This document shows, piece after piece, positions 1-64,000 of a stretch of 64,000 nt of DNA. How positions within the stretch are numbered: the stretch's first letter is position 1; every line of letters begins with the position of its first letter. Below the pieces are notes generated by a model that had not been told where the DNA came from, made no database searches, and saw nothing but the letters and a program-made list of their open reading frames with translations. Source of the stretch: a virus; the IMG/VR virus record IMGVR_UViG_3300028840_006907, positions 96,001 to 160,000 of that record; one strand, given 5' to 3'. Both the position numbers and the translations under genes were made by a program.

Positions 1-270
1 TGAAGATACAATGATTTGATTCTGACCTTGATATACATTAACTTTCCCTTGAATACGACAAACTTTAGCATTTTTAACTATTTCGTAATAAGTATCTGCA
101 TGATTGAAAGCGGTTGCTGCTATCTGTCCTTTTTTATCTCTCAACTCAAAAGTTAGAAAATTACCTTTTGAAGCGTTTTTGAATGGTCTTAGTGAAGCGT
201 CTGCTATAACGAAGATTCCATCTATATCTGTTCCACTACTCAATGTTAATATATCTGCTGTGTTTACCAT
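1..270 (-). CDS. OB-fold-like nucleic-acid-binding protein, N-terminal part (ORF open to window edge)
   Basis: Hand translation of minus strand from ATG at 270 is stop-free to position 1 (MVNTADILTLSSGTDIDG...RDKKGQIAATAF...); not in ORF track because truncated. Confidence 0.4.
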   Translation of the reverse strand, partial: MVNTADILTLSSGTDIDGIFVIADASLRPFKNASKGNFLTFELRDKKGQIAATAFNHADTYYEIVKNAKVCRIQGKVNVYQGQNQIIVSS

Positions 271-474
271 TATTCTCCTCCTATATCTATGTCTATTTCA
301 CCAATACCATCACCGACTTCTTCAATACCATCACAAATGATATCACAAAATGGTATATGCTTTCGGAAGATATAGCAGAAAATTATAATGAGAATTATTA
401 TTGCAACAACAATTAAAACCCAACCCCACCAAGGCATAGGTCACTCCTTTATTATGTGTTATCTATTATTTTAT

Positions 475-885
475 TTATACAAATTCAGTCATTGCTGTTA
501 TATCAAATTTTAACTGAATCGGTATTGGTGCACCAAAATCCCATATAGAGAATTCTTTACAGTCAGTGCATCTATAAATTACTTCATTATCAGATTCTGT
601 TATGAAACTTCCAGAAGTAATCAGCTCATTTCCGCAATTACATTTTAAAAAAGTGCATGGTTCATATGTAAATCTAACATCATACCAATCCAAACATTTC
701 TGTGAAACTGAATTGAATGTTTCCATTCCTATTTGATTTTTTAAGCATCTTTGTAGGATATAAGCAGTTGAAAGGATTTTTAATTTTCCTTCAAGCTTTT
801 TCCACCAAATGAATCTTCTCACAATTCTGGTTTTATTATAGACTTTCTTATGTATGCCTGGGTATGGATGAATATTGATCGCCAT
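475..885 (-). CDS. Cys-rich zinc-ribbon hypothetical protein
   Basis: ORF track 136 aa; CxxC pairs (CNCGNE, CTDCKE). Confidence 0.45.
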   Translation of the reverse strand: MAINIHPYPGIHKKVYNKTRIVRRFIWWKKLEGKLKILSTAYILQRCLKNQIGMETFNSVSQKCLDWYDVRFTYEPCTFLKCNCGNELITSGSFITESDNEVIYRCTDCKEFSIWDFGAPIPIQLKFDITAMTEFV

Positions 886-1242
886 CTTGAATTACTCCAT
901 AATATAAAAAGAACCTCATACTCTCAGTGCCTTTCAAGTCAAATTCCATTGCCAAATCCATGCATTAATCTGATATAGAATATATTTGTACTTGAGGTGA
1001 CATAATCGCCTGTCCCGCCTAGGCCAATCGTCTCTCGTTGGGCAAAGGATCGAACATATTAGTTGTCCCTATACCCTTGTGAGCCCGATTTTCAAGAGCA
1101 GAAATCTTTCTGGTATCGTCAAGAAAGATCCGCGACTGCACTTCGATAACATTTCTTTATCTTTTATTTTCGAGATACCACCGGAAATATCTTCATCAAT
1201 ACTTTGTAACCTCCTTTTGAGAGGGTATGAGGCCCTATTAAT

Positions 1243-1881
1243 TTAAAAAATACTTTTATATAATGTATTGTCACTATTTCCAATTTTATATGAAACTAGC
1301 GCTCCGAATTCTACAAATCGTTGCATTAATAAATATGCTTTGGCTCCAAATTTTTTAGAATAATCTTCAATCAATTCTGCCAGCTCTTCACGAGAAAATA
1401 AATGCGTGGTTATATCTTCACTTGCTTCGCTTAGATCTGAACTTATTTCTCCTTTAACAGAGCATAAAATCATAAATACCGATTCGTTCGTTAATCCTGT
1501 TGAACTATATATCGGAGGAGATACATGAAATATTTGATCGATATCTAATCCAGTTTCCTCCTTCATTTCTCTACGAGCCGCGATTTCGGGTGTCTCTCCT
1601 TTATCTATGAGCCCAGCAGGAAGGCCCCACTCGTAGTCTTCCAATGGTACTCTGTACTCTTTTGTTATCACCATTTTTCCATTATATAAAGCAGCGATAA
1701 CTACAGCTTTTTGATTATTAATTCTACGTACCCAATCCCATTTTTTATGTTCACCTCTTGTATCAATATATGGTGATGTAACCATTTGGATAAAAGGTGT
1801 TTTAAAATTAATTTCGATTAGATCCTTTAATATCCTCATTTTTCCATTAATCCTTAGAAATAAATGTTTCTGGTAACTCAT
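1243..1881 (-). CDS. NUDIX hydrolase (ADP-ribose pyrophosphatase-like)
   Basis: 212 aa; Nudix box GLPAGLIDKGETPEIAARREMKEETGL. Confidence 0.8.
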   Translation of the reverse strand: MSYQKHLFLRINGKMRILKDLIEINFKTPFIQMVTSPYIDTRGEHKKWDWVRRINNQKAVVIAALYNGKMVITKEYRVPLEDYEWGLPAGLIDKGETPEIAARREMKEETGLDIDQIFHVSPPIYSSTGLTNESVFMILCSVKGEISSDLSEASEDITTHLFSREELAELIEDYSKKFGAKAYLLMQRFVEFGALVSYKIGNSDNTLYKSIF

Positions 1882-2335
1882 GTTCTGATATTATCATGGT
1901 TCTTGTATTTGTTACTCGTAATGTATGCCATTTATATTCAAGATCATCCCAGAGTCCCTTAAATGTAAAAAGGTATTTTTCTTTTTTATCATACACATTG
2001 TATTCAAGACCGAGCATTCTAGTTTCTACCCACCGTTCAAGAAAAGAATCTCCGTAAGTGTTGCTGTCTTTAATATCATATTCTATAAGAGCTGTGTTAG
2101 GATCATTGAATCTTCCACTTATAACCAATCTTCTTTTTTCTATATCAACACATACATATTTAGATAAATCACGGCAGACACTTTTCAGTTTATTTTTATC
2201 AATCTTTTTTGAAGATTGATCTAAAACAGCTATACAAGAACATACAGGGACATCGGTTTTTTTCATTGTCTCAGCACCTGGAGACACTAAATGTCTTGTG
2301 GAGCTTAAATAAACAGTGAATTGTTTTAAACCCAT
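1847..2335 (-). CDS. hypothetical protein
   Basis: 162 aa ORF, tightly coupled upstream of NUDIX gene. Confidence 0.45.
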   Translation of the reverse strand: MGLKQFTVYLSSTRHLVSPGAETMKKTDVPVCSCIAVLDQSSKKIDKNKLKSVCRDLSKYVCVDIEKRRLVISGRFNDPNTALIEYDIKDSNTYGDSFLERWVETRMLGLEYNVYDKKEKYLFTFKGLWDDLEYKWHTLRVTNTRTMIISEHELPETFISKD

Positions 2336-2425
2336 AATAACCTCGAATCGTTGAAGTTAAATGCTCCTATATATTATACAAGATTGGGATAAGTAATATT
2401 CACTTTTTTTAAAAAAAATTTAGGA

Positions 2426-2502
2426 TGGTACCCCAATCAGGACTCTAACCTGAAATCTTTGGCTCCGGAAACCAACGCTTTATACAATTAAGCTATTGGG
2501 GC
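2426..2502 (-). tRNA. tRNA-Arg (anticodon CCG)
   Basis: Hand fold: acceptor GCCCCAA/TTGGGGT, anticodon loop TTCCGGA, encoded CCA. Confidence 0.8.
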
Positions 2503-2511
2503 ATTATAAGA

Positions 2512-2586
2512 TGGCGGTGCGTAAGGGAATCGAACCCTTGCCAGGAGATCGACAGTCTCCGGTCCTAACCACTGAACGAACGCACC
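2512..2586 (-). tRNA. tRNA-Asp (anticodon GTC)
   Basis: Hand fold: acceptor GGTGCGT/ACGCACC, loop CTGTCGA, T-loop GGTTCGATTCC, CCA. Confidence 0.85.
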
Positions 2587-2783
2587 GTATTTTTATTAAT
2601 CAATTTTTTTATTTCCGATAAAAAGACCGCAGTCGCATTGCCGAGCCATTTTCGTTTTATTCTTTATTACAATGCCTATTGCTTTAATAGGCTTTTTACA
2701 AGTGTTGCAAATATTTTGCTGTGTCTTTTTGTCATGCTGTTTCACTGCTGTTTTAGCCATTACTTGTACTCCTTAAATGTTAT

Positions 2784-2856
2784 GGCAGGGACGGTCAGAT
2801 TCGAACTGACATCGCCGGTTTTGGAGACCGGGTGCTTGACCGTTAGCGACGCCCCT
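2784..2856 (-). tRNA. tRNA-Trp (anticodon CCA)
   Basis: Hand fold: anticodon stem CCGGT/ACCGG, loop CTCCAAA, T-loop GTTCGAATC. Confidence 0.8.
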
Positions 2857-3062
2857 GTATTGACAAATTTTTCATGATTTGAACCATTCACTACAACCTT
2901 CGGCTAGTTCTAATAAATGAACACAAGGTTTTGTTTCTTTTGCCAGAACACAGCCACACACTGTACAAATTACCACAGCAGGTTTCAAATCATGTTTCTC
3001 AATTTCAGCGAATGCTTTCACTATATCATTCACTATATCATTCATTTTTTCTCCGAATTATC

Positions 3063-3135
3063 TGGGCGCAGACGGACTTGAACCGCCCACGAATGGCTTA
3101 TGAGACCACTACTCTACCGACTGAGTTATACGCCC
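3063..3135 (-). tRNA. tRNA-Met/Ile2 (anticodon CAT)
   Basis: Hand fold: acceptor GGGCGTA/TGCGCCC, loop CTCATAA, no encoded CCA. Confidence 0.8.
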
Positions 3136-3144
3136 TTGACTTAT

Positions 3145-3221
3145 GGCACACCCGGCACGATTTGAACGTGCGACTTCTTCGTTCGTGGCGAAGATCTCTA
3201 TCCGGACTGAGTTACGGGTGC
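3145..3221 (-). tRNA. tRNA-Arg (anticodon ACG)
   Basis: Hand fold: anticodon stem CTTCG/CGAAG, loop CCACGAA, T-arm GCACGTTCAAATCGTGC, CCA. Confidence 0.8.
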
Positions 3222-3227
3222 GTATTT

Positions 3228-3728
3228 TTATAAAAAAGTTTTATACGTTTTTTTATTAATGATATATGATAATGTTGATTTTGCTGATTTATATTCCTTT
3301 GCTAATTTATTTAAACTTTCTCCATTTTTATTTCTGTTAATTATAGATTCTATCTCTTTTTTTGTGAATTTTCTTAATTTATACGCAGCTTTAACTGCTT
3401 GCTCTTTTCTTTCTTTTTCAGGTATATCAAATGAATTCTCTGATCTTGTACCAATTGATATATTAGAATCATTGAAATTTAATCTATTTCTATCTAAGTG
3501 TCTAGTCTCAATCCCTTCTTCAAAAACTTTATCCCCAAATAAAAAGTATGCTTTTAATTTATGTACTTTTAAATTTTTAATCTTTTTGTTTACATAGATA
3601 TTTATGGTAGGGTAACCTTTTGAATAATGGAATCTTAAAGGTTTTCCCATTGGCCCAATAACTTCATTTTTATCATTAAAATGATATCCTTTTTTTACAG
3701 CTATTTTTAAGACATCATTATTTTTCAT
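3228..3728 (-). CDS. HNH homing endonuclease
   Basis: 166 aa; HNH_3-like motif HLDRNRLNFNDSN; abuts tRNA cluster. Confidence 0.7.
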   Translation of the reverse strand: MKNNDVLKIAVKKGYHFNDKNEVIGPMGKPLRFHYSKGYPTINIYVNKKIKNLKVHKLKAYFLFGDKVFEEGIETRHLDRNRLNFNDSNISIGTRSENSFDIPEKERKEQAVKAAYKLRKFTKKEIESIINRNKNGESLNKLAKEYKSAKSTLSYIINKKTYKTFL

Positions 3729-3748
3729 ATATTAATTTTTCTTTCTAA

Positions 3749-3821
3749 TAGGGGTACGGGGAGTCGAACCCCGGTCGTGGGAGAGAAAATCCCATATCCT
3801 AAGCCATTAGAAGATACCCCC
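3749..3821 (-). tRNA. tRNA-Glu (anticodon TTC)
   Basis: Hand fold: acceptor GGGGGTA/TACCCCT, anticodon stem TGGGA/TCCCA, loop TTTTCTC, T-arm CGGGGTTCGACTCCCCG; D-arm atypical. Confidence 0.65.
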
Positions 3822-3865
3822 ATAAAATAAAAAAGCTCCTGTCTGGTTCTCACCCGACAGGAGCT
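3822..3865 (-). terminator. rho-independent terminator (minus strand)
   Basis: 10-bp stem AGCTCCTGTC/GACAGGAGCT followed on minus strand by TTTTTTATTTT. Confidence 0.6.
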
Positions 3866-4023
3866 TGTATTTGCTTTATTGTTAGACAATATTATACCCT
3901 ATCAGGTGATATGTACCTCCCGATCTCGTTCGCGCCATTCTATAGCGATTGATATAATATTGTTTGTTGTTTTCATAATAATTTAAATATACCCCAAAAG
4001 GAAAGATATGTCAACTTTAAATT

Positions 4024-4653
4024 TTATTTTTTCTTGAGTCGCTTATGAAAAGTATAAGCTTGAGCTGTTTGAAGTAAAAGAGTTAACCAGTTTTCTTCAA
4101 ATTCTGTTATTAGATAAGGGAATTTTTTGACATCTTTATCTAATTTTGCCCACTTCCAATTAATTGGATCATCGTTACTACTAACCCATATATCTCCATT
4201 GTGCTGATTAATATAAGCTACCCAAAGTTCATTTCTTTCATTAGTATAAGAGTGAAAACAGAATCCTGTTATAAACGGCCCATCGGGAAGTTTGAATGGA
4301 TCTTGGTATTCTTCGAAAAATTGTTTTGATGTTTTTAATCCTGTTTTAATACATCCTGGAATAATTATTTTTTCTATGACATTTTTTTCTGACATTTCTT
4401 CGTTCAATTTTAAAGTAAATTTTGTACTACCTGAGTGCCTTTTCTTCATTTCTTCTTCTGATAATTGTTTAACAATACCGTAATCTTTAAAAGAGGATAG
4501 GTTGAAGGAAGCCCCAATATTCTTTTTACTTTTATTATTAAAAGTAGCTTTTTTTGTCAATCCAGTAATATCTGATATTACATACCCTATGTAAGTTAAA
4601 TTTTCTTTACGCCTAATTTCTAAACCATTTTCTAATAGCTGTGTGTCTTTCAA
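4024..4653 (-). CDS. hypothetical protein
   Basis: 209 aa ORF followed by terminator. Confidence 0.5.
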   Translation of the reverse strand: MKDTQLLENGLEIRRKENLTYIGYVISDITGLTKKATFNNKSKKNIGASFNLSSFKDYGIVKQLSEEEMKKRHSGSTKFTLKLNEEMSEKNVIEKIIIPGCIKTGLKTSKQFFEEYQDPFKLPDGPFITGFCFHSYTNERNELWVAYINQHNGDIWVSSNDDPINWKWAKLDKDVKKFPYLITEFEENWLTLLLQTAQAYTFHKRLKKK

Positions 4654-5193
4654 AACATCTCCTTTGATTTATTATATGGATTTAAGATTTCTATATAATT
4701 AGAAATATATGAAAAATATAAGGAAAAATCAAGAAAAATTTAAGATATCGTGAAAAAGTCGTGAGAACTATTTAAGTATAAAAATCGGAAGTACATAGAT
4801 AGGGATGAATTATATTATTAATCGACACTTTTTTAAAATGATGAAGCCCTTTTGAGGGTAGTCGCACGGGATATCTGTGATTATGAAAATTATCATAGGT
4901 ATCCCATTTTATTGTATTATATGTAGCTGATTATCTATTTCCCAATTATCCTCATCTTTAATAATATCTTCTGGCCATCTGGCTGCAGGAGAAAATTCAT
5001 TATTTTGCCAAATTATAAATTTTTTCATAGCTTCTGATTTGTCTTTTGCTAATACAAGATATTGGTGGCATCCACATCCTTCAGCAAGGAATGTATAATA
5101 GTTCACTTAAAAGAGCCTTTTTAATATGTAGGAATTTAAATTGGAGGATCCGCATTATGACGCAGATCCTCCAACAATGAAAGGAACTTAATA

Positions 5194-6192
5194 TTATTTA
5201 GATTTATTACTACCGGCGGCAATTTTCGAAACTTCTGAAATAGTCGCAGCGTCACCTTGTGCTTTCAGAGCTGCCTGTGCCATTGTAGCAACTTTTTCGT
5301 TGGCACTTAATACAGCTTCATTTGCTCTATTAATTTGTTTTTCCAGATCCACCACTTTAGCTTCAAGATTGGCAATAGTAGATTGAGCAATTTTAGCCTC
5401 AGCATCGGTATGGGATTTAACCATATTAGCCTGGAATTGCGCCGATTTCTTAGCTTTTTCCTCACCATTAGTAAAAGCTTCATCAATTTTATCTTGAATA
5501 CTCTTTTCAAGATTTTCAATCTTTCTAGAAAGTTCATCAATTTTACTATCTTTTTCATTGGCTATTTTTTCACGTTCACCGACTTCTTTTTCACGTTGAT
5601 CAAGGGATTTTGATTTCAACTCTAATTCATCAGCGACCTTATCAGCATCTTTACGACGGTTGCGTGTAGTATCATAGTTATATTGTTCTTCTTCACGAGC
5701 ACGTTCAATATCTTGTTTTTCTGTAATTTTTTCTGCTTCCTCATTGGTTTTCTTAATGGTGTCACGATAATATTCATCGGCTTCTTTCTTTTTCTCTTCA
5801 GCGTCAGCAATAATTTTCTTGGCCTCTTCATCTTTGTCAGCAATTAATTTTTCTTTAACCGCAGCCAGAGCAGCCAGGTCATTAGCACTAACTTCAATAC
5901 CATGAACTTCTTTTAATTCTGCTTTTTTAGCACCAATTGCAGTAACAAGATCATCGTATTCTTTTTTTAAGCCAACAACACCTTCGACAAGTTTTGTAAG
6001 AACAGTTTCAATAGTACTCGTGTCAATTCCAGAAGCATTTTTAACCGCACTTGATACAGCATCTTTGTTTGCTCTTTCAGTAGTACTGACAGGTTCATTT
6101 GCTTTTAATTTAGTTAATTCAGCTTTAGTTTCTTTATATGCATCCCATATTTCTTTTTTTGTGGAACCCATATATTTAATCTCTTCTGCCAT
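5194..6192 (-). CDS. coiled-coil protein (Lys/Glu-rich)
   Basis: 332 aa, low-complexity heptad-like K/E/A-rich sequence. Confidence 0.55.
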   Translation of the reverse strand: MAEEIKYMGSTKKEIWDAYKETKAELTKLKANEPVSTTERANKDAVSSAVKNASGIDTSTIETVLTKLVEGVVGLKKEYDDLVTAIGAKKAELKEVHGIEVSANDLAALAAVKEKLIADKDEEAKKIIADAEEKKKEADEYYRDTIKKTNEEAEKITEKQDIERAREEEQYNYDTTRNRRKDADKVADELELKSKSLDQREKEVGEREKIANEKDSKIDELSRKIENLEKSIQDKIDEAFTNGEEKAKKSAQFQANMVKSHTDAEAKIAQSTIANLEAKVVDLEKQINRANEAVLSANEKVATMAQAALKAQGDAATISEVSKIAAGSNKSK

Positions 6193-6334
6193 TTGAAATT
6201 CCTTTCTTTCAAAAGATTATTAATAAAAAGTTTGTACTACCCAACTATTTTTTGGTTGAGTAGTCCGTTAAATAATATTTAATTGTGAATATTTTTACTA
6301 GAGGAATTGGATGCTCCTTTACGGAGCACCTTTA

Positions 6335-7456
6335 TTATTTCATTCCGTGTTCCCAGTCCTCGACCTCATAAAGAAATTTTGTACCAGCAAGCAACTTCCG
6401 GTTATAGGAAGTACTCTGGATAAATATATTGTATTTGCCAAGATCTGCTTCTTTAGGAGCAAAAGAGACTCTTCCTTCTGGAATGCCTACGATCTCTCTT
6501 GCTTCACTACCACTGAAAAAATCTCCGGTGATTTTATCCTGGAGAATGACTTCTTTATATTCCTGAATCAGAACACGTTTAATAAATTCGTAGAATCCTC
6601 GGCCCTTCTTAAATGTCATCCCATTGTCTAGGACAAATTGTTTAATTGGACAATCTTCCTCAACATCCATAACCTGAAACCGTCCTGGTGGTACTGCAGA
6701 TAGCTTTGTGGTAGCATAACGCTCTTTATATTCTTTCGGAAGTGTAATTTCAGCTCCAGTAAGGGCTGTAAGGTTTTTGACCATGGAACGAGAGAAGTGA
6801 CGCTTCTTGAATCTCTTATTTACAAATTCAACAACTTTCTCTTTCCCGGCCTGGGAATAACATATAGCTTTAATCAGATCTGGAACATCTGAAAACTGAT
6901 TTAGTTCAAGATGAAGTCCTTCAGTTTTTCTGGCTACTTCTTTATAAAAACTGGTAGCATGACGACGGCCTAGTGCCTGAACTGCATATACGTGAACGCC
7001 CATTTCCAGGAGACAGTCTAGTTCGTTTCTCCAATCAAGATGTTTGTAATTTTGAGCCTCATTCTGTTTATGGGGAACATCATCACCGATAAGAACTAAA
7101 ACTTTGTTTTTGCCTGCTGTCCAGTTAAAGGCTCTGGCAGAATGAAGAACTAATTCATAACATTCCGGTGCATCACCACCGTAAGTATTACCACAATGAC
7201 GAATAAATTTTATTAATGAACTTTGATCGGTTGAGAGTTCATGTGTTTTAATAACATAAGTATTTCCATCATCACAATAATCCCCATGTGCAATTAACCC
7301 CATGCGAAAATTTGGTATGTCTTTAAAGAGATTTTTTGTAAACTTTTCGACCTCTTTTCGAACCTGGGTCAGGCATGGGTACATCGAGCCAGTAGTGTCA
7401 AAAGACACTAACACTTCGACGATTCCTTCTTTTTCATCCATAATTTTTTCCTCCAA
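6335..7456 (-). CDS. von Willebrand factor A (vWA) domain protein
   Basis: 373 aa; MIDAS-like DTTGSM near N-terminus, LIGDDVPH. Confidence 0.65.
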   Translation of the reverse strand: MEEKIMDEKEGIVEVLVSFDTTGSMYPCLTQVRKEVEKFTKNLFKDIPNFRMGLIAHGDYCDDGNTYVIKTHELSTDQSSLIKFIRHCGNTYGGDAPECYELVLHSARAFNWTAGKNKVLVLIGDDVPHKQNEAQNYKHLDWRNELDCLLEMGVHVYAVQALGRRHATSFYKEVARKTEGLHLELNQFSDVPDLIKAICYSQAGKEKVVEFVNKRFKKRHFSRSMVKNLTALTGAEITLPKEYKERYATTKLSAVPPGRFQVMDVEEDCPIKQFVLDNGMTFKKGRGFYEFIKRVLIQEYKEVILQDKITGDFFSGSEAREIVGIPEGRVSFAPKEADLGKYNIFIQSTSYNRKLLAGTKFLYEVEDWEHGMK

Positions 7457-7495
7457 TTTATGATTTTGGATTTTTGAATTTGTTTATTTATGTAT

Positions 7496-7852
7496 TTATG
7501 TTTTTTTGGCTGGAAAACCTAAATATGTAAGTTTCCAATCTAATTTTTGAGTCCATCCTTTTTCGATGGCTATATTTCTTGCTTCTTTTCTTGTCCTTGC
7601 TTGAATAACTTTAAAAAAATCTTTACGTGCAGGTACAGTAAAAAGAAAGAGAGGGGGATTTCCGTTAGGCATCTCCACTTTTGGAAGATGTTGATCTTTA
7701 GAGAAAATCCTCTCTATAGTTGTTACCCGATACCCACACTTTGGATTGGTACATAATCTCCTTCGCCTAGTGACATAAGGAGTTTTACAACGTGAATCTA
7801 TTACTTGAGTAGCACTCTCACATTGAGGGCATTTAAATTTTGTATGTGTCAT
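7496..7852 (-). CDS. NrdR-like zinc-ribbon protein (no ATP-cone)
   Basis: 118 aa; [15 protein letters not shown]...[21 protein letters not shown] resembles NrdR N-terminal zinc ribbon. Confidence 0.5.
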
Positions 7853-8726
7853 CTATACTTTGTTCCGCTATATTTAACAAATATTTTCCGTAATTATTCT
7901 TTTCCATTGGTAGAGCTAGGTTCATTAATTGCCCCTCATTTATATAACCATTTCGGTATGCTATCTCTTCAGGAGAAGAAATGATCAGTCCTTGTCTGGT
8001 TTGTATAGCTTCTACAAACTGGGAAGCTTGCATCATGGATTCATGTGTACCCGTATCAAGCCATGCTACTCCTCGGCCAAGAAGTTCTACTTTCAATAAT
8101 TCTTTTTCAAGATAAATCTGGTTAAGGCTAGTTATTTCAAGTTCTCCTCTGGGGGAGGGTTTTACCTGATGAGCGTATTCCACAACATTTTCATCATAGC
8201 AATATAAACCGGTAACAGCATAGTTTGATTTTGGATATTTGGGTTTCTCTTCAATACTAATGGCTCTTCCGTGTCCATTAAATTCTACAACTCCATATCT
8301 TTGGGGATCTGTGACTTGGTAACCGAAAACAGTAGCACCATGATTAAGTGTTACTGATTTTCGGAGTTTATCAATGAATTTATGACCCCAGAATATATTG
8401 TCTCCTAAAATGAGTGTCGTAGGTGAATCCATGGCAAAATCAGCCCCGACAAGAAAGGCTTGAGCCAGCCCTTCAGGTTTAGGTTGTATTACATAAGAGA
8501 AGGACAGCCCCAATTTATGGCCATCTCCGAGTAATCGTTTATACGACTCTATATCCTGGGGTGTTGATATTATGAGAATTTCTCTAATTCCTGCAAGCAT
8601 TAGTATTGATAGAGGATAATATATCATCGGCTTATCGTATATAGGAATTAACTGTTTGCTTATTCCTATAGTAGCTGGATAGAGCCTAGTCCCTGATCCT
8701 CCGGCAAGGATAATACCTTTTACCAT
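7833..8726 (-). CDS. rmlA: glucose-1-phosphate thymidylyltransferase
   Basis: 297 aa; [16 protein letters not shown], full-length RmlA-like. Confidence 0.9.
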
Positions 8727-8944
8727 TATTTTGTCTCTCCTTCAAAAGCTGCTTCTTTTTCATCACCTTTATTTTTATTAGCCATTTCGATGTATCTTTG
8801 TTCAATAAGATATGCTATCTCACCAGGTTCTAAATTTAATACAGCAAACCATCCTGGCATATCATTACGCATTAATCTTATTTGTACAACAGTAGGAGAG
8901 TGTTTTACATCACAGATGCTTATAACAGGCTTTTGTTTTGACAT
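8726..8944 (-). CDS. hypothetical protein (MPGWFA-motif paralog 1)
   Basis: 72 aa; shares MPGWFAxLxL motif with adjacent ORF. Confidence 0.45.
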
Positions 8945-8952
8945 AATTCCCC

Positions 8953-9177
8953 CTATTTTGATTTTAATTTTCTTGGTAATTTAGAAAACCCGCTACGGTC
9001 TTCAATTCCATTTTGAATTAAATTTTCATCAATTTTATATTTCTCTTCAAGTAATTGAGTAATTTCTTCTGCATCTAAATCCAATTCTGCAAACCATCCT
9101 GGCATATTTTTTTCTTTTAGTGTGATTCTGATAGCCCCCTCAACAGGTATCACATCTAATATGCTAAATGATCCCAT
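8953..9177 (-). CDS. hypothetical protein (MPGWFA-motif paralog 2)
   Basis: 74 aa; paralog of 8726-8944. Confidence 0.45.
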   Translation of the reverse strand: MGSFSILDVIPVEGAIRITLKEKNMPGWFAELDLDAEEITQLLEEKYKIDENLIQNGIEDRSGFSKLPRKLKSK

Positions 9178-9189
9178 CCTTTCTCCTTA

Positions 9190-9441
9190 TTAACATTTGG
9201 GTGGTTGGTTATAACTGGACACATTTGCAAGAGAACCAAATGCACTTTTAACTCCTTTAAAAGTTGATGTGATTATATTGTCTATTGTTGAAATAGTAAC
9301 TTTACATATAGTTACTATCCCTGTAACAATCACCCACAATGAAAATCCTGCCGTAACTAGAGTGAAACAACAAACAATTGTTTCTTGCACGTTGAGCCCA
9401 TCATTAATTAATTCCACTATTGCTTGCATTAATTCATTCAT
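9190..9441 (-). CDS. small membrane protein
   Basis: 83 aa with hydrophobic segments. Confidence 0.4.
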   Translation of the reverse strand: MNELMQAIVELINDGLNVQETIVCCFTLVTAGFSLWVIVTGIVTICKVTISTIDNIITSTFKGVKSAFGSLANVSSYNQPPKC

Positions 9442-9466
9442 ATCTGATTCCTATTTTATTTATTAT

Positions 9467-9931
9467 TTAATCTTCCCAAACAGTGTATTTATTAACACCT
9501 TGCCAATTAGTCTTATCATAAATGATCACAGGTCTTAAGAGATCCGGATCCAGAGCCATGGGAATCAACCATCTTAAATTTGGAATGATATTATTTGGCA
9601 AGTTGTTAATATCTGCTATAATTACTTTCTCATCTGTGGGATTATGTTCGGGTAAAATCAGTGCTGCTTTATTCAAAGCATAGAAAAAATAAACTCTCCA
9701 TCCTGAACCATTTATGATAGCAAAGTTTTTAAAATCCGCGATAGTATAAGAAGTTTCTTCTTTAAATTCCCTGATCATTGCCTGTTCAGGAGACTCCATT
9801 GGTTCAATATGACCTCCTATTCCGTTTACTTTATTTATCTGCCATTCTGGTCGATTTTTTTCTATCAGCATTACTTTATTAGTATGCCCTAAACAATCAT
9901 TAAAAAGAAATCCGACTACCATTTCAGTCAT
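9467..9931 (-). CDS. NUDIX hydrolase
   Basis: 154 aa; Nudix box GIGGHIEPMESPEQAMIREFKEETSYT. Confidence 0.75.
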   Translation of the reverse strand: MTEMVVGFLFNDCLGHTNKVMLIEKNRPEWQINKVNGIGGHIEPMESPEQAMIREFKEETSYTIADFKNFAIINGSGWRVYFFYALNKAALILPEHNPTDEKVIIADINNLPNNIIPNLRWLIPMALDPDLLRPVIIYDKTNWQGVNKYTVWED

Positions 9932-10317
9932 TCTTTTACTACCTCGATTGCGGGTTCACCTGGTTTATATGAATTACAAAGAGAATCGATAAATTCTTCT
10001 ATTGTACCGTACCTTTCTCGGGCACCTAATCCTTTATATTTTTCATTGTTCCAAAATTGGTCTGCCCGTTTCTCCATATACTCTCGATGTTTCTCAGGAG
10101 TAAGATCTGTAAAGATCCTGGAACCAACGGGAGGATCGTAATTAGGAAGACAACAATCTCCTTCCCAGTTTATATGAAGCATGTCTTTACCACATTTTAT
10201 ACATGTGATACCAAACGGGGTAACACCATCACGGCTGTTCCATATTGTTTCGGAATATCCACAATCCTTACACTGATATTTCATTAAACAGAAAGCTTCT
10301 TTGTGTAGATATGCCAT
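9928..10317 (-). CDS. zinc-ribbon protein
   Basis: 129 aa; CKDCG and CIKCG CxxC pairs. Confidence 0.5.
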   Translation of the reverse strand: MAYLHKEAFCLMKYQCKDCGYSETIWNSRDGVTPFGITCIKCGKDMLHINWEGDCCLPNYDPPVGSRIFTDLTPEKHREYMEKRADQFWNNEKYKGLGARERYGTIEEFIDSLCNSYKPGEPAIEVVKE

Positions 10318-10329
10318 AGATCCTCCTTG

Positions 10330-10542
10330 TTAATGTCCAAATACTTCATCTGTATCATCTTCAACAAATGCTATAGGATCAGCTACTCCGAATTCTCCCA
10401 TATCTTTTACGCACTCATGGTAAACACAAGTGGGAGTTAACGGCTTGTTTGCTTTAACATTTTCTTTGAATTCAATCTCATTTATACCAATTTCAAAAGT
10501 GCGCTTACAATTTCTGCATAAAAGTTTAATATAATATTTCAT
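10330..10542 (-). CDS. small Cys-rich protein
   Basis: 70 aa; CRNCK motif. Confidence 0.4.
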   Translation of the reverse strand: MKYYIKLLCRNCKRTFEIGINEIEFKENVKANKPLTPTCVYHECVKDMGEFGVADPIAFVEDDTDEVFGH

Positions 10543-10790
10543 TTGGTTTTGTCCTTTTTAAGTCTGTTTTTAACCCGGTCCTTTTCTTGAAAATGCAAAT
10601 CTGCTGTTGACATGTGTGGGCATCCATCATATGGATCAGTGCAGAATTTAATTTCATGCCGAAAACCAATATGTGATTTTATTAATATTATTTTTTTGCA
10701 CCATATGTTTTTGTCTTCATCAGTTATAAGACAACAGACTGGTAGGGTTTCAATACCTTTATTAGAATTTTCTTCGTAATTTACCATCAA
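10539..10790 (-). CDS. small Cys-rich protein
   Basis: 83 aa; 4-nt overlap coupling with neighbours. Confidence 0.4.
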   Translation of the reverse strand: MMVNYEENSNKGIETLPVCCLITDEDKNIWCKKIILIKSHIGFRHEIKFCTDPYDGCPHMSTADLHFQEKDRVKNRLKKDKTK

Positions 10791-10996
10791 TTTAAACCTA
10801 TATGATCAAATCGTTTCAAGGCACATTCTACACATTCATCATCACTTTTTATTTCTATTTTCGGATTTACATCACATCCGCAGTCTATGCATTTCTTTGG
10901 TTTAATTAATCTCGCTTTAATATTTAATTTTGTAAATAGTTGTATAAATTTTCCTATAAACTTTTCTTGTGTTTCTATTATAAAATAGTGGCTCAT
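10787..10996 (-). CDS. small zinc-ribbon protein
   Basis: 69 aa; CIDCGC...CVECA. Confidence 0.4.
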   Translation of the reverse strand: MSHYFIIETQEKFIGKFIQLFTKLNIKARLIKPKKCIDCGCDVNPKIEIKSDDECVECALKRFDHIGLN

Positions 10997-11047
10997 TTAT
11001 TGTTCTTGCCCTTTTGCAAGGTTCCTTTCTTTTTAGGTTTAAATACA

Positions 11048-12658
11048 TTAGTACAGAGGCTTTCCTGGTGCTGATCTCATACTCATAGGTCTTGGTATTT
11101 CTTCTTTCGCTGTTTCATCTTCTATAATAGCTATCTCTTCATTGAATTTATATGCTTTTAAATTCTTTTTAGACTGTTCGAAAAAGGTGATAGCTTTATC
11201 GATTTCATCTATAAGTGTTGATGTTTCCGGATTATCCATATTAATAAAGACCTTTTCAATAATACCGCATGTTAATTCTGCTTGTGTAAAATTATTGTTT
11301 AAGCATCGTGTTAGTATTTTTTCCAGATCTTTTTGTAGAGGAAATTCAATATCTTCGAATTTGGTATAGAAGCGTTTTAGTTTATTGAATTTGGACAGCA
11401 TCACGACATATGCCTCATCCCCGGTTCTGGGAGGTTTTATTTCAACTATTTCATCGAATCTCCCTGGTCGGTCAATGATAGTTTTATGGACTAATTCTGT
11501 GTCGTTAATGGTTATTAAAAGAACTATGTTAAGGTTATTATTTGTATCATCTATTTCATTTATAAAAGCTCCAACACGTTCGTTTTTTTCCTTAAATCCA
11601 AGAGCATCGAGATCTTCAATAATAACAAGAGCTGGTTGAATCATCCGAACAAATTGAAAGCACTTTTTTATTCGGTAAACTGTGCTGAATTCTTCAGGAC
11701 CTAGTTTGATAATAGTTATATCCGTAAGGATCTCTTCGAGTTTTTTTATGATAATAGATTTACCGGTACCCTGAAGCCCTATGAATCCGAAACCCCTTTT
11801 ACGATTATACTTTAAAATTTTCCTTATTACTTGTGCAAAAGCAGGAACATCATATTGGTTGATATTCTCTTCAACCTTCTGACGTGGTTTTGTTATAAGG
11901 CCATTTCTGAATTCCAATATATTGTCATGGGTATTAAAGGTGACAATGAAATCTTTTATTATGAGTTCTTCTAGATCGCGGATAATTTCTTCTGCTGAGT
12001 AAGATGAATTTAACGCATATTGTAAATCAAAGTAATATGAGGAAGATATCAACTTTGTGATCTTTAAATCGAACAATATTTTCTCATCATTAAATTCAAC
12101 CAGAATAAGGATCTCATTAAATTCGTGATCGAGTGAAACCTTTTCTAATGGTTTAAAAGAATGATCATAGTAACCTATTATTTTATATCCATTTGTTTTC
12201 GGGCTTTTAAATAGCCAGAATATGATGTCTTCATTTAAATATTTAGTCTCGTAATAACTGACATTATGGATATCCTCTATCTCTAAAAATTCTTTTAATT
12301 TCTTCTGCCTCTTATCATATTCAGAAAGTTCTTTTTGGTTTATTTTATCTATATATTTCTTGATTTTAATACCCATCTCCAGGCCATAGAGTGAAGCCGG
12401 TAAGGTATAGCGAAATAAGTTGAAGGTGTTTTTAAAAGTGAGTTTTCGATTACCATTGGTTAAGAATTTAAATCCTTTATCTAAATCTAAGATAACAGAT
12501 AAAGCTTTTGTGATATCTGCTGGACTTCCGTAATTTTCACCAATAAAATTGAATAAATGATATAGTTTGTGGTTTCTGGGAACCAGATTCATCAGTGATA
12601 TATCTGTTTTGGGATTTTCATCTCCTGCTGTCGTTACTGGCATATTTACTCGTGGCAT
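11048..12658 (-). CDS. AAA+ family ATPase
   Basis: 536 aa; Walker A GLQGTGKS, Walker B VIIEDLD. Confidence 0.7.
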   Translation of the reverse strand: MPRVNMPVTTAGDENPKTDISLMNLVPRNHKLYHLFNFIGENYGSPADITKALSVILDLDKGFKFLTNGNRKLTFKNTFNLFRYTLPASLYGLEMGIKIKKYIDKINQKELSEYDKRQKKLKEFLEIEDIHNVSYYETKYLNEDIIFWLFKSPKTNGYKIIGYYDHSFKPLEKVSLDHEFNEILILVEFNDEKILFDLKITKLISSSYYFDLQYALNSSYSAEEIIRDLEELIIKDFIVTFNTHDNILEFRNGLITKPRQKVEENINQYDVPAFAQVIRKILKYNRKRGFGFIGLQGTGKSIIIKKLEEILTDITIIKLGPEEFSTVYRIKKCFQFVRMIQPALVIIEDLDALGFKEKNERVGAFINEIDDTNNNLNIVLLITINDTELVHKTIIDRPGRFDEIVEIKPPRTGDEAYVVMLSKFNKLKRFYTKFEDIEFPLQKDLEKILTRCLNNNFTQAELTCGIIEKVFINMDNPETSTLIDEIDKAITFFEQSKKNLKAYKFNEEIAIIEDETAKEEIPRPMSMRSAPGKPLY

Positions 12659-12927
12659 TATTCTTTATCTTCTTCCTCTATTAATTTGTAACCCATACTA
12701 TGAGGCTCTTGTGGTTTAAAATATTTGTCATAAGTATCTGTGTCATCAATGTGAGCTATAATATAATCCCCTTTTATTTCTTTTACTTTCCCTATTATTT
12801 TATCTCCAAATTTAATTGGAGACCCTATAGGAGGTGCCCCTAAATTTGGGTTAATAGGAAATTTTATAAATTCCCCTTTTTCTTTTCGTTTTAAGAATTT
12901 TAAGAATATTTTTGGAAGAGCCATCAT
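12658..12927 (-). CDS. hypothetical protein
   Basis: 89 aa ORF. Confidence 0.4.
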   Translation of the reverse strand: MMALPKIFLKFLKRKEKGEFIKFPINPNLGAPPIGSPIKFGDKIIGKVKEIKGDYIIAHIDDTDTYDKYFKPQEPHSMGYKLIEEEDKE

Positions 12928-13202
12928 AATCCTAGTGCTTCTTTTTCTTTTTTGGTTAATTTTTTTAAAGCTCTTTTTCTGTAAATAACTTTGGGATCTG
13001 TTTTATCCAAATTATAGACTTTTCCTTCAACAATGACACGACCGCCACTGATCTCTTCTCCACTGGCTTTTAAAGGTCTGTAATCAACCCATTCTTCTTT
13101 CAAATCCCCACATTTTAATTCACAAGTTTCTTTATGGATAAATGCCTCTTTCATAAGATTCGACCCACCCATTGTACTTCTTTTCATTAAATAGACTTCC
13201 AT
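12924..13202 (-). CDS. hypothetical protein
   Basis: 92 aa ORF. Confidence 0.4.
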   Translation of the reverse strand: MEVYLMKRSTMGGSNLMKEAFIHKETCELKCGDLKEEWVDYRPLKASGEEISGGRVIVEGKVYNLDKTDPKVIYRKRALKKLTKKEKEALGL

Positions 13203-13612
13203 TATTTATTCCTTTTAATCAATGTCAAAAGAGTCAGCACTTCCACATTTGGGACACCTAGCTTTTCCATGGTTGTGGTCTCTTTTCCAATTCTCATAAA
13301 ACCACCATTTTTGAATCCAAAACTTTCGAAAGATCCTTTTAAATTGCTGTAACGCTAACCACCAGGAGTGCGGGTCAGATCTTTTCCAACCATTTTCTTC
13401 AGCATAATAGTCATCAAACCTAATTCGTGTTGGATACCAGTAACCTTTTTTAGTGAATACATATGAAAGGAAACAGGATATTGGATTATACCCCCATTTT
13501 ATTTTTATGATTGGGAAAGTATAATAACCATATTTTCCAAATTTAAAGTCCCAGAAATCATCCTGACTCCAATCACAGTTATGACAGTGTAAATAAGCGA
13601 TATTTAACTCCT

Positions 13613-14407
13613 TTATATATAGGTAGTGATTGTCTTTTCTACTGCCATAGGCAAAGTCTCAAAATTGGCATCTAATCTAATACAGGGAATTATACTAACA
13701 ATTTCTTCCATATTAAAATGCGATACTTCAAGTTCTCGTTTATAACCATCACTGTAATGATCGTAACATTTTTTATATTTATTAACAAAGTCTTGCCTGA
13801 CAACGAGATTTCTGTTTTCTTCTACAATAAGCCTCCCTTTGGTACCCTTGGTTCTCTGTACTACATTGTAGTATCTTTTCGCATATTTCGGAATTTTAAA
13901 ACGCCATAGATCATCAGGAGAAGCCCCACTGAATTTTACTGCTAATTTTCTTTTTTTCGATGGAGGTAAAAAACCGTCAATTAAAATCAATGCCTGTATG
14001 TTAGGTTTTTTATGATATGGTTTGAAAAAAGACAAGGCGGTAAGGGTATCCCCAACTCCGAAGCTCTTGGCAACAATGATATGATTAACATTATTTCCAT
14101 AATATTGCATAGTTTGTTGTAAAGCCTCAAAGAGACATTCTTCTGAGTCAGATCCAATAGTACCTCGACCAAAGATGAATACATAATTATCTTTGGTCTC
14201 AGGGGCCTTATTGCTCGTCCTGGCTTGTTCAACCCCGGTTAAGACTTCATAAAACAGGGAAGAATTGGTTTTCTCTATTTCTTGAACGTGAGGTAGCCAG
14301 ATAGTATTATAACCATCTAGTGCGTTCATATCAAAAGGATGTTCAGTGTCCTTTTGATGGAACCGGTTCATCCCAAGCATTACTGTTATAATAGTATATG
14401 AATCCAT
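13613..14407 (-). CDS. hypothetical protein
   Basis: 264 aa ORF divergent from rmlB; no motif recognised. Confidence 0.5.
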   Translation of the reverse strand: MDSYTIITVMLGMNRFHQKDTEHPFDMNALDGYNTIWLPHVQEIEKTNSSLFYEVLTGVEQARTSNKAPETKDNYVFIFGRGTIGSDSEECLFEALQQTMQYYGNNVNHIIVAKSFGVGDTLTALSFFKPYHKKPNIQALILIDGFLPPSKKRKLAVKFSGASPDDLWRFKIPKYAKRYYNVVQRTKGTKGRLIVEENRNLVVRQDFVNKYKKCYDHYSDGYKRELEVSHFNMEEIVSIIPCIRLDANFETLPMAVEKTITTYI

Positions 14408-14654
14408 CCATTCTCCTAATTGTTGAAAAAGCTACATATATTTTACGACATAAGGAGACGCTTTCATTAAGTAGTTTTTTTGAAAATCTAAAATAGTTTT
14501 ATTCGGGAAAAATTTCTGTGGTTAAATATTTGATATTAAAGTATGATTTTAAAGGAATTATCTAAGTTAAATCATTTTTTCAACTCAACAACGTAATATT
14601 AATATACCTTCATAAATATAGAACACTCTTTATCACATTTTTTTAGGATGGATT

Positions 14655-15758
14655 ATGAAATTGTTTGTTACCGGTGGAGCAGGATTTATAGGAGCTAATT
14701 TCGTAAATTATTGGATTCAGAAACACCCCAATGACTATGTTACTGTTTTTGATAAATTAACGTATGCAGGGAATCTTAGTAGTTTATCAAAAGTAATGAA
14801 ACATCCTCATTTTAAATTCATTCGTGGGGATATTTTAGATTATAATTTATTATGCAAATCATTGAAAGAAGTAAGTACAGTTGTTCATTTCGCTGCGGAA
14901 TCCCATGTGGATCGGTCTCTTTCGGGATATGAAGCAGAGATGTTGTTTAATCGAACTAATTTGGATGGTACTATCACGCTTCTTCATGCTTGTTCTTTAA
15001 TGGATGTTGAGAGATTTCATCATGTCTCTACAGATGAGGTATATGGTGATTTAGGATATGATGATAAGCCATTTAATGAGAAATCACCCTATAATCCCCA
15101 TAACCCTTATGCTATAAGTAAAGCTGCGGCTGATTTTGCGGTTAGAGGATTTTCCCGTAGTCATGGGTTGGTATATACTATAAGTAATTGTACCAATAAT
15201 TATGGTAAATACCAAACCCCAGAAAAAATTATCCCTCGATCTATATGTCTTTTATTGCAGGATAAAAAGATTGAACTCTATACCGATGAACTAGGAAATC
15301 CAGGGACGAATATTCGAGATTGGATTTTTGTAGAAGATCATTGTAGGGCAATTGAGAAGATCCTTTTATATGGGAAAAATGGAGAAACTTATTGTATTGG
15401 TGGTAATTGTGAGCTAAAAAATATCGAATTGGTTAAAAAGATTTTAGCAATTATGTCAAAATTATTGGGTAAAACCTTTTTTGTTGAAAATAATGTCAAA
15501 CTAGTTAAAGACAGACCCGGGCATGATTTAAGATATGCTATGGATATTGAGAAGATTTCTTCTGAGTTGGACTGGATCCCTAAGCATTCATTTAATGAGG
15601 CATTTGAGTTAACCGTAAAGTGGTATTTATCAGAAGAAGGACAACAGTGGTTAAAATCAGTTGAAAAAACTTCTGGGGAAGTGAGAAAAGATCAGAGTAA
15701 AAAACATAAGAAGAGTTTTGATCTAAAGAATAAATTCAGCCATATTTTCAAACAGTAG
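14655..15758 (+). CDS. rmlB: dTDP-glucose 4,6-dehydratase
   Basis: 367 aa; Rossmann GGAGFIGANFV, full-length RmlB-like. Confidence 0.9.
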   Translation: MKLFVTGGAGFIGANFVNYWIQKHPNDYVTVFDKLTYAGNLSSLSKVMKHPHFKFIRGDILDYNLLCKSLKEVSTVVHFAAESHVDRSLSGYEAEMLFNRTNLDGTITLLHACSLMDVERFHHVSTDEVYGDLGYDDKPFNEKSPYNPHNPYAISKAAADFAVRGFSRSHGLVYTISNCTNNYGKYQTPEKIIPRSICLLLQDKKIELYTDELGNPGTNIRDWIFVEDHCRAIEKILLYGKNGETYCIGGNCELKNIELVKKILAIMSKLLGKTFFVENNVKLVKDRPGHDLRYAMDIEKISSELDWIPKHSFNEAFELTVKWYLSEEGQQWLKSVEKTSGEVRKDQSKKHKKSFDLKNKFSHIFKQ

Positions 15759-15760
15759 AA

Positions 15761-15797
15761 GTTGGCCTCTCCTATAAGAAGAGGCCAACCATTCTTT
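15761..15797 (+). terminator. rho-independent terminator
   Basis: Stem GTTGGCCTCT/AGAGGCCAAC directly after rmlB stop. Confidence 0.6.
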
Positions 15798-15872
15798 AAG
15801 TGGTATACACAACTTAAAGAGCGGTCCTTCATGTTAACGTAGGTAATTTTCTCTGTAAGTTGTTGATTTATA

Positions 15873-16282
15873 TGGAGGTGAGGAGAGTTGAACTCCTGTC
15901 CGCGAAGGTATCTTGAGTAAACCTCTACATGTTTAGTCTATGGTTTAAATCTTATTCATAATCACGTTCACAGACAAACTTAATTAAGAACCAGTCTCTA
16001 GTCTCATTCATTGGTCAAGACTCCTCAATGAACCAGAACCCGTTTGGCTATCCGGAATTAACAGGGTTCAGTTAAAACCGGATTTGTCGTTTTTTGTTTA
16101 AACGACGGCTTCTTCTGCTTGATGAATAGCAGCAAGGTTAAGTGCTGAAAACATCGCACAGAAGTTAACTGTATTAGTTTTTTCAGTTATTATTGAAATC
16201 GGCTTTTTTACGAGGCCAACCGATTAACCTCGACATGCAGTTTACATTTCAACTCATCACGTCGAAAACCAAGTACACCCCC
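15873..16282 (-). ncRNA. ssrA: tmRNA (transfer-messenger RNA, ssrA-like)
   Basis: Minus strand 5' GGGGGTGTACTTGGTTTTCGACG..., internal GGTTGGCCTCGTAAAAAAGCCG matching conserved tmRNA pseudoknot/resume region, 3' tRNA-like GGAGTTCAACTCTCCTCACCTCCA. Confidence 0.8.
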
Positions 16283-16382
16283 AGAATTATCAAAGAACTA
16301 TTAATAGTATAAACTATTTCAATGAAAATATCAAATGTTTTTATCTTTATAAGGCTGTTTTTTAATTAGACTAAATACTAAT

Positions 16383-17201
16383 TTAACTTGATAAAGTTAA
16401 GCTTGGCACTTTTTTAATAGTAGTCTCAGTTTTACTCTCTTCAAAACTGACACCAACAGTAGTCTCATAAAAATCATATAATTTCTCTAATTGTTCTTCC
16501 AATCTTTGATTTGATTCAATAGCTATTTCTCTCGCTTGTTTAAACATGTTATAAGCCATTTTTAAATAATCTTCTTTGTTTTCATCGTAAGCTTCACGAA
16601 TTTCTTCCCTTGATACTTCCATTTTATCACTACAATAAAAATTATCAAAAAACTGGCTAGTTAATTCATATAGTATGATAGCTTTTTTCTCAGCATATTC
16701 TTTAAATTCATTATCAGTCATTTTATCAATATGATTTTGTTTAAATGCTGTAATCATGAGTTCTTTGACATCTCTACACATAATTAAATCTACAAGAGTG
16801 GCAAATGCTTTGTAATCTTCATGAGATGTGACATTTTTACTATCTTTAATATGTGGCATAAGAAGTTTACCATAAGTATTAAGCATGGCTGAACGGGAGA
16901 TAATTAATTGTTCTTCAACAGCAGACATTTGAGCTTTAAGAGTTTCCTGATATTTGATATTGCTATATACAGACATCACTTCAATTGTTTTTACCACGGT
17001 TTTTTTGAAATCAATGTTATGAGGGCATTTTTCATGAGGGGATGTTTTTCCTCCTTTTTGTGTCCCCAGTGCGAATACGAAAGATTTACCTATTTTTATA
17101 TATGGTTTTCCAAGAAAAATGATGATTAGTAATGTGATTAGGATAATGAGCAACACAGTCATAAGTTGCCAAAACTCAAATTTACTTAGAAATTCGACCA
17201 T
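16383..17201 (-). CDS. membrane-anchored hypothetical protein
   Basis: 272 aa; N-terminal hydrophobic helix. Confidence 0.5.
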   Translation of the reverse strand: MVEFLSKFEFWQLMTVLLIILITLLIIIFLGKPYIKIGKSFVFALGTQKGGKTSPHEKCPHNIDFKKTVVKTIEVMSVYSNIKYQETLKAQMSAVEEQLIISRSAMLNTYGKLLMPHIKDSKNVTSHEDYKAFATLVDLIMCRDVKELMITAFKQNHIDKMTDNEFKEYAEKKAIILYELTSQFFDNFYCSDKMEVSREEIREAYDENKEDYLKMAYNMFKQAREIAIESNQRLEEQLEKLYDFYETTVGVSFEESKTETTIKKVPSLTLSS

Positions 17202-17300
17202 AAGATAAACTCCTCCGAAATATTTAAACGATTAAAATGCTGTTATCTTGTTGCAATTTCTGTTTAATAAATTTTCGGTATTAATACATTATTGGAGTTT

Positions 17301-17651
17301 TTAGCTCTTTTTGATGAATTTTTTAGTGAGTGCTGTAAAACGATTGTGTCTAATCTCTTCTTTTTTTGGCTCCATTCTAAGGATCTTATTACTCCATAAA
17401 AATTCGCCTTTTTTTAGTATAAACCATATATCTTCTTCTACTAAATAACCCAATTCAAGATGGTCATGTTTCTTAAATAGTCTCCCTAAAACATTTATAA
17501 TGTCATCTGGAATGATAAAGGTTATGACAGAATTTCTAAGATTTGCTACGAATTGCTTTATTTCGGTTTTTTTTATTGGGTCAATAATTTTTTCTATTAA
17601 AACAGTGACTGTATTTTTTCTTAGAATTTTGTTAGTATAAAAATTGTGCAT
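17301..17651 (-). CDS. hypothetical protein (paralog flanking amidase)
   Basis: Start trimmed to internal ATG with AAGGAG RBS; C-terminus LWSNKILRMEPK...RFTAL paralogous to 18631-18987. Confidence 0.5.
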   Translation of the reverse strand: MHNFYTNKILRKNTVTVLIEKIIDPIKKTEIKQFVANLRNSVITFIIPDDIINVLGRLFKKHDHLELGYLVEEDIWFILKKGEFLWSNKILRMEPKKEEIRHNRFTALTKKFIKKS

Positions 17652-17706
17652 TATTGTTCTCCTTAACAATAATACACAATTTAGGTAAGAAAGATTTAGA
17701 AAAAAA

Positions 17707-18627
17707 TTAAATAATTTTATCCCAGTCGAATCCTGGGCCAATATCAAGTTTTCCATAGCCTCGATAGTTTACATGTGAACAAATTCCCTGGAAAGTCTGA
17801 GCTTCCTCTTTAGAAGGGAATAATCTGTAACGTTTATTCTCTGGAAGTAGTTCATGAGGAATATTGAATCTACTACATAGATAGGCTAATAAGTTACGAA
17901 GAGAGTCATATTGCTCTTCTGTGAAAGTAGCAAAATACGTATATTTGCGAAATGGCGTATCCAATTTAACATAAAATTCATCTTCATTAATGCCACAATA
18001 TTTCGTTCCGTAAACGGTATGTAAGTCTCCATTCTCTCTTACCAATGGGCCTATATTGGATAATTCAATAGCGATACTTCGTTTCGAATTTATACCATTT
18101 CCACCGACAGATCCTCGGCCCAGATGGTATGACCAATATCTTGGATCAAAAAGCTCGTATACAACACCATTTCGGCCTATCACATAAGCCGTAGACATAT
18201 GGACATCCTGCTCAGTCAGAGAGGCTAAATCACTCCGTAAAAACCCAACTGTAAAATGCAAGACTACCATATCTTTATCATATTCTGTCTCATAATAATA
18301 GCCAGTCACACCCTTTGGAGTTAAAATCGATAAAGGGAAAGTGAATGACCCATCTTCTTTCACATCATAAGAGACTCCGTCAGTATCTTTTTTTGTCCTT
18401 TCAAATTTTTCCTCGTGATTAGTAATACCTTCAGGGTACATCATTACCTCCTTTGTCTGATTGGTATTATCCTTTTCTGGTTCTTCTTTAATAGGCTCCG
18501 GCATTAAAGAAGTAGATGCAATAACTGATTCTTTTATTTTTGGTTGATCAGTTATTTTTTTGTTTGACTCGGTATTTGCAAACATTTGGCTTAAAAACCT
18601 GAAAAATGATTCTAATAAATTTTTCAT
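17707..18627 (-). CDS. N-acetylmuramoyl-L-alanine amidase (amidase_2/PGRP-like), endolysin candidate
   Basis: 306 aa; HFTVG...STAYVIGRNG pattern typical of amidase_2. Confidence 0.7.
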   Translation of the reverse strand: MKNLLESFFRFLSQMFANTESNKKITDQPKIKESVIASTSLMPEPIKEEPEKDNTNQTKEVMMYPEGITNHEEKFERTKKDTDGVSYDVKEDGSFTFPLSILTPKGVTGYYYETEYDKDMVVLHFTVGFLRSDLASLTEQDVHMSTAYVIGRNGVVYELFDPRYWSYHLGRGSVGGNGINSKRSIAIELSNIGPLVRENGDLHTVYGTKYCGINEDEFYVKLDTPFRKYTYFATFTEEQYDSLRNLLAYLCSRFNIPHELLPENKRYRLFPSKEEAQTFQGICSHVNYRGYGKLDIGPGFDWDKII

Positions 18628-18630
18628 AGT

Positions 18631-18987
18631 TTAACCTCCTTCCTTTATAAGTGCAGTATACCGATTGAACCTTTTCTTTGGTTCTGATTTTACTTCTTTA
18701 GGTTTTTCTGTAGTGATTTTAAAGTTACTCCATAGAATTTCCTCACCTAGAATCACAAACCATAATCTGTGTTTTCGGATATAACCTACATCACATATAT
18801 TATTTTTAAGAAGTACTTGATTAATTTTATAAAGAGTACCATTTGGTATCTTTAAACTAATCGTCCTATCTACATTGCGTGCATAAGTATCACCACCCTC
18901 CGTAAAAAGTAATACTTTGTTATAAGTGTCTTGTAATTCATCTATGGGAACATAAATAGGAAATTTTTTACTCATAATTCTACCCAA
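18631..18987 (-). CDS. hypothetical protein (paralog flanking amidase)
   Basis: 118 aa; C-terminus LWSNFKITTEKPK...RFNRYTAL. Confidence 0.5.
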   Translation of the reverse strand: MGRIMSKKFPIYVPIDELQDTYNKVLLFTEGGDTYARNVDRTISLKIPNGTLYKINQVLLKNNICDVGYIRKHRLWFVILGEEILWSNFKITTEKPKEVKSEPKKRFNRYTALIKEGG

Positions 18988-19305
18988 TTCATTATATATT
19001 TAAAATTCACCCTCAATACATTATACAAGATGTATAAGAGAGAAATTTGGTACTATTTTACTTTTTGAATATATTTAAGAGTACATCTTCAACTTTTTGC
19101 TTTGTAAGTTTTGTCTTTTTAGTGGCATATAGATATTGAATATCCAATAAATATTTCTTGGCTTCATTCATCTCATTTGAGGTATCTGTCTTTGATGTTT
19201 TTAAGTCCATAAGGTTAAAAAATAAAATTAAAGGATTATTACAGAAATTAATTATATTAAAAACAGATTTATAAAGAAAAAAACCATATTTACAAGAGAA
19301 CTACC

Positions 19306-19476
19306 ATGCCGAAATGTAGCGTATGTGGCCAGGATAAAGGAACTGTTGATAGAAATATGTTTGATGGTATGTGTGCTGAATGTACGGATAAAGCTTTATA
19401 TGACCCTTCAGTTAGTAAAAAGGCTGAAGAGAATAATAAATTACTTAAACAATTAAATGAATTGAACATTTTTTAG
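19306..19476 (+). CDS. small zinc-ribbon protein (56 aa)
   Basis: Hand translation MPKCSVCGQDKGTV...CAECTDK; below ORF-track size cutoff. Confidence 0.45.
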   Translation: MPKCSVCGQDKGTVDRNMFDGMCAECTDKALYDPSVSKKAEENNKLLKQLNELNIF

Positions 19477-19484
19477 GATTAATT

Positions 19485-19946
19485 ATGCTAGATAAAGTAC
19501 CTACATTATATGTATTAATCGGTATCCCGGGTTCAGGGAAGAGCCGTTGGGCCATAAAGAATTCTCAGTATTACCGAATATGTCCTGATGATATGATGAA
19601 TCAGAAGAATAATATCAATGCTCATTTAATTGTAAGAGGAATGTTGATCACAGCTTTAAAATTTGGTATAGACACCGTTTTAGACGGGACTAATCTTAAT
19701 ACACGTTTTCGTAGAGAGATGTTTGCTAAACTCCCATTTCATAAAAGATGTGCAAAAATGTTTGAGATAGATCCTGAAATAGCTTTTGACCGCATGAGCA
19801 AAGATATAAAAGACGGTATTTATAGAGCCGATGTACCTAAATCCACATTTTATCGATATTATGGAGATTTTTTATATTGTAAAGAGGCTGTGAAAGAAGA
19901 AGAAGAATTCGATTCGATAGATTATGTTGATCAGGATTCATTTTAA
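19485..19946 (+). CDS. P-loop kinase, polynucleotide-kinase (Pnk) kinase-domain-like
   Basis: 153 aa; Walker A LIGIPGSGKSRWA, resembles T4 Pnk N-terminus. Confidence 0.55.
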   Translation: MLDKVPTLYVLIGIPGSGKSRWAIKNSQYYRICPDDMMNQKNNINAHLIVRGMLITALKFGIDTVLDGTNLNTRFRREMFAKLPFHKRCAKMFEIDPEIAFDRMSKDIKDGIYRADVPKSTFYRYYGDFLYCKEAVKEEEEFDSIDYVDQDSF

Positions 19947-20063
19947 GTCATCTACTTCAAAGACCCACAGAAAAACCATATATAGTAAGAAAAAATCTGT
20001 TTTCTCTGAAAAATGTATTATTTTAATATCTATATATAATATAGAGCATAGGAGGAAACTGAT

Positions 20064-20522
20064 ATGAATATAAGAGATAGAGTGTTAGATCTTTTAGAGA
20101 AAAGTTCGAAACCCTTATCTTCAGAAGAAATTGCAAAGCAATTGAAGCTAACTAATCGGCAGGTTCAAGAAGCAAACACAAAACTTAAAAGACAAAAGCG
20201 TATTAAATCACATGGTATTCGTCCATGTAAGTTTTCGTTTCTCACAAGAGAACTAGGGACAAAACTATCAACCAAAAAAGTCGAAAAGAAAAAAACTGAA
20301 AAGAAGAAAACGACTGTTAAAAATAGTTCTTCTTTTAAATTTAATGGCTACATATTGATGTTTTTAACGGAGGATTCTCCTGACCCTAAGATGCTCCATG
20401 ATTTTGATAATGCTAAAGAATTAACTGATAAATTCGAAGAACTTCAAGATATGGATGGATTGATTGATATAGCGGCTTATTCAAAAATTGGGATGGTTCG
20501 AAAACTACAATTAGAAATTTAA
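20064..20522 (+). CDS. winged-helix DNA-binding protein
   Basis: 152 aa; N-terminal MarR-like VLDLLEKSSKPLSSEEIAKQL. Confidence 0.45.
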   Translation: MNIRDRVLDLLEKSSKPLSSEEIAKQLKLTNRQVQEANTKLKRQKRIKSHGIRPCKFSFLTRELGTKLSTKKVEKKKTEKKKTTVKNSSSFKFNGYILMFLTEDSPDPKMLHDFDNAKELTDKFEELQDMDGLIDIAAYSKIGMVRKLQLEI

Positions 20523-20523
20523 T

Positions 20524-21405
20524 TTATTTGTCTATATAGTGATAGCCCATTTTCTCCCACTGCTCTCTGAATTGAATAGCTTCATATTCTATCCCTAATA
20601 AATTTATTAGTATCTTTTCACTCTTTTTTGTTTTTTGTTGAATAGCTTGTTTAGTGATTTTATAAGAGTTAGCTAATTCTTCAAAAGTCCATTTACCTTT
20701 ATTATCCAAATTATACCGATGGATAATAATATTTTGTTGTTGTTCATTTAAATAGTTTTTTATGACTCTTCGAATGATAACATCTATTTCCGAATTCTCA
20801 TATTCTTTTCCGGTTAAGTAATGTTCATCAAGATCAGGTATATTATTTATTAGAAGGATGTCTTCAATTTCATTTCCATTACCTATGGGTTCATAGAGAG
20901 ATTCAACTTTTAATAATTTAAATCTCAATTTTTCCTTTTCTGTATATCTAATGTGAGGCATGTATTTTGTAATTATATTCTTTCTCGCTATTGGTGGTAT
21001 CATACTCATTATAAAAGTGGTCTCTTTATAAGCTGGGTTATAGCATTTACTTGAATGGGTGAGAATAGTAAGATTGATTTCATTTATAATATCCTGATAT
21101 TCTACTCCACCTTGTAAAGAGGTATATATCTTCTTTGCTATATTCACGACTATTCCTTCGTGTTTGGCTGGATCTATACGGTATATCTGTCGTATTAAAA
21201 TTTCTTTTCCTTTTATGGATGGTGAAGGTCTTTCTTTAAAGAGGCGGTATTCAGCTATTTTATTTTTTATTTGTTTAATTCCCGCTTTTTTGGCTGTCTT
21301 TTCATCGGTACAATTTGTTACTACTGCTGTGAATACTCTTTTGGAACCACTGAGATTTAATTTATCAGCTTTACCTTGTAATTTTACCTTAACTTCAAAT
21401 AGCAT
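20524..21405 (-). CDS. sigma-70-family-like transcription factor (divergent)
   Basis: 293 aa; C-terminal region-4-like HTH (FEELANSYKITKQAIQQ). Confidence 0.45.
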   Translation of the reverse strand: MLFEVKVKLQGKADKLNLSGSKRVFTAVVTNCTDEKTAKKAGIKQIKNKIAEYRLFKERPSPSIKGKEILIRQIYRIDPAKHEGIVVNIAKKIYTSLQGGVEYQDIINEINLTILTHSSKCYNPAYKETTFIMSMIPPIARKNIITKYMPHIRYTEKEKLRFKLLKVESLYEPIGNGNEIEDILLINNIPDLDEHYLTGKEYENSEIDVIIRRVIKNYLNEQQQNIIIHRYNLDNKGKWTFEELANSYKITKQAIQQKTKKSEKILINLLGIEYEAIQFREQWEKMGYHYIDK

Positions 21406-21564
21406 TATAACTCTCTTATTTTTTATATGAATATTTTCCAGGAATCACCCTAGCATGATCTGTGATATTTTGTTGTGGAATTTATTTAAATTACAGTTTA
21501 TGGGATTCTAATTATGACATGAATATTTAAAGAATATTACGATTTAATTTATTTGAAGAAGTTG

Positions 21565-21593
21565 TTGACTTTTTATTCGAAATTGAGTATACT
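21565..21593 (+). promoter_or_regulatory. sigma70-like promoter TTGACT-N17-TATACT
   Basis: Near-consensus -35/-10 with 17-nt spacer. Confidence 0.5.
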
Positions 21594-21632
21594 ATACAAA
21601 TAGCAAATGAAATTTAAATTAAAGAAGGAAAA

Positions 21633-21722
21633 ATGACTTCAATAAATCTAAGCGCAATTATAAAAACAGCGGGAGCCACCGGGACAACAGTCGTAGTGGG
21701 TACGGCAGGAGTATTGCCTTAG
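21633..21722 (+). CDS. small Gly/Thr/Ala-rich peptide (29 aa)
   Basis: AAGGA RBS then MTSINLSAIIKTAGATGTTVVVGTAGVLP, followed by terminator. Confidence 0.4.
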   Translation: MTSINLSAIIKTAGATGTTVVVGTAGVLP

Positions 21723-21757
21723 AGGAAGTCTATATTATATATAAAGTCAAAGAAAAA

Positions 21758-21792
21758 GGACTTCCTCGATAAAAAGAGGGAGTCCTTTTTTT
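21758..21792 (+). terminator. rho-independent terminator
   Basis: Stem GGACTTCCTC/GAGGGAGTCC then TTTTTTT. Confidence 0.6.
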
Positions 21793-21794
21793 AT

Positions 21795-21868
21795 GCCGGA
21801 ATAGCTCAGTTGGCCAGAGCGGTTGATTTGTAATCAATTCGTCGGGGGTTCGAATCCCTCTTTCGGCT
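21795..21868 (+). tRNA. tRNA-Thr (anticodon TGT)
   Basis: Hand fold: acceptor GCCGGAA/TTTCGGC, loop TTTGTAA, T-loop GGTTCGAATCC. Confidence 0.8.
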
Positions 21869-21934
21869 TGTAAATTTATTTGGAAAGGAGATGACATGAT
21901 GGCGAAAGTGTGATACTTAAACAAAGGAGCCGTT

Positions 21935-22234
21935 ATGTCTCATCCGAAAAACAAAAGAGAACGTTTTCTTATTGGGAAACGTAAAGGGGAAAAACGTTCT
22001 TATTTGTATTGGAGTGGTTATTCCAATTGGTTTGACCTTCCAGATTATTTCTATAAGAAAAGCCCTCGTAATAAGGGTGTTGAGTATGAGGAGAAAAAGA
22101 GATTACTCGAAAAGAGTAAAGCAATAAGAAGGGATACAACAAAGTTATGCTCTTGTCCTCAGTGTGGAAATCCGCGCAGACATTTTAAAGAGCGTACTTT
22201 ACAAGAAAAAAGATATTTTACTGCGGGGGGCTAG
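21935..22234 (+). CDS. hypothetical basic protein with C-terminal CxxC
   Basis: 99 aa; CSCPQCGNPRRH. Confidence 0.45.
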   Translation: MSHPKNKRERFLIGKRKGEKRSYLYWSGYSNWFDLPDYFYKKSPRNKGVEYEEKKRLLEKSKAIRRDTTKLCSCPQCGNPRRHFKERTLQEKRYFTAGG

Positions 22235-22294
22235 GCCTGGTGGTCTGGCAGGTCTCATAAGCCTGCAACTCAAGTTCAATTCTTGGCCCCGCAA
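22222..22294 (+). tRNA. tRNA-Met-like (anticodon CAT), atypical D-arm
   Basis: Hand fold: acceptor TGCGGGG/CCCCGCA, anticodon stem CAGGT/GCCTG, loop CTCATAA, T-loop TTCAATT. Confidence 0.5.
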
Positions 22295-22314
22295 ATGCAT
22301 ATAAAGGGGAAATA

Positions 22315-22683
22315 ATGGGAATGGATATACATGAGTGTTTTGAATATAAATTAAAATCATTTAATGAAATGGTTGCAAAGATCAATGAGAAACCGAAAGA
22401 AGATGAAGAGATCGATCTTGATAAACCTTATATCAGTCAATGGGATCATTTTGAGAGCTTCTTGAGGGAATTAATCTCTGATGATCACAGTCGGTTTAAA
22501 AGTGCTATTTTATGGCTTTTCTTTGCTGATGAAGAATTAGAGTTGCATGAAAAGATGAAAAACTTGTTTAACATATTAACAGATTTTGACGATAAACAAT
22601 TGATCTCTATGGTTTATGATTCGGGTTGTGATCGAGTGAAAGTTGATTTTGATAAATCGGAAAGTATAATTCATATGGAATAA
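22315..22683 (+). CDS. hypothetical acidic protein
   Basis: 122 aa ORF. Confidence 0.5.
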   Translation: MGMDIHECFEYKLKSFNEMVAKINEKPKEDEEIDLDKPYISQWDHFESFLRELISDDHSRFKSAILWLFFADEELELHEKMKNLFNILTDFDDKQLISMVYDSGCDRVKVDFDKSESIIHME

Positions 22684-22689
22684 AAATGG

Positions 22690-22765
22690 GGGCCGGAATG
22701 TTCCAAGGGGGCGAGAATGCCTTGCAAGCAATCTGCGGTGAGTTCGATTCTCACTCGGTCCACCA
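22690..22765 (+). tRNA. tRNA-Ala-like (anticodon TGC), degenerate D-arm
   Basis: G3:U70 acceptor pair, loop CTTGCAA, 3' half close to canonical tRNA-Ala (GTTCGATTC...TCCACCA); D-arm and one anticodon-stem pair irregular. Confidence 0.45.
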
Positions 22766-22919
22766 TAAGTAAAATAACAAAATCTTTCAAAAGGAAGTAG
22801 GCTTAAGAGTAGCCACTTTAATGAGTGATGAAAGGCGATGTGCACACGAATTTCGTGGAGTAGTTATCCGAATAGTCTTTGGTGTAACAACACACCTTTT
22901 GAAAGATTATTAATATAAT

Positions 22920-22994
22920 GCGAGTGTAGTTCAATGGCAGAACCCCACCCTTCCAAGGTGGTTGTTGTGAGTTCAAATCTCATCACTCGCTCCA
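22920..22994 (+). tRNA. tRNA-Gly (anticodon TCC)
   Basis: Hand fold: acceptor GCGAGTG/CACTCGC, loop CTTCCAA, CCA. Confidence 0.85.
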
Positions 22995-23001
22995 AATTTA
23001 T

Positions 23002-23076
23002 GCGGTAGTAGCTCAATGGTGGAGTTCCTCTTTGCCAAGGAGGAGGTTATCGGTTCAAGCCCGATCTACCGCTCCA
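23002..23076 (+). tRNA. tRNA-Gly (anticodon GCC)
   Basis: Hand fold: acceptor GCGGTAG/CTACCGC, loop TTGCCAA, CCA. Confidence 0.85.
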
Positions 23077-23166
23077 GGTCAAAGGCTCTGGCAGGTTGCC
23101 TTAAATAAAATGGGGTGTGGGTACCTAGGCACTTCTCACATCTCTGCCTGACCTGATTAAATTTAC

Positions 23167-23245
23167 GGGCGCGTAGCCTAGCTGGTTAGGGCACCTGTTT
23201 TACACGCAGGAGATTTCGTAGGTTCAAGTCCTACCGCGCCTACCA
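23167..23245 (+). tRNA. tRNA-Val (anticodon TAC)
   Basis: Hand fold: acceptor GGGCGCG/CGCGCCT, loop TTTACAC, T-arm GTAGGTTCAAGTCCTAC, CCA. Confidence 0.8.
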
Positions 23246-23253
23246 TAAATCAA

Positions 23254-23328
23254 GCCGGAGTAGCTCAGAGGCAGAGCAACGCTCTCGTAAAGCGTAGGTC
23301 AAGGGTTCAAGTCCCTTTTCCGGCTCCA
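23254..23328 (+). tRNA. tRNA-Thr (anticodon CGT)
   Basis: Hand fold: acceptor GCCGGAG/TTCCGGC, loop CTCGTAA, CCA. Confidence 0.85.
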
Positions 23329-23424
23329 TTATGAAAGAAGAAATAATATGCCAAAAGCAGAAAGGGCAGATGCCCATTAACTATCTCTGGAAAAACAATT
23401 GATGGAAATTTCGTTGTTAAGGGT

Positions 23425-23655
23425 GTGTTTCCATTATTCTCTTCATTAACAGGCTTACCTCTTGAAGATATCCTAGAAGTTTTAAAACAGAATAATATGA
23501 TTGTGGATTGGCTGGATTTTTATGACCAGGCAATGGAAGAGAATTGGAAACCGAAACGGACTTTATTGAAAATTCGTGATTCGGTCGGAGAGGTATATGG
23601 ATCTAAGGTAGGAGAAGAGATCATGAAAAAATTTAAAATTTTTCGGGATATTTGA
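23425..23655 (+). CDS. hypothetical protein
   Basis: 76 aa ORF. Confidence 0.4.
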   Translation: MFPLFSSLTGLPLEDILEVLKQNNMIVDWLDFYDQAMEENWKPKRTLLKIRDSVGEVYGSKVGEEIMKKFKIFRDI

Positions 23656-23705
23656 TATTCTAGTCTCGTATAATATTTATAGGGATATTTAAATATAAAT
23701 AATAA

Positions 23706-24290
23706 ATGGAGGGAAATATGGTAAATAAAGATCCAGAAGATGTGGCTTTATTCGACATGGATGGCACTCTCTGTGACTACGAGAAAGGACTTATAAAGAG
23801 CTTGGAACAACTCAGGTCACCAATGGAGCCTCCTGTAACGAAACCACCTTCAAAAAGTTCCCCGAACTATTTAAGGGTACGTGCGGATCTGGTACGTACG
23901 AATGAAGATTGGTATGTTAACCTTGATCGATTTGAACTTGGTTTTGATATCTGGAATATTGCTGAAGAACTCGATTATACCAGAATGATTTTAACCCAAG
24001 GCCCGAAACGAAATCCATTCGCATGGTCTGGGAAAAAGATGTGGATCGATAAGCATCTGGGGACGGATGTTGGCATCACCATCACGCGAGATAAAGGGTT
24101 AGTGTATGGACGTGTTCTTGTAGATGACTACCCAGGATATATCAATCGTTGGTTGGAATGGCGTAGGAACGGGTTGGTAGTAATGCCAGCTAGTAGAATT
24201 AATGGTGATTTCAAGCATCCTCAGGTTATCCGATATGACGGGAGTAATTTAAATGAAGTCAGAGAAAGAATGATTGCAGTGAAGAGGTAA
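23706..24290 (+). CDS. HAD-superfamily 5'(3')-deoxyribonucleotidase-like phosphatase
   Basis: 194 aa; motif I FDMDGTL, VLVDDYP. Confidence 0.6.
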   Translation: MEGNMVNKDPEDVALFDMDGTLCDYEKGLIKSLEQLRSPMEPPVTKPPSKSSPNYLRVRADLVRTNEDWYVNLDRFELGFDIWNIAEELDYTRMILTQGPKRNPFAWSGKKMWIDKHLGTDVGITITRDKGLVYGRVLVDDYPGYINRWLEWRRNGLVVMPASRINGDFKHPQVIRYDGSNLNEVRERMIAVKR

Positions 24291-24291
24291 T

Positions 24292-24693
24292 ATGAGAATG
24301 GTTTATTGTTTTCAAGATTTTGGGTCACACGGATTAATATATCCTCTTGAAGGTGATAATACTCCTAATATGGTTTTTTATATTGAGGAAAATGAAAACG
24401 GTATTTTAGATAATGCATATTTAATGAATACTATTTTTTGTAAAACAAAAGAGATATTCAATACAATTCTTAATAGAATTAAGAATGATCTATTTGAAGT
24501 GAAATATAAAGATTATTCGATTATGTTTAAAGCAATGAAATCGGATAAATCTTATGTGGGTAAATTAAAAAAGCCTTCGAATTCTCTATGGACATTAACA
24601 GAAATTGAAAAAAAAGATACAATCACTCAAATAGATTTATTTATAAAATGTGGCATTGTTCTAATAGGTTATTCTGAGGGAAAAGTAAAATGA
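24292..24693 (+). CDS. hypothetical protein
   Basis: 133 aa ORF. Confidence 0.4.
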   Translation: MRMVYCFQDFGSHGLIYPLEGDNTPNMVFYIEENENGILDNAYLMNTIFCKTKEIFNTILNRIKNDLFEVKYKDYSIMFKAMKSDKSYVGKLKKPSNSLWTLTEIEKKDTITQIDLFIKCGIVLIGYSEGKVK

Positions 24694-24902
24694 ATAATTT
24701 AAATAATTCCGAAGATTTAATTCAAAATTTATCTAATAGATCGCTTTTTTTATTAGATCAAGTCTCTGTTTTGAAAAACGATGAAGATTTTCTACTTTTA
24801 TGTTTACATATTGATTCATTGAAATCTTTCGAAAAAAAGATATTTATTAAATTACTTGAGAAAGAAAATATGGATTTTTATGAAAGATTTAAAAATTTAT
24901 GA
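24690..24902 (+). CDS. hypothetical protein
   Basis: 70 aa ORF, 4-nt overlap coupling. Confidence 0.4.
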   Translation: MNNLNNSEDLIQNLSNRSLFLLDQVSVLKNDEDFLLLCLHIDSLKSFEKKIFIKLLEKENMDFYERFKNL

Positions 24903-25333
24903 AATGTCCTGTTTGTAGTACTAAAATAAAAACAATGCCGAATGACGAAGATACGGTTTATTGCCCTAATTGCCATTCAGAGATTCCTCAAAGATTTGCT
25001 GAGAATTTTGAATTATATAAAGAAATGGGAAAAAGGATCAATCCATTCAATGAAATTGAAATCGCTCCTCAGGTCTTAGCGGATCAGTATGAAGATATTG
25101 CAAATCATTTTATACCACAAATCATTGGAGTAAAAGGATTCCTGATAACTGATGAATCGAGTTTGCTTGATTTTAATTTCGAAATTGTAGATGGGAAAAT
25201 AAAAAGAGAGACCAAAAAGACACTGAAGAAAATAAAAAAAATTTATGATGTAGATGTATCTGATATCAAAGATTTGAATTTAATGAAAATCTTTGAACGG
25301 TTAAGGATATTATCACCTGTATTTAATCAGTAA
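24899..25333 (+). CDS. zinc-ribbon protein
   Basis: 144 aa; CPVCS...CPNCH. Confidence 0.45.
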   Translation: MKCPVCSTKIKTMPNDEDTVYCPNCHSEIPQRFAENFELYKEMGKRINPFNEIEIAPQVLADQYEDIANHFIPQIIGVKGFLITDESSLLDFNFEIVDGKIKRETKKTLKKIKKIYDVDVSDIKDLNLMKIFERLRILSPVFNQ

Positions 25334-25475
25334 AGTGAGGTATTATGCTTTATTTAATTATTAACTCAATAATGATTCTTATAGCTATAGGGGTTTTAGT
25401 AATGTTCTATAGATTCAGTGAACAAGATATTGGCATGGAGTATGCCAGGGACGGATTACCATATAAGGGGAAAAT

Positions 25476-26360
25476 GTGGATTTAATAATTGAAACAGATA
25501 TAGGTCATGATCCTGATGATTTCTTTGCACTCTGTTATTTCTTTTCTGTAGGAGTAAATGTACGGGCTATTTTAATCTCACCAGGAGATGAATCACAAGT
25601 TGCTATTGTTCGTTTTCTCCTCTCTGAACTGGGTAGAGAGGATGTAGTTGTAGGTGTCCCGGAACTGGGCAGAAGAAAGGAATATTTAACAAGTATTCAT
25701 AAATATTTTATTATAAGATATAATTATCCACGTTTTTCAGATGATTGTTGTGTTGGTGAAGAAATTCTTCATACTGTTTTTGATATATACCCTCAGAGTG
25801 AATTGTTTATTTGTGGTGCAATAAGAAATATTGGTAATTATCTTATCAGAAATGAAAATATAAAAATACCGAAAGCAGTCATGCAAGGTGGGTTTATAGG
25901 ATACGATACTCATGGTATTGATGTACCTAAATTAGATAAGTTCATTGGTAAAGAGAGTGTACCAACTTTTAATCTCAATGGATATGTCAGAGGTTCTCAG
26001 GCTTTTTTAAATCATTATAATATTGGGGAAAGATGGTTTGTTTCTAAAAATGTGTGTCACACAGCTATCTATGATTCAAAGATCCATGAAAAAGTTACGG
26101 CTATTCCGGCCAAGAACAGAGCAATGGAATTATTCCAGGAAGGAATGACAGAGTATTTAAGGAAACATCCTAAAGGTAAGAAATTCCATGATCCAACGGC
26201 AGCGGTATGCCATCTTCATCCTGAAATCGGGACTTGGGTAAAAGCCCGGTTATATCGATATCAAGGGGGATGGGGTTCTCGTATAGACGGTAATGGTGAT
26301 AATATTATAGTTGATATTGATCATAAAAAATTATGGGATTACATTGCAAAAGGAAAATAA
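25476..26360 (+). CDS. nucleoside hydrolase (IU-preferring family-like)
   Basis: 294 aa; N-terminal ETDIGHDPDDFFAL resembles DxDxxxDD nucleoside hydrolase signature. Confidence 0.6.
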   Translation: MDLIIETDIGHDPDDFFALCYFFSVGVNVRAILISPGDESQVAIVRFLLSELGREDVVVGVPELGRRKEYLTSIHKYFIIRYNYPRFSDDCCVGEEILHTVFDIYPQSELFICGAIRNIGNYLIRNENIKIPKAVMQGGFIGYDTHGIDVPKLDKFIGKESVPTFNLNGYVRGSQAFLNHYNIGERWFVSKNVCHTAIYDSKIHEKVTAIPAKNRAMELFQEGMTEYLRKHPKGKKFHDPTAAVCHLHPEIGTWVKARLYRYQGGWGSRIDGNGDNIIVDIDHKKLWDYIAKGK

Positions 26361-26369
26361 TAGTTTGAT

Positions 26370-26645
26370 ATGTTACAGATTGCTTTTGATGTAGATGGTT
26401 GTTTAATTCAACAAATTGGGGTAAAAGAAGATACTCCCCGATATGATGTTATTGCTCTTTATCGTTTATTTGAAAAATTTGAAAATGATCTGTACATTTG
26501 GTCCGGCGGTGGTATAGATTATGCTACTAGATGGAGAGATAAATTAGGTTTAACAGGTGAGGTCGTTCAAAAAGGCTCTTTTAAACCTGATATTGCTGTT
26601 GATGACGAAGAAGTTGATCTTGGTATAGTAAATTTAAGGGTTTGA
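26370..26645 (+). CDS. small HAD-like phosphatase
   Basis: 91 aa; AFDVDGCL motif I, VDDEE. Confidence 0.45.
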   Translation: MLQIAFDVDGCLIQQIGVKEDTPRYDVIALYRLFEKFENDLYIWSGGGIDYATRWRDKLGLTGEVVQKGSFKPDIAVDDEEVDLGIVNLRV

Positions 26646-26646
26646 T

Positions 26647-26829
26647 ATGAATGCAAATAATGAAGAAAATCTGGATCAGGAAGATACTGGTTTTATATTA
26701 TGGTGTTTAGGATTTGTCCTTGGTGTATCAGAAGGTTTAGATGATAAACATAAAAAATTTATAAAAGATAATCATGATAGGGTTGCTTTAAAAATAGGCC
26801 GAATACATGAGAGGCAACAGGTAAATTAA
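26647..26829 (+). CDS. hypothetical protein
   Basis: 60 aa ORF. Confidence 0.35.
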   Translation: MNANNEENLDQEDTGFILWCLGFVLGVSEGLDDKHKKFIKDNHDRVALKIGRIHERQQVN

Positions 26830-26989
26830 TGGGACTTATAGGAAAACCTAATAAAGAATATAAAATCCGATTAAAATATTGGACCAAAGGCATGGAAATA
26901 CAATGCCCTAGTTGTAAAACAATGGTTAAAGAACCCTATAAATGTCCTAAATGTTTTTCTATTCTTAAACCATATGTTAAGGGGAAAAG

Positions 26990-27796
26990 ATGATAAAGTT
27001 AATTTATGCTACTGACCTTCATGGGGATCCTCGTAAGTATCGAGCTGTTCTGGAATTCGCTCTGAAACATGATATAAAGTTAATTCATCTCGGTGCTGAT
27101 ATATTACCGAAAGGTACCAATCTGTTAAAGATACAGAAAAGGTTCGTTAAGAATTACTTAAAAGATTTTCATACTGAGTGCGACTCTTATGGTATCAAAA
27201 TTTTAAGTTTCTTTGGCAATGACGATATCTATACTCGTAAGAAGTATTTTCGGGAATATGGTGAATTGCTCGATGAGAATCCATGTACAATAGAAGGCTA
27301 TGAATTTAAAGCTTACCCCTATGTCTTGGATTATCCCTTTGGTATAAAATCCGCTTGTAAACTGGATTATCCTGGGTGGAAATGTCCCGATCTTTATTTA
27401 ACCAATCCATGTGAGTTTAATGAAAAAGGTTATTATCTCATTGAAGATATAAATGATTACTTTCTGCAGAAGGGTACTGTGGAAGATGATCTTAAAGAGA
27501 TCCATGCCGATGATAAAACTATCATGGCGATGCATATGCCTCCGCAGGGACTCGGTATGGATGTCTGTTACGGGAACAGGCGTGTAGGTTCCAAGTCAGT
27601 CCTGGACTGGATCTATCGGGAACAACCCTTGTTATTTCTGTCAGGTCATATTCATGAAAGTCCTGAGATAACGGGTATTTGGAAGACTATGGTAGGTGAC
27701 ACAGTGGTTATTCAGCCCGGACAAAAAACCGATAAAACCACAATGGTTTATATCGAAATAGATGGTAATAAAGTTGATGCTCAATTAATAGGATAA
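26990..27796 (+). CDS. calcineurin-like metallophosphoesterase
   Basis: 268 aa; DLHGD, GNDD, GHIHE motifs. Confidence 0.65.
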   Translation: MIKLIYATDLHGDPRKYRAVLEFALKHDIKLIHLGADILPKGTNLLKIQKRFVKNYLKDFHTECDSYGIKILSFFGNDDIYTRKKYFREYGELLDENPCTIEGYEFKAYPYVLDYPFGIKSACKLDYPGWKCPDLYLTNPCEFNEKGYYLIEDINDYFLQKGTVEDDLKEIHADDKTIMAMHMPPQGLGMDVCYGNRRVGSKSVLDWIYREQPLLFLSGHIHESPEITGIWKTMVGDTVVIQPGQKTDKTTMVYIEIDGNKVDAQLIG

Positions 27797-27799
27797 ATT

Positions 27800-28072
27800 A
27801 TGTTTGAAAATTTACAGATAATAGTTTCTTCGGAAGAAGAGAAACAGGAATTATTAAGAGGGTGTAAGCATATTCATGATTTTACTGTGTTGTCTCAGGA
27901 TGATAAAAGCATCACAGCTCACGATGAATTTGGTGAAACTAGACCTCTTGAAAAAGATGTTGTTGGGGTATGTTTGAATTTCGATGAGTACCCTTTTGTT
28001 AATTTCCTAGCCGGACTATACGACTGTGATGATAAATCGATTCAAGAAGATATTATTAAAGTAAAACCCTAA
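27800..28072 (+). CDS. hypothetical protein
   Basis: 90 aa ORF. Confidence 0.4.
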   Translation: MFENLQIIVSSEEEKQELLRGCKHIHDFTVLSQDDKSITAHDEFGETRPLEKDVVGVCLNFDEYPFVNFLAGLYDCDDKSIQEDIIKVKP

Positions 28073-28170
28073 TTGCTCATACTAAATTATGATGTGATTA
28101 TAAAGTGAAAATATAAAAAGAAACAGTCTAATACCTGAAGAATACAGAAAAAATAAAAATAAAAAACTGG

Positions 28171-28199
28171 TTGACACGGTTATGTTTTTTTAGTATTAT
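28171..28199 (+). promoter_or_regulatory. sigma70-like promoter TTGACA-N17-TATTAT
   Basis: Consensus -35 with 17-nt spacer. Confidence 0.5.
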
Positions 28200-28408
28200 T
28201 AAGGGTAGTTATTGAAGATTAAATTTTTAAAAAGTAGGAAAATGATGAATTTATTTAAGGCCCAGAACACAGTCAAAAGCATAAGACTACTATCAAGTAG
28301 TTTTAAATGCTCATTGTGTTTATCCCATATGCTCTATTCAATTAGAGGAAAACAGGTATGGGTGGGGTCTATGTGAATGTGATTTAATACATAATACGGA
28401 TAAAAAAA

Positions 28409-28442
28409 GCCCCCGCCCGATAAAAAGGACGGGGGCTTTTTT
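28409..28442 (+). terminator. rho-independent terminator
   Basis: GC stem GCCCCCG/CGGGGGC then TTTTTT. Confidence 0.65.
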
Positions 28443-28462
28443 CGTTTATAGGGTTAAAAGTA

Positions 28463-28711
28463 ATGAAAACAGTAAAAGACAGAGCATATTCATTTAATCA
28501 TACGAAAGATCGGCTTCTTGAAAGATGCCAGGTATCTTTATCGTTCGATGAATACAATGAGCTTTGTCAGAGATATATTGATAATAAAGTAACAATTGAT
28601 AATGTGGAAGGAGAGCAGATAGTATTCCTGACTGGATTTAAAGGAAACATGATTAAGTTTGTCTGGTCAAATAAACGTAAGTTGATTACAACTGCTCTTA
28701 AAACAATTTAA
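28463..28711 (+). CDS. hypothetical protein
   Basis: 82 aa ORF. Confidence 0.45.
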   Translation: MKTVKDRAYSFNHTKDRLLERCQVSLSFDEYNELCQRYIDNKVTIDNVEGEQIVFLTGFKGNMIKFVWSNKRKLITTALKTI

Positions 28712-28767
28712 CAAAGGAGACAGCCATTATGGTTGATGACTTTAGTGACTTTAGAAGTTTTAATTAT

Positions 28768-28843
28768 GGCTGTCTGACCGATGTGGTAAAGGTGCTGGAC
28801 TGAAAATCCAGAAATTCCGGTTCAATTCCGGAGGCAGCCACCA
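28768..28843 (+). tRNA. tRNA-Phe (anticodon GAA)
   Basis: Hand fold: acceptor GGCTGTC/GGCAGCC, loop CTGAAAA, CCA. Confidence 0.85.
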
Positions 28844-28870
28844 TTAGTAAATTAGTGTTTTTTAATAAAA

Positions 28871-28946
28871 GGGCGTATCGGCAAGCGGTTAAGCCACTAC
28901 TCTGATAAGGTAGCATGCGAAAGTTCAAATCTTTCTACGCCCACCA
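28871..28946 (+). tRNA. tRNA-Ile (anticodon GAT)
   Basis: Hand fold: acceptor GGGCGTA/TACGCCC, loop CTGATAA, CCA. Confidence 0.85.
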
Positions 28947-28965
28947 TAAATCTTAGGAGGACAAG

Positions 28966-29187
28966 GTGTTCTGGGTTTTACAAAACAATCTTTTTAATGA
29001 AGTAGGGTTTCAGTCTTTGGTAGGAACTCTGGAAAGGATGAATATAAAACATATCATTGTGAAAGTGGTTCCTTTTGTAGGAGATATAATTCCTGACATA
29101 AACCCGAAGAACCCTGTCATAGCAGTGGGAGCCTATTCCATGTGGAAGGTTGCCAAAAGAAAAGATGGCACCCAGGTGTCTTTGTGA
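28966..29187 (+). CDS. ATP-grasp protein, N-terminal fragment (frame differs from downstream part)
   Basis: 73 aa ORF overlapping 29142-29732 in another frame. Confidence 0.4.
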   Translation: MFWVLQNNLFNEVGFQSLVGTLERMNIKHIIVKVVPFVGDIIPDINPKNPVIAVGAYSMWKVAKRKDGTQVSL

Positions 29188-29732
29188 ATGAGAATTTTAC
29201 GTATCCGAAATTGATAAAACATTATGGAGACAATCTCTTAAATAAAGAATGCAATATAACTACACTTGAGAATGTTCTCCCGAAATATAACGAATTTTTT
29301 ATAAAACCTTGTAAGGATAGTAAAGTTTTCTCAGGACAAAGGATGACCTGGGTAGAATTTAAAGAGTGGAGAGAAAGAATCTTAGAACTCGGATGGGAGG
29401 GTTCAGTAAAGGGAAGTACCTGTGTAGTACAGGCACCTGTAAAAGAAATCTACCGGGAGTACCGGTTCTTTATAGTGAATGGTAAAGTTGTCACAGGTTC
29501 GCAATACAGAGTAGGAATGCGGGTATTTTCAACGGAATGTCATGAAAAGGATGTAATTGAATATGCTCAACGAATGGTTGATCTCTGGAGTCCGGATGTA
29601 GGTTTTGTCATTGACATAGCACTAACTCCTGAAGGATTCAAAGTTATCGAGATAAACTGTTTAAATGCTTCAGGCTTTTATGCCTGTGATATGAGTAAAG
29701 TAGTTTTTGCATTGGAGAAAATTTATAATTAA
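29142..29732 (+). CDS. ATP-grasp domain protein (C-terminal part)
   Basis: 196 aa; EYRFFIVNGKVV...VIDIALT...KVIEINCLNASGFY. Confidence 0.55.
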   Translation: MEGCQKKRWHPGVFVNENFTYPKLIKHYGDNLLNKECNITTLENVLPKYNEFFIKPCKDSKVFSGQRMTWVEFKEWRERILELGWEGSVKGSTCVVQAPVKEIYREYRFFIVNGKVVTGSQYRVGMRVFSTECHEKDVIEYAQRMVDLWSPDVGFVIDIALTPEGFKVIEINCLNASGFYACDMSKVVFALEKIYN

Positions 29733-29733
29733 C

Positions 29734-29819
29734 GCAGACGTGCTGGAATGGTAGACAGGCTTGGCTAAGGACCAAGTGTTCGTATGGGCGTGAGAGTTCG
29801 AGTCTCTCCGTCTGCACCA
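29734..29819 (+). tRNA. tRNA-Leu (anticodon read as AAG), type II
   Basis: Hand fold: acceptor GCAGACG/CGTCTGC, loop CTAAGGA, long variable arm, CCA. Confidence 0.75.
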
Positions 29820-29833
29820 TATAGGAAGTAAAG

Positions 29834-29998
29834 ATGGGCGAATGTAATTGCTGTTATATGACAATGGGAGAACATGCTTTGACTTGCCCTGCGTATAAAA
29901 GGGATAAAAGTCAGCCCTGTGATTGTTGCTATATGACAACAGGAGAACATGCTCTTACTTGCCCACAGTATGAAATTGAAGATAATGAGGAGGATTAA
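29834..29998 (+). CDS. small Cys-rich protein with internal tandem repeat (54 aa)
   Basis: Hand translation MGECNCCYMTMGEHALTCPAYKRDKSQPCDCCYMTTGEHALTCPQYEIEDNEED; RBS AGGAAG. Confidence 0.45.
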   Translation: MGECNCCYMTMGEHALTCPAYKRDKSQPCDCCYMTTGEHALTCPQYEIEDNEED

Positions 29999-30077
29999 GA
30001 TGGGACTGAACTCATCGTTGTTTAAACGTAAGTGGTTTGTAGATTAAGACCTGAGCCTGAGTGCTACAGGTCTGTAC

Positions 30078-30150
30078 GGGCTTGTGGCCAAGTTGGTAAG
30101 GCTCTTGACTTTTAATCAAGAAATCGTCAGTTCGATCCTGACCAGGCCCA
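30078..30150 (+). tRNA. tRNA-Lys (anticodon TTT)
   Basis: Hand fold: acceptor GGGCTTG/CAGGCCC, loop CTTTTAA. Confidence 0.85.
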
Positions 30151-30159
30151 TATGTAAAC

Positions 30160-30236
30160 GCTCCCGTAACTCAGTTGGTCAGAGTAGCTGATTCTTAATC
30201 AGCGAGTCGAGTGTTCAAATCACTCCGGGAGTACCA
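30160..30236 (+). tRNA. tRNA-Lys (anticodon CTT)
   Basis: Hand fold: acceptor GCTCCCG/CGGGAGT, loop TTCTTAA, CCA. Confidence 0.8.
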
Positions 30237-30255
30237 TAAGTAAAGTAAATAATTC

Positions 30256-30344
30256 GGAAGGGAGCCAGATATTGGTTAGCTGGGGCTGTCTGCTAAACAG
30301 TTGTTCTATAAGGACTTAGGGTTCAATTCCCTATCCTTCCGCCA
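30256..30344 (+). tRNA. tRNA-Ser (anticodon GCT), type II
   Basis: Hand fold: acceptor GGAAGGG/TCCTTCC, loop CTGCTAA, long variable arm, CCA. Confidence 0.8.
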
Positions 30345-30360
30345 TAAAAAGAAGATTAGC

Positions 30361-30603
30361 ATGAAAGATGAAGATGAACTTAAATGGTGTGATGACGATT
30401 GCAAAAATTGTGATGACGATTCAATAATTAAAGAAATACATGCTATTCGGAAGGAACATGCTAAAAGGTTTAATTATGATATAAAAGCTATGGGAGACGA
30501 TCACAAATTAAAACATCCAATCATTGTAGAGATGATGACTGCAAGTAGAAAAGGAGATCATGAAACTGTTAGAAAATTAAGACAAAAGTTGAATTCTATG
30601 TGA
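30361..30603 (+). CDS. small Cys-rich protein
   Basis: ORF trimmed to first ATG after tRNA-Ser; WCDDDCKNCDDD. Confidence 0.45.
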   Translation: MKDEDELKWCDDDCKNCDDDSIIKEIHAIRKEHAKRFNYDIKAMGDDHKLKHPIIVEMMTASRKGDHETVRKLRQKLNSM

Positions 30604-30767
30604 ATGAAAAGATTTTAAAAATGAATATGAAAAAGAAAGAACAGAAAAAGGCAATAAAATGGGGCAGAAGAAAGATATACATAGGAAGAAAAAGATTAAT
30701 GCCCGTAAACGAAAACCGTGTAATCGGGATTGCGAAAACTATAAAAAATTCAAGTGTTAATATATAG

Positions 30768-30845
30768 GGCCGAGTGGTGAAGTTGTTTTAACACGGTAGT
30801 CTGCAAAACTATTATGCGTCGGTTAGAATCCGACCTCGGCCTCCA
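30768..30845 (+). tRNA. tRNA-Cys (anticodon GCA)
   Basis: Hand fold: acceptor GGCCGAG/CTCGGCC, loop CTGCAAA, CCA. Confidence 0.75.
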
Positions 30846-31068
30846 GTTCTTTGAAATAAATAAGTATATCGAGTCCACGCGCAGATGTTAAGTCTGTGAG
30901 GAAGCTCAGGACATCACCGCTGACGGAAGGAGACGTAAGTCGTAGGTACTTCCTAGGATGCAACACAAACAGACCTATGCCGGTGAGCGGGGCTATGATG
31001 GTCGGGTTAGTGGCAAAGATAAATGTGGACATAAAACAGAATCCTGGCTACGGATATACTTATTATAC

Positions 31069-31175
31069 GGAGAGGTAGGTTTAATTGGTAAAATCAGTGC
31101 TTTGCACAGCACCTAAGCTAGCAAGGTGCCATTCCAGGGATGGATTTCGGGGTTCAAGTCCCCGTCTCTCTGCCA
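31069..31175 (+). other. atypical 107-nt tRNA-like element (canonical acceptor, D-arm and T-arm; aberrant anticodon region)
   Basis: GGAGAGG/TCTCTCT acceptor pairing, D-arm GGTTTAATTGGTAAAATC, T-arm CGGGGTTCAAGTCCCCG, CCA; middle holds GTGCTTTGCAC hairpin and GCTAGC palindrome. Confidence 0.35.
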
Positions 31176-31186
31176 ATAAATTATAC

Positions 31187-31275
31187 GGAGGTAGACCGGC
31201 TGGACGAGGAGCCTGTCTTGAAAACAGGTAGGGCTGTAAAAGGTCTTCGGGGTTCAAGTCCTCGTGCCTCCGCCA
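31187..31275 (+). tRNA. tRNA-Ser (anticodon TGA), type II
   Basis: Hand fold: acceptor GGAGGTA/TGCCTCC, loop CTTGAAA, CCA. Confidence 0.8.
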
Positions 31276-31351
31276 TAAAAACAATAGTTATCAAAAGGTA
31301 ACTATAAGTTCTTTGACATTTCGGTTATTATGAAGTAAGCACATATTTATA

Positions 31352-31430
31352 TGGTGAGCGTAGCTTAACTTGGTTAGAGCACTGGATTGTGGTTCCAGGA
31401 GTTGGGGATTCGAGTTCCCTCGCTCACCCC
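31352..31430 (+). tRNA. tRNA-His (anticodon GTG)
   Basis: Extra 5' G(-1) opposite C73, loop TTGTGGT, CCA. Confidence 0.85.
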
Positions 31431-31459
31431 ATAAATTTTCATTTTATATAGAATGAAAC

Positions 31460-31549
31460 GAGTAGGAGGTCAGATAGTGGTTGGCTGCACCGGACTGTAA
31501 ATCCGGATCTCGTAAAGGGACGCTGGGGGTTCGACGCCCTCCCTACTCA
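31460..31549 (+). tRNA. tRNA-Tyr (anticodon GTA), type II
   Basis: Hand fold: acceptor GAGTAGG/CCTACTC, loop CTGTAAA, long variable arm. Confidence 0.8.
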
Positions 31550-31563
31550 TTTGTCAATTTTAT

Positions 31564-31649
31564 GGAGAGCAACCGAATGGTTAGGAGGCGGTTTCGAAAA
31601 CCGTTAAGGCTGAAAGGCTAACTAAGTTCGATTCTTAGGCTCTCCGCCA
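31564..31649 (+). tRNA. tRNA-Ser (anticodon CGA), type II
   Basis: Hand fold: acceptor GGAGAGC/GCTCTCC, loop TTCGAAA, CCA. Confidence 0.8.
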
Positions 31650-32066
31650 TTAACAAACAGATTTTAAAAAAGATGATGCTACTCTTTTAATTGCTTCTTT
31701 ATCGGCGTTTTCCATTTGATTAACAATTTTTTTGGCCCAGGTATATCCAGAATCACCTCCCCAAACAAGCCATGCTACATAACCTTTATCTTTCCATGGT
31801 TCATTTTTATATTCTGGGTTTATCTTTTTATTCTTTTGATGACGGTCGAAGAAAGCTTTCATTCTTTTGACTGTTTTGGGAGATAAAATATCTCTGTTTT
31901 TAAGATTAACAGCTCTTTGAACACCAGACCCAACACCTTCTGCTTTTGCCTGTTCAACTGTTAGTCCTCCTTTACCACCGGCCATTCTTCTATATCTTAA
32001 ACCTTTTTCAGCTTCTTTGGCTACTGATTCAGGAGGTTTAAAATTGATATGTTCATATTTTTTCAT
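31650..32066 (-). CDS. hypothetical protein
   Basis: 138 aa ORF, Gly-rich GGKGGLT and WLVWGGDSGY motifs. Confidence 0.5.
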   Translation of the reverse strand: MKKYEHINFKPPESVAKEAEKGLRYRRMAGGKGGLTVEQAKAEGVGSGVQRAVNLKNRDILSPKTVKRMKAFFDRHQKNKKINPEYKNEPWKDKGYVAWLVWGGDSGYTWAKKIVNQMENADKEAIKRVASSFLKSVC

Positions 32067-32116
32067 AATAAATAACTCCTTATTATGTTTTTATATATTT
32101 ATAGATAATTATTTTT

Positions 32117-32202
32117 GGAGGATATCCGAATTGGTTTAGGGGCTCGGTTGGAAACCGAGTGGGCTCAATGCCTTGCAGGTTCGATCCCTGTGTCCTCCGC
32201 CA
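32117..32202 (+). tRNA. tRNA-Ser (anticodon GGA), type II
   Basis: Hand fold: acceptor GGAGGAT/GTCCTCC, loop TTGGAAA, CCA. Confidence 0.8.
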
Positions 32203-32282
32203 CTTTTTCAAAAAAACTTCCGAACAATTCTTGTTCTCATGTCGTATCATATATAGGGGCTGTTTTTTATGAAAGGTAAGAT

Positions 32283-32624
32283 ATGGGTCGATACCAAATA
32301 GCACTGGAGAAAAAACCTAAAAAGATCGAGTTAAATAAATCCGATACTAAGAAAATTGATATTTCTAATAAATCTGAATTAAAACAATCATATTTCACCG
32401 ATCTTAAAGTGATGATGGAGTTTATGGCTGAAAAGGGTGGTAATTGGATACCAGAAAAAGATCTTTATTTTGAAGAGATCCCTTTAGTAGCCTATAAATC
32501 TGATAACGAAATGGTTGTCATTACTGCAAAGGATATGCATCTTACGGAAAAGAATATAACGGAAATGGACAGAAAATCTTTTAGATCTGAGAAACCTCTT
32601 CGATTTAAAAAGTTTTTTGAGTAG
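32283..32624 (+). CDS. MxRY-family small protein (paralog 1)
   Basis: 113 aa; N-terminus MGRYQIALEKKPKK. Confidence 0.5.
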   Translation: MGRYQIALEKKPKKIELNKSDTKKIDISNKSELKQSYFTDLKVMMEFMAEKGGNWIPEKDLYFEEIPLVAYKSDNEMVVITAKDMHLTEKNITEMDRKSFRSEKPLRFKKFFE

Positions 32625-32636
32625 GATAGGAATCAT

Positions 32637-32945
32637 ATGAGCCGGTATCGTATCATAGTTGATGAAAAAAAAGAAGAAGAACAGATCCATTTAAGACAGG
32701 AACGAAATAAAGAAGAGAATAATCGCATATTTGACGATGTAAAAAAGATGAGTGACTTTATGTCCCTATTAAATTCAGTATGGGTTCCTACTCATTTTGG
32801 GTTCATTATGAAATACAGGGAATTTGAAGGAGTGATAACAGTTATTATAAGTACTGCAGAGTATAATAAAACAAAAGATCTTTTACCCAAAGAATTGTTA
32901 ATACAATTCGAAGCTCATGGAGTGGTAGTTTTTAAAAAATCATGA
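32637..32945 (+). CDS. MxRY-family small protein (paralog 2)
   Basis: 102 aa; N-terminus MSRYRIIVDEKK. Confidence 0.5.
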   Translation: MSRYRIIVDEKKEEEQIHLRQERNKEENNRIFDDVKKMSDFMSLLNSVWVPTHFGFIMKYREFEGVITVIISTAEYNKTKDLLPKELLIQFEAHGVVVFKKS

Positions 32946-33262
32946 GTAGATACAAAATAGCATTAAATAAGGGAAAGTCTCCCGAAGATAAAGAATTAAA
33001 TGAGTATTTTGCAAATAAACCAGAACATAGTATTTCGTTTATAAGTGCTGTAGATGTTTATAATTTTTTATCTGAAGAAAGTGATAAATGGTTCCCAGAT
33101 TCTGGGACACCTTTGATAATAAGTTATGTAAATAAAGATAAAAATAGATCGTTTATGATAACTCAATATAACTGGAATAAGACAAAGCATTTTATACCAG
33201 TATCTATTTTGAGATCCATTGAAGAAAGAGCACCGTTTTTCGTATCAAAAAAGAGAGTATGA
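32942..33262 (+). CDS. MxRY-family small protein (paralog 3)
   Basis: 106 aa; N-terminus MSRYKIALNKGK. Confidence 0.5.
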   Translation: MSRYKIALNKGKSPEDKELNEYFANKPEHSISFISAVDVYNFLSEESDKWFPDSGTPLIISYVNKDKNRSFMITQYNWNKTKHFIPVSILRSIEERAPFFVSKKRV

Positions 33263-33263
33263 A

Positions 33264-33788
33264 ATGGGACAAGAAATTTGGTTGTACCCAGATCCGGTTC
33301 AGATACCTAAGGTAAAAGAGTACGTTAAACTTTTAGGTAAGAGGGTGGATGATTATAATTACATCGATGGACCGGATTTTGATGGTTGGGAAATGAATTG
33401 TTGGATTGAATGGACAACAGTGGATCCCGAATGGGAGAGTGATACAGAAGAATACAGTTTTGAAGGTATGGATGAATTCTTAGAAATAGGTTATCAATCT
33501 CATCACTATAAGGGTGATTTCGCAGAATGTATTGCCTGGGAAATTAAAAAACGATTTACAATACTTAAAGTTGGTTGGGATTCAATTGGATGGTCCACTC
33601 AGTTCTGGGATAATGAGCCTTTTGATTTTCAGATAAAGATGAGACAAAAAACATTGAAAAAAGATTTGAGTGATGAAATGCGAAGGGATTTCGAAGAAGA
33701 AATAGTTATGATAAAAAAGATAAAAGAAGGCTGTATGGGTTTTGCCAAAGAGCTGTTCTTAAAAGCTGATCAATTACTAAAAAATTAA
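33264..33788 (+). CDS. hypothetical Trp-rich acidic protein
   Basis: ORF-track 33219-33788 trimmed to ATG just after upstream stop (MGQEIWLYPDP...). Confidence 0.5.
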   Translation: MGQEIWLYPDPVQIPKVKEYVKLLGKRVDDYNYIDGPDFDGWEMNCWIEWTTVDPEWESDTEEYSFEGMDEFLEIGYQSHHYKGDFAECIAWEIKKRFTILKVGWDSIGWSTQFWDNEPFDFQIKMRQKTLKKDLSDEMRRDFEEEIVMIKKIKEGCMGFAKELFLKADQLLKN

Positions 33789-33790
33789 AT

Positions 33791-33946
33791 ATGGGTAGAT
33801 ACGAGATAGCACTAGATAAGCAACCGAAGAGAGTTTTAAATTTGAATCATTTTAAACAACAAGCCCAAACTGTTATATCAAGCTGGCCTAAATGGAAAAG
33901 ACAGGGAGCGGGTAAAGAGGAAACAGCTCCAATTAAAAGAAAATGA
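33791..33946 (+). CDS. MxRY-family small protein (paralog 4, 51 aa)
   Basis: Hand translation MGRYEIALDKQPKRVLNL...; below ORF-track cutoff. Confidence 0.4.
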   Translation: MGRYEIALDKQPKRVLNLNHFKQQAQTVISSWPKWKRQGAGKEETAPIKRK

Positions 33947-33964
33947 GTTATTAAGGGATACAGT

Positions 33965-34318
33965 ATGAGTCGTTTTGATATTGCCTTGGGTAAAGAACTC
34001 CCAAAGGTAAAAAAGACCAAAAATTCTAAGAAAAGTAAGAAGGCTAAAAAGAAGGTTATTTCTCCGTATGATTTAAAGAGTAATGTAACTGTATTTACGA
34101 ATGCTCGTAAGATGTATGAGTTTATGGGTTTGGCAATAGGTTCTTGGCATCCTGTTATTTCTGACCCACCGGTGATTGGTTATCATAACCCGGCTTGGGA
34201 AGGGATCTCGGTTACAATTAGTGTTGAAGATTACAACAAAACAAAAAGTCCAATTAAGGGTATTAAGATGCCTGTTATGAGTCCTGTTGAAATTGTAGGA
34301 AATTTGTTTAGAAAATAA
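33965..34318 (+). CDS. MxRY-family small protein (paralog 5)
   Basis: 117 aa; N-terminus MSRFDIALGKELPK. Confidence 0.5.
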   Translation: MSRFDIALGKELPKVKKTKNSKKSKKAKKKVISPYDLKSNVTVFTNARKMYEFMGLAIGSWHPVISDPPVIGYHNPAWEGISVTISVEDYNKTKSPIKGIKMPVMSPVEIVGNLFRK

Positions 34319-34320
34319 AT

Positions 34321-34397
34321 GGCAGTGTAGCATAGTAGATTAATGCATTCGGCTCATATCCGGGAGATCGGAGGTTTAATTCCTCTCACTGCCACCA
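34321..34397 (+). tRNA. tRNA-Met/Ile2 (anticodon CAT)
   Basis: Hand fold: acceptor GGCAGTG/CACTGCC, loop CTCATAT, CCA. Confidence 0.75.
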
Positions 34398-34420
34398 ATT
34401 TACATAAAGAAAGAAGTAGT

Positions 34421-34621
34421 ATGACATATGAATTAGAATTTGATCCTGAATATGAAGAACAAATTCGTGAGGCAGAATTACTTGCTAGTGATATATGCCC
34501 TACGTGCCTTGGTTCAGGTAAGGTCTATGGTAAATGGAATACAAAAAAACGGTGTACTGACTGTGATGGTACAGGAAAACACCCGGATAATCATAAAGAA
34601 GAAAAGGAGCTTCCTTATTAA
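34421..34621 (+). CDS. small DnaJ-type zinc-finger protein (CXXCXGXG x2)
   Basis: Trimmed to ATG after tRNA; CPTCLGSGK and CTDCDGTGK. Confidence 0.5.
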   Translation: MTYELEFDPEYEEQIREAELLASDICPTCLGSGKVYGKWNTKKRCTDCDGTGKHPDNHKEEKELPY

Positions 34622-34900
34622 TGGCAACAAACAACCAGACTACAACGCGCTGGGATCCTAATGGTGAAATCGTGAAAAACTATGGTTGTTTGAGCGATTG
34701 TGACGGTGCGATAATCCGATGACGGTGGACTCCGTAGCTGAAGCTCCATATCAGCTTCTATGGGTAACAATGGAGATAACCCATAGCGCAGGGCTGTCAT
34801 AGCTTTAGAGTGTCATATAAGGAAGTATCCTTATATAAATTTATTAACCCTTTACAAAGGAGGTAGATATGCTATAACACAATAAACAAGGAGTTATAGT

Positions 34901-35137
34901 ATGTCTAGAAGTTACAGAAAGCCGTATGTAAAAGACGGCTATGGATCAAAGGGCAAAAGATTCATGAAGAATTATGCCAATCGGGTGGTAAGGCATTCTA
35001 AGGATGTTCCGAATGGCAGAGCCTATAAGAAATTATTTTGTTCTTATGATATTTGTGATTATTATTTCTACGTGGAAGTAAAGAGAAAGGATGATCCTTA
35101 TTTTGAACCAGAGTTCTGGAAATACGCCAGAAAATGA
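34901..35137 (+). CDS. hypothetical basic protein
   Basis: 78 aa ORF. Confidence 0.4.
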   Translation: MSRSYRKPYVKDGYGSKGKRFMKNYANRVVRHSKDVPNGRAYKKLFCSYDICDYYFYVEVKRKDDPYFEPEFWKYARK

Positions 35138-35309
35138 AATAAAAGTACAAGCTACAAGGATAATGCAGGAATTACTTAAACGCATCTTAGACAATTCTGC
35201 AGAGGTAGGACGACCAGACCCAGACATAAGATATGGCTCTTCTCTTCATGTTTTAAGTAAATCCATTGGGCAAGTCATGGCGGAGGAATTGGAGAAATTG
35301 AAGAAATGA
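35091..35309 (+). CDS. hypothetical protein
   Basis: 72 aa ORF overlapping neighbour in another frame. Confidence 0.35.
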   Translation: MILILNQSSGNTPENEIKVQATRIMQELLKRILDNSAEVGRPDPDIRYGSSLHVLSKSIGQVMAEELEKLKK

Positions 35310-35503
35310 AAGTTTCATTCCATTTTTTATGGTATGACTTCTGGGTCGGGTTCTTTTGGGATCAAAAGAAACGAATTTTGTACTTTTGCCCATTACCATG
35401 TGCCGTTATTAAAATGAAATTCAGGAAAAGGAAAATTGATAAAGGTTTTCGACATCCAAAATTAAGCTTCTTTTATAAAGTTTTTAAAGGGAAAAAAGAA
35501 TAA
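35306..35503 (+). CDS. hypothetical protein
   Basis: 65 aa ORF. Confidence 0.35.
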   Translation: MKVSFHFLWYDFWVGFFWDQKKRILYFCPLPCAVIKMKFRKRKIDKGFRHPKLSFFYKVFKGKKE

Positions 35504-35557
35504 CTATTTGTGCTGTAATAAAGATGGGATTTTAATTGTAGAAAAAGTTATAGGATT

Positions 35558-36142
35558 ATGATGAGTGAAGCTCGTAAAAGTTATGCTAAACGTTCATTTA
35601 TTATAGGTAAATTTAAATATATCTTTAAAATATATGTTACTGAAGAACTAATATTTTCATCAGAGGATCTATTCCCTTTAAGGGATAAGACTATGATAAC
35701 ATTTTTTAGAACGAATTCTTATATTGAAACAGCAAAACAAATGAATATCTCAATTCCTGAATTAAAGAAAAAGATCTTAAATACTATAGAATTACTTGGA
35801 GAAGTTAGATCATTCTATTTAACGAAAAAACTTGTTAGGCATAATAAAAAAAGTAAAGATTGTAATTTAGGAACTTATAGAACAAAAAGAATAAGAGTAA
35901 GTGAATATAAAAAACCATTAGTTGAAGAATTCAGATGTAATATTAAGAGGTATCAAAATATAATGGGTAAATTTTTGAGCCCTTTAAAAAAGGATGTTAT
36001 GGAATTAATATTGAAAAACGGCTCTTATTTAAAAACAGCTAAAAGATTGAATATAACACCCAAAAAAGTCAGAAATGAGCTTGTGGGAATAGTTAAATTA
36101 CTTAAAAAGGTGAAAAAGACTGATTGGATTATTCCATCATAG
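35558..36142 (+). CDS. DNA-binding protein with two HTH repeats (sigma-70 region-4-like)
   Basis: 194 aa; repeated YIETAKQMNIS / YLKTAKRLNIT helix-turn-helix-like segments. Confidence 0.5.
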   Translation: MMSEARKSYAKRSFIIGKFKYIFKIYVTEELIFSSEDLFPLRDKTMITFFRTNSYIETAKQMNISIPELKKKILNTIELLGEVRSFYLTKKLVRHNKKSKDCNLGTYRTKRIRVSEYKKPLVEEFRCNIKRYQNIMGKFLSPLKKDVMELILKNGSYLKTAKRLNITPKKVRNELVGIVKLLKKVKKTDWIIPS

Positions 36143-36328
36143 AAAAGAGATATTATGACCATATGTCCTTATTGTAATGAACAAAGAAGTTTAGAGCATG
36201 ATAATTCATGTGTTCTCTGGAAACGAAGAATATACATAGGTTTTACGAATGCCCTGATGTGCCTTTTCGGGATACTTTTAATATTTGGTCTAATGTTTCT
36301 TGTAATAAAGTATGGTTGAAAGATTTAT

Positions 36329-36410
36329 GGCCGAGTGGCAGAATTGGCAGACGCGCTAGATTTAGGATCTAGTTTCGAAAGAATTGGAGGTTCGATCCCT
36401 CTCTCGGCTA
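36329..36410 (+). tRNA. tRNA-Leu (anticodon TAG), type II
   Basis: Hand fold: acceptor GGCCGAG/CTCGGCT, loop TTTAGGA, long variable arm. Confidence 0.8.
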
Positions 36411-36438
36411 TTTAAAGAATTCTTTAAAGGTAAATAAG

Positions 36439-36741
36439 ATGAGAACTTATGGACAAATAGTAGATGATGTAAAAAAGGTTTCAGGGCCTCAATTAGTGGC
36501 TTTGTTCTGCGTCATAGCAGGTGAGTGTATAAAAAAGAAATGTTTCAATCCTGGTGGGATGAAAACAACTATTGCCAGAATAGAAAACAGAATTGCTGAA
36601 GAAATGGGTAAAGAAGAACCTAAACCTAAGATAGCGGAATTAACGTGTGGAAGTTGTGGAGCCACTTACACTTTAGATACGAATTATATACATCGTACAT
36701 GTGGCTTACGGGGCTGTAAAGGTAAGTTACATAAATTATAA
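36439..36741 (+). CDS. zinc-ribbon protein
   Basis: 100 aa; CGSCG...CGLRGC. Confidence 0.45.
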   Translation: MRTYGQIVDDVKKVSGPQLVALFCVIAGECIKKKCFNPGGMKTTIARIENRIAEEMGKEEPKPKIAELTCGSCGATYTLDTNYIHRTCGLRGCKGKLHKL

Positions 36742-36749
36742 ATAAAAAT

Positions 36750-36833
36750 GATCGGGTGGAGGAATTGGGATACTCAGCAAATTTAAGCTTTGCTGTCCTT
36801 TGTGACATGCGGGTTCGATTCCCGCCCCGATTA
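36750..36833 (+). tRNA. tRNA-Leu (anticodon TAA), type II
   Basis: Hand fold: acceptor GATCGGG/CCCGATT, loop TTTAAGC, long variable arm. Confidence 0.8.
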
Positions 36834-36846
36834 TTATATAATAATT

Positions 36847-37323
36847 ATGGTTTACAAAAATTGTAGAACATACGGCCCTTATGAAGGTAAAGATGGTAGA
36901 CTAAGAGTATGTGTAGTTTACCCTGATTTGAGTAAAAGAACAGTATCATATCCTAAATATCTTATGGAGAAACATTTGAATAGATATTTAGAAAAGAATG
37001 AAACAATAGATCATAAAGATGAAAATCCTTTAAATAATAAATTAAGTAATTTGAATATTCTTATTAAAGGTGATCATTGCCGTAAACATGCTAAGAGATT
37101 GTTACCTAGAAGTTTTAGCTGCCCTCAATGTAAGAAACCGTTTGTTTTATCAGGACGAAGATTACATGATGCTATACAAAACAGAAAAAGAGGTAAAGTG
37201 GGTCCTTTTTGTAATAAAAGATGTGGGGGAATATACGGAACAGATGTTCAAAATAAAAGAATAGAAGTTTTAGATGTGATTCAAATACCTGTTGAATATG
37301 AGCCTAAAATAAAAGAGATATAG
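36847..37323 (+). CDS. HNH homing endonuclease
   Basis: Trimmed to ATG after tRNA-Leu; IDHKDENPLNNKLSNL HNH_3-like motif. Confidence 0.7.
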   Translation: MVYKNCRTYGPYEGKDGRLRVCVVYPDLSKRTVSYPKYLMEKHLNRYLEKNETIDHKDENPLNNKLSNLNILIKGDHCRKHAKRLLPRSFSCPQCKKPFVLSGRRLHDAIQNRKRGKVGPFCNKRCGGIYGTDVQNKRIEVLDVIQIPVEYEPKIKEI

Positions 37324-37325
37324 AC

Positions 37326-37637
37326 ATGAATTTATATTGTCCAAAATGCAAGGAGCGTCGTGTTGCCCAAGTAGGTGCAGGGGCTTCTATAATGGTAAAT
37401 GGTAAACCTGCTGATTATAGCATTTTAAAAGGAATTATGAGATGCGGTGAGTGTGGTAGCTCATTGGTAGCAGAAGAAGATTTAATAGAATACAATCCTC
37501 ATAAATGTTTACCTGTTGGGTTTTCTTTTTGTGAAGGGTTTTGTCCACAGAAGACAGAAGATGGTAAATGCGGGTTTGATAAGTATGAGTTGTTAAGTTG
37601 TCCTTATGATTTAGGTAATCGTAATTGTAATTGTTAA
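37326..37637 (+). CDS. Cys-rich zinc-binding protein
   Basis: 103 aa with many Cys (CPKCKE, CGECG, CNC). Confidence 0.45.
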   Translation: MNLYCPKCKERRVAQVGAGASIMVNGKPADYSILKGIMRCGECGSSLVAEEDLIEYNPHKCLPVGFSFCEGFCPQKTEDGKCGFDKYELLSCPYDLGNRNCNC

Positions 37638-37644
37638 TAAATAA

Positions 37645-37727
37645 GGCCGGATGTTGGAATTGGTATACAAGGACGGCTCAAACCCGTTCGCCTTTACGGT
37701 ATGGGAGTTCGATTCTCCCTCCGGCTA
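37645..37727 (+). tRNA. tRNA-Leu (anticodon CAA), type II
   Basis: Hand fold: acceptor GGCCGGA/TCCGGCT, loop CTCAAAC, long variable arm. Confidence 0.8.
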
Positions 37728-37741
37728 AATAAAGGATTCTT

Positions 37742-38035
37742 ATGAATAAAAGGTGCTTTTATACGTCAATAGTGCAAAGCCGGTATCATATCAGAGGCAC
37801 TAAGCCACAGGAACCTTATATTCATTATATAGATCCTTATCTTCGGAAGGTATTGAGATATCCTCGGTGGTTAAGATCTGATCTTAAATTTGAAGTACAA
37901 GAGCCCGTTTTATCGAAAAAAGAATATTTAAAAATAAAAATGAAAATTATAGCTAAAATTGCAAAAAAAGCTACAGAGCAAATTCAAGCTGAAGAAGATA
38001 GACGCATTATCAAATTTTTAAAGAAAGTTGCATAA
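37742..38035 (+). CDS. hypothetical protein
   Basis: 97 aa ORF. Confidence 0.4.
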   Translation: MNKRCFYTSIVQSRYHIRGTKPQEPYIHYIDPYLRKVLRYPRWLRSDLKFEVQEPVLSKKEYLKIKMKIIAKIAKKATEQIQAEEDRRIIKFLKKVA

Positions 38036-38376
38036 TGGAAAATAAAGAAATTACTCTTAGGGAAATTGGTGAATTAGCCAATAAACTAGAAGATGAAATC
38101 GGAATAAATCTGGATGCTGTGATGAATAAGTTGACTCAGGAGGTTGGAGAGTTCAATGATGCCATCCAAAAGCACAGAGGTATTCACAGCCGGTCATGGG
38201 TACCTTTGGTTAAAGTGATAGATGAGCTAGGTGATGTCCTTGTGAATTTAATATCGATAGCTTATAGGCTTGAAATTAATCCAGATGCCTTTCCTGGTAT
38301 AGCTGAGAAGACTCTTAATAAGTTCAAAGAGCGTAAGAATGATTACATAGAAAATAAGGGGATTGATAATGTATAG
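38035..38376 (+). CDS. MazG-like nucleoside triphosphate pyrophosphohydrolase
   Basis: 113 aa; EVGEF...DELGDVLVNLISIA all-alpha NTP-PPase-like motifs. Confidence 0.55.
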   Translation: MENKEITLREIGELANKLEDEIGINLDAVMNKLTQEVGEFNDAIQKHRGIHSRSWVPLVKVIDELGDVLVNLISIAYRLEINPDAFPGIAEKTLNKFKERKNDYIENKGIDNV

Positions 38377-38557
38377 TTCGATTCAAACTGATTTAGTGAC
38401 CAGACGTGTCCTTATAAATGATTATGAGGTAAAGGATTATGAGGGAATTGTAAGAGCCGTCTTTCATGATGGTAAATATTTAAAAGCCATAGTGGAAAAA
38501 GAAGGTGGTGAATTAGAACAGTGTAATGTTGTAGAGATGAAAATTATTAGAAAATAA
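38363..38557 (+). CDS. hypothetical protein
   Basis: 64 aa ORF. Confidence 0.4.
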   Translation: MIMYSSIQTDLVTRRVLINDYEVKDYEGIVRAVFHDGKYLKAIVEKEGGELEQCNVVEMKIIRK

Positions 38558-38563
38558 ATATAC

Positions 38564-38642
38564 GCCCTGTTAGCTCAGTTGGATCTAGAGCAAGGCCCTT
38601 CTAAGGCTTAGGTCGGGGGTTCGAGTCCCTCACAGGGTGCCA
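38564..38642 (+). tRNA. tRNA-Arg (anticodon TCT)
   Basis: Hand fold: acceptor GCCCTGT/ACAGGGT, loop CTTCTAA, CCA. Confidence 0.85.
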
Positions 38643-38867
38643 TTTTAATAATGCTCTAATAGCGCATTTTTAATAAATGCGAATGGAGGATTATTATGGA
38701 CGAGAACAAGAAGCATTTAATTGAAATGGCTACACTTAAGTACGGAGAAATTTATCCCACTAGTGAATGTAATTCCCTCTTAGAATGATTTACTGTAGTG
38801 GGAGGTAAGTTGTACCTCTGGTTTAATTTAAAGGATGGGAATACAAGAGTCCTGTCACGGGAGATAA

Positions 38868-39443
38868 ATGATGGGGATAAGGATTGATATTGAACATGTC
38901 CGGAAGATCCAGGAAGAACGGAAAAGAATTAATTCTATACCATTAGAACAAATTGAATGGTACGAAGATGGGATAAAATTGGAAATTCATCCCGATTTAA
39001 TAAGAGAATTTTTATTTACAGGATTAGATAATACTGACTTCATAATAAGTGAAATGTACAAAGATAAAGGTCCTTACAGAGTTTTTAAAGATTCTGAATG
39101 TGGTAGATTATTTGATGAGAAGCAAATTGTCGGGCAGAAAATGTGCTATTTAGGTGATGTTGGTTGTGGCTCAACCGGTATAGGACCTAGACCTATATTT
39201 GTTGATGCTGAAGAGTTTGTGAAAAGAGTAAGTACTTTACGATCAGAAGGTATGACAAAAGAACAGTGTAAAGAGTTTGTCTTTAAGAAACTGGAAAAGA
39301 AAGGGTGTGGTTATAATTTTAGTGGATCCTGGATTGAATGGGATAGTCTTATAGAAGCAGTTTTCGGTAATTTAGAAACTGATAACACGAATCCAGTTGT
39401 CCGGAACGTAATTGAAATAATGAAACGTGATAAGTCCCTGTAG
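38868..39443 (+). CDS. hypothetical protein
   Basis: 191 aa ORF; stop overlaps start of tRNA-Arg. Confidence 0.5.
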   Translation: MMGIRIDIEHVRKIQEERKRINSIPLEQIEWYEDGIKLEIHPDLIREFLFTGLDNTDFIISEMYKDKGPYRVFKDSECGRLFDEKQIVGQKMCYLGDVGCGSTGIGPRPIFVDAEEFVKRVSTLRSEGMTKEQCKEFVFKKLEKKGCGYNFSGSWIEWDSLIEAVFGNLETDNTNPVVRNVIEIMKRDKSL

Positions 39444-39509
39444 TTCAACAGGATAGAACATAGGTTTCCTAAACCTAGTATTGGGGTTCGAGTCCCTACA
39501 GGGATACCA
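39434..39509 (+). tRNA. tRNA-Arg (anticodon CCT)
   Basis: Hand fold: acceptor GTCCCTG/CAGGGAT, loop TTCCTAA, CCA. Confidence 0.8.
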
Positions 39510-39640
39510 TAAATTCATAATAGAAAGGAACATCAGAGTGCAGAAAAACATGTTGAAGGTGTTTAGCATTTTGCCCCATTATTACATACAATATGACACT
39601 CGAAATGTATAATTAAAAATGAGAGGAGGATGATGTAGCT

Positions 39641-40192
39641 ATGAACAACTATAAGACATTAGTATTAGCAGGTGGAGTACCTATTGACGTGGAAAGCTGG
39701 CAAAAATCATTAACAAAATGTATATCGGGAAAGGCCATAGCAATCAAGAATAGGAAAGAAATTGCCTTTGAGACTAATGGAGTAGTTACATACATACCTT
39801 CGATCATTGTAATCTTAAATACCTATTTTATGGGTAGATTAAGGTTTGTAAATACGGTTCCTCTTAATAGGCGTAATTTGTGGCTTAGGGATAAAGGTCA
39901 TTGTATGTATTGTAATAGTAAAATAACGACAGAAGAAGTGACTTTTGATCATGTCATTCCTCAAAGTAAAGGCGGTAAAACAACTTGGACGAACGTTGTC
40001 TGCTCGTGTTCTATTTGTAATAATAAAAAAGACAATAGAACTCCAAAACAGGCTAGGATGACTTTGGTAAAAGCACCAACGGTTCCTAAACTTAGTAAAA
40101 AGGTTGTCCAAAGAATGATAAAAAAGTTGGGAACTATTTCTATTAATGAGGATTCTTGGAAAGGTTATTGGGACGTGACTTTATTGTCGTAA
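39641..40192 (+). CDS. HNH endonuclease
   Basis: 183 aa; CMYCNSKIT...FDHVIPQSKGG...CSCSICNNKK. Confidence 0.7.
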   Translation: MNNYKTLVLAGGVPIDVESWQKSLTKCISGKAIAIKNRKEIAFETNGVVTYIPSIIVILNTYFMGRLRFVNTVPLNRRNLWLRDKGHCMYCNSKITTEEVTFDHVIPQSKGGKTTWTNVVCSCSICNNKKDNRTPKQARMTLVKAPTVPKLSKKVVQRMIKKLGTISINEDSWKGYWDVTLLS

Positions 40193-40253
40193 GAAAAAGG
40201 GAGTATTTTTACTCCCTTTTTTTATATTTAAAATTATAAAAGGAGAAAAAATT

Positions 40254-40514
40254 TTGAAAGCTGTATGCACATGGGGTGATGGACCCGATGTAATCTTATG
40301 TTTAGATGGAACACCTTTGGTTTTACTCGAAAATCCTGATTTAAATAATGGCCAATCAGTTCATGGTGTTGTAACTAAAGGTGATGTAGATTTAACTGCT
40401 GATCAGGCTTATAAATTGGGTTTTCAATTAATAAATGCCGCTCAACAGGCCAAAAAATTGTATGAAGGGATTAGGGGACAGGATGAGAAAAGAAATTCAG
40501 GAAATGATAGATAA
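40254..40514 (+). CDS. hypothetical protein
   Basis: 86 aa ORF. Confidence 0.35.
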   Translation: MKAVCTWGDGPDVILCLDGTPLVLLENPDLNNGQSVHGVVTKGDVDLTADQAYKLGFQLINAAQQAKKLYEGIRGQDEKRNSGNDR

Positions 40515-40662
40515 AATTGATCGTGGTGAACACATGCCTTATAAAGTTATTAAAGGGCGGGTGCCTATAACAAACGGTGAAGAAGACTGGGACCAAGCAG
40601 AATTTACATCAACCGAGGAGAGGGTATTATGTCCAGAGACAGCGAATGCGAAGAATCATTAA
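40435..40662 (+). CDS. hypothetical protein (start likely internal)
   Basis: 75 aa ORF overlapping neighbours. Confidence 0.3.
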   Translation: MPLNRPKNCMKGLGDRMRKEIQEMIDKIDRGEHMPYKVIKGRVPITNGEEDWDQAEFTSTEERVLCPETANAKNH

Positions 40663-40841
40663 GGTACCATACCTGCCAGGGACCTCTGCATAAAGTTATA
40701 GATAATGGTGAATCCAGAGTTATTTGTATGGGTGCTATAAAAACTTTAATATTAAAAGGCCATGAAATAGATATAGAGGAAAATGTTCCCAGGAAGTTTA
40801 AGAAGGAGTTGTCCAGTATTGTTATAATCGATAATTCATAA
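40629..40841 (+). CDS. hypothetical protein
   Basis: 70 aa ORF. Confidence 0.3.
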   Translation: MSRDSECEESLRYHTCQGPLHKVIDNGESRVICMGAIKTLILKGHEIDIEENVPRKFKKELSSIVIIDNS

Positions 40842-40868
40842 TAATTCATTAATATCGATTTAAATAGT

Positions 40869-41246
40869 ATGGCAAAGAAAAAAATATTCGAAATCGATAA
40901 AGACAGTATTGTTAAAGCAACTAAAGAGGGTTATCTATATTGTTGTACTATACCACCTCATGGAGAAATCCGTGGGGATAGAAATAAGCGTTATATTTAT
41001 TACCATAGAGCTTTAATGGAACAAAAATTAGGTCGTTTTCTTAAATCTTGGGAAGAGGTTGACCATAAAAATGGGGATAAAACTGATAACCGCCTATCAA
41101 ATCTTGTTTTAAAGGTACATGGAGAGCATCAACGTGATCATGCCAATAATGGTAATAGCTTCTGGAAAAAGAGTCCTCTGAATAAACCTGGTGCGAAACG
41201 AAAGGCTCATAGAGTAATAGCTAAGTTTTTGGGAGAAATGTGTTAA
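40869..41246 (+). CDS. HNH homing endonuclease
   Basis: 125 aa; VDHKNGDKTDNRLSNL HNH_3-like motif. Confidence 0.7.
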   Translation: MAKKKIFEIDKDSIVKATKEGYLYCCTIPPHGEIRGDRNKRYIYYHRALMEQKLGRFLKSWEEVDHKNGDKTDNRLSNLVLKVHGEHQRDHANNGNSFWKKSPLNKPGAKRKAHRVIAKFLGEMC

Positions 41247-41478
41247 AGAATACTTTTTCGGCTTCTTGTGGAGTATACTTTTTAAATAAGAGTGATATCT
41301 TTTTTCCTTCAATATCTAAAATTCTTTCTACATAAGGTTGCCCTATTTCAGGTATAAATTTATTTGCAAATTTATTATTTTTCTGTATTTTCAATGAATG
41401 GTGATATCTTAATTTTGAAGGAATATCTTTTATTCTTTTTTTAGGTTTTTTCTCTAAAATTATCTCATATCTACCCAT
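41221..41478 (-). CDS. MxRY-family small protein (paralog 6, dispersed copy)
   Basis: 85 aa; N-terminus MGRYEIILEKKPKK. Confidence 0.5.
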   Translation of the reverse strand: MGRYEIILEKKPKKRIKDIPSKLRYHHSLKIQKNNKFANKFIPEIGQPYVERILDIEGKKISLLFKKYTPQEAEKVFFNTFLPKT

Positions 41479-41481
41479 GAT

Positions 41482-41985
41482 TTAAAAAGTTTTCCATGAA
41501 GTCCCTTCTGAATTACCTGCTCCGGGTCCAGCAGTAAAACCGCAGGTCTTACAAGTAGGGTACTGCCAGCATGTGGTACCATTTCCTTCATAAGTCCGAC
41601 AACAACGACAGTTTGTATATGTATATTTTATATCAATTCCCCCACATTTGGGGCATGGGTCTTGTCCGTTTCTTAGAATACCTTTTTCATCAAATAACTT
41701 TTTCAGTCGTCTTTTTTCTTTGTATAGGTTCTCAATCTTTTTATCTATTTTTTCAATCATTTTAGTAAAGATAGGATTAGCCTTGTTCCAAGCAATTCGG
41801 ATTGATTCATATTCTGCTCCTAAAGCACAAATACTTACCTTTACTGTATTATTACATTTTTTATTTGAGCACCGGGCCTCACCGGGATTAAAGGTTGTAT
41901 AACCGCAATGCCCAGCCAAGATTCCTTTGGTACCACATTTTAAACAGGGGTTAACCTTTTTATTAATAGGAGTTTTTAGTTCCAT
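41482..41985 (-). CDS. Lar-like restriction alleviation protein with extra C-terminal zinc ribbon
   Basis: 167 aa; PCLKCG...C..C...IRIAWNKANP resembles Lar family; second CPKCGG...CKTCG. Confidence 0.5.
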   Translation of the reverse strand: MELKTPINKKVNPCLKCGTKGILAGHCGYTTFNPGEARCSNKKCNNTVKVSICALGAEYESIRIAWNKANPIFTKMIEKIDKKIENLYKEKRRLKKLFDEKGILRNGQDPCPKCGGIDIKYTYTNCRCCRTYEGNGTTCWQYPTCKTCGFTAGPGAGNSEGTSWKTF

Positions 41986-42164
41986 TTAAGTCTCTTTCTG
42001 TTTAAAGCAATCACGCCAATTATCACCGAAATGTTCTTGTGCAAATTTAATTGTAATAACTCTGACTGAATTACAATTATCACAAGGTCTATCCATACTA
42101 TCCTGCTCATGACCACATTCTGAACATACATAATTCATTTTATTGCCTCCCTCAGGTTTATATA

Positions 42165-42566
42165 TTATCTACAAGCTCCTGCACAACTCTTACCACAGTG
42201 CTTCCAAAATTCATCCCATTTCTTTTTACTGGCATTTTTCTTAGGTAACCGGGCAATGGGGCCTATCCATCTTACATCATCTGACCCACATTTACACATA
42301 CGTACTACACCAGAACGTTTAAGTACAAAATAATCAGGCCATACATAAATTTTATGGCATTCGTAACATATTACTTTATAGGAAGCTCGGGTAGTTTCTG
42401 TCCTTTCACAATAAACTTCCCCTTTCCTAGGTTTATTTTTTCGTAAAGGTTTAAGGGGTGTTTGTTTATATACCTTTGCTCTTATAGTTTTAAGAAATTT
42501 CTGGAATATCCTTTGTCTTTCCTCACCATTAATAGCATCTCTTAATTCTTGGCCTAACGTTTTCAT
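42165..42566 (-). CDS. zinc-ribbon protein
   Basis: 133 aa; CYECH, CKCGS, CGKSCAGAC. Confidence 0.4.
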   Translation of the reverse strand: MKTLGQELRDAINGEERQRIFQKFLKTIRAKVYKQTPLKPLRKNKPRKGEVYCERTETTRASYKVICYECHKIYVWPDYFVLKRSGVVRMCKCGSDDVRWIGPIARLPKKNASKKKWDEFWKHCGKSCAGACR

Positions 42567-42612
42567 GTAAATATTCCTCTTAAAATTGTGCCTTGAAAAC
42601 TTGCACCGTTTT

Positions 42613-42915
42613 TTAAATATTTTGATTTATGATTTTGCCTTTATATTCCTTAAGCATCTCATCCATATTGGTGATCCGAATTTTTTTATTGAACTGCTTT
42701 GCCATTCCCCTGGGACTTTTTAAAATTAGTCCAGTATCATCTAATTCGAAATATTCCCATTCCCGACGTTGATATCCAAGAGATTTAACAATACGCATAC
42801 CGTAACCTCCCCCTTCATTTTTATGTACTGCATTAGATTGACAGCCCATAACATTGTAACTGGCTAAATATTTTAGGAGGGGAAATTCCTCATATTTGAT
42901 TTCTTTGACTTTCAT
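42613..42915 (-). CDS. hypothetical protein
   Basis: 100 aa ORF. Confidence 0.4.
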   Translation of the reverse strand: MKVKEIKYEEFPLLKYLASYNVMGCQSNAVHKNEGGGYGMRIVKSLGYQRREWEYFELDDTGLILKSPRGMAKQFNKKIRITNMDEMLKEYKGKIINQNI

Positions 42916-43277
42916 TTTTTACTGTAACCTTTTTTACGTTTATATTCTACTCTTGTTAACCATCCACTAAAAGAAATTAATGCTCTTCTTTTTAATCTGG
43001 GCTTTGAATAAAAGCGTGATTTATAGTGCTTCCTTTGAAATGATAACTTTCTTCTGAGTTTGATTAATTCAGGATCAATCGGTTTTAAATGATACTCTTC
43101 TTGTTTTTCAGGTTCAGGCTCTCCCGTAAAAGTACCCATGGCAACTGGAGTCCTACCTACAAAAACAATAGTACAAGTCCATGTGCAATTAGCACAACAA
43201 GTAGAAGTTAATCCCCATCCTTGAGGGCATTGATTATAATAAGTTCCTCCAGTGCCTGTGCAAGAGATATCTATCAT
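42912..43277 (-). CDS. Cys-rich hypothetical protein
   Basis: 121 aa; CPQGWGLTSTCCANCTWTC. Confidence 0.4.
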   Translation of the reverse strand: MIDISCTGTGGTYYNQCPQGWGLTSTCCANCTWTCTIVFVGRTPVAMGTFTGEPEPEKQEEYHLKPIDPELIKLRRKLSFQRKHYKSRFYSKPRLKRRALISFSGWLTRVEYKRKKGYSKK

Positions 43278-44089
43278 TTGTCAGGTATCTCCTGGAATTT
43301 GTTACTGTATTTCCATTTAAATCCACCACCTGTTCTATTTGTAAAAAATTTTTTTCCAGACGGATCATTTCTATTCCTATCTTTTCGGTTCCTGGCTACT
43401 GCTGTTATTTTAGACTTATCTACACCTGTTACAAAAGAAGCTTCTTTAATACTGCTGTATGTGCATATTAAGTTTACTCCCTTTTTATCCCATTGTTCTA
43501 CAGGTCTTTCAAATTTTTTGCACCATTGTTCTTTGGTTATTATTTCAAGGTTGTCTAATGCATATGGTTTATTTGTATCAATTCGGGTTATATATGGTGT
43601 TAAACCTTTATTTTGTTTATCTTGTACCCATATCCGAAACATTTTGAAAAATTTATATTGATCGGAGATCCATCCTAAAAACTCATCGAATGAATAAGAA
43701 AGATCTTCTCCTTTTTTTCTTGAAAGTGCCTTATGACGATTGTAAACTTTATTTAGAAAATCATTAACATAATTGAGCCTTTTTTTCTTCCAAATTTTAT
43801 GACAGTCTTTGCATATGTTGAAATTTTTACGAGCTTTATTTTTATCAGTTAATTCAACTCTACATTTACAACATACTTTTTGGTTATCATGTTCATAATT
43901 TTCTGCATATTTCCAGATGTAACCTCCACAACTTTTAGATTTACCAACAACACAATTATTTATAGTTTGTCGATGTAATTTATTCTTTCTTGCAGCCATG
44001 GATATTGAAGGGTAAGTCTTTATGGCTCTACCGGTTTCCATTGAATATTTTGTAACTGCTCTCCATCGAGTCTTTGGTATATTAATCAT
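43274..44089 (-). CDS. homing-endonuclease-like DNA-binding protein (NUMOD/HTH-like modules)
   Basis: 271 aa; repeated SI..AAR.. and YSSIKEASFVTGV segments like homing-endonuclease DNA-binding modules; no clear catalytic motif seen. Confidence 0.4.
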   Translation of the reverse strand: MINIPKTRWRAVTKYSMETGRAIKTYPSISMAARKNKLHRQTINNCVVGKSKSCGGYIWKYAENYEHDNQKVCCKCRVELTDKNKARKNFNICKDCHKIWKKKRLNYVNDFLNKVYNRHKALSRKKGEDLSYSFDEFLGWISDQYKFFKMFRIWVQDKQNKGLTPYITRIDTNKPYALDNLEIITKEQWCKKFERPVEQWDKKGVNLICTYSSIKEASFVTGVDKSKITAVARNRKDRNRNDPSGKKFFTNRTGGGFKWKYSNKFQEIPDK

Positions 44090-45297
44090 GGTTTTTTACA
44101 GAAATGATAAAGTTTACGTTTTTCTGGAAAAGATTTACCTATCCGGGATTCTCCTAATAACTTATAATAATTAAATCCGACATCTCTGAAAATAGTTACA
44201 ACATCTCCGTCCGAGTCATGAGGCTCAAGAAATACATGTCGAAAAAGTGATAAATATTTAAGTAGTCTCTTTTTCTTTTTAATCCATCGTAAAAAACTGA
44301 AACAAAAAACTACGTCATAATCATATCCAAGGATGTTTTCATATTCTGAATTATCAAGATCTATTTGAATAATTCTCATCTTATCAGTAGGAATTCGAAA
44401 AGCATTTTTTACTATCTGTGTAGCTTGTAGATGAACCGAATTAAAATCAATTGCAGTAGCTGAATCTATCCCACAATATTTGAAGAGATAGGCAGGGACA
44501 AGTCCCATACAGGTACCTAGATCAAGTACTTTGAGCCCTTCCCAGCAAATTTCATTTTTAAATTTAGTCCATCTTAAATTCCAATTTCTTTCCCCTTCAT
44601 AATACTTCCCATTTATGGTAACGTTATAATAGGGTTTAAAATTCATACCACCCGTGGAATAAGACCAGGCTTTTTCTATAAGAGGAATATCGATTCCAGA
44701 ACGTTCGATAGTAATTGTTTCATTATATAAATTCTTTAGAAATTCATAATAGTCAACTGGGATGCATTGTAAGTGGTATAAAGGGATCTTTATAAAATCT
44801 CTGATATTTGCTATTGATTCAAGATCGATTATACCGTATTCATATCCATTATCAGTTACATTTGATTGGACTAAGTCATAAAAGAAGAACCCAGTTTTTC
44901 GGGCATTTTCGGTTAAAGTTTTAAAGAATCGTTTATACTTGTCGTTCTGTTTATTTACATTTTCAAAAGTACTAAATTCATGCTTATTTTTATACCGTTG
45001 AATATCCCCGTATAGTTTACCATCTATTTCCTTCATGGGACAAGAGACATATCCCATGCTGTACCCTATACAAGAGCCGTTATCAGAAAGAATAACTTCT
45101 TTGATGTCAGCAAGACCATTATAAAATCCTGCATTTACAGCTTGTAGAAATAGACTTCCTATATGTCGTTCCCAAAGGACATAGTCTTCTTTCCAAAGTT
45201 TGTAATATGTTTTATTTAAAGGGTCGTAAAATAATCTGTTTTCTTTTACAATTTCTAGTGCACAGAAGTCAATAGTATCTATATATGTAAATTTCAT
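44086..45297 (-). CDS. SAM-dependent methyltransferase-like protein
   Basis: 403 aa; motif I VLDLGTCMG, DYDVVFCFSFL. Confidence 0.5.
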   Translation of the reverse strand: MKFTYIDTIDFCALEIVKENRLFYDPLNKTYYKLWKEDYVLWERHIGSLFLQAVNAGFYNGLADIKEVILSDNGSCIGYSMGYVSCPMKEIDGKLYGDIQRYKNKHEFSTFENVNKQNDKYKRFFKTLTENARKTGFFFYDLVQSNVTDNGYEYGIIDLESIANIRDFIKIPLYHLQCIPVDYYEFLKNLYNETITIERSGIDIPLIEKAWSYSTGGMNFKPYYNVTINGKYYEGERNWNLRWTKFKNEICWEGLKVLDLGTCMGLVPAYLFKYCGIDSATAIDFNSVHLQATQIVKNAFRIPTDKMRIIQIDLDNSEYENILGYDYDVVFCFSFLRWIKKKKRLLKYLSLFRHVFLEPHDSDGDVVTIFRDVGFNYYKLLGESRIGKSFPEKRKLYHFCKKP

Positions 45298-45306
45298 TAA
45301 TTCTCC

Positions 45307-45804
45307 TTAATCTGATATAAGAATAAATTCACTTTCATGAACATTAAATTTGTCAGGATCCCATGTTGATACGATAATTTGGATTAATTCATTGGCTTTG
45401 TTTTTTGTCGCATCAATTCCTTGAAGACCGCATTTTACATTATTTTTAATATTACTAGCACCTGAAATTGTGACCATATCATCATTTTTGGAAATTGTAT
45501 TTAAGATACGGCCCATTGTATCCATGGAAAGAAGTTGTACATCTTTAAAGATAAAACGAAATAGAGAATATTTTTTTTCTTCGTAATGTCTTTTCTGTAT
45601 ATCAGGCCAACAAATATTATGGAATTTTTTAATTTCTTTTTTAATACTGTTTATGTCTTCAATCACTTCTTTCCATTCATTAGAGATGGTATAATTAGGG
45701 ATAGAAATTTCATGAGCCGTTTCAATTCCGGCTTCAATTAGTAAAGTCGTTCTTAATATTCTTGTTTTCTGATAATATTCGAGATAATTTTTTATTTGAC
45801 CCAT
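45307..45804 (-). CDS. hypothetical protein
   Basis: 165 aa ORF. Confidence 0.45.
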   Translation of the reverse strand: MGQIKNYLEYYQKTRILRTTLLIEAGIETAHEISIPNYTISNEWKEVIEDINSIKKEIKKFHNICWPDIQKRHYEEKKYSLFRFIFKDVQLLSMDTMGRILNTISKNDDMVTISGASNIKNNVKCGLQGIDATKNKANELIQIIVSTWDPDKFNVHESEFILISD

Positions 45805-46084
45805 TTTTTATTTCCTCTTCTTTTTTCTTAATATCAAATGAAATCATCCCTATTATATAAATTATAAAAGTTGCAGTAAAAATTATAATAGGAGGTAAGA
45901 TTTTAAACCCTAACCATAGGATAATACTGACAACATAAATAATAATAATAATAATCCATGTAATAATGAATCTGTTAGGTGGCTCATAAAAACATTTCAA
46001 TTCTTCATAAGTACTATTTTTCATATGGTAATTTTTTCTCCCACTGCTTTCCACAAATTTTACATTCCATAGTGACTTTACCAT
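45734..46084 (-). CDS. small membrane protein
   Basis: 116 aa; two hydrophobic helices. Confidence 0.35.
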   Translation of the reverse strand: MVKSLWNVKFVESSGRKNYHMKNSTYEELKCFYEPPNRFIITWIIIIIIYVVSIILWLGFKILPPIIIFTATFIIYIIGMISFDIKKKEEEIKNGSNKKLSRILSENKNIKNDFTN

Positions 46085-46382
46085 CTCTTTTGCTATTCGG
46101 GATTTCTCTACTTTCAGTATGTATCCAACGTATATCTTCAGAATCCCTGTCTTGTGTATAAGGGTAATCAGGTGTACATTTTTCTATAGTCTTTTTTAAC
46201 TTTTTCAGTCTTTCTCTAATTTTTTCTTGCCTCTTTCCGAATTCTGGGTCACATTTTTCCATGTGCTCACTCCAGTGGCCCCGTTTTATTCTTTTATGGC
46301 ATATTTGACAAGTAAAACAACATGCAATAGTGTGTTTGATGCTTTTATTGTCATGGCATTTACAGTGGCATTCTTCAGTCAA
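46014..46382 (-). CDS. Cys/His-rich zinc-binding protein
   Basis: 122 aa; CHCKCH, CCFTCQICH. Confidence 0.4.
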   Translation of the reverse strand: MTEECHCKCHDNKSIKHTIACCFTCQICHKRIKRGHWSEHMEKCDPEFGKRQEKIRERLKKLKKTIEKCTPDYPYTQDRDSEDIRWIHTESREIPNSKRDGKVTMECKICGKQWEKKLPYEK

Positions 46383-46401
46383 TTTTATATCTCCCCTTTA
46401 A

Positions 46402-47571
46402 TTATCCAAAATTAGACTTTCGGGTCAGAGGTATCTTTTTTGCAGTATCCGCAAATAGTTTTAACCCTTTCCATGAATCAATGTGGTAGGAAGTAATATA
46501 AGGTGCCTTAGGAGGTGGGCAACCACAATGCCCGTTAACTCTAACTGATCTTTTACCCTCTTTATTGGCATACATCTCCTTAGCATCTTTTAAAGGCATA
46601 TTCCCATCGACCATCCAGTAAGTCCATGCTCTTTCAAAGGTGAAACCCGGGAGTTCTCCAGAGATAGAGAAAGGAACTTCTCCGTCACCTTTTTTAGATA
46701 CAATATCAATACCGGCTAGATCAAGTTCAAGTCTGATGTAATGATCACAAGCTACCTCTCCAGCAAGATTCCCCATTGTATAACTTTCTCCATTATTGGC
46801 TAGATGCGTTTCGCATTTCTTTTTGATTTTTTTCTGATAACATTCTTCGTGGAAATATTTCCATTTTTCATAAAGAACTTCATCATTTTCTTCAATGACA
46901 TAATTTTCATCTATATTTTTTCTGCCATTTTTGTTTTTCTCATAACCATATTCTTTATCAATAGTCAGGTCAATGAGCCCCCTATTGAAAATAGTATGAT
47001 GAAATATATAGACAGTATTTTTGTCTGTGTTTCGAAGCTCTTTTTCAATTTCTGTTAAAGTTTTCCCGACGTATTTGGAGTTTATCTCAAATTGGTTAGA
47101 GTACCGTAATCTTTTGGTTTTATGGCAATACTCTACTTCCCATCCTTTATTACAGTGGGAACATTTTACATAAGCGGGAGGTAAATCATTGCCCATTGAG
47201 AATGAGATACTTATAGGATACGGCCTTTTGTTTTTTGCCCAATCAAAATCTTCTGCATCCATCTCTTCTCGGGTTAATATATTAGGGATATTTTCTTTAC
47301 TCCATCTTTCAATAAAATCCCAAAATTCTGTCTTTGTAAAAACTTTTCCTACAGGAAAATTGAAAATTTTCTCTACCGGAATAAAACCTGTCGCAGTACC
47401 TAAATTACCACACGTATCGAGATAATATCGACCTAAGACATAATATTCGTATAGTCTTTCATCACGTTTGTAACCTGCTTCGTGTCTTTCATTGATCATT
47501 TCCCAAAATGTGTTGTAAGATTTAAGTGACTTTTCGATTCCTTTAATTGTGTTATAGTCTTGTTTTTTCAT
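46402..47571 (-). CDS. hypothetical protein
   Basis: 389 aa ORF, no motif recognised. Confidence 0.5.
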   Translation of the reverse strand: MKKQDYNTIKGIEKSLKSYNTFWEMINERHEAGYKRDERLYEYYVLGRYYLDTCGNLGTATGFIPVEKIFNFPVGKVFTKTEFWDFIERWSKENIPNILTREEMDAEDFDWAKNKRPYPISISFSMGNDLPPAYVKCSHCNKGWEVEYCHKTKRLRYSNQFEINSKYVGKTLTEIEKELRNTDKNTVYIFHHTIFNRGLIDLTIDKEYGYEKNKNGRKNIDENYVIEENDEVLYEKWKYFHEECYQKKIKKKCETHLANNGESYTMGNLAGEVACDHYIRLELDLAGIDIVSKKGDGEVPFSISGELPGFTFERAWTYWMVDGNMPLKDAKEMYANKEGKRSVRVNGHCGCPPPKAPYITSYHIDSWKGLKLFADTAKKIPLTRKSNFG

Positions 47572-48599
47572 TTTACCACATGTTTAGAAGTGATTGTTTC
47601 TGCGAATTCTGGCCCCCTATCATAGTCATCAATCCATATGTTATCACAGTGCCGATTTCCTTTTTTCTCACTGCCGTACCATTGTGTCCTCCAATGTGCC
47701 TCAACTCTTATCTTATGATCCAGTTTCCATTTTCCGACACCTCCAGCTTGTTTGATACGAGTTATATCGTTATTCTTATCCTTTATATTTGAACCAACAA
47801 TAATAAATCTTTTGTTGGTAGCTTTTTCTTTCCTTTGTTCCAGTTTTCTTTTCTTGGTTTTATTTTTAATATTTTTTAATCTTGCATCAAAATCTAGTGG
47901 ATCATGGTTTTTTAAATCAGGTTTTTTGCTTGTGATATATAAAAGAGTGTTAAATACAAATTTTGCGAATTCTTCTAAATGATCAACATTTTTATATAAA
48001 TCATATTTATCTACTTCTTCCTTTTTTCTTTTTGTCTCATTTTCAATATAAATCTTTAATTGATCCTGAATTTTTCCAGGTTGCATTTCTATGTGGAAAT
48101 AAAAGGTGGTATCATTAAATGGTATGTCTGGTGTAGGTTTTAATAATGAACATGCCATTACTCTAATATGCTTTTCAGTATTGAAATCTCGAAGATAAAC
48201 GTAAAAACCATTTACAGGATGTTTACTTCCATCTATATCATTTATAGAAAAAAGACCTGGATCTATCTGTATAAAAATTTCTCTAAACGGGGATCTTAAG
48301 AAATAAGCATCAGTATTACAATTTGTTTGGGCTAGTCTTGCTGAAAGTTCTGGTGTTATATAGTATATCTGATCAGCATTATTTTTCATTTGATACATAT
48401 GAAAATATGTATTGTAAAAATGACTTATTCTTGCTGGTGAATCAAATTCAGTAAAAATAGAAGAAGTAGCATTACAAAATTGTTTGAATGTAGGATCAAA
48501 ACCAATATCGAGCATATTTTGTACTAGTATAGTTGGGGCTACTGTCTCTAGATGTTTAATAGCCAGTTCATAATGAGTTTTTGTGAAATACTTCTCCAT
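47568..48599 (-). CDS. hypothetical protein
   Basis: 343 aa ORF. Confidence 0.5.
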   Translation of the reverse strand: MEKYFTKTHYELAIKHLETVAPTILVQNMLDIGFDPTFKQFCNATSSIFTEFDSPARISHFYNTYFHMYQMKNNADQIYYITPELSARLAQTNCNTDAYFLRSPFREIFIQIDPGLFSINDIDGSKHPVNGFYVYLRDFNTEKHIRVMACSLLKPTPDIPFNDTTFYFHIEMQPGKIQDQLKIYIENETKRKKEEVDKYDLYKNVDHLEEFAKFVFNTLLYITSKKPDLKNHDPLDFDARLKNIKNKTKKRKLEQRKEKATNKRFIIVGSNIKDKNNDITRIKQAGGVGKWKLDHKIRVEAHWRTQWYGSEKKGNRHCDNIWIDDYDRGPEFAETITSKHVVK

Positions 48600-48763
48600 A
48601 ATAATTATACAAAGTTTATAAGGTGTTTCAATAAGAAAAAAATGATTTAATTTCTATTTAATCGTTTAATCAGCGATTATCTATTAATATAATTACCGTA
48701 TATAGAAAGTAATGTACTATAAAAATAAAGTGAAATACCATAAAAGCAAACAGAAATGATAAA

Positions 48764-49390
48764 ATGATTGAGACACTTTTTTATTTTTGCTATTATTCTT
48801 ATTTACTAGGTGACTTAAAAAGTACTGAGATGTACTATTCTCTATTGAGAAAAGAATTCAAAGAACATGGCCGAAAAGATTCATTAGAATCTCACCAATA
48901 CCGAGAATTGAAAAAAGTTAAAGATGCTCTTGATTCTGGAACCATATCCAAGAAGGAATGGGTAGCTGATAAAGTTATTGTACCCAAGATTAATTCAGAG
49001 ATAAAAATAAAACAAGATGAATTGGTCCGGAAGATCCATATGGAGGGGCTAGAACAGCTTAAAGTTATCTTGGATGATTGTGTGCAGATATATAATATTG
49101 AGCATCCTTGTGGCTCCTACGGGGCTGTAGATATGGTTTATAAAGGATTGAATACGATCTATCCGGTGGAAGTGAAACGAAGTCGGGGAGAACATGATTT
49201 AATTGGACAAATAGGAAAGTATGATTTATATCATCGTTTAAGGCTCCATTACAAACATTATAAACATGTTCAACCGGTAACGATATGTCATTCTTATCAG
49301 AAATTTGCTTTAAATGAGTTAAGACAAATGAGGGTTTTGACCTTAATTTATACCATAATTAATAAGAAAATTACTCTAAATGTAATATAA
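48764..49390 (+). CDS. hypothetical protein, possible PD-(D/E)xK nuclease fold
   Basis: 208 aa; AVDMVY...IYPVEVKRS resembles D...E.K motif. Confidence 0.4.
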   Translation: MIETLFYFCYYSYLLGDLKSTEMYYSLLRKEFKEHGRKDSLESHQYRELKKVKDALDSGTISKKEWVADKVIVPKINSEIKIKQDELVRKIHMEGLEQLKVILDDCVQIYNIEHPCGSYGAVDMVYKGLNTIYPVEVKRSRGEHDLIGQIGKYDLYHRLRLHYKHYKHVQPVTICHSYQKFALNELRQMRVLTLIYTIINKKITLNVI

Positions 49391-49402
49391 ATTACTTTTC
49401 TA

Positions 49403-49431
49403 TTGACTTTAAGATCATTTAGGGGTATATT
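49403..49431 (+). promoter_or_regulatory. sigma70-like promoter TTGACT-N17-TATATT
   Basis: Near-consensus -35/-10. Confidence 0.5.
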
Positions 49432-49487
49432 TAAATTAAATTACCTTTTGTTAGAAAACGATAATTTCTAAAGAGTGTGTCAAAGAA

Positions 49488-49565
49488 ATGCTGAGAATGA
49501 CTTTTAATAGTAACCCAAATCCACAACCAAAGAATTTGCTATTCGTTGGGGTTGTTATGATATAG
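49488..49565 (+). CDS. micro-ORF (25 aa) with NPNPQP motif
   Basis: MLRMTFNSNPNPQPKNLLFVGVVMI between promoter and terminator. Confidence 0.35.
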   Translation: MLRMTFNSNPNPQPKNLLFVGVVMI

Positions 49566-49592
49566 TCATAATCTCTACCTTGGATCAGGAAA

Positions 49593-49628
49593 AGCCCCGG
49601 CAAATGAGAGTTCTCCGGGGCTTTTCTT
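49593..49628 (+). terminator. rho-independent terminator / conserved hairpin (copy 1)
   Basis: GCCCCGG-caaatgagagttct-CCGGGGC then TTTT. Confidence 0.6.
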
Positions 49629-49646
49629 ATTTAATAATGTACTAAT

Positions 49647-49979
49647 ATGAAATTCGGTTCTATCACAGGTTTTTATAAGGGAAGGATAGAACTTATGAAT
49701 AAAGTATCTTGGGATGAGTATAATAGTATGGTAAATTCAGCAATTGATAGTGGGTATCCTTATGCTAGTGGTATTTTAATAGCTGAATTAGAATCCATAG
49801 CTAAGAATCTAACTCATCAAAATAAAAAGATAGAGGAAACATTAGTAAAAGAAGATAAGGATAAATTGGAAATTAGATTGGAATCAGTAAAGTCATGGAA
49901 TAAAGATACTATTGAGGGTATCGAAAGAGCTATTAAAAAAGCTGATGAAGCAGTAAAAAAATTAAGTGTTGACATTTAA
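49647..49979 (+). CDS. hypothetical protein
   Basis: 110 aa ORF. Confidence 0.45.
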   Translation: MKFGSITGFYKGRIELMNKVSWDEYNSMVNSAIDSGYPYASGILIAELESIAKNLTHQNKKIEETLVKEDKDKLEIRLESVKSWNKDTIEGIERAIKKADEAVKKLSVDI

Positions 49980-49997
49980 TACAATTTGTGGTATCTT
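49969..49997 (+). promoter_or_regulatory. possible promoter TTGACA-N17-TATCTT
   Basis: Consensus -35, weak -10. Confidence 0.35.
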
Positions 49998-50035
49998 TAA
50001 ATTTACATAGTTTTTATTATAAGGAAAGTTTTAAA

Positions 50036-50110
50036 ATGTTGTTTACAAAAATACTCAATAATAACCCGCAACCTAATCAACCAACGAATATTTATTTGTC
50101 GGGGGCCTGA
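50036..50110 (+). CDS. micro-ORF (24 aa) with NNNPQPNQP motif
   Basis: MLFTKILNNNPQPNQPTNIYLSGA; RBS AAGGAAAG. Confidence 0.35.
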   Translation: MLFTKILNNNPQPNQPTNIYLSGA

Positions 50111-50141
50111 GTATTGTCCAAAAGTTAAACTGAAATCACAA

Positions 50142-50178
50142 CCCCCGGCGAATGAGAGTTCACCGGGGGTTTTTATTT
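50142..50178 (+). terminator. rho-independent terminator / conserved hairpin (copy 2)
   Basis: CCCCCGG-cgaatgagagttca-CCGGGGG then TTTTTATTTTT. Confidence 0.6.
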
Positions 50179-50179
50179 T

Positions 50180-50255
50180 TGGGATGTCGCCTAACGGTAT
50201 GGCACCTGACTCTGGCTCAGGAATAATCAGGGTTCAAGTCCTTGCATCCCAGCCA
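50180..50255 (+). tRNA. tRNA-Gln (anticodon CTG)
   Basis: U1:A72 acceptor TGGGATG/CATCCCA, loop CTCTGGC, CCA. Confidence 0.8.
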
Positions 50256-50279
50256 ATTAACTTTAGGAAACAACAATAA

Positions 50280-50353
50280 CGGGGTGTGGCCTAGTCTGGT
50301 AAGGCGTCTGCTTCGGGAGTAGAAAATCGGAGGTTCAAATCCTCTCATCCCGA
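50280..50353 (+). tRNA. tRNA-Pro (anticodon CGG)
   Basis: C1:G72 acceptor CGGGGTG/CATCCCG, loop TTCGGGA. Confidence 0.8.
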
Positions 50354-50371
50354 TTAATAAAGGTAAAAATT

Positions 50372-50926
50372 ATGAGACCCATGATATATCCTAAAAAGAA
50401 TAGGAAAATAAAAAGACCACGAAGATCGAGACCATTAAAAAGATGTGTTCATATTGATGGAAAAGAATGGAGGTGGGAAACAACAGGTCACTGGGATAGT
50501 GATGCAGGTAGTTATGGTTGTTTAACTGATCAGAGCGTTAAAATACTTTCTCCTGATAATAAATTTTTTTCTATACGTGCTCATGAAGTAATGAAATGTG
50601 AACCGATAAGATGGGAATGTTGTGTTGGTGAAAAATTAATAACAGTTTTACCGGGGAAAGTAAAACAGTATATAATAGATAATTTAATTGATCATGATAT
50701 TTCAAGATCGTTAAGGAGACGCATTCATATAGATGGTAGAGAATGGGGTTGGCAGTTTAGTAAAGGAAATCCTGCATATCAGCTCTGTGGAGTATCTGTC
50801 CGTTCTCCTGATAATCGGTATTTATGGATTTATGCAAAAGAGTTAGGATACGAGATTAAACCATCAGTAATTAAAAAGTATATAATTGATAATTTATTAT
50901 ATCGGGGTATAGCGCAGCCTGGTTAG
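50372..50926 (+). CDS. hypothetical protein with internal duplicated ~75-aa module
   Basis: 184 aa; repeats HIDG(K/R)EW(R/G)W...SPDN(K/R)...YIIDNL; 3' end overlaps tRNA-Pro. Confidence 0.45.
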   Translation: MRPMIYPKKNRKIKRPRRSRPLKRCVHIDGKEWRWETTGHWDSDAGSYGCLTDQSVKILSPDNKFFSIRAHEVMKCEPIRWECCVGEKLITVLPGKVKQYIIDNLIDHDISRSLRRRIHIDGREWGWQFSKGNPAYQLCGVSVRSPDNRYLWIYAKELGYEIKPSVIKKYIIDNLLYRGIAQPG

Positions 50927-50979
50927 CGCGTCTGAATGGGGTTCAGAAGGTCGCCAGTTCAACTCTGGCTACCCCGACC
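50902..50979 (+). tRNA. tRNA-Pro (anticodon GGG)
   Basis: C1:G72 acceptor CGGGGTA/TACCCCG, loop ATGGGGT, CCA. Confidence 0.8.
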
Positions 50980-50998
50980 AAAGTTCTTTGAAAATTAT

Positions 50999-51274
50999 GG
51001 GGGTGTGGCAGAAGGGATATGCAGTCCTCAAAAAGTAGACAGGTCTGGGTAAAACCGGGTCATTACAGGAAGTTTGTATTCGCTACTGAAACGAAACAAA
51101 GGGAAGGTAGTGTAACGCTTACGGACTGGTGCTTGCAAGGGTTTACGGAAGACACTGACACGTTGCCTGGGATCTGGAGACAGCCCAGGAGGGTTTGTAA
51201 ATAACGGCAGGAAGTCCTTTTTCCCAATAGTGAGCTTTGGATGACTTATGCCGGTTCGAATCCGGTCACCTCCA
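50999..51274 (+). other. tRNA-like ends (acceptor GGGGGTG/CACCTCC, T-arm GCCGGTTCGAATCCGGT) enclosing ~200-nt GC-rich insert; unresolved structured RNA or intron-containing tRNA
   Basis: Acceptor complementarity and canonical T-arm at 3' end; no normal anticodon arm found by hand; GC content far above surroundings. Confidence 0.4.
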
Positions 51275-51360
51275 TCAAAATAAATTAAATAGATAGATAG
51301 GCAAACTGGCAAGCCATTTGGTTGTAATAGAAAATGTGTAGCAAGATCATAAAGACATAC

Positions 51361-51632
51361 TGGAGTGTAGCTCAGTGGCAGAGCGGGTGGCTGTCTTGGT
51401 TGGCAGCTCTTATAGGAAACTGTAAGATGAAAACTCGGTGAATTCAGGGAAACCTAAGTCTTAAACAGATATGGCAATCCTGAGCGAAGCCTTGAGAAAG
51501 GAACGTGCAGAGACTTATAGCGCCGAGCACCTAAGGTGAAAACTATGGTGATGAGATAGTCCAGGCCCTTGGGAAATCAGGGGAATTACTGTAACCACTT
51601 GGTCGGGGGTTCAAATCCCTCCACTCCAGCCA
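51361..51632 (+). tRNA. tRNA-Asn (anticodon GTT) interrupted by a group I intron
   Basis: Exon 1 51361-51394 (TGGAGTG...GGTGG-CTGT), exon 2 51592-51632 (TAA-CCACT...CACTCCAGCCA); spliced loop CTGTTAA; U1:A72 as in bacterial tRNA-Asn. Confidence 0.7.
51395..51591 (+). ncRNA. group I intron (~197 nt) in tRNA-Asn anticodon loop
   Basis: 5' exon ends in U; IGS GGCAG pairs with exon CUGU; R-like GCAGAGACTTATAGCG and S-like GAGATAGTCC elements; terminal G before exon 2. Confidence 0.65.
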
Positions 51633-51683
51633 ATTTTAAAGGGTCCTAGAGGAATTTACTTTAAAGAAAAGGAGAAAAATTAA

Positions 51684-51884
51684 ATGAGTAAAGATGAGAA
51701 ACCTGATTATTCGAAAGATTTCGATACATGTCCTTGGTGTAATAAAATACCAAAAGTATCGAAACATTTCAGATATGATGAATGGCAACTGATCCATCGT
51801 TGTGATAAATTACTTACTGTAATTAGTATGGATTGGACTGAATTAGATAGTCTTAAAAATCGATGGAATCGACCTAAGAAATGA
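51684..51884 (+). CDS. hypothetical protein
   Basis: 66 aa ORF; CPWCNK. Confidence 0.4.
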   Translation: MSKDEKPDYSKDFDTCPWCNKIPKVSKHFRYDEWQLIHRCDKLLTVISMDWTELDSLKNRWNRPKK

Positions 51885-52156
51885 CAGAATGTACTATATG
51901 TGAAAGAGAAACTCCTGAGAAATATGTGGAGAAACATCACTTGACTCCTTGTAGCCGAGGAGGAAAGGATAAGGAGAAAACACTTACTTGTATTGATTGC
52001 GGAGATCAGGTACATCGATTATTTACGAATAAAGAATTGGAGAGAGACTATTATACACTCGAAAAATTATTAGCTCATCCTAAAATCCAGAAATGGAAGA
52101 AATGGGTTAAGAATAAGAGATTCGGGATATGTATGAAACGAAAAAAGAAGAGATAA
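51881..52156 (+). CDS. small HNH-type endonuclease-like protein
   Basis: 91 aa; CTICE...EKHHLTPCSRGG...CIDCGDQVH. Confidence 0.5.
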   Translation: MTECTICERETPEKYVEKHHLTPCSRGGKDKEKTLTCIDCGDQVHRLFTNKELERDYYTLEKLLAHPKIQKWKKWVKNKRFGICMKRKKKR

Positions 52157-52163
52157 TATATAA

Positions 52164-52239
52164 CGGGCGGTCGCCTAATCTGGTATGGCACCACATTTGG
52201 GATGTGGAATAACTGGAAGTTCAAATCTTCTCCGCCCGA
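52164..52239 (+). tRNA. tRNA-Pro (anticodon TGG)
   Basis: C1:G72 acceptor CGGGCGG/CCGCCCG, loop TTTGGGA. Confidence 0.8.
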
Positions 52240-52253
52240 TATATTTTTAAATC

Positions 52254-52329
52254 AATAAGTTACTGGGATGTAGTTCAGTTGAAAGAACACCGGAATTTGG
52301 ATCCGGGGGTCGCAGGTTTGAGCCCTGCC
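52254..52329 (+). tRNA. tRNA-Gln (anticodon TTG)
   Basis: U1:A72 acceptor TGGGATG/CATCCCA, loop ATTTGGA, CCA. Confidence 0.8.
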
Positions 52330-52537
52330 ATCCCAGCCATTTAATTTTTTTATCAATATATTTACCACAAAGACGTATATTATTTATACAACTTAAAAAT
52401 AGGAATAATATATGACATAGATAAAAATACCACCCTAGATCCTCAAAATATTCAAACCTCCTTAAAACACGGTTATTATACCAAATGGTGTTATACCAAA
52501 CAGTACAATATTCATTCATTTAAACAGGAGAATAACC

Positions 52538-52837
52538 GTGATCAAAAATAGAAAATTTTTAAAATTTGAATTAAAATTAGAAGCTCAAAAATTACGAAAA
52601 ATCAAGACTGATATTAAAACCAAGCAGAGAGCTGGCCAGTATGCCGGTCATGAACAGTCCGAATTATTGACTCTTAAATGGAATTACCGCCATCGATTTA
52701 TTGCTTATTGTATGATGCGGGGTAGAGAATATAAGCAAATCGAAAGAACATGTAGAGTTGAACCAAATCATGACTGGGTAAAGGAGATCATCAATGAATA
52801 CTCCCCGCAAAAAGAAACTATACGTGCTTCTGCGTAA
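52538..52837 (+). CDS. hypothetical protein
   Basis: 99 aa ORF. Confidence 0.4.
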   Translation: MIKNRKFLKFELKLEAQKLRKIKTDIKTKQRAGQYAGHEQSELLTLKWNYRHRFIAYCMMRGREYKQIERTCRVEPNHDWVKEIINEYSPQKETIRASA

Positions 52838-53108
52838 AGATTTGGATGAAACTTATCGATGTGTTCAAGGAGGCCATGCTATTGCTGAGTATTCTCTAAA
52901 GGATTACCAGTCATTTAAAGAATGGGCAAATGGAACTCTGATTTATCTTGGAGTACCTGATTTAAAAGCTTTGGAATTATGGTTGCTCAAATTGGAACGG
53001 AAAAATATTTTTCATATCAGGTTTCATGAACCCGATCTTGGGAATGAGTTAACATCGGTAGCTTGTATAAATACAGGGAAAATTTTTAAAAGTCTTCCTC
53101 TTGCTTAA
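52794..53108 (+). CDS. possible PTH2-like peptidyl-tRNA hydrolase
   Basis: 104 aa; KLYVLLRKDLDE...GGHAIAEY weakly resembles PTH2 family. Confidence 0.35.
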   Translation: MNTPRKKKLYVLLRKDLDETYRCVQGGHAIAEYSLKDYQSFKEWANGTLIYLGVPDLKALELWLLKLERKNIFHIRFHEPDLGNELTSVACINTGKIFKSLPLA

Positions 53109-53115
53109 AGTTACA

Positions 53116-53189
53116 GCGCCTGAGGCTCTGAGGTGAGCAACTTGGACTCTAAATCCAAGTTTTTCAGGGTTCGACTCCCTACAGGCGCA
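53116..53189 (+). tRNA. suppressor tRNA (anticodon CTA, reads UAG)
   Basis: Hand fold: acceptor GCGCCTG/CAGGCGC, anticodon stem TTGGA/TCCAA, loop CTCTAAA (U33, CUA, A37), T-loop TTCGACT. Confidence 0.65.
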
Positions 53190-53287
53190 TTATAACTATA
53201 ATCTTTCCAACATTTTAAATTTTTAGTTATCACAATCATCTCTCAATCTTGTATAATATATAAGGGAAAAATTTAAGGAGATATAAA

Positions 53288-54022
53288 GTGATAATAATTT
53301 CTAAATTCCATGATTATTACGATAGTGGAATGACATATGGTATTGATAAAGAATTGAGGTTTATAAGAAAAACTGAAAAAATAGATAAACAATTGGAGAT
53401 ACCTGAAAAGATTACTGAATTAATGAAAGATTTGCCTAAGGTTTATGATTATTATAGAAGTCAACAATTTACAGCTCAACCTTTTATAATAATTTTCTGT
53501 GGTCAGGTTCATCTGGGGTATCATTTTTTTAATTTGAAAGATCCTAAGGATAAGAACTATTATGTGCGTCATACAGATCCAGATATCTATACATATGATT
53601 TGCCTTCAGTAGAAAAAGTGATTCAGAAATACGAACCGGAGATGTTCAAAACGTTTCGTAATAAAGATACACTCTTTCACCGTATCCTACCTTCATTCAA
53701 ATATGACGTTCTGGAAAGAGCATTCAAAAAATTCGAAGACAAGAAAATGGATGTCGGGATTCATCTGGATGAAGAATCCCCGATCCTATATCTTGGATAT
53801 GATGACAGAGATTTTATTTACATAAAGAATCCTGTTCTTCGGAAACTTCAATTTTTTAAAAAGGTTAATTCATTTACAGCTTTCCAGAATATCTCAATGT
53901 TTATAGGAGGAATTTGTAGCAAGACTTTCCCTCCCACCGTGGAACTCAGTGAAAAAGACAGAATCGGAAAACAAGGATTTGACAAGTGGTCTTTCAGAAA
54001 GAAGGGGGAAAATTCAAAATGA
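53288..54022 (+). CDS. hypothetical protein
   Basis: 244 aa ORF. Confidence 0.5.
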   Translation: MIIISKFHDYYDSGMTYGIDKELRFIRKTEKIDKQLEIPEKITELMKDLPKVYDYYRSQQFTAQPFIIIFCGQVHLGYHFFNLKDPKDKNYYVRHTDPDIYTYDLPSVEKVIQKYEPEMFKTFRNKDTLFHRILPSFKYDVLERAFKKFEDKKMDVGIHLDEESPILYLGYDDRDFIYIKNPVLRKLQFFKKVNSFTAFQNISMFIGGICSKTFPPTVELSEKDRIGKQGFDKWSFRKKGENSK

Positions 54023-54290
54023 ATTTATTAGTAGCAGTAACAGGAGGATTCAATTTGTTTCATTGAAAATGCTATGGAACATTGTAGTGTAGAAGATCGT
54101 AAGAATGTTTATTATAATAATGCAGATAAAATATTGGATGGGGTTTATTTAGATAGATAAAGAAGAGTTTTAAATACATATATTTGAAATTGAAATACCC
54201 ATATTCGAAATTCATGAATCTTGAATATGGGTATTTTAATTATTTATTGATATTTCCATTAATTATAAACCTTAACTAGGAAGATGTATT

Positions 54291-54563
54291 ATGGCCGATA
54301 AAAAAACCGAAAAGAAGAAGTTTAATTGTGAGGTATTATTAGCACTTGATGAGAAGATAGGCCGAGGCAATATAGTCAGGTTACAAGTAGTGCGTTGGAA
54401 TAATTATTCCCCGGTTCTGGAAAAACGGGAGTATTACCAGAAGGATGATGAAGAAAGAACTGGGAAAGCCAAAGGTTTTAATCATGAAGATTTTGAAATG
54501 ATCCTAGAAAATGCAGATAAAATTCAGAAACTCCTTGAAAAGGAGTTTAAAGATAAAAAATAA
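54291..54563 (+). CDS. hypothetical protein
   Basis: 90 aa ORF. Confidence 0.4.
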   Translation: MADKKTEKKKFNCEVLLALDEKIGRGNIVRLQVVRWNNYSPVLEKREYYQKDDEERTGKAKGFNHEDFEMILENADKIQKLLEKEFKDKK

Positions 54564-54580
54564 AATAAAGGTTAGTTTAT

Positions 54581-54763
54581 ATGAGTATCGAGATTGTCGT
54601 AGCTGAATTAACACAAGGACTCAAAACTTTTCAATCAATCCATGGAGTTGATGACGAAGCAATGGTTGATGTTCTTACAGAGTGTGCCGAAATGTATAAA
54701 CGTAAAAAATTAGCAAAGGAAATGATGAAAAATAAAGATATAGTGACTGAACCTATTACTTAG
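54581..54763 (+). CDS. hypothetical protein
   Basis: 60 aa ORF. Confidence 0.35.
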   Translation: MSIEIVVAELTQGLKTFQSIHGVDDEAMVDVLTECAEMYKRKKLAKEMMKNKDIVTEPIT

Positions 54764-55454
54764 ATTTCTTTTCTTTATATTTGCTAAAGAGACCCATAAA
54801 AAGCGTCCAGAGTAATTTCAAGGCGTTATTCCTGACGTATTTTATTATTAATTCAATACCTTTCTTTTCGATATATAATTCAAATTCCTTTTCAAAAGTT
54901 TCTGTTCTATCCTTTATTGATTTTTTCCATACTTCAACCATTTCATTCAGATTGGTTTTACGTTCTTCAATCTCTTCTCGAATAGAATCTATTACCTCTT
55001 CTTTTTTATTACCTATTTCACTCAACAGGTCACTTAAATTTTTATCAATATCATTTTTGACATTCTTTAAAGCATCCTCTAGGAAACCTTGACCTTCATC
55101 CAATATCTTTCTGAGATTGTTATAGACTTCTCCCAATTCCCCTGTCTTGGTATCAGTTTTTCCCAAGAATTCCTTAACATTCTGGAGCTTTTCATCCATA
55201 TTACCAAGGTTGAGCTTTTCCATTGATTTTCTAATTTTTTCTGCTTTATCTTCTTGAATAGCCATATATTCTGCTAAATAATCTACTATTTTGTTTATTT
55301 TAAGTTTTGATTCAGAAAAATCAGGTTTTAGTTTTTCAACTTCCTCTTGTAATTCTTCTAAAAACATTTCACGGATTTTCTGAAGGGCTCCTTCCATTGC
55401 CCCACCGTTTGATGAGACACTGTTAAGTAGGTTCTTAAATTTCTTTTTATTCAT
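54756..55454 (-). CDS. coiled-coil protein
   Basis: 232 aa; E/K/L-rich heptad-like sequence. Confidence 0.5.
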   Translation of the reverse strand: MNKKKFKNLLNSVSSNGGAMEGALQKIREMFLEELQEEVEKLKPDFSESKLKINKIVDYLAEYMAIQEDKAEKIRKSMEKLNLGNMDEKLQNVKEFLGKTDTKTGELGEVYNNLRKILDEGQGFLEDALKNVKNDIDKNLSDLLSEIGNKKEEVIDSIREEIEERKTNLNEMVEVWKKSIKDRTETFEKEFELYIEKKGIELIIKYVRNNALKLLWTLFMGLFSKYKEKKSK

Positions 55455-55726
55455 GATTTCCTTTCTATTATTGTTATTTTTCTTACTTTGAGTTTCGGTC
55501 CTGGTACAACTTTGGCTGGTATTGGTATTTGTTCATGATACCATTCTATAAATCTTTCATCGTTTATATCAAAAATAAGCCCATCAGAGATAACAATATC
55601 AGGTTTATTTGATTTACTATCTGAAGTACCAATATGGACAGGATGGGTATATTCTTTTTCTGATGTTTGAACTTTTTCAGTTACCCAATAATATCCGTTT
55701 TTTTCAGGAGCTTTCTTTGTCCACAT
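55451..55726 (-). CDS. hypothetical protein
   Basis: 91 aa ORF, overlap-coupled in minus-strand gene block. Confidence 0.4.
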   Translation of the reverse strand: MWTKKAPEKNGYYWVTEKVQTSEKEYTHPVHIGTSDSKSNKPDIVISDGLIFDINDERFIEWYHEQIPIPAKVVPGPKLKVRKITIIERKS

Positions 55727-56029
55727 TTATAATATTTCTTTCACTTTGTTTTTTAATGTATCACATTTAGGATCAAATTCTGGCTCTTTTCCATCGTTCC
55801 ATGGTGACTTAATCCAGAAAAAGCATGAGTCAACACGACCCACTCTGATGTCTCCATTCATGTAATCCCTTTGTCCTTTAAAATAAGCCCTCTCAATGGC
55901 TTTAAAGTCGGTAGTGGCCTCTATACTAATGTATTGTATTTTATTGCTCTCAGGGGCAAATAACCGCCATGAGATAAGGAATAGTAAGTAAGCTCCTATT
56001 AAAATTATAAAACTATTAATTTTAAACAT
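55727..56029 (-). CDS. membrane-anchored hypothetical protein
   Basis: 100 aa; N-terminal hydrophobic helix. Confidence 0.4.
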   Translation of the reverse strand: MFKINSFIILIGAYLLFLISWRLFAPESNKIQYISIEATTDFKAIERAYFKGQRDYMNGDIRVGRVDSCFFWIKSPWNDGKEPEFDPKCDTLKNKVKEIL

Positions 56030-56897
56030 ATAAATTGTTCTCTTGTATAATACCAGCTATTAATGTGAGAAAAGGAGACTCCCTAAGATACTTTTCCCGA
56101 TCCTCCTTTAATTCTTTTCTGATATCTGTAGAGGATATCTTTGGTATTTTATTACCAGCATCAAAAAACTTATGTGGTTCTTTCATATACCAATTCACAT
56201 TTGGATCGCGCTTTTCTCCTTGTCTAGATACTACAATGAATGGTATCAATTTTTCAAGGTGTTCATAGTTAACCCATTTATCAAATGTATTGGCATTATC
56301 AAGTCCAATGACATAATTGAATCGGTATTCGTTTTTGGCAAAATCCTCTTCCATAAATTTATTAAGGAAATAATATGTCTCTCCAGCTAGTTCGTGAACA
56401 ATTTCATAATCGCATACTTTCATTCTCTTATCTACCTGTACATATTCTCGACACATGGCTAGCCGTAGTGATGCAGGAGCCATTTCTTTTCCATATAAAT
56501 GTCTGTAGCAGGGGATGTACCAAACTTCATCGAATAACCCTGCTTCATCGAGTAAGAATTTTCCTATAGCAAGATGGCCAGGATGGATGGGATCAAAAGC
56601 ACCCCCGATGAGCGCAACTGATACTTTCCTGCCAAGTTTACGGTATAAAGATCGGCTATTAATTTTGGTGATGTTCATTTCAACCAATTCATTAAAATCA
56701 TAACCGGCTTCATTAATCCATTGTATCAGTGTACCAAGTAGATCGCTCGTTTCATCTTTTAATCCCGTCATGGTCCTGGCTCTTGTCAATTCAAATGCTT
56801 CTTTAAGGATATCATTCAATCTGATATCAGTAGGAGTATTTCCAAAAGCTTCTGAATACGTTTTATTGATATTATTTAATAAATCTGATAAATTCAT
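56022..56897 (-). CDS. nadD: nicotinate-nucleotide adenylyltransferase (NadD/NMNAT-like) with N-terminal MazG-like extension
   Basis: 291 aa; GGAFDPIHPGHL (HxGH nucleotidyltransferase) and ISSTDIR; N-terminal ~90 aa EAFELTRARTMTGLKDETSDLLGTLIQWINEAG resembles MazG/HisE-type NTP-PPase. Confidence 0.75.
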   Translation of the reverse strand: MNLSDLLNNINKTYSEAFGNTPTDIRLNDILKEAFELTRARTMTGLKDETSDLLGTLIQWINEAGYDFNELVEMNITKINSRSLYRKLGRKVSVALIGGAFDPIHPGHLAIGKFLLDEAGLFDEVWYIPCYRHLYGKEMAPASLRLAMCREYVQVDKRMKVCDYEIVHELAGETYYFLNKFMEEDFAKNEYRFNYVIGLDNANTFDKWVNYEHLEKLIPFIVVSRQGEKRDPNVNWYMKEPHKFFDAGNKIPKISSTDIRKELKEDREKYLRESPFLTLIAGIIQENNLYV

Positions 56898-57078
56898 TTT
56901 TCAATTTCTTTTTAGGTAAATTTTTTATTATACAATCAATACAAATATCTTTACTTTTCCACTGCCCATTTTCTATAGTTCTTAATACCACCCTATAACT
57001 TTTATCTCTAATAAAGAGCCTGCTATCGTCAATATCCATTTGTTTTTTGCATATATCACATATTGTAATTTTAGCCAT
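56872..57078 (-). CDS. small zinc-ribbon protein
   Basis: 68 aa; CDICKK...CIDCI. Confidence 0.4.
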   Translation of the reverse strand: MAKITICDICKKQMDIDDSRLFIRDKSYRVVLRTIENGQWKSKDICIDCIIKNLPKKKLKNEFIRFIK

Positions 57079-57095
57079 TTTGTTTTAAATTACAT

Positions 57096-57887
57096 TTATA
57101 TATCTAAATGGCAAATACGAGGCATTTCCATTTTATGAGCATTCTTTTCATGTCGTTCTAGATATAATTCAAGAACTTTCATTTTTCTTTTTTCTATTGT
57201 TAACATAGATTTCATCGCTTCAAGTCCTTTGATAGTTTTTAAACCACCTAATTTTTTACAAAAATCCATAGCCCATTCCAATTCAGAATATGTAGCTCCA
57301 ATCTGATCTTCATCAGTTCTGCCATCTTCCCATAATCCATCAGTAGGTTTTGCTGTTAAAATATCTGAGTTCACTCCAAGATAGGCTCCCATACCATATA
57401 CCTCAGATTTGACTAGCTCTCCTATTGGACTTATATCAACACCACCATCACCGAATTTTGTAAAGAAACCAATTCCGAAATCTTCAACCATATTCCCAGT
57501 ACCAACAACATAATAATTATGGGTATTTGCGATAGCATAAAGAGCTACCATTCGAAGACGGGATCTGGTATTAACCATGGCAAATTCATTGTAATAATTA
57601 CTATGATTAAAATTATTAAAGACAACTGAAAGATCTTCCGTATGACTGGTAACATTGGTATAGTCTTTTTTTAATTTTTCAACATGTGCTTCTGCTCTGG
57701 GAAGAATATCTTGATTTATTGGCATATGGGCACATATAACAGGTTTATAAGTTCTGGCACATAAATTTGATACAACTGCTGAGTCAATTCCACCTGAAAC
57801 TCCAACTACACAGCCATCTACATGGGATTCCTTCATGTCTCTAATAATCCAATTTACAATATGATCTGAGACTTTTTTATAGTCCAA
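57096..57887 (-). CDS. nadE: NAD+ synthetase (NH3-dependent type)
   Basis: 263 aa; PP-loop GVSGGIDSAV. Confidence 0.8.
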   Translation of the reverse strand: MDYKKVSDHIVNWIIRDMKESHVDGCVVGVSGGIDSAVVSNLCARTYKPVICAHMPINQDILPRAEAHVEKLKKDYTNVTSHTEDLSVVFNNFNHSNYYNEFAMVNTRSRLRMVALYAIANTHNYYVVGTGNMVEDFGIGFFTKFGDGGVDISPIGELVKSEVYGMGAYLGVNSDILTAKPTDGLWEDGRTDEDQIGATYSELEWAMDFCKKLGGLKTIKGLEAMKSMLTIEKRKMKVLELYLERHEKNAHKMEMPRICHLDI

Positions 57888-57899
57888 ATTTATCCTCCT

Positions 57900-59624
57900 T
57901 TAATTCATGGCAATTGAGTATATTTTTTTATTGTCAACAAATAACACTTTCATATGTTCATGGTATAATCGCATAGATACATTAATCGGTGTATTCGTAA
58001 TATCCTTACTTCCTTTATTATTTTTAAATAGAGACATTTTATCATTATCGACAGAGATGCACATTCCAGTAGGTAATGTAATAAAATTAACTGGATGGTA
58101 ATCAATCATATCTTCCTGTTTAATATCATAGCTAGTATGGGTTTTATCAAAACAAATTGTATATTTAAAATAACTTCCCTGTTTTTCTGTGACCACTATA
58201 CAGATTCCTTTATCATACCGGGCATCAATGATTCTTTGGCCGTCCAATTCTTTTACATAAGTATTAATACATTTCCCTCTTTCGAAAGGAATAGCTAATC
58301 GTATCTTTGTGAAATCATCCTGTACAATAACACCTCGGAAAGACTTATATGATTTGCTTATTCTACATACAGTTTTAGTCGTATGAATAACTCTCTGGAA
58401 TTTTTCAAAATGATTCTCTATCAATCTTCCATTATTAATGGTGTAAATATACCCATTATACCCCATTATGTCTTCAGCTTTGATGTCGGATATTGATTTA
58501 TTATTTAAATCAAAGAACTCAGCTTTTAAATTCTTGAAATAAACTATTAAGGGATCCGCTCCATAAGCTTCACACATGCCTACTATGGTTGATTTTAAAG
58601 GTTTATGGAACTTAACCACTTTATCTTTATTCTGGTCATATATGGCTTTAGAAGTTATCACAAAGCGTTTATCATTAAAGAAGAAGATATTCCGAATCGG
58701 TTCATTTACTTCGAATACTTTTTCTACTATGAAATCACCTCTACTAGTTATAGTTCTGGCAACTGCTGCTACAACCACGACCTCGTCCGGTAATGGCGGG
58801 ATGGATCTCTCATTATTTTTAAATTCTGATACATACCATTCAAAATGTTTTTTAGGGATCACAGAATAATCTTGGCACATGGCCGGTAATGGCTTTGCTC
58901 CTTTATCAAAATTTGAGACTCCATCATCCATCCTTTTAATCCATTGTTTCGGTTTATAATCGATATGTCTACTTTTGTAAGGGTGAATACCCAGATACAT
59001 TTGATAAGTTACGACACCCCAGGAGAACCAGTCAGAGTACTCAGTAAATTGAGCATTCTTAACCTGTCGATCTCGAACACTATCCATAAGAGCATCTGCT
59101 GGGAAGCTTTTTGTTTTCCAGGCATCCACATCAATGTGATAAACGGTCTTTAAATCACCGCTAAGAAGGAAATTCATCTCATTATAATCAACTACTAGGA
59201 AGCCATTTTTATGGATGTATTGTAGGGCTTTCTGCATTTTAAGAACTAGGTCAGCTATATCTGTTGGACTTAAATGTTTATTGTCTCTGAAAGTCTTAGT
59301 AAATACTTGGCAGAGAAATTCAACTCCATCAACATATCTCATTGTAAACCCAATGGGTGTGTGGTTCCTCACTTCATATAAAGGTTCTATGGGTGACAGG
59401 ATATCATCTCGTTTTAATTCGGTCAATTCGTGTATTTTTGCTTCTGGTATCATATTTTTAGTATCATGATAAATTTTATATGCAATCCCATTTAGATAAA
59501 AAACTGTTCCAAAACCACCAGAAGCTTTATAATTATCATCAGTCAAAGTAACAATTTCTTTTGTTGTCTGAACTTTGAATGACTTCTTTATTATCGGGTT
59601 CATTTTTGTTTTCGGTAAAATCAT
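57900..59624 (-). CDS. protein-kinase-like (Ser/Thr kinase fold) protein with C-terminal extension
   Basis: 574 aa; Gly-rich loop SGGFGTVF, AYKIY Lys, catalytic-loop-like VVDYNEMNFLL, DVDAW. Confidence 0.6.
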   Translation of the reverse strand: MILPKTKMNPIIKKSFKVQTTKEIVTLTDDNYKASGGFGTVFYLNGIAYKIYHDTKNMIPEAKIHELTELKRDDILSPIEPLYEVRNHTPIGFTMRYVDGVEFLCQVFTKTFRDNKHLSPTDIADLVLKMQKALQYIHKNGFLVVDYNEMNFLLSGDLKTVYHIDVDAWKTKSFPADALMDSVRDRQVKNAQFTEYSDWFSWGVVTYQMYLGIHPYKSRHIDYKPKQWIKRMDDGVSNFDKGAKPLPAMCQDYSVIPKKHFEWYVSEFKNNERSIPPLPDEVVVVAAVARTITSRGDFIVEKVFEVNEPIRNIFFFNDKRFVITSKAIYDQNKDKVVKFHKPLKSTIVGMCEAYGADPLIVYFKNLKAEFFDLNNKSISDIKAEDIMGYNGYIYTINNGRLIENHFEKFQRVIHTTKTVCRISKSYKSFRGVIVQDDFTKIRLAIPFERGKCINTYVKELDGQRIIDARYDKGICIVVTEKQGSYFKYTICFDKTHTSYDIKQEDMIDYHPVNFITLPTGMCISVDNDKMSLFKNNKGSKDITNTPINVSMRLYHEHMKVLFVDNKKIYSIAMN

Positions 59625-60487
59625 TAATATTCCTCATTTAAATAAATAGTAGCAGTACCAACGTCATCATAATGATGCCAATTATGTTTTTTAACTTTCT
59701 TACCAAAAAAGATCATGCGCTTTTTTACAAATTCACCGGTAGTGTTTTTAAATCCAATAAATTCGGGTATTGTAATATCTAATCCTATATCTTTTTTATA
59801 ACTATCTCTGTAGGTTGATATACCATCTGTACATATTGTAACAGATAAGAGTTTATCCTTCATAATATTGGAAATTTCTTCGGAATAGATTGTATCAAAA
59901 GGTAATGAAGATTCAAGAGGATTTTCTAGCCCCTTTTCTCCTGACAAAGTAATAATTTCCCGAAAGCATTGAGGATTATCTTCACCTTTAATAGCACAAT
60001 TTTTTAAATAGACTGTTCTATCACTTATTAGATAAAATGGGGCATTTAAGGAATAATCTATTTTCATTATTAGCTGATAATTACCGCCATCTTCTTTTCT
60101 ATAATTAGCTGTAATGACACCATCACCCCATGCAAATACCAATACTCTTGAAGACAATCTTATAGTTATTAATAATGTGGCTTCCAAAGCCTTAGGAGTA
60201 ATGGGGTATATCTTTCTTATTTCATCAGCTCTTTTGTGAATGCCGTTTCCGAGATAAAATGAGAGTTCTTTCAGATTTAATCGTTCGAATAATCCAGTTT
60301 GGATACAAAATTCAATATTATATTTAGCAACATGACATAATATTTGAGCACCTACTTCAGAATGATCCGCAGAAGAACATCCATCTGCAACGATGCCATA
60401 CTCAATTCCTTTAAAAGAGCCACTTAATGCATAGTCTTGACAGACTAAATGAGTGCTTCCTTTTTCATAATATGAGTCACAGCTCAC
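59624..60487 (-). CDS. PP2C-family (PPM) protein phosphatase-like
   Basis: 287 aa; GIVADGCSS, FAWGDGV, ICTDGIS motifs. Confidence 0.6.
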   Translation of the reverse strand: MSCDSYYEKGSTHLVCQDYALSGSFKGIEYGIVADGCSSADHSEVGAQILCHVAKYNIEFCIQTGLFERLNLKELSFYLGNGIHKRADEIRKIYPITPKALEATLLITIRLSSRVLVFAWGDGVITANYRKEDGGNYQLIMKIDYSLNAPFYLISDRTVYLKNCAIKGEDNPQCFREIITLSGEKGLENPLESSLPFDTIYSEEISNIMKDKLLSVTICTDGISTYRDSYKKDIGLDITIPEFIGFKNTTGEFVKKRMIFFGKKVKKHNWHHYDDVGTATIYLNEEY

Positions 60488-60546
60488 AATTACCTCCTTT
60501 TAGTAAGCACAGAAGGCTCCATTACAGAGCCTTCCTGCAAAAATTC

Positions 60547-61314
60547 CTAGTTAAATTTGAAATCTTTAATTGGTTGTGAAGGTTGTCCGGTGCCGAGGGC
60601 ATCTGACTGTGAGCTAACACTCTGACTCATAAACTGGGCTAGTTTAGCTAATTTTGATTCAGAAACATCACCCATTGATATATATTCATCAAGTCCAGCT
60701 TCTTCTTTGAAATCCGTAAGTAATTTCTTTAAATCTTTTCTACCATCATTAACACCAATAAGAATGGTACGAACTGATTCCATCGCTTCATCTTCATCAT
60801 TCATACTGTCTAATGTTTCTTTTATCATTTGTGGAGTAACACCGAATTCGGGGCAATTATCTTCACCATCAGTAATTATGAAAACCATTCCATTAGCATT
60901 TACGATCCTTTCAGAATTATAGAGCTTATTTATATAATCTCTCATGACGTCCAAACCACAAAGAGTCGCTTGAAAAAGATTTGTAGCATTCGCTGGAAAG
61001 ATCACATCGTCGTAATTATCTAGTTCAATATCACTCAGAAGCATCCATCCATGAATTTCCTGGATACCTCCATTATTAAAAGCGATAACACGTAATAAAA
61101 GATTCAAAGCTCGTGGGGAGCCTTTACATGACCCTACACATGCTTTTATCATTTTTTCCAGACCTGTTTTAAACCCTTTCACTGAATAGGTTTTATCAAC
61201 GATTATAGTGACTGCTGTATATTCTGTAGCTCCAAGTCTATCAACTTTAACTTTTGTATAATCGAATTTATGGAGAGATACATCGGAATCACTTACATTC
61301 ATAAACTTAGGCAT
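60547..61314 (-). CDS. vWA-domain protein (TerY-like)
   Basis: 255 aa; VFIITDGEDN and degenerate MIDAS IIVDKTYS. Confidence 0.55.
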   Translation of the reverse strand: MPKFMNVSDSDVSLHKFDYTKVKVDRLGATEYTAVTIIVDKTYSVKGFKTGLEKMIKACVGSCKGSPRALNLLLRVIAFNNGGIQEIHGWMLLSDIELDNYDDVIFPANATNLFQATLCGLDVMRDYINKLYNSERIVNANGMVFIITDGEDNCPEFGVTPQMIKETLDSMNDEDEAMESVRTILIGVNDGRKDLKKLLTDFKEEAGLDEYISMGDVSESKLAKLAQFMSQSVSSQSDALGTGQPSQPIKDFKFN

Positions 61315-61326
61315 AAGTTATCCTTT

Positions 61327-62154
61327 CTAGAAAAAGTCCACTGTTGTAGCAACCTGCATACCATAATCATCTGCAGTATACTTGTTAATAAAGTCTTCAC
61401 CATTTTGCTCACATCCAGGTACACTTGAAGTAGCATCTTTGAGTAAAACGAATTTTTTAACTTGGTCGGCACCTAAATATTCAAAGATATCTCTGAATGT
61501 AAAGGAATAGCAGTGTGAAAGAGCTTCACCAGCTCCAAGAATTATATCATATTCCTTGATTACATTGATAAAATCTTCGTTTAATCTGGTTCCTTCATCC
61601 TCTGGGTCAATCACGTCAGCCACTAATGCTGAATAGTGCTCAGTGAAAGGATTACTCCCTTTGGTGGTACGGGGAGCAATACCGTAATAAGTGGCTTCCC
61701 ATTCAGAGACCGCATTGAGAAATTCAGGCTCTAACATTTGTCCATCACTTCCGATAATACAATGTTCAGGCCATATCATTAATTGATATCTGTTATTAGC
61801 CTTTAATTGTTTCAAGTAGTCAACATAACGCTCTTGAAAGCCTGGATTGAAAGCACGGTATTCTCCATCTAAGACCATTTCTAAAGTTAAGTACGTAGGT
61901 ACAGTATTCCCTTTGTGAAGGAAAATAGGTGTGGGGTGGTTTCCCTCTCTGTCAATCCAAGATCGGCTGTGAGCCACGTGGAGCTTATAATGTGAGTCCA
62001 TCGTGATTTGGATTTCATCAATATCACCCCCGAATTTTCGAATCATTTTTGAAAGTCTTGCCATGTCTTCAACGGCACCAGGAACAGTGAGAGTTCCCCT
62101 TGTAAAGTCTTTTTGAGGGTCAATTACCACAAGGCACACTTTAGGTTTTTCCAT
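61327..62154 (-). CDS. pncA: nicotinamidase (isochorismatase-family)
   Basis: 275 aa; VVIDPQKDF, WPEHCIIGSDGQ, RTTKG, catalytic-Cys context GAGEALSHCY. Confidence 0.8.
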   Translation of the reverse strand: MEKPKVCLVVIDPQKDFTRGTLTVPGAVEDMARLSKMIRKFGGDIDEIQITMDSHYKLHVAHSRSWIDREGNHPTPIFLHKGNTVPTYLTLEMVLDGEYRAFNPGFQERYVDYLKQLKANNRYQLMIWPEHCIIGSDGQMLEPEFLNAVSEWEATYYGIAPRTTKGSNPFTEHYSALVADVIDPEDEGTRLNEDFINVIKEYDIILGAGEALSHCYSFTFRDIFEYLGADQVKKFVLLKDATSSVPGCEQNGEDFINKYTADDYGMQVATTVDFF

Positions 62155-62201
62155 ATCTTATCCTCCTTTAAGATTTAGTATATGTTATCTGTTATTTATA
62201 A

Positions 62202-62444
62202 TTAAAGCAACCCTTTTATATCAGCCCTTTCAATATCAGTTCTGTTAAAAAAGTTCTTATTTCCTTTTTTTCTAGGTTCTGGTAATACCCCGCATTTTAT
62301 ACGACGGTATATAGTTTGTTTGGATATATTATATTCAGTACAAATATCTCTCAAACTAATTTCATCTCTATGATGTTTGTAAAGTATTTTAGCTACTTCT
62401 TCTGCTATAGCTTTTGCTAATTTTTTAATATCTGCATCATCCAT
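62202..62444 (-). CDS. small HTH DNA-binding protein (AlpA/MerR-like)
   Basis: 80 aa; ISKQTIYRRIKCGVLPEP. Confidence 0.5.
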   Translation of the reverse strand: MDDADIKKLAKAIAEEVAKILYKHHRDEISLRDICTEYNISKQTIYRRIKCGVLPEPRKKGNKNFFNRTDIERADIKGLL

Positions 62445-62451
62445 AATATAT

Positions 62452-63624
62452 TTATATCATTAAATCTTTTTTACAATGTACAATCATATCTTTATTACCA
62501 GTGTTCTTTCCTTCGTCATCTGATAACTTGACTGTGTCAATCCATCTGCCATTTATCATACAGGCTATCATTTTAATAACAATATTCAATGGTATGACAT
62601 CTACGTCATTTGTAAACCAGGTTCCAATTCCATATGCATCTCTGATCAAATTGATGCAAGCTTTATGGATAGATTTCACTTTATCTATACTGTTAATAGC
62701 ATCAGAGAATACCAATGTTTTAAGCATCGGATCAATTCTTAATTTTTGGTATTTACTTACTGATTTAGTAATGAAATCAAAAGGTGAACCACTATCTTGC
62801 CGGAGACCATCAAAAAGTTTCGCAAAAAATGTATTGAATGTTTTTAGGAATACATCAGTAGTAAATGTATCTGGAAGAGCAATTCCAAGATCTCCTTGAA
62901 ATATATCAGACCATATTTTCAGAGCCATCTCATTAGCCATACGAAATCCATACATAGCTGCATGGAATTGATACCATTCATGAGCTTTTGTTCCTATGGG
63001 AGTTAAATTGTATTTCTTTGCTAGATAAACATTACTAGGTCCAGAGAAACAACTACCTAGATATTGCTTTGCATCACGAACTACTTCATCATGATTCTTT
63101 AGAGAGTATCTTCTACGAGTACCAAATTCAGCGATGGGTACTCCGATTTCTTTAAGAGCCATAAATTTCAGACGATTTCTTTCTTTACGTTCCTTACGAA
63201 TCATCTTTGTCTTACCAGTTTTCTCAAAATAAAGTTGACTGATAGTAGCCATCAAAGGTACTTCCCAAAGAATCTTTCGGTACCAGGGTCCTATATACTT
63301 ACAATGAAAATTAGATCCTTCTTGTGTTAATATTATCTCATCTGGGTTATACCGGTACCCACTAAGAAGATCGATATAGGCAGGATTTAAATAATAACAT
63401 TTTTCTTTAAGAAAGTCTATATCATCTTTGCTTAATGTAAAACCACGAAATGTGTCTATAATTCTCCTTAATTCATCGGCAAAGCCATCTGGAAACTCTC
63501 TACCATCACGGTTTATAAATTGGTACATAGCGAGAGCATTGGGGTATTTCTGACATGCCCCACACTGCATAGTGAATTTATACACATCATTATCGAGTAT
63601 ACCAGCTACGTACTCATTCTCCAT
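62452..63624 (-). CDS. pncB: nicotinate phosphoribosyltransferase
   Basis: 390 aa; N-terminal LDNDVYKFTM signature of NAPRTase family. Confidence 0.8.
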   Translation of the reverse strand: MENEYVAGILDNDVYKFTMQCGACQKYPNALAMYQFINRDGREFPDGFADELRRIIDTFRGFTLSKDDIDFLKEKCYYLNPAYIDLLSGYRYNPDEIILTQEGSNFHCKYIGPWYRKILWEVPLMATISQLYFEKTGKTKMIRKERKERNRLKFMALKEIGVPIAEFGTRRRYSLKNHDEVVRDAKQYLGSCFSGPSNVYLAKKYNLTPIGTKAHEWYQFHAAMYGFRMANEMALKIWSDIFQGDLGIALPDTFTTDVFLKTFNTFFAKLFDGLRQDSGSPFDFITKSVSKYQKLRIDPMLKTLVFSDAINSIDKVKSIHKACINLIRDAYGIGTWFTNDVDVIPLNIVIKMIACMINGRWIDTVKLSDDEGKNTGNKDMIVHCKKDLMI

Positions 63625-63712
63625 ATATACCCTCCTTTTATTTTATCTATTTCCGTTCTTTTATTTCTAAAATCCTTTTTTTATATTCTTATAATGGAAA
63701 GGAACTATCATA

Positions 63713-63943
63713 TTGGAAACTGAAAAACATATAAAAACGATTATAGCTGAGATTTTATGCCTTAAAGAAGATGAAATAATACCGCAAGCATCTATCGTAG
63801 ATGATCTTGGTGCAGATTCACTAGATGAAATAGAAATTTTAATGGCTTTAGAGGATGAACTTGATATAGATATTCCTGAAAATGAAGCTCAGAGAATGAA
63901 AACAGTTAAGGATATCTTAAAATATATTGAAGAAATCACCTAA
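63713..63943 (+). CDS. acyl carrier protein-like
   Basis: 76 aa; DLGADSLDEIEIL phosphopantetheine-attachment motif. Confidence 0.65.
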   Translation: METEKHIKTIIAEILCLKEDEIIPQASIVDDLGADSLDEIEILMALEDELDIDIPENEAQRMKTVKDILKYIEEIT

Positions 63944-64000
63944 CTAAATACATAACTCCTAAATAGAATAAAAGACCAAAAATAGCAAATAAACTTAAGA

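Follow-up and report, generated by a model that had tools for sequence, protein, structure and literature searches.

Putative leader-peptide attenuators upstream of tRNA operons in a large phage genome

The window analysed here, a stretch of 64,000 nucleotides (IMG/VR record IMGVR_UViG_3300028840_006907, positions 96,001 to 160,000), belongs to a phage contig of 388 kb that carries 36 tRNA genes and a tmRNA. At 49403-50178 of this window, two similar units, each with a promoter, a micro-ORF and a GC hairpin, flank the small gene 49647-49979. What do these units do? The initial annotation considered them as sRNAs, as leader-peptide attenuators or as small secreted or modified peptides. The attenuator is strongly favoured by the present analysis. 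The units, termed U1 and U2, are probably ribosome-mediated transcription attenuators of the trp/his type situated before a Gln/Pro/Asn tRNA operon, and three like units lie elsewhere in the window. The basis of this assignment is the anatomy of the units, the match between leader codons and tRNAs, the alternative RNA pairings with their geometry, and the conservation in relatives. Leader translation, termination, regulated read-through and the physiological trigger are steps that we infer from the sequence.

Anatomy of the two units

The sigma70-like promoters, the Asn/Pro/Gln-rich micro-ORFs and the GC hairpins with T-tracts were all found as had been described. The features of the locus, all on the + strand, are as follows.

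49403-49431, +: U1 (D1) promoter, TTGACT-N17-TATATT (pattern scan)
49488-49565, +: U1 leader ORF, MLRMTFNSNPNPQPKNLLFVGVVMI, stop codon TAG
49506-49535, +: U1 control run, AAT AGT AAC CCA AAT CCA CAA CCA AAG AAT
49545-49553, +: U1 antiterminator strand (segment 2), GTTGGGGTT; its partner is AAGCCCCGGC in the terminator 5' arm
49589-49632, +: U1 intrinsic terminator, hairpin 49589-49626 plus T-tract
49647-49979, +: ORFan gene between U1 and U2; the likely true start is 49695, with an SD sequence before it
49969-49997, +: U2 (D2) promoter, TTGACA-N17-TATCTT (pattern scan)
50036-50110, +: U2 leader ORF, MLFTKILNNNPQPNQPTNIYLSGA, stop codon TGA
50057-50089, +: U2 control run with the codons CCG, CCT, CCA, CAA, AAT and AAC
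50094-50105, +: U2 antiterminator strand, ATTTGTCGGGGG; its partner is CCCCCGGCGAAT in the terminator 5' arm
50140-50179, +: U2 intrinsic terminator, hairpin 50140-50171; the T-tract adjoins the first tRNA gene

U1 (49403-49632) and U2 (49969-50179), with leader ORFs of 24-25 codons, can be aligned from promoter to T-tract with a mean column identity of 78%. Because the alignment covers their full length, they are regarded as a duplication, in agreement with the earlier description of duplicated units flanking 49647-49979. The U1 terminator comprises a 12-bp lower stem, an internal loop, an upper stem, a GAGA tetraloop and the T-tract. The segment that had been called a near-identical loop is conserved, but it is really an upper stem (GAAU/GUUC) closed by a GNRA tetraloop (GAGA), and its interpretation as a protein-binding or sRNA seed motif was rejected on this ground. 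The stem change that had been described as compensatory consists of one G-C to C-G swap at the stem base (AAGCCCC...GGGGCTT in U1 vs. AACCCCC...GGGGGTT in U2). A search for the hairpin motif elsewhere had been proposed: the window contains exactly two copies of CCGGCRAATGAGAGTTCNCCGG, vs. none in 100 shuffles, and an exact search of IMG/VR gave no match. The 110-aa protein of the intervening ORFan has no homologue among 5.8 billion proteins and is absent from the relatives described below, and IMG/VR protein searches with 49647-49979, 48764-49390 and 50372-50926 returned no relatives.

On both strands of the 64-kb window, the promoter pattern TTGAC[AT]-N17-TAnnnT has seven sites, five of which belong to leader units, and a scan for GC hairpins with a T-tract found few sites. 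Generic promoter and terminator scans of the region at 44-56 kb showed no enrichment over shuffles; the loop limit of the terminator scan (3-8 nt) caused the U1 and U2 hairpins to be missed. The promoter 17-mer GGGGTATATTTAAATTA, used as a search query, gave chance matches only, all without tRNAs.

Leader codons and downstream tRNAs

The tRNA genes of the cluster behind U2, cluster D, are listed below.

50180-50255, +: tRNA-Gln(ctg)
50280-50353, +: tRNA-Pro(cgg)
50903-50980, +: tRNA-Pro(ggg)
51361-51632, +: tRNA-Asn(gtt), exons 51361-51394 and 51592-51632
51395-51591, +: group I intron (197 nt) in tRNA-Asn(gtt)
52164-52239, +: tRNA-Pro(tgg)
52264-52339, +: tRNA-Gln(ttg)

The Asn/Pro/Gln runs of U1 and U2 thus precede tRNAs for Gln, Pro (three genes), Asn and Gln. 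From the Asn-rich leaders an undetected tRNA-Asn was predicted in this cluster and was then found, split by the intron, so that leader codon content proved to be of value for annotation; the relatives have a tRNA-Asn without intron at the same position. The initial annotation did not include these tRNA genes directly downstream, whose species the Asn/Pro/Gln composition mirrors. GenBank phages showed similarity in tRNA-Pro and had nothing else in common with the locus.

Promoter, micro-ORF, intrinsic terminator and tRNAs follow one another in this order in all four tRNA clusters of the window, giving five leader units: A, B, C, U1 (D1) and U2 (D2). Units A, B and C, of the same design and situated before the other clusters, were likewise missing from the initial annotation.

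3833-4014, -: unit A; promoter 4014-3986, terminator 3866-3833
3976-3902, -: unit A leader, MKTTNNIISIAIEWRERDREVHIT, up to its stop codon; control codons 3940-3917
3908-3897, -: unit A antiterminator strand, CACCTGATAGGG, with the stop codon inside
3822-2426, -: cluster A tRNAs Glu, Arg(acg), Met, Trp, Asp and Arg(ccg), 3' of unit A
21565-21794, +: unit B; promoter 21565-21593, terminator 21755-21788
21633-21722, +: unit B leader, MTSINLSAIIKTAGATGTTVVVGTAGVLP, up to its stop codon; control codons 21666-21713
21722-21731, +: unit B antiterminator strand, GAGGAAGTCT
21795-23328, +: cluster B tRNAs Thr(tgt), Met, Gly(tcc), Gly(gcc), Val and Thr(cgt), 3' of unit B
28171-28447, +: unit C; promoter 28171-28199, terminator 28404-28441
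28242-28376, +: unit C leader, MMNLFKAQNTVKSIRLLSSSFKCSLCLSHMLYSIRGKQVWVGSM, up to its stop codon; control codons 28275-28352
28360-28370, +: unit C antiterminator strand, GGGTGGGGTCT
28463-28711, +: ORFan gene 3' of unit C
28768-39509, +: cluster C, 16 tRNAs, 3' of the ORFan

The terminators of A (3866-3833, - strand), B (21755-21788) and D2 (50140-50171) end 7-12 nt 5' of the first tRNA of the cluster. This gap is too short for a promoter, and transcription of these tRNAs should therefore be possible solely by read-through. Behind the terminators of C and D1, a small ORFan gene precedes the tRNAs; homology between the two ORFans was rejected, their only match being one of 16 residues, S[WF]DEYN.

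The leader ORFs have 24-45 codons and start 40-60 nt past the sigma-70-like promoter. In unit A the ATG is only ~9 nt 3' of the -10 box, which would make this leader nearly leaderless. As read from the sequences, an SD sequence is present 5-10 nt 5' of the ATG in most leaders; it is of the AGGA type in B, C, D2 and the relatives, and weak in U1.

Each leader contains a control run whose codons correspond to the tRNAs of its own cluster: EWRERDRE in unit A, ahead of Glu/Arg/Met/Trp/Asp/Arg tRNAs; TAGATGTTVVVGTAGV in unit B, ahead of Thr/Gly/Val tRNAs; and a Lys/Ser/Leu/Phe/Cys/His/Ile/Arg run in unit C, ahead of its 16 tRNAs. Own-cluster codons make up 8 of 8 consecutive codons in A, 10 of 11 in D2, 8 of 10 in D1 and 17 consecutive codons in C. 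Binomial P values range from 0.057 to 1.4e-4, the former being that of unit A alone, and none of the off-diagonal comparisons reaches significance. When all 638 ATG ORFs with 12-60 codons were scored blind against the four clusters (2552 scores), the five leaders took the top five places, each paired with the cluster that follows it. The downstream tRNA species covered by the leader number 5/6 for A, 5/6 for B, 15/16 for C, 3/6 for D1 and 5/6 for D2; for U1 (D1), which has the three of six, the next gene 3' is a protein gene, not a tRNA gene. Misfit codons are four Ala in leader B and one Tyr in leader C; neither tRNA-Ala nor tRNA-Tyr was found in the window, clusters B and C included, or in the 10 kb past either end.

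Alternative pairings and conservation

The terminator hairpins (-21 to -24 kcal/mol) lie 25-30 nt past the leader stop codon and are followed by a U-tract of 5-8 nt. When the terminator 3' arm was blocked in folding, the 5' arm paired in all five units with a G-rich segment that lies at the leader stop codon or directly adjoins it. These antiterminator duplexes (-16 to -23 kcal/mol) are equalled by 0.05-0.9% of random genomic 45-mers. The U1 duplex (-16.2 kcal/mol) is matched by 0.9% of such 45-mers; the U2 duplex (-23.3 kcal/mol), whose strand ends 2 nt short of the stop codon, is equalled by none of 1000 shuffles. According to a ribosome footprint model, in which the footprint limits are assumptions, the antiterminator forms with the A site on the control codons and, in all five units, disappears once the last of these codons is reached. 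Equilibrium folding always gave preference to the terminator, by 4-22 kcal/mol; the switch must therefore be kinetic, as in classical attenuators.

Relatives have D-type units (L015, L020, L023/L025 and L024) and C-type units (L008/L010 and L009) in which the order of promoter, leader, hairpin and tRNA is kept. A scan of genome contigs with a D-type 18-mer gave four chance matches without tRNAs, and L008 was the only match when IMG/VR was scanned with a C-type pattern. R2K ATP-grasp homologues with ~50% identity were also found, none of them in tRNA clusters. The antiterminator pairing is reproduced in five of six relatives. Of the antiterminator helix cells across the six D units, 96.7% are paired, vs. 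35-56% for slid registers, and in the C relatives an antiterminator U-A pair is replaced by C-G, as read from the sequences. No double-sided compensatory change was seen in the D alignment, which consists of few, closely related sequences, and covariation is weak. The tetraloop of the relatives is GAAA (GAGC-GAAA-GUUC in L015). With regard to the conservation of hairpin and peptide in related genomes, by which the initial annotation was to be judged, the hairpin is kept, whereas only the control-codon core of the peptide is: the D control core has undergone six synonymous changes, one within {N,P,Q} and no other, vs. two synonymous and 17 non-synonymous changes in the leader flanks.

Relatives have a single D unit, with the homologue of ORF 48764-49390 on one side and tRNA-Gln on the other. 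The duplication of U1 and U2 is specific to this phage, and U1 together with the ORFan 49647-49979 represents a lineage-specific duplication and insertion. Because relatives have one unit, the duplication is considered secondary to the attenuator function.

Proposed mechanism and alternatives

In the proposed mechanism, transcription from the sigma-70-type promoter would yield an RNA opening with a leader ORF of 24-45 codons, in the middle of which lies a run read by the downstream tRNA species. When aminoacyl-tRNAs are plentiful, the ribosome would reach the stop codon and cover the G-rich segment 2. The GC hairpin, with the U-tract behind it, would then form, and RNA polymerase would halt a few bases short of the first tRNA gene. 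When any cognate tRNA is scarce, possibly through a mismatch with host codon usage, host shut-off or a tRNA-cleaving defence, the ribosome would stall within the control run, the free segment 2 would pair with the terminator 5' arm, and polymerase would enter the tRNA genes. The new tRNAs would relieve the stall, closing a negative feedback loop of on-demand tRNA supply. Since the leaders are composed of codons that the downstream tRNAs read, the phage appears to make its tRNA sets only upon shortage. On a wider scale, a near-complete tRNA set is probably split into operons, each with an attenuator that lists its own tRNA species, so that the ribosome would sense depletion (by codon mismatch, host shut-off or anticodon nucleases) and the matching tRNAs would be switched on.

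The match between leader codons and tRNAs fits any translation-coupled mechanism. The leaders might therefore sense translation of cognate codons with another read-out, such as Rho access, RNase processing or stability, or early-late timing, the hairpin being a processing or stability element; the terminator that always wins in equilibrium folds is compatible with this. However, the hairpins are canonical intrinsic terminators with a GC-rich stem and a U-tract of 5-8 nt, a conserved competing helix lies exactly at the stop codon, and the footprint geometry is that of classical attenuation, which makes another read-out unlikely. The units might instead be stand-alone genes of trans-acting sRNAs (~150-190 nt), with incidental micro-ORFs and independently transcribed tRNAs: promoter and terminator delimit discrete short transcripts, and the leader RNAs fold better than shuffles (z = -3.9 for U1 and -2.1 for U2). 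Attenuator-derived RNAs that act in trans are known, rnTrpL being an example (PMC7968998). Yet the construction of the ORFs from downstream-tRNA codons, the synonymous-only substitution in the control core of relatives and a T-tract that adjoins a tRNA without a promoter between them would all be left unexplained, and the Rfam matches are sub-threshold only. We consider sRNA genes quite improbable; under attenuation, the terminated leader RNA of ~150-190 nt would be a by-product, which might conceivably also act in trans.

The conservation of the ORFs in relatives and the presence of SD sequences in most of them would also suit functional small peptides, secreted or modified, with a hairpin that merely ends the mRNA. 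Against this, the five peptides are mutually unrelated except for the match to their own tRNA clusters, the changes outside the control codons are predominantly non-synonymous, and tRNAs come directly after the units. Neighbours of the units with Pfam matches are an AcrVA2-like ORF near U1, HNH endonucleases and a weak sigma-70 region 4; no peptide-modifying enzyme or transporter is among them, most neighbours being unannotated. This option of the initial annotation is thus disfavoured and extremely unlikely.

Attenuation of the leader type is familiar from trpL, hisL, leuL and pheL and from the multivalent thrL and ilvL, which have multi-amino-acid control runs as the phage units do. The phage units share with them the short ORF, the regulatory codon run, the intrinsic terminator and the mutually exclusive antiterminator, whose 5' strand a ribosome at the stop codon would mask. 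Unlike the amino-acid attenuators, they sit in a phage genome and govern tRNA genes rather than biosynthetic enzymes or synthetases, so that the tRNA itself would close the loop. They also form a set of leaders in one genome, each "barcoded" with the codons of its own operon, often one per isoacceptor. The proposed mechanism is that of classic ribosome-mediated attenuation, for which amino-acid operons provide the leader-peptide precedent (PMC1183508, PMC3082878), and the target, phage tRNA operons, appears to be the new part. Full-text searches of the literature turned up no account of phage tRNA genes under leader-peptide control. Rfam leader families showed no sequence homology to the phage units. 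His_leader (RF00514) gave weak full-length matches to U1 and U2 on the + strand (20.1 and 22.4 bits; gathering threshold 49), and similar scores on the - strand indicate that these matches are driven by the hairpin.

T-box riboswitches, which control synthetase and amino-acid genes in Firmicutes, also sense tRNA; they bind uncharged tRNA directly, without a leader ORF. As in a T-box, the state of tRNA would be coupled to terminator read-through via an antiterminator, but the phage units have a translated-looking ORF and neither a specifier loop nor a T-box sequence. No T-box match was obtained at the Rfam gathering threshold in the window, and none at E <= 5 over 49380-50200.

The reasons for which phages carry tRNAs, and the way in which these are deployed, have been debated for decades; among the roles proposed are codon compensation, the replacement of host tRNAs that have been degraded and evasion of tRNA-cleaving defences (PMC10264068, PMC11464382). 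If the present interpretation is true, some giant phages, at the least, would produce tRNAs on demand and not constitutively, and the leaders would offer a directly testable read-out of the tRNAs that run short during infection. Ribosome-mediated attenuation would here be seen for the first time to control tRNA genes, as a viral tRNA homeostat, and a textbook mechanism would be extended to a new class of regulated genes. Compact codon-specific sensors would also be on offer for synthetic biology.

T5 and Cronobacter phage CR3 resemble this phage in that small ORFs and HNH endonucleases are scattered through their large tRNA clusters. However, T5 has annotated promoters directly before tRNAs and small ORFs without cognate-codon runs, and CR3 has no hairpin, T-tract or leader 5' of the first tRNA; the same design in T5 or CR3 was rejected, the leader architecture being absent in both. 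Promoter-early stem-loop (PeSL) cassettes are said, by Arbiol et al. in 2010, to flank small genes in T4-type phages. To our knowledge, PeSLs have neither a codon-run leader ORF nor an antiterminator, and no tie to tRNA genes. They are similar to the present locus in that repeated modules of promoter and hairpin bracket a small ORFan, as U1 and U2 bracket 49647-49979, and recombination between such PeSL-like modules could, by analogy, explain the lineage-specific insertion.

Leader units ahead of the tRNA clusters

The duplicated units U1 (49403-49632) and U2 (49969-50179) are likely leader-peptide attenuators of a phage tRNA operon. They belong to a set of five such units in the window, and the type is retained in related phages. 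The promoters, micro-ORFs and hairpins described for them in the initial annotation are present: two sigma-70-like promoters (TTGACT-17-TATATT at 49403, TTGACA-17-TATCTT at 49969), micro-ORFs at 49488-49565 and 50036-50110, and two GC hairpins with T-tracts, whose common 22-nt motif has exactly two copies in the window and none in shuffled sequence. The near-identical sequence taken for a hairpin loop also exists, but it folds into an upper stem with a GAGA tetraloop on top, and the stem change called compensatory amounts to a single G-C to C-G swap. U1 and U2 can be aligned from promoter through T-tract with a mean column identity of 78%. The T-tract of U2 (up to 50179) directly adjoins tRNA-Gln(ctg) (from 50180), after which come Pro(cgg), Pro(ggg), Pro(tgg), and Gln(ttg); precisely Pro, Gln, and Asn codons abound in both micro-ORFs.

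A scan of the whole window for strong GC hairpins followed by a T-tract, long loops being allowed, gave few, and these were located before the other tRNA clusters. Each unit has the same order: a TTGAC[AT]-N17-TAnnnT promoter, a short ORF, a hairpin with T-tract, and tRNAs.

Units ahead of the other tRNA clusters and a neighboring ORF
3833-4014, minus: unit A, leader peptide MKTTNNIISIAIEWRERDREVHIT, then Glu, Arg(acg), Met, Trp, Asp, Arg(ccg)
21565-21794: unit B, leader peptide MTSINLSAIIKTAGATGTTVVVGTAGVLP, then Thr(tgt), Met, Gly(tcc), Gly(gcc), Val, Thr(cgt)
28171-28447: unit C, leader peptide MMNLFKAQNTVKSIRLLSSSFKCSLCLSHMLYSIRGKQVWVGSM, then Phe, Ile, four Leu, two Lys, three Ser, Cys, His, Met, Arg(tct), Arg(cct)
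20524-21405, minus: ORF with a weak sigma-70 region 4 match, divergent neighbor of unit B

Unit A is nearly leaderless. The promoter pattern matches seven times in 64 kb. Because five of these seven strong sigma-70-consensus promoters belong to the leader units, other genes may rely on promoters of a phage-specific type.

The codons readable by each tRNA cluster were assigned with simple wobble rules. Own-cluster codons lie in contiguous runs and account for 8/8 of the run in leader A, 10/11 in U2, 8/10 in U1, 17 consecutive codons in C, and 11/16 in B, where the others are Ala, ACC, and GTC. Compared with phage codon usage, the binomial P is 0.057 for A and 4e-4, 7e-4, 5e-3, and 1.4e-4 for the other units; all off-diagonal pairings of leader and cluster are non-significant in this test. 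In a blind scan that ignored position, 638 ATG ORFs of 12-60 codons from six frames were scored against the four clusters, and the top five of the 2552 scores are exactly the five leaders, each paired with the cluster directly downstream. A cognate leader codon exists for 5/6 downstream tRNA species in A, 5/6 in B, 15/16 in C, 3/6 in U1, and 5/6 in U2, where each of the three tRNA-Pro species has a codon of its own (CCG, CCT, or CCA). No tRNA matching the Ala codons of leader B or the Tyr codon of leader C was found in the window or in 10 kb beyond either end.

The U1 and U2 leaders are Asn-rich, yet no tRNA-Asn had been called; a tRNA-Asn was therefore predicted by the hypothesis.

Interrupted tRNA gene in cluster D
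51361-51632: tRNA-Asn(gtt), interrupted in the anticodon loop, called by ARAGORN on the spliced sequence
51395-51591 (51385-51583 also given): group I intron of 197 nt within tRNA-Asn

No other splice choice both puts a U, paired to G in P1, ahead of the 5′ splice site and a G ahead of the 3′ one; the resulting anticodon loop is CUGUUAA. Standard tRNA finders miss or miscall the split gene. An intron-less tRNA-Asn is situated at the same position in three related contigs (L015, L023, and L024).

A putative ribosome-dependent switch

The minimum-energy folds of the full-length leaders contain the terminator. When its 3′ arm is withheld, as during transcription, the 5′ arm pairs with a G-rich segment (segment 2) in all five units. 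Each of these segments includes or adjoins the leader stop codon.

Antiterminator segments
A: CACCUGAUAGGG, UGA stop inside the segment
B: GAGGAAGUCU, starting at the G of the UAG stop
C: GGGUGGGGUCU, one codon ahead of UGA
U1: GUUGGGGUU, ending 9 nt ahead of UAG
U2: AUUUGUCGGGGG, two bases ahead of UGA

The duplex energies, -16 to -23 kcal/mol, are matched by 0.05-0.9% of random window 45-mers against the same arm. The modeled ribosome covers 15 nt on the 5′ side and 14 nt on the 3′ side of the first A-site base, limits that are assumed. With the A site on any control codon (those read by the downstream tRNAs), the antiterminator would form, engaging 10-13 nt of the arm; in each of the five units its collapse is predicted, under these assumed limits, at the last control codon, where the calculated energetic advantage of the terminator rises from ~8-12 to ~20 kcal/mol. 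Classical attenuation has this same geometry. Since thermodynamics always favors the terminator, the switch must be a kinetic one.

We infer that the leaders are translated and that the hairpins terminate transcription, with the ribosome as the sensor of tRNA supply. When cognate tRNAs are plentiful, a ribosome at the stop codon would mask segment 2, the terminator would form, and the tRNA genes would stay untranscribed. If any cognate tRNA became limiting, the ribosome would stall within the control run, segment 2 would pair with the terminator 5′ arm, and polymerase would enter the tRNA operon, whose new tRNAs would lift the stall. Codon mismatch, loss of host tRNAs, or anticodon nucleases could be the trigger; against the last of these, phage tRNAs are known to serve as a countermeasure (PMC10264068, PMC11464382).

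The trp, his, thr, and ilv leaders use the mechanism proposed here (PMC1183508, PMC3082878), and their structural defining features are found in the phage units. Rfam gave only sub-threshold His_leader matches (20-22 bits vs. a gathering score of 49) and no T-box match. Compared with amino-acid leaders, the new aspects are the target (tRNA genes), the phage setting, and, within a single genome, a set of leaders that are operon-specific and sample isoacceptors. Full-text literature searches found no description of leader-peptide control of phage tRNA genes, and the tRNA regions of T5 and Cronobacter phage CR3 lack the leader/terminator design of the window phage.

Conservation and origin of the pair

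Homologs (76-84% identical) of the R2K ATP-grasp gene inside cluster C are encoded on the short contigs L008 (= L010) and L009. The order of promoter, leader, hairpin, and tRNA-Phe is retained there, and the leaders (...CFKLCLSFSMLYSIRKH... and ...SFKHSLCLSGMLYSRIKLH...) have the control core in common with leader C. The terminator sequence has changed, and the antiterminator has changed to match: the helix is GGUGGGG/CCCCACC in L008 and GGGGCGGGG/CCUCGCCUC in L009, a U-A to C-G change.

For cluster D, a homolog of the 184-aa protein encoded within it led to L015, which begins at a U2-like leader, and a search of JGI metagenomes with the 18-mer GGGGCCUGAGUAUUGUCC, common to the window and L015, gave L020, L023 (= L025), and L024. 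Each relative has one promoter, one leader (e.g., MLFTKLNPNNPQPNQPRNFNLSGA), a hairpin with the same upper stem and a GNRA loop, a T-tract, and then Gln(ctg), Pro(cgg), [Pro(ggg)], Asn(gtt), Pro(tgg), and Gln(ttg). Across six D-type units, 96.7% of cells are paired in the antiterminator helix vs. 35-56% in slid registers, and 88% in the terminator core; where the terminator has mismatches, the antiterminator is paired.

Substitutions in D relatives (synonymous; Asn-to-Gln swap, within the set; other non-synonymous)
Ten control codons: 6; 1; 0
Flanking codons: 2; 0; 17

This pattern implies that selection concerns the choice of tRNAs reading the core rather than the peptide. Strong covariation is absent because the relatives are few and close.

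In L020 and L024, a single unit is situated 3′ of a homolog of window ORF 48764-49390, so the window phage has gained a second unit copy along with the ORFan gene 49647-49979. U1 occupies the ancestral position, and U2 has kept the ancestral leader sequence and the adjacency to tRNA-Gln. Since U1 still has control codons, antiterminator, and terminator, it probably still attenuates, now probably gating the ORFan gene and then U2. Small ORFan genes, present in the window phage only, directly follow the C and U1 terminators (28463-28711 and 49647-49979) and have an S[WF]DEYN motif in common (BLASTP, 16 residues, pairwise E = 0.001), which suggests gene insertion at regulatory cassettes.

Genome setting and further elements

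The window is AT-rich (34% GC) and comes from a 388,651-bp metagenomic contig (JGI 3300017963, Ga0180437_10000019); the same proteins are also found on a 469,617-bp contig. Its gene calls include a tmRNA, 35 genes called as tRNA (the amber suppressor listed below being one of them), and a group I intron. No GenBank phage is closely related. These features place the window in a giant phage genome. In homology searches, the proteins neighboring the units are mostly ORFans.

Translation-related genes
15870-16282, minus: phage-encoded tmRNA (160 bits)
53116-53189: amber-suppressor tRNA(CUA), end of cluster D

Leaders B (21720-21722) and U1 (49563-49565) have TAG stops. TAG is the stop in 7 of 40 long ORFs, indicating the standard code in this region. 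Read-through of TAG in leader B would take ribosomes over its antiterminator and terminator, and the tmRNA could interact with ribosomes stalled on leaders.

A tRNA-like gene at 31069-31175 combines a GCA (Cys) anticodon with a very long variable arm (Rfam tRNA, 30 bits) and was not called by ARAGORN at default settings. A 280-nt element (50998-51277) has tRNA-like acceptor and T arms with a ~207-nt insertion; it is called Gln(ttg) by ARAGORN with introns and gives weak tmRNA-model matches. An SD-preceded mini-ORF with three Phe codons, MVDDFSDFRSFNYGCLTDVVKVLD (28729-28803), overlaps tRNA-Phe in the 5′ half of the latter; in L009, tRNA-Phe has a similar ORF, MDEDDFTDFINGCLAQ, ahead of it (~494-544). 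Directly upstream of the Asn/Pro/Gln leader promoter, L023 (6100-6715) and L025 (2993-2160, minus) carry a CRISPR array with at least 10 copies of the 32-nt repeat GTAACATTCCCCACATACGTGGGGGTTGAAAG.

Follow-up and report, generated by a model that had tools for sequence, protein, structure and literature searches.

Positions 50999-51274 (+) of the window (the whole 64,000-nucleotide stretch of phage DNA that was analysed) lie inside a phage tRNA cluster and hold a 276-base putative non-coding RNA gene. Judged by its sequence and that of its homologs, this element is a real, conserved and unclassified tRNA-like RNA gene that derives from a tRNA. We tentatively read its product as a tRNA-derived, alanine-accepting RNA in which a large domain would be integral, as in tmRNA, rather than a classical self-splicing intron. 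This reading is preferred because a conserved and intact tRNA top half bears the alanine identity set, because the insert is fixed and matches the tRNA-like part in its conservation, and because we found neither a canonical spliced product nor a group I signature. The genome of the phage is ∼470 kb in size, with an identical flanking protein encoded on a 469,617-bp public contig, and the locus of the element is 100% identical in an independent assembly.

The ends of the element have the make-up of a tRNA top half. As the original prediction had it, 5′ GGGGGTG is complementary to 3′ CACCTCC, giving an acceptor stem of 7 bp (50999-51005 with 51267-51273) that includes one G3:U70 pair; the canonical T arm (GCCGG-TTCGAAT-CCGGT, 51250-51266), which has a UUCRANY loop, and the discriminator A at 51274 were also described correctly. 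U8 and a D arm (51008-51022) are present as well, though absent from that description. The D arm consists of three Watson-Crick pairs and a G.A, with GG in the loop as expected for G18 and G19 of a tRNA, and A21 varies between homologs. The A at 51274 is followed by TCA, and CCA is not encoded. A contiguous 5-bp anticodon stem, a 7-nt loop, N26 and a variable region that is either 4-5 nt or long were not found in the element, whose two anticodon-stem halves are 207 nt apart. The tRNA-like parts are as follows.

50999..51005 (+): 5′ strand of the acceptor stem, GGGGGUG, pairing with 51267-51273, G3 opposite U70
51006..51022 (+): U8-G9 and D arm, GCAG/AAGGGAU/AUGC (from the sequence and ARAGORN with introns allowed)
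51023..51027 (+): AGUCC, 5′ strand of an anticodon-stem-like helix (from ARAGORN with introns allowed and folds)
51235..51249 (+): CUUUGGA (anticodon-loop-like), UGACU (3′ strand of the stem) and UAU (3-nt variable region) (from ARAGORN with introns allowed)
51250..51266 (+): T arm, GCCGG-UUCGAAU-CCGGU (matches the T-arm portion of tmRNA models)
51267..51274 (+): 3′ strand of the acceptor stem, CACCUCC, and discriminator A73 (read from the sequence)

The alanine identity set, G3:U70 within the 7-bp acceptor helix together with A73, can be read directly in the element. Its first 8 nt are the same as the 5′ end of the phage's own tmRNA, and its 3′ end UCACCUCCAU (10 nt) is the same as the 3′ end of that tmRNA, but beyond these 8 and 10 nt the two have no sequence in common. 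The core had been described as much more GC-rich than the genome, which agrees with a GC content of 0.47-0.50 for the element vs about 0.25-0.39 in the coding flanks; the ordinary tRNAs of the window are as GC-rich as the element. The sequence GATATGCAGTCC, which had been likened to a group I S element, is indeed present at 51017-51028, but the likeness is superficial, since it comprises the 3′ part of the D arm and the following AGUCC and has no match to the group I model RF00028.

The domain between the two anticodon-stem halves is made up of the following features, for which the homolog designated L026 is introduced below.

51028..51234 (+): 207-nt inserted domain, integral or intervening, of three hairpins and linkers (boundaries from ARAGORN -i)
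51035..51066 (+): hairpin A, GUAG-ACA-GGUCUGG-GUAAAA-CCGGGUC-A-UUAC (from folds and homologs)
51072..51122 (+): hairpin B (from folds and comparison with L026)
51123..51217 (+): hairpin C, GGACU...AGUCC around CUUGC...GCAGG and a GAGA-capped hairpin (from single-sequence folds only)
51216..51225 (+): pyrimidine tract CCUUUUUCCC (read from the sequence)

The core stem of hairpin B (CGCUACU/GGUAGUG, 51081-51087 with 51106-51112) closes an 18-nt loop, GAAACGAAACAAAGGGAA (51088-51105), that is unchanged between the window and L026. The GAGA-capped hairpin within hairpin C is CCUGGG-AU-CUG-GAGA-CAG-CCCAGG (51166-51189). The pyrimidine tract has two possible partners, the invariant GGGAAGG of hairpin B and the D-loop region; the minimum free energy (MFE) fold pairs it with the D region, and its predicted pairing with hairpin B would be a pseudoknot alternative. 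In the folds, AGUC/GACU is extendable to an irregular helix of ∼13 bp (51023-51041 with 51228-51246), whose inner end is overlapped by hairpin A, and in the precursor the helix begun by the AGUCC strand may continue, irregularly, through pairing with 51231-51246. A fold constrained to be tRNA-like lies 3-4 kcal/mol above the MFE of −84 kcal/mol. The MFE of the whole molecule is unexceptional (z = −0.83). The hexamer AGTCCT occurs twice in the element, at 51023-51028 and 51213-51218.

ARAGORN identified 34 tRNAs in the window and a canonical tmRNA at 15870-16282 (−). Around the element, the tRNA cluster is arranged as follows.

50180 (+): tRNA-Gln(CUG), first in order
50280 (+): tRNA-Pro(CGG)
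50372-50926 (+): ORF with an internal duplication, between tRNA-Pro(CGG) and tRNA-Pro(GGG)
50903-50980 (+): tRNA-Pro(GGG), directly upstream of the element
51362-51640 (+): split tRNA, downstream of the element and followed by an HNH ORF at 51881-52156, tRNA-Pro(UGG) and tRNA-Gln(UUG)

The split gene at 51362-51640 (+) is a tRNA-Asn(GUU) whose interruption at position 35/36 (CUGU/...CUG/UAA) is a ∼200-nt group I intron (RF00028, 92.8 bits) similar to IC3 tRNA introns. ARAGORN miscalls it as Thr(UGU) at 33/34, and the same two-base shift has been reported for tRNA-Asn introns of Patescibacteria (PMC13011429). Four related loci (L004, L017, L018 and L023) have an intron-less tRNA-Asn at the corresponding place. 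The ORF at 50372-50926 (+) contains HIDGxEWxW ... KQYIIDNL twice, overlaps tRNA-Pro(GGG) by 24 nt and has no Pfam match. Five contigs with the ORF were examined, and in four of them (L022, L023, L025 and the window) its end coincides with the start of the following tRNA gene or falls just within it; in L024 and L026 a tRNA-like gene starts 28-30 nt past the ORF stop. Pfam scans of 40 window ORFs revealed no SmpB, RNA ligase, Tpt1 or CCA-adding enzyme near the element.

We also noted other unusual genes in the window and in its relatives. Positions 22687-22766 (+) hold an unannotated alanine-type tRNA-like gene (GGGCCGG/UCGGUCC, G3:U70, A73-CCA, loop CUUGCAA with UGC) with no recognisable D arm, on which the tRNA model is silent and only an 11-bit tmRNA-clan match to the T arm is obtained. 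Three tRNA-like genes at 31461-31547, 31563-31646 and 31069-31175 (all +) are missed by default ARAGORN; two of them are class II, Tyr(GUA)-like and Ser(CGA)-like (25-33 bits against the tRNA-Sec model), and the third is an odd tRNA of 104-107 nt (30 bits) with a 6- or 8-nt anticodon loop or an 11-nt insert. Counting the element, six tRNA-like genes of the window are missed by default ARAGORN, and five of those six by Rfam at gathering thresholds. A tRNA at 53116-53189 (+) has the anticodon CUA (an amber suppressor, labelled Pyl by ARAGORN), suggesting that the phage may read TAG as a sense codon. HNH/NUMOD-type homing-endonuclease-like ORFs (3228-3728, 36790-37323, 39641-40192, 43274-44089 and 51881-52156) are scattered among the tRNA genes, and mobile elements appear to accumulate in the tRNA clusters of the window. 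In the relatives, an AcrVA2-like gene (PF26125) is conserved as a neighbour; at the syntenic place in the window, an ORF of 343 aa (47568-48599) had no Pfam match. Type I-C cas5d, csd1 and cas7 stand beside a conserved 208-aa gene in L014 (6270-9803), L015 and L016.

A search with the ORF upstream of the element returned two short contigs that each end inside a homolog of the element. The first, L024 (ENA ERZ27256810, contig k141_3295293, 500 nt), contains the first 59 nt, with 87% identity over 60 aligned columns, and the second, L026 (JGI 3300031673, Ga0307377_10333902, 1141 nt), contains the first 111 nt (nhmmer E = 9e-16), with 81% identity over 113 columns. The insert is present in all three lineages, and its first 81 nt are conserved in L026 about as well as the tRNA-like part, while the flanking ORF of L026 is only 32% identical in protein vs the 81% of the RNA. 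The three-way alignment shows no change in G1-G3 and G7, the D stem, the loop GG, GUCCU or the apical part of hairpin A, the GUAAAA loop and apical stem of the latter being kept in both homologs. In the window and L026, the two sequences reaching that far, ACAGGAA and the hairpin B loop are identical; the loop and its adjoining stem bases sit in a run of 27 identical columns. From the window to L026, two G.U pairs of hairpin A become G-C and U-A and one pair is lost, and hairpin B has one compensatory change, from C-G to U-A. These base-pair changes are consistent with the structure but are not proof of it, since shuffle controls are non-significant with three sequences. G3 is kept in L024 and L026, both of which end before U70. 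A full-length homolog was not found in our collection scans and contig look-ups, so comparative support covers the first 111 nt, where the homologs stop, and does not extend to the 3′ 165 nt, the long helix and U70.

We noted other tRNA-like genes on L026. Two tRNAs at 175-249 and 259-332 have 8-nt anticodon loops (ARAGORN anticodons ctgg and ctta), and at about 748-1018, immediately upstream of the homolog, there is a split tRNA-like gene (ACCAGUG...CACUGGU, with a canonical D arm) whose ∼180-200-nt insert escapes both Rfam and the tRNA group I HMM described below. If the element does found a new family of RNAs, a possibility considered below, this second unrecognised split gene beside the homolog would point to elements of this kind being common among these phages.

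Our wider searches added no further copies. Neither blastn with the element nor megablast with the surrounding 10 kb matched any GenBank phage, and pattern scans of IMG/VR gave no match to both termini with a gap between them, a D-arm 22-mer, a 3′ 24-mer, a hairpin A motif or a 21-mer of the invariant loop. Scans of metagenomes and genomes with a D-arm 20-mer matched unrelated bacterial sequence only; the invariant loop pattern TGAAACGAAACAAAGGGAAGG would have suited homolog scans better than this 20-mer, and GGTCNGGGTAAAACCGG would be a further search pattern to use alongside it. IMG/VR protein searches with two window proteins returned no relatives. The element is absent from 15 relative loci that were fetched via the 244-aa and 208-aa flanking proteins, a comparison that left out L002 and L005 (the latter being the same phage). 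The closest relatives that cover the locus (L003, L004, L017, L018 and L023) have a Gln-Pro-Asn-Pro-Gln series of tRNAs without the element, and the L020 and L022 contigs end at tRNA-Pro(GGG) just upstream. Profile searches of all the sequences that we collected found no further copies of the element.

An Rfam scan at gathering thresholds, the check suggested together with the original prediction, reported no family over the element, and the group I model found the neighbouring gene. The tRNA model RF00005 (gathering score 29 bits) left the element unreported at gathering, and default ARAGORN made no call on it. In permissive E-value searches, run on 901 nt and 306 nt around the element, any tRNA match was outscored by an 11-18-bit match from the tmRNA clan; only tmRNA-family matches were sensible, and two chance-level matches were set aside. 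Among these, beta_tmRNA scored 17.7 bits (E = 9e-4), confined to the T arm and acceptor, the tmRNA_permuted model scored 17.8-20.8 bits vs a gathering score of 47, at positions 36-76 or 36-93 only, corresponding to the T arm and the 3′ acceptor strand, and the full-length tmRNA model RF00023 scored 11.2 bits vs a gathering score of 47. ARAGORN identified no tmRNA at default or 80% thresholds and at 60% gave implausible permuted calls alone. The acceptor helix with G3:U70, the T arm and the discriminator A are those of a tmRNA, but a D-loop analogue without a D stem, P2 and PK1 were not found: the element has a D stem, inspection of the folds revealed no crossing helix, and a plain hairpin (51035-51066) sits at the place of PK1.

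Of the three readings first offered, a novel tRNA-like non-coding RNA and a tRNA with an unusual intron are still in contention and are weighed below, but the permuted element found no support: the termini are in the standard order, and the permuted tmRNA model (RF04321) covers the T arm and 3′ acceptor strand alone. Other identities were also considered and rejected. The sole resemblance to RNase P RNA is AGGAAGUCC, with no Rfam match, and the Rfam model of YrlA likewise has no match on the element. A group II intron would lack the GUGYG start, and the bulge of a D5-like hairpin is on the wrong strand. A class II tRNA-Arg(CCU), reached via a junction in the GCAG repeat, has a non-canonical loop. 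SRP RNA, a BHB-type intron as the identity of the insert, and target-site duplication by a mobile element were also rejected.

The alternative that we take seriously, while on balance doubting it, is that of an intron-containing tRNA gene, in which an intervening sequence of ∼207 nt, bordering the 5′ side of an anticodon loop that is of Gln(UUG) type with one choice of junction, would be removed to yield a ∼69-nt tRNA; removal would be by self-splicing of a highly divergent or new type of intron, or by proteins, and we regard this too as plausible but doubtful. When introns are allowed, ARAGORN calls the element a tRNA-Gln(UUG) with intron (31,207), in which AGUCC and CUUUGGA-UGACU flank 51028-51234 and the stem halves AGUC/GACU adjoin the D arm and T arm. 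It had originally been stated that no anticodon arm could be folded; AGUCC/CUUUGGA/UGACU is such an arm, yet a call of this type is expected by chance. When the interior was shuffled with the acceptor, D and T arms kept, ∼54% of sequences (537-546 per 1000 in two runs) still gave a full-span intron-tRNA call, and for this reason we do not count the anticodon-arm assignment as evidence. When the D region was shuffled as well, tRNA-type calls fell to 2.5-6.4%, which makes the D arm modestly significant.

Several further observations are in line with an intron. The heptamer UUUGGAU, which overlaps CUUUGGA, also occurs in the loop region of the phage's own tRNA-Gln(UUG), a G precedes the candidate 3′ junction and a C or U the 5′ junction, and next to the element stands the tRNA-Asn gene, which has a genuine group I intron and is accompanied by an HNH gene. 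Published tRNA introns include some that are missed by RF00028 and some with C(-1). The hairpin B loop (CAAA/GGGA) is complementary to the exon ends UCCU/UUUG and could align the exons, although this complementarity was noticed post hoc. Against splicing, however, not one of 1,316 enumerated splice-junction pairs yields a canonical tRNA, and no single junction provides U(-1) and omega-G along with a canonical arm and a 7-nt loop containing U33. Omega-G is available (GAG/C) only with C(-1), U(-1) requires that omega is C or gives a 6- or 8-nt loop, and junctions with both U(-1) and omega-G produce anticodon loops of 6 or 8 nt. The Gln solution needs C(-1) and would give a spliced tRNA without N26, with a 3-nt variable loop and a C31xU39 mismatch, and with an alanine acceptor set mismatched to a Gln-type anticodon, which we counted in favour of an integral domain. 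No intron-less counterpart was found among the 76 tRNAs of the window and 21 related loci, and the insert is in all three lineages.

The group I models also argue against an intron of a known type. Besides RF00028 we used a sequence HMM that was built from 12 published bacterial tRNA group I introns (supplement of PMC13011429). Both find the neighbouring Asn intron (92.8 bits and E = 7e-33, respectively) but give no group I signal on the element, RF00028 having no match at E≤10 in the 306-nt search and the HMM scoring −2.2 bits. A P3-P9 core could not be drawn in the element, and there is no P1 guide sequence near the candidate 5′ junction. If an intron should nevertheless prove to be the true reading, it would be of a type missed by current covariance models, in which case the tRNA sets of huge phages and intron censuses would be systematically incomplete.

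We regard it as improbable that the element is a dead gene, that is a duplicated tRNA-Pro or tRNA-Gln-like gene that was broken by an insertion and has no function. Its 5′ end and T arm do resemble the tRNA-Pro(CGG) genes of the phage group, the AGTCCT repeat could be read in this way, and L003 and L004, the closest sequenced relatives at the locus, are without it. Nevertheless, the element retains 81-87% identity across three lineages with differing local contexts, while the adjacent ORF has 32% protein identity, and the invariant loop, the compensatory pair and the intact state of every tRNA top-half element all argue against decay.

A second, miniature tagging tmRNA is a very improbable reading. 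The proposed tag frame lies in hairpin B (UCG CUA CUG AAA CGA AAC AAA GGG AAG GUA GUG UAA, giving ...SLLKRNKGKVV and a stop) and ends in VV-stop, like the ARAGORN-predicted tag of the phage tmRNA (...AEEAVV and a stop); the acceptor helix and alanine identity are of the tmRNA type, and, read in this frame, the C-to-U difference of L026 is a synonymous one. However, the partner G-to-A change is non-synonymous yet restores the base pair, and in the invariant stretch the third codon positions are all unchanged between the window and L026, which indicates that the RNA, and not a peptide, is under constraint. PK1 is missing, the frame has no GCN resume codon, and the low score of the full-length tmRNA model and the silence of ARAGORN at 80% thresholds also stand against it.

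Least credible of all is a small protein-coding gene, either a 61-aa ORF at 51019-51204 (+) or a 94-aa ORF at 51028-51312 (−): both are open in the genome, but the three single-nucleotide indels in the first 111 nt between the window and L026 exclude coding, a public assembly calls no gene at the locus and the flanks are of tRNA type.

Returning to the tRNA derivative with an integral domain, its anticodon arm would be replaced or expanded, via the long irregular helix, by the conserved three-hairpin domain of ∼207 nt. The transcript would be excised from the tRNA operon by RNase P and 3′ trimming, the trimmed RNA would receive CCA, and alanyl-tRNA synthetase may charge it through the acceptor helix alone. 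It would then act in one piece and be laid out like tmRNA, the tRNA-like domain being followed by a long helix and a ring of structured elements. Its target could be the translation apparatus, where it might take part in rescuing ribosomes or serve as a competitor or decoy for Ala-tRNA or tmRNA-binding factors. A phage tmRNA-like RNA without a tag reading frame has been found to inhibit endogenous tmRNA when expressed in E. coli (PMC11915505). There are several points against an integral domain. The true D stem, the lack of a detectable PK1 and the lack of a convincing tag frame would set the predicted RNA apart from tmRNA, and a canonical tmRNA is already encoded by the phage. An intron is favoured by the 3′ segment CUUUGGAU, which looks like a real Gln anticodon loop, and by the intron in the tRNA gene that comes next.

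Giant phages carry large sets of genes for translation, and the element bears on the part that such genes play in host takeover. If the domain is integral, the element would represent a phage RNA of a new kind that targets translation and is related to tmRNA or antagonises it. That it is the founding member of a new megaphage RNA family, with a conserved ∼200-nt domain permanently attached to an alanine-chargeable tRNA top half, is possible but in our view unlikely. In such an RNA the invariant purine-rich loop GAAACGAAACAAAGGGAA could mediate a new activity, perhaps a tmRNA-independent engaging or blocking of ribosomes or tRNA-binding factors; alternatively, the new activity could be that of a self-splicing element which aligns its exons with a hairpin-loop guide.

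Among known systems, tmRNA (SsrA) resembles the element in its ends, which pair as an acceptor helix of alanine type (G3:U70, A73) and stack on a canonical T arm, in the missing contiguous anticodon arm and in the predicted long irregular helix, beyond which lies a ring of structured elements. The element is also phage-encoded among tRNA genes and, as in the tmRNA of this phage, CCA is not encoded. It differs from tmRNA in having a real D stem, in lacking PK1, PK2-4 and a recognisable resume codon or tag, and in its size (276 nt vs 413 nt for the tmRNA of the phage). A close comparison is offered by mycobacteriophage DS6A, for which a tag-less tmRNA-like RNA has been reported (PMC11915505).

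With the group I introns of tRNA genes the element shares two tRNA halves set ∼200 nt apart with GC-richer structured RNA between them, a G at the candidate 3′ junction and a location in a tRNA cluster, adjoining a genuine example. Unlike these introns it has no match to RF00028 or the HMM, no P1 guide and no P3-P9 core; a junction would have to lie at 31/32 with C(-1) and would give a non-canonical product, and no intron-less allele was found. The species 1 and 2 RNAs of phage T4 (rnaC and rnaD) are stable RNAs of unknown function that are encoded in the T4 tRNA cluster and processed like tRNAs; compared here by description only, they are about 120-140 nt in length and so much shorter than the element. 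Finally, the bacterial Y-RNA-like YrlA also has a tRNA-like module of T arm and D arm fused to another helix, but its topology is reversed: in YrlA the termini lie at the stem on the anticodon side and the acceptor end is closed, while in the element the termini form the acceptor stem.

Follow-up and report, generated by a model that had tools for sequence, protein, structure and literature searches.

The 64,000-nt stretch of viral DNA analysed here (the window) is part of a 389-kb contig and contains 37 tRNA genes, a tmRNA gene and numerous small ORFs without a known function, as well as several matches to PHROGs. Relatives of its ORFs occur on IMG/VR contigs of 100-424 kb, and no capsid, terminase or any other structural gene was found within the 64 kb. 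Based on the PHROG matches, the relatives in IMG/VR and the density of the tRNA array, which includes a tmRNA, we infer on good grounds that the window derives from a huge phage. Within this array there is very probably a tRNA-Asn(GUU) gene that is split between U35 and U36 of the anticodon by a compact group I intron that carries no endonuclease gene (Table 1). The intron-bearing locus is identical base for base in the 388,651-bp JGI contig and in a Logan contig, two records that possibly come from the same sample.

Table 1. Coordinates in the window of the interrupted tRNA-Asn gene, the elements of its intron and the downstream HNH ORF
Feature	Position	Strand	Evidence
tRNA-Asn(GUU) gene, CCA encoded	51361-51632	+	sequence, Rfam, ARAGORN on joined exons
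tRNA-Asn 5' exon, 34 nt	51361-51394	+	sequence; ARAGORN on joined exons; alignment to L059 3353-3387
Group I intron, 197 nt, no ORF	51395-51591	+	Rfam RF00028; hand helix model; MFE fold; covariation
P1 hairpin, 7 bp	51389-95 with 51402-08	+	sequence; hand helix model
P2, 7 bp, GAAA tetraloop 51416-19	51409-51426	+	hand helix model; 7/7 pairs with compensatory changes
P3 5' strand, partner 51521-51527	51434-51440	+	hand helix model; 7/7 pairs covary
P4, J4/5, P5/P5a	51444-51483	+	hand helix model; covariation
P6/P6a, L6a loop GAGA 51494-97	51484-51506	+	hand helix model; covariation
P7 5' strand: G51510 and G51512-U51515, bulged A51511	51510-51515	+	alignment of homologs
P3 3' strand	51521-51527	+	hand helix model; covariation
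P8, second 11-nt receptor, GAAA loop 51538-41	51529-51549	+	hand helix model; covariation; alignment to Azoarcus-type P8
P7 3' strand AGUCC; forms pseudoknot with P3	51558-51562	+	alignment of homologs
P9, 7 bp, GAAA tetraloop 51573-76	51566-51583	+	hand helix model; 7/7 pairs covary
Terminal guanosine (omega-G), 3' splice site directly after	51591	+	sequence
tRNA-Asn 3' exon, 41 nt	51592-51632	+	sequence; ARAGORN on joined exons; alignment to L059 3388-3428
Free-standing HNH endonuclease ORF, 91 aa, 250 nt downstream of the gene	51881-52156	+	Pfam HNH_5, 31.1 bits

The 5' exon comprises the 5' strand of the acceptor stem (UGGAGUG), the D arm (GCUC/GAGC), the 5' strand of the anticodon stem (GGUGG) and the loop bases C32, U33, G34 and U35 (CUGU), so that it ends in ...GGCUGU. 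The 3' exon supplies U36, A37 and A38, the 3' strand of the anticodon stem, the variable loop, the T arm (GGGGG-UUCAAAU-CCCUC), the 3' strand of the acceptor stem (CACUCCA), G73 and CCA; it starts with UAACCAC and ends with GCCA. When the exons were joined by hand, ARAGORN recognized a canonical 75-nt tRNA-Asn(gtt) cloverleaf with U1:A72, discriminator G73 and the anticodon loop CUGUUAA, which agrees with the tRNA that an earlier interpretation made from the letters only (the sequence-only reading) had rebuilt from the exons. U1:A72 and G73 match E. coli tRNA-Asn and are presumably features of Asn identity. ARAGORN in its default mode did not report this gene when run on the window. No second tRNA-Asn was found in the 64-kb window, itself a part of the 389-kb contig, with ARAGORN in either default or intron mode.

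A covariance-model search with Rfam, which the sequence-only reading had proposed as a check, was strongly positive: RF00028 matched positions 51385-51583 over the full model (positions 1-253) with 92.8 bits (gathering score 50; E 1.5e-22), and this was the sole group I match within the 64-kb window. The intron starts with CUUGGUUGGCAGC and ends with ...AUUACUG; its 197 nt contain no ORF of 40 aa or more and are filled by the ribozyme helices. In P1, the exon end GGCUGU and the first intron base pair with GGCAGCU (51402-08), which includes the internal guide GGCAG (51402-51406). The 5' splice site lies after U51394, which is wobble-paired to G51403 within P1, and a U.G wobble pair in P1 is a mark of the group I 5' splice site. 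This pair is present in eight of 12 aligned homologs, and the remaining P1 pairs covary. The sequence GGUU (51398-51401) in loop L1 (51396-51401) pairs with AACC of exon 2 (51593-96) as a 4-bp P10. G51591 is the only intron end that gives the 7-nt loop CUGUUAA, as in the intron-less allele of a related contig described below. The insertion point is between anticodon positions 35 and 36, with CUGU on the 5' side and UAA on the 3' side. The Rfam score, the splice-site rules and the intron-less allele thus bear out the earlier proposal of a tRNA-Asn(GUU) with a small group I intron, including its insert of about 197 nt that starts after an exon U and ends in G, and its GGCAG guide complementary to the exon end CUGU, which we located within the 7-bp P1. 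The R-like and S-like core elements noticed at that stage correspond to 51507-22 and 51553-62, which together form P7.

Structure of the predicted ribozyme

We assigned helices P1-P9 by hand, starting from the Rfam alignment, and modelled 57 pairs, all of which (57/57) are canonical. An unconstrained MFE fold (-60.9 kcal/mol) recovered P1-P6, P8 and P9 with small differences only. P4 is formed by 51444-49 with 51478-83, and J4/5 is AAA (51450-52). By sequence, P5 contains an 11-nt tetraloop receptor composed of CCUAAG (51453-58) and UAUGG (51470-74), a motif that is also present in Azoarcus-type introns, and the receptor in P8 has the same composition (CCUAAG 51530-35, UAUGG 51544-48). In P7, G51512:C51561 is presumed to be the guanosine-binding pair.

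A covariance model (R1) was built from this intron alone, and 22 further introns matched it among the viral and phage loci searched. In the resulting set of 23 homologs, all of them introns of viral contigs, standard pairs filled 92.4% of the pair cells, compared with 66% after shuffling and at most 41% with slid partners; the alignment was fitted to the model of this intron, so that the pair counts lean toward that structure, but the margin is large. Compensatory changes on both sides were found for 44 of the 57 pairs among the 23 homologs. P7 is near-invariant across them (96.9% of cells paired), as are the bulged A and the G-site pair.

The spacer between P7 and the 3' strand of P3 measures just 5 nt, and the one between this strand and P8 just 1 nt; judged by the architecture alone, these are too short to accommodate the additional helices that IA introns have near P7 or P3. 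The layout is instead that of a compact IC3 intron, with a single P2, no P5abc, no P7.1/P7.2 and a single P9, and the intron is collinear throughout with the Rhodocyclales tRNA(CAU) introns (Azoarcus type), with approximately 70% identity over the P3-P8 core. Because of this compact helix set and the collinear alignment, we describe the intron as apparently Azoarcus-like (IC3-type), a subgroup assignment judged by architecture alone. The tRNA-Ile(CAU) intron of Azoarcus sp. BH72, a member of subgroup IC3 reportedly described by Reinhold-Hurek and Shub in 1992, likewise has a length of about 200 nt and helices P1-P9 without extra domains; GAAA caps both L2 and L9, and P5 and P8 each hold an 11-nt receptor. 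It differs in that it lies after position 36 of a different tRNA, whereas the present intron lies at 35/36, has a shorter P6 and carries GAAA in L8 as well. By analogy with the Azoarcus intron, the GAAA tetraloop of L2 probably docks into the 11-nt receptor of P8 and that of L9 into the receptor of P5, and such docking would explain the autonomous folding of so small an RNA.

From the sequence, the structure, the homology, the covariation and the intron-less allele, the intron is predicted to be catalytically active, and we propose the following splicing pathway, modelled on the one established for group I introns. In the precursor fold, the exon end GGCUGU would pair with the guide GGCAGC to form P1, with U51394 wobbling with G51403. 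The P7 site (G51512:C51561, beside the bulged A51511) would bind an external guanosine, which would attack after U51394, and the guide GGUU would then keep exon 2 (AACC) in place via P10. G51591 would next occupy the G site, and U35, its 3'-OH now free, would attack after G51591, so that the exons would be ligated into a tRNA with the loop CUGUUAA. The CCA would be supplied by the gene itself, and the 5' end would presumably be matured by the host RNase P.

An intron-less relative and the distribution of similar introns

A protein search with a neighbouring 244-aa ORF gave relatives at 53-69% identity, among them one on contig L059, which carries a syntenic array (Gln(ctg), Pro(cgg), a small ORF, Asn(gtt), Pro(tgg) and Gln(ttg)) in which the tRNA-Asn is uninterrupted. 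The two exons of the window align with adjacent segments of this gene (Table 1) and abut there exactly where the junction was predicted. Both tRNA-Asn genes share the same acceptor stem and the same anticodon arm GUGGCUGUUAACCAC, and the L059 loop is CUGUUAA. With this end-to-end alignment, the exon boundaries as well as the identity as tRNA-Asn are confirmed. In this single comparison, the conserved site therefore shows a presence/absence polymorphism, with the intron present in the window and absent from L059.

We also searched public data for relatives. Megablast of window positions 40000-60000 against GenBank phages gave no match. The intron itself matched GenBank phages through its P3-P7 core only, with approximately 80% identity over 90 nt, and these matches are introns of protein-coding genes. 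Neither an exact 27-mer from P7-P8 nor a pattern joining the Asn-specific guide with the P4/P5 core had a match in IMG/VR, which appears to hold no near relative of this phage. A degenerate P7-P8 pattern retrieved 24 loci from IMG/VR, 19 of which lie inside interrupted tRNA genes, most often tRNA-Leu(taa) but also Tyr, Ser, Arg and Asn. In one tRNA-Asn case (L038), the intron has 194 nt and, by its P1 reading, lies one base later, at 36/37. Two published huge phages, LR756501.1 (735 kb) and LR756511.1 (595 kb), have group I introns in tRNA-Leu(UAA) that are unannotated in their records, and one intron of this pair contains an HNH ORF. The same P7-P8 pattern matched at least 120 loci in bacterial genomes, and the matches listed are mostly tRNA genes of Clostridia, Proteobacteria, Patescibacteria, Chloroflexota and Cyanobacteria. 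The best R1 scores among the bacterial matches listed (99-116 bits, about 70% identity) belong to two Chloroflexota loci (L163 and L180) and to an Omnitrophota locus (L174), the last being a tRNA-Asn intron at 35/36 with the same P1/P10 logic. Given that the best bacterial matches listed are only about 70% identical, the donor lineage cannot be named.

Among phages, another case at this position is L051 (IMGVR_UViG_3300045988_163932), a 196-kb viral contig with an intron at the same 35/36 site, the same P1/P10 logic, the same exon ends (GGCUGU/UAACC) and a tRNA-Asn that also has U1:A72, G73 and an encoded CCA. Unlike the present intron, however, the L051 intron is 616 nt long and contains a PD-(D/E)XK ORF of the homing-endonuclease type (PF11645), and its ribozyme part scores only 36 bits with R1. 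The known IC3-type intron at 34/35 of the anticodon loop is of the same self-splicing tRNA kind and has kin in phage contigs and in LR756501.1 and LR756511.1, but the present insertion is at 35/36, and the aligned phage tRNA-Leu examples are without the P5 receptor motif. Introns of phage mRNAs (T4 td and nrdB, Twort, and the DNA polymerase genes of Vibrio and Salmonella phages) belong to the same ribozyme class; they interrupt mRNAs and often bear endonucleases, whereas the tRNA-Asn intron does neither.

The insertion site itself has bacterial precedents. The 35/36 site of tRNA-Asn was first listed by Williams 2020 (bioRxiv 10.1101/2020.01.27.920355), and Nakagawa et al. 2026 (PMC13011429) reported 35/36 introns in tRNA-Asn(GUU) and tRNA-Asp(GUC) of Patescibacteria, those in tRNA-Asn being able to self-splice in vitro (PMC13011429). 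The Patescibacteria introns share with the present one the same tRNA-Asn, the U35/U36 site and the P1 logic with the exon end CUGU, and they are mostly small and without an endonuclease gene, as here. They are classed as IA, and some contain HNH genes (PMC13011429), whereas the present intron appears Azoarcus-like (IC-type) and is found in a phage genome. With the R1 model, a Saccharibacteria example (L088) scored only 64 bits. The sequence-only reading had called a group I intron in a phage tRNA-Asn worthy of note in view of the introns known in bacterial anticodon loops. Such bacterial introns are indeed known, but the novelty of the phage case was overstated, since the site is known and group I introns in phage tRNA genes are frequent in public viral contigs.

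Neighbouring interrupted locus and HNH ORF

Another interrupted tRNA-like gene lies at 50999-51276, 85 nt upstream of the tRNA-Asn gene. Its acceptor stem has 7 bp (G3:U70, A73) and its D stem 3 bp; the T arm is standard, and approximately 200 nt stand in place of the anticodon arm. The call of tRNA-Gln with a 207-nt intron made by ARAGORN in intron mode was unconvincing. The locus had no Rfam match at E<=1, and our own group I model run with the filters off gave no match either, so that a group I intron was rejected; the reading frames through the locus are not closed consistently, which speaks against a tmRNA-like tag. The MFE z-score is -0.83. Homologs occur in a 424-kb phage contig (L024) and in a related 7-kb contig (L186), where the tRNA-like frame differs; the 3' 110 nt of the insert are approximately 80% identical in these homologs, with compensatory changes. 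When 63 phage loci were searched with a model of this conserved 3' domain, no copies came up beyond the three already known. A scan of 50100-52400 for promoters and terminators gave nothing above chance.

The HNH ORF downstream of the tRNA-Asn gene is missing from L059, although its flanks there, the ORF66 homolog and tRNA-Pro, exist, and it is present in L056, a contig that does not extend to the tRNA-Asn region. Homologs with 52-72% identity are found in other huge-phage contigs in unrelated neighbourhoods, one of them adjoining a tRNA(CUA) gene, and no intron-bearing tRNA-Asn was found near the HNH homologs in other phage contigs. We rejected the ORF as the intron's own endonuclease, based on these unrelated contexts and on the PD-(D/E)XK ORF that the L051 intron at 35/36 carries instead.

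Alternative readings and implications

With respect to the identity of the gene, ARAGORN in intron mode (-i) called 51361-51632 as tRNA-Thr(tgt) i(33,197), with both boundaries moved by 2 nt, and the boundaries so shifted still yield a 7-nt loop (CUUGUAA). A tRNA-Thr(UGU) with an intron at 33/34 is nevertheless extremely improbable, because the intron would then end in C rather than G, the last U of the exon would face A rather than G in P1, and the intron-less L059 ortholog has CUGUUAA. Moreover, U1:A72 and G73 are features of tRNA-Asn, and the window already holds a tRNA-Thr(tgt) at 21795-21868 but no other tRNA-Asn. The Patescibacteria introns evoke the identical ARAGORN miscall, Thr(UGU) at 33/34, which was disproved there by experiment (PMC13011429). 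On the splice-site rules and the L059 allele, we rejected the Thr identity. If the gene is tRNA-Asn, then the intron might still be a decayed, inactive relic and the gene a pseudogene that the phage no longer uses. The intron has no homing endonuclease, and odd or degenerate genes do accumulate in phage tRNA arrays, such as those at 31069-31175 and 50999-51276 in the window. We regard decay as very unlikely, however, given that the Rfam score of 92.8 bits exceeds the approximately 60 bits of the related viral introns L031 and L038, that all modelled pairs are canonical, and that the splice-site U.G, the omega-G, the bulged A and the G-site pair are all preserved, as are both sets of tetraloops and receptors. 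The exons are also as well formed as the L059 allele, in a window without another tRNA-Asn.

Two further readings concern why an intact intron is found at this site. T4-like phages and cyanophages are known to have free-standing endonucleases that target the sites where introns insert. T4 mobE is a related case (PMC2790892). One could imagine collaborative homing, in which the downstream HNH enzyme would cut the intron-less tRNA-Asn of co-infecting relatives and repair would copy the intron together with the HNH ORF; the window has both and L059 has neither. This amounts to one co-occurrence and one co-absence in total, the HNH homologs elsewhere have no intron-bearing tRNA-Asn close by, and L051, the other phage with a 35/36 tRNA-Asn intron, has PD-(D/E)XK and no HNH. 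Therefore, we consider collaborative homing unlikely, and a role of the HNH ORF in intron movement is possible but unsupported. The intron could also be useful to the phage by tuning or delaying the supply of tRNA-Asn, or by hiding the anticodon loop from nucleases, which would be compatible with our main explanation. Intron-bearing tRNA genes recur across many phage contigs, phage tRNAs serve to evade tRNA-cleaving defences (PMC11555353), and Nakagawa et al. speculate on regulatory roles (PMC13011429), all of which would be in line with such a benefit. However, the close relative L059 manages without the intron, and the distribution is as expected of a selfish element, so that we give usefulness only a small chance. 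Similarly, it is improbable that the tRNA arrays of huge phages are an overlooked reservoir of intervening RNAs kept for phage benefit (timing of supply, masking from nucleases), with the tRNA-Asn intron as one case and 50999-51276 as a second that would represent a new class of intron or ribozyme. Our main reading is the simplest one, in which the group I intron in tRNA-Asn would be a selfish passenger that was gained or lost inside the phage lineage.

According to the 2014 review by Hausner et al., every phage intron known at that time interrupted a protein-coding gene, even though phages have many tRNA genes (PMC3984707). Full-text literature searches turned up no later description of group I introns in the tRNA genes of phages, an absence that in itself proves nothing. 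The phage setting of tRNA group I introns thus appears undescribed, yet such introns are common in public viral data, and our quick scans suggest that the 2014 picture, in which phage group I introns occur solely in protein-coding genes, is out of date. The tRNA-Asn intron brings no new mechanism. With its 197 nt, three GAAA loops and two receptors, this Azoarcus-like ribozyme offers a compact natural variant for folding studies. For phage genomes, the consequence lies in annotation: default annotation omits the tRNA-Asn gene and intron mode misnames it as Thr, so that the tRNA set of this phage seems to be without Asn. Thus, we suggest that an intron-aware search is advisable wherever codon-usage adaptation, host range or the genetic code is deduced from phage tRNA sets.

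Interrupted tRNA genes in other phages and in bacterial MAGs

We found that the tRNA-Asn genes of two further contigs are split at 35/36, so that their insertion site is identical to that of the window intron, and that the much longer insert carries a PD-(D/E)XK ORF (PF11645). One of these loci lies on a viral contig (L051) and the other (L094) on a contig of 4.6 kb that had been assigned to a Romboutsia MAG. The two are identical at 695 of 700 positions, and the Romboutsia-MAG contig is probably a mis-binned phage fragment.

Interrupted tRNA-Leu genes were also found in two published huge-phage genomes whose GenBank records are unannotated. Their introns, of 205 nt in LR756501.1 and 700 nt in LR756511.1, are inserted at 34/35 and have a group I-like core, which was matched by BLAST in both genomes and, in LR756501.1, by R1 (the covariance model built from the window tRNA-Asn intron alone) at 68.8 bits; both introns lie below the Rfam gathering score. 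The longer of the two, at 700 nt, codes for an HNH motif.

Among the matches listed, the top bacterial matches to R1 were the two Chloroflexota MAG loci, L163 (116 bits) and L180 (108 bits). Judging from U1:A72 and G73, the tRNA that hosts these introns looks like tRNA-Asn. With GGCUC... in the 5′ exon and UGUAACC in the 3′ exon, simple splice rules yield no clean Asn or Thr junction.

Coordinates of the features described, in the window and in other contigs
Feature	Location	Strand	Remark
tmRNA	window 15870-16282	minus	159.9 bits
tRNA-like gene, 104-107 nt	window 31069-31175	+	Rfam tRNA 30.1 bits
184-aa ORF	window 50372-50926	+	
Second interrupted tRNA-like gene	window 50999-51276	+	85 nt upstream of tRNA-Asn
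Free-standing HNH_5 endonuclease ORF	window 51881-52156	+	
tRNA, anticodon CUA	window 53116-53189	+	ARAGORN label 'Pyl'
tRNA-Asn with 616-nt group I intron	L051 5421-6120		IMG/VR, 196-kb contig
tRNA-Asn with 616-nt group I intron	L094 3355-4054		
Split tRNA-Leu(UAA)	L054, LR756501.1 188787-191959		735-kb huge-phage genome
Split tRNA-Leu(UAA)	L055, LR756511.1 407755-410825		595-kb huge-phage genome
Chloroflexota MAG locus matching R1	L163 2524-2801		
Chloroflexota MAG locus matching R1	L180 1524-1802		

Genes around the tRNA-Asn locus

The HNH_5 ORF overlaps the stop of ORF66, a flanking ORF near tRNA-Asn, and adjoins tRNA-Pro(tgg). It is found in one relative of the window phage (L056) and missing in another (L059). 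Its homologs are dispersed at unrelated positions in other huge-phage contigs, one of them (in L183) directly 5′ of another tRNA(CUA).

Within the 184-aa ORF, a unit of ~89 aa with the motif R-R-x-H-I-D-G-x-E-W is duplicated; L059 has a single copy of this unit (3066-3335), between tRNA-Pro(cgg) and tRNA-Asn.

RNA 2′-phosphotransferases and RNA ligases are members of protein-based tRNA splicing and repair pathways. L056 encodes the former (Tpt1/KptA, PF01885; 8028-8585), and a huge-phage contig with an HNH ORF homolog (L184) encodes the latter (PF09414; 4714-5382).

Other unusual tRNA genes of the window

The second interrupted gene has G3:U70 and A73 in its acceptor stem, a D stem of 3 bp and a normal T arm, and its anticodon arm is replaced by ~200 nt. 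Rfam and group I searches of the gene gave no signal. Homologs occur in L024 (5092-5324), a 424-kb phage contig, and in L186; they differ from it in the tRNA-like frame, whereas the insert is conserved and covarying. The gene may represent either a novel intervening RNA or a tRNA-like RNA of a new kind.

An intron-aware search of window positions 1-64000 gave 37 tRNA genes, none of them for Ala or Tyr, together with one tmRNA. The tRNA-like gene at 31069 has an extra arm of ~35 nt and, when read by eye, an anticodon loop of 6 nt or 8 nt (UUGCAC or UUUGCACA) instead of 7 nt; ARAGORN labelled it as Cys with an 11-nt intron. The tRNA with anticodon CUA is of the amber suppressor type, which hints that TAG is perhaps read as sense in part of the phage genome.
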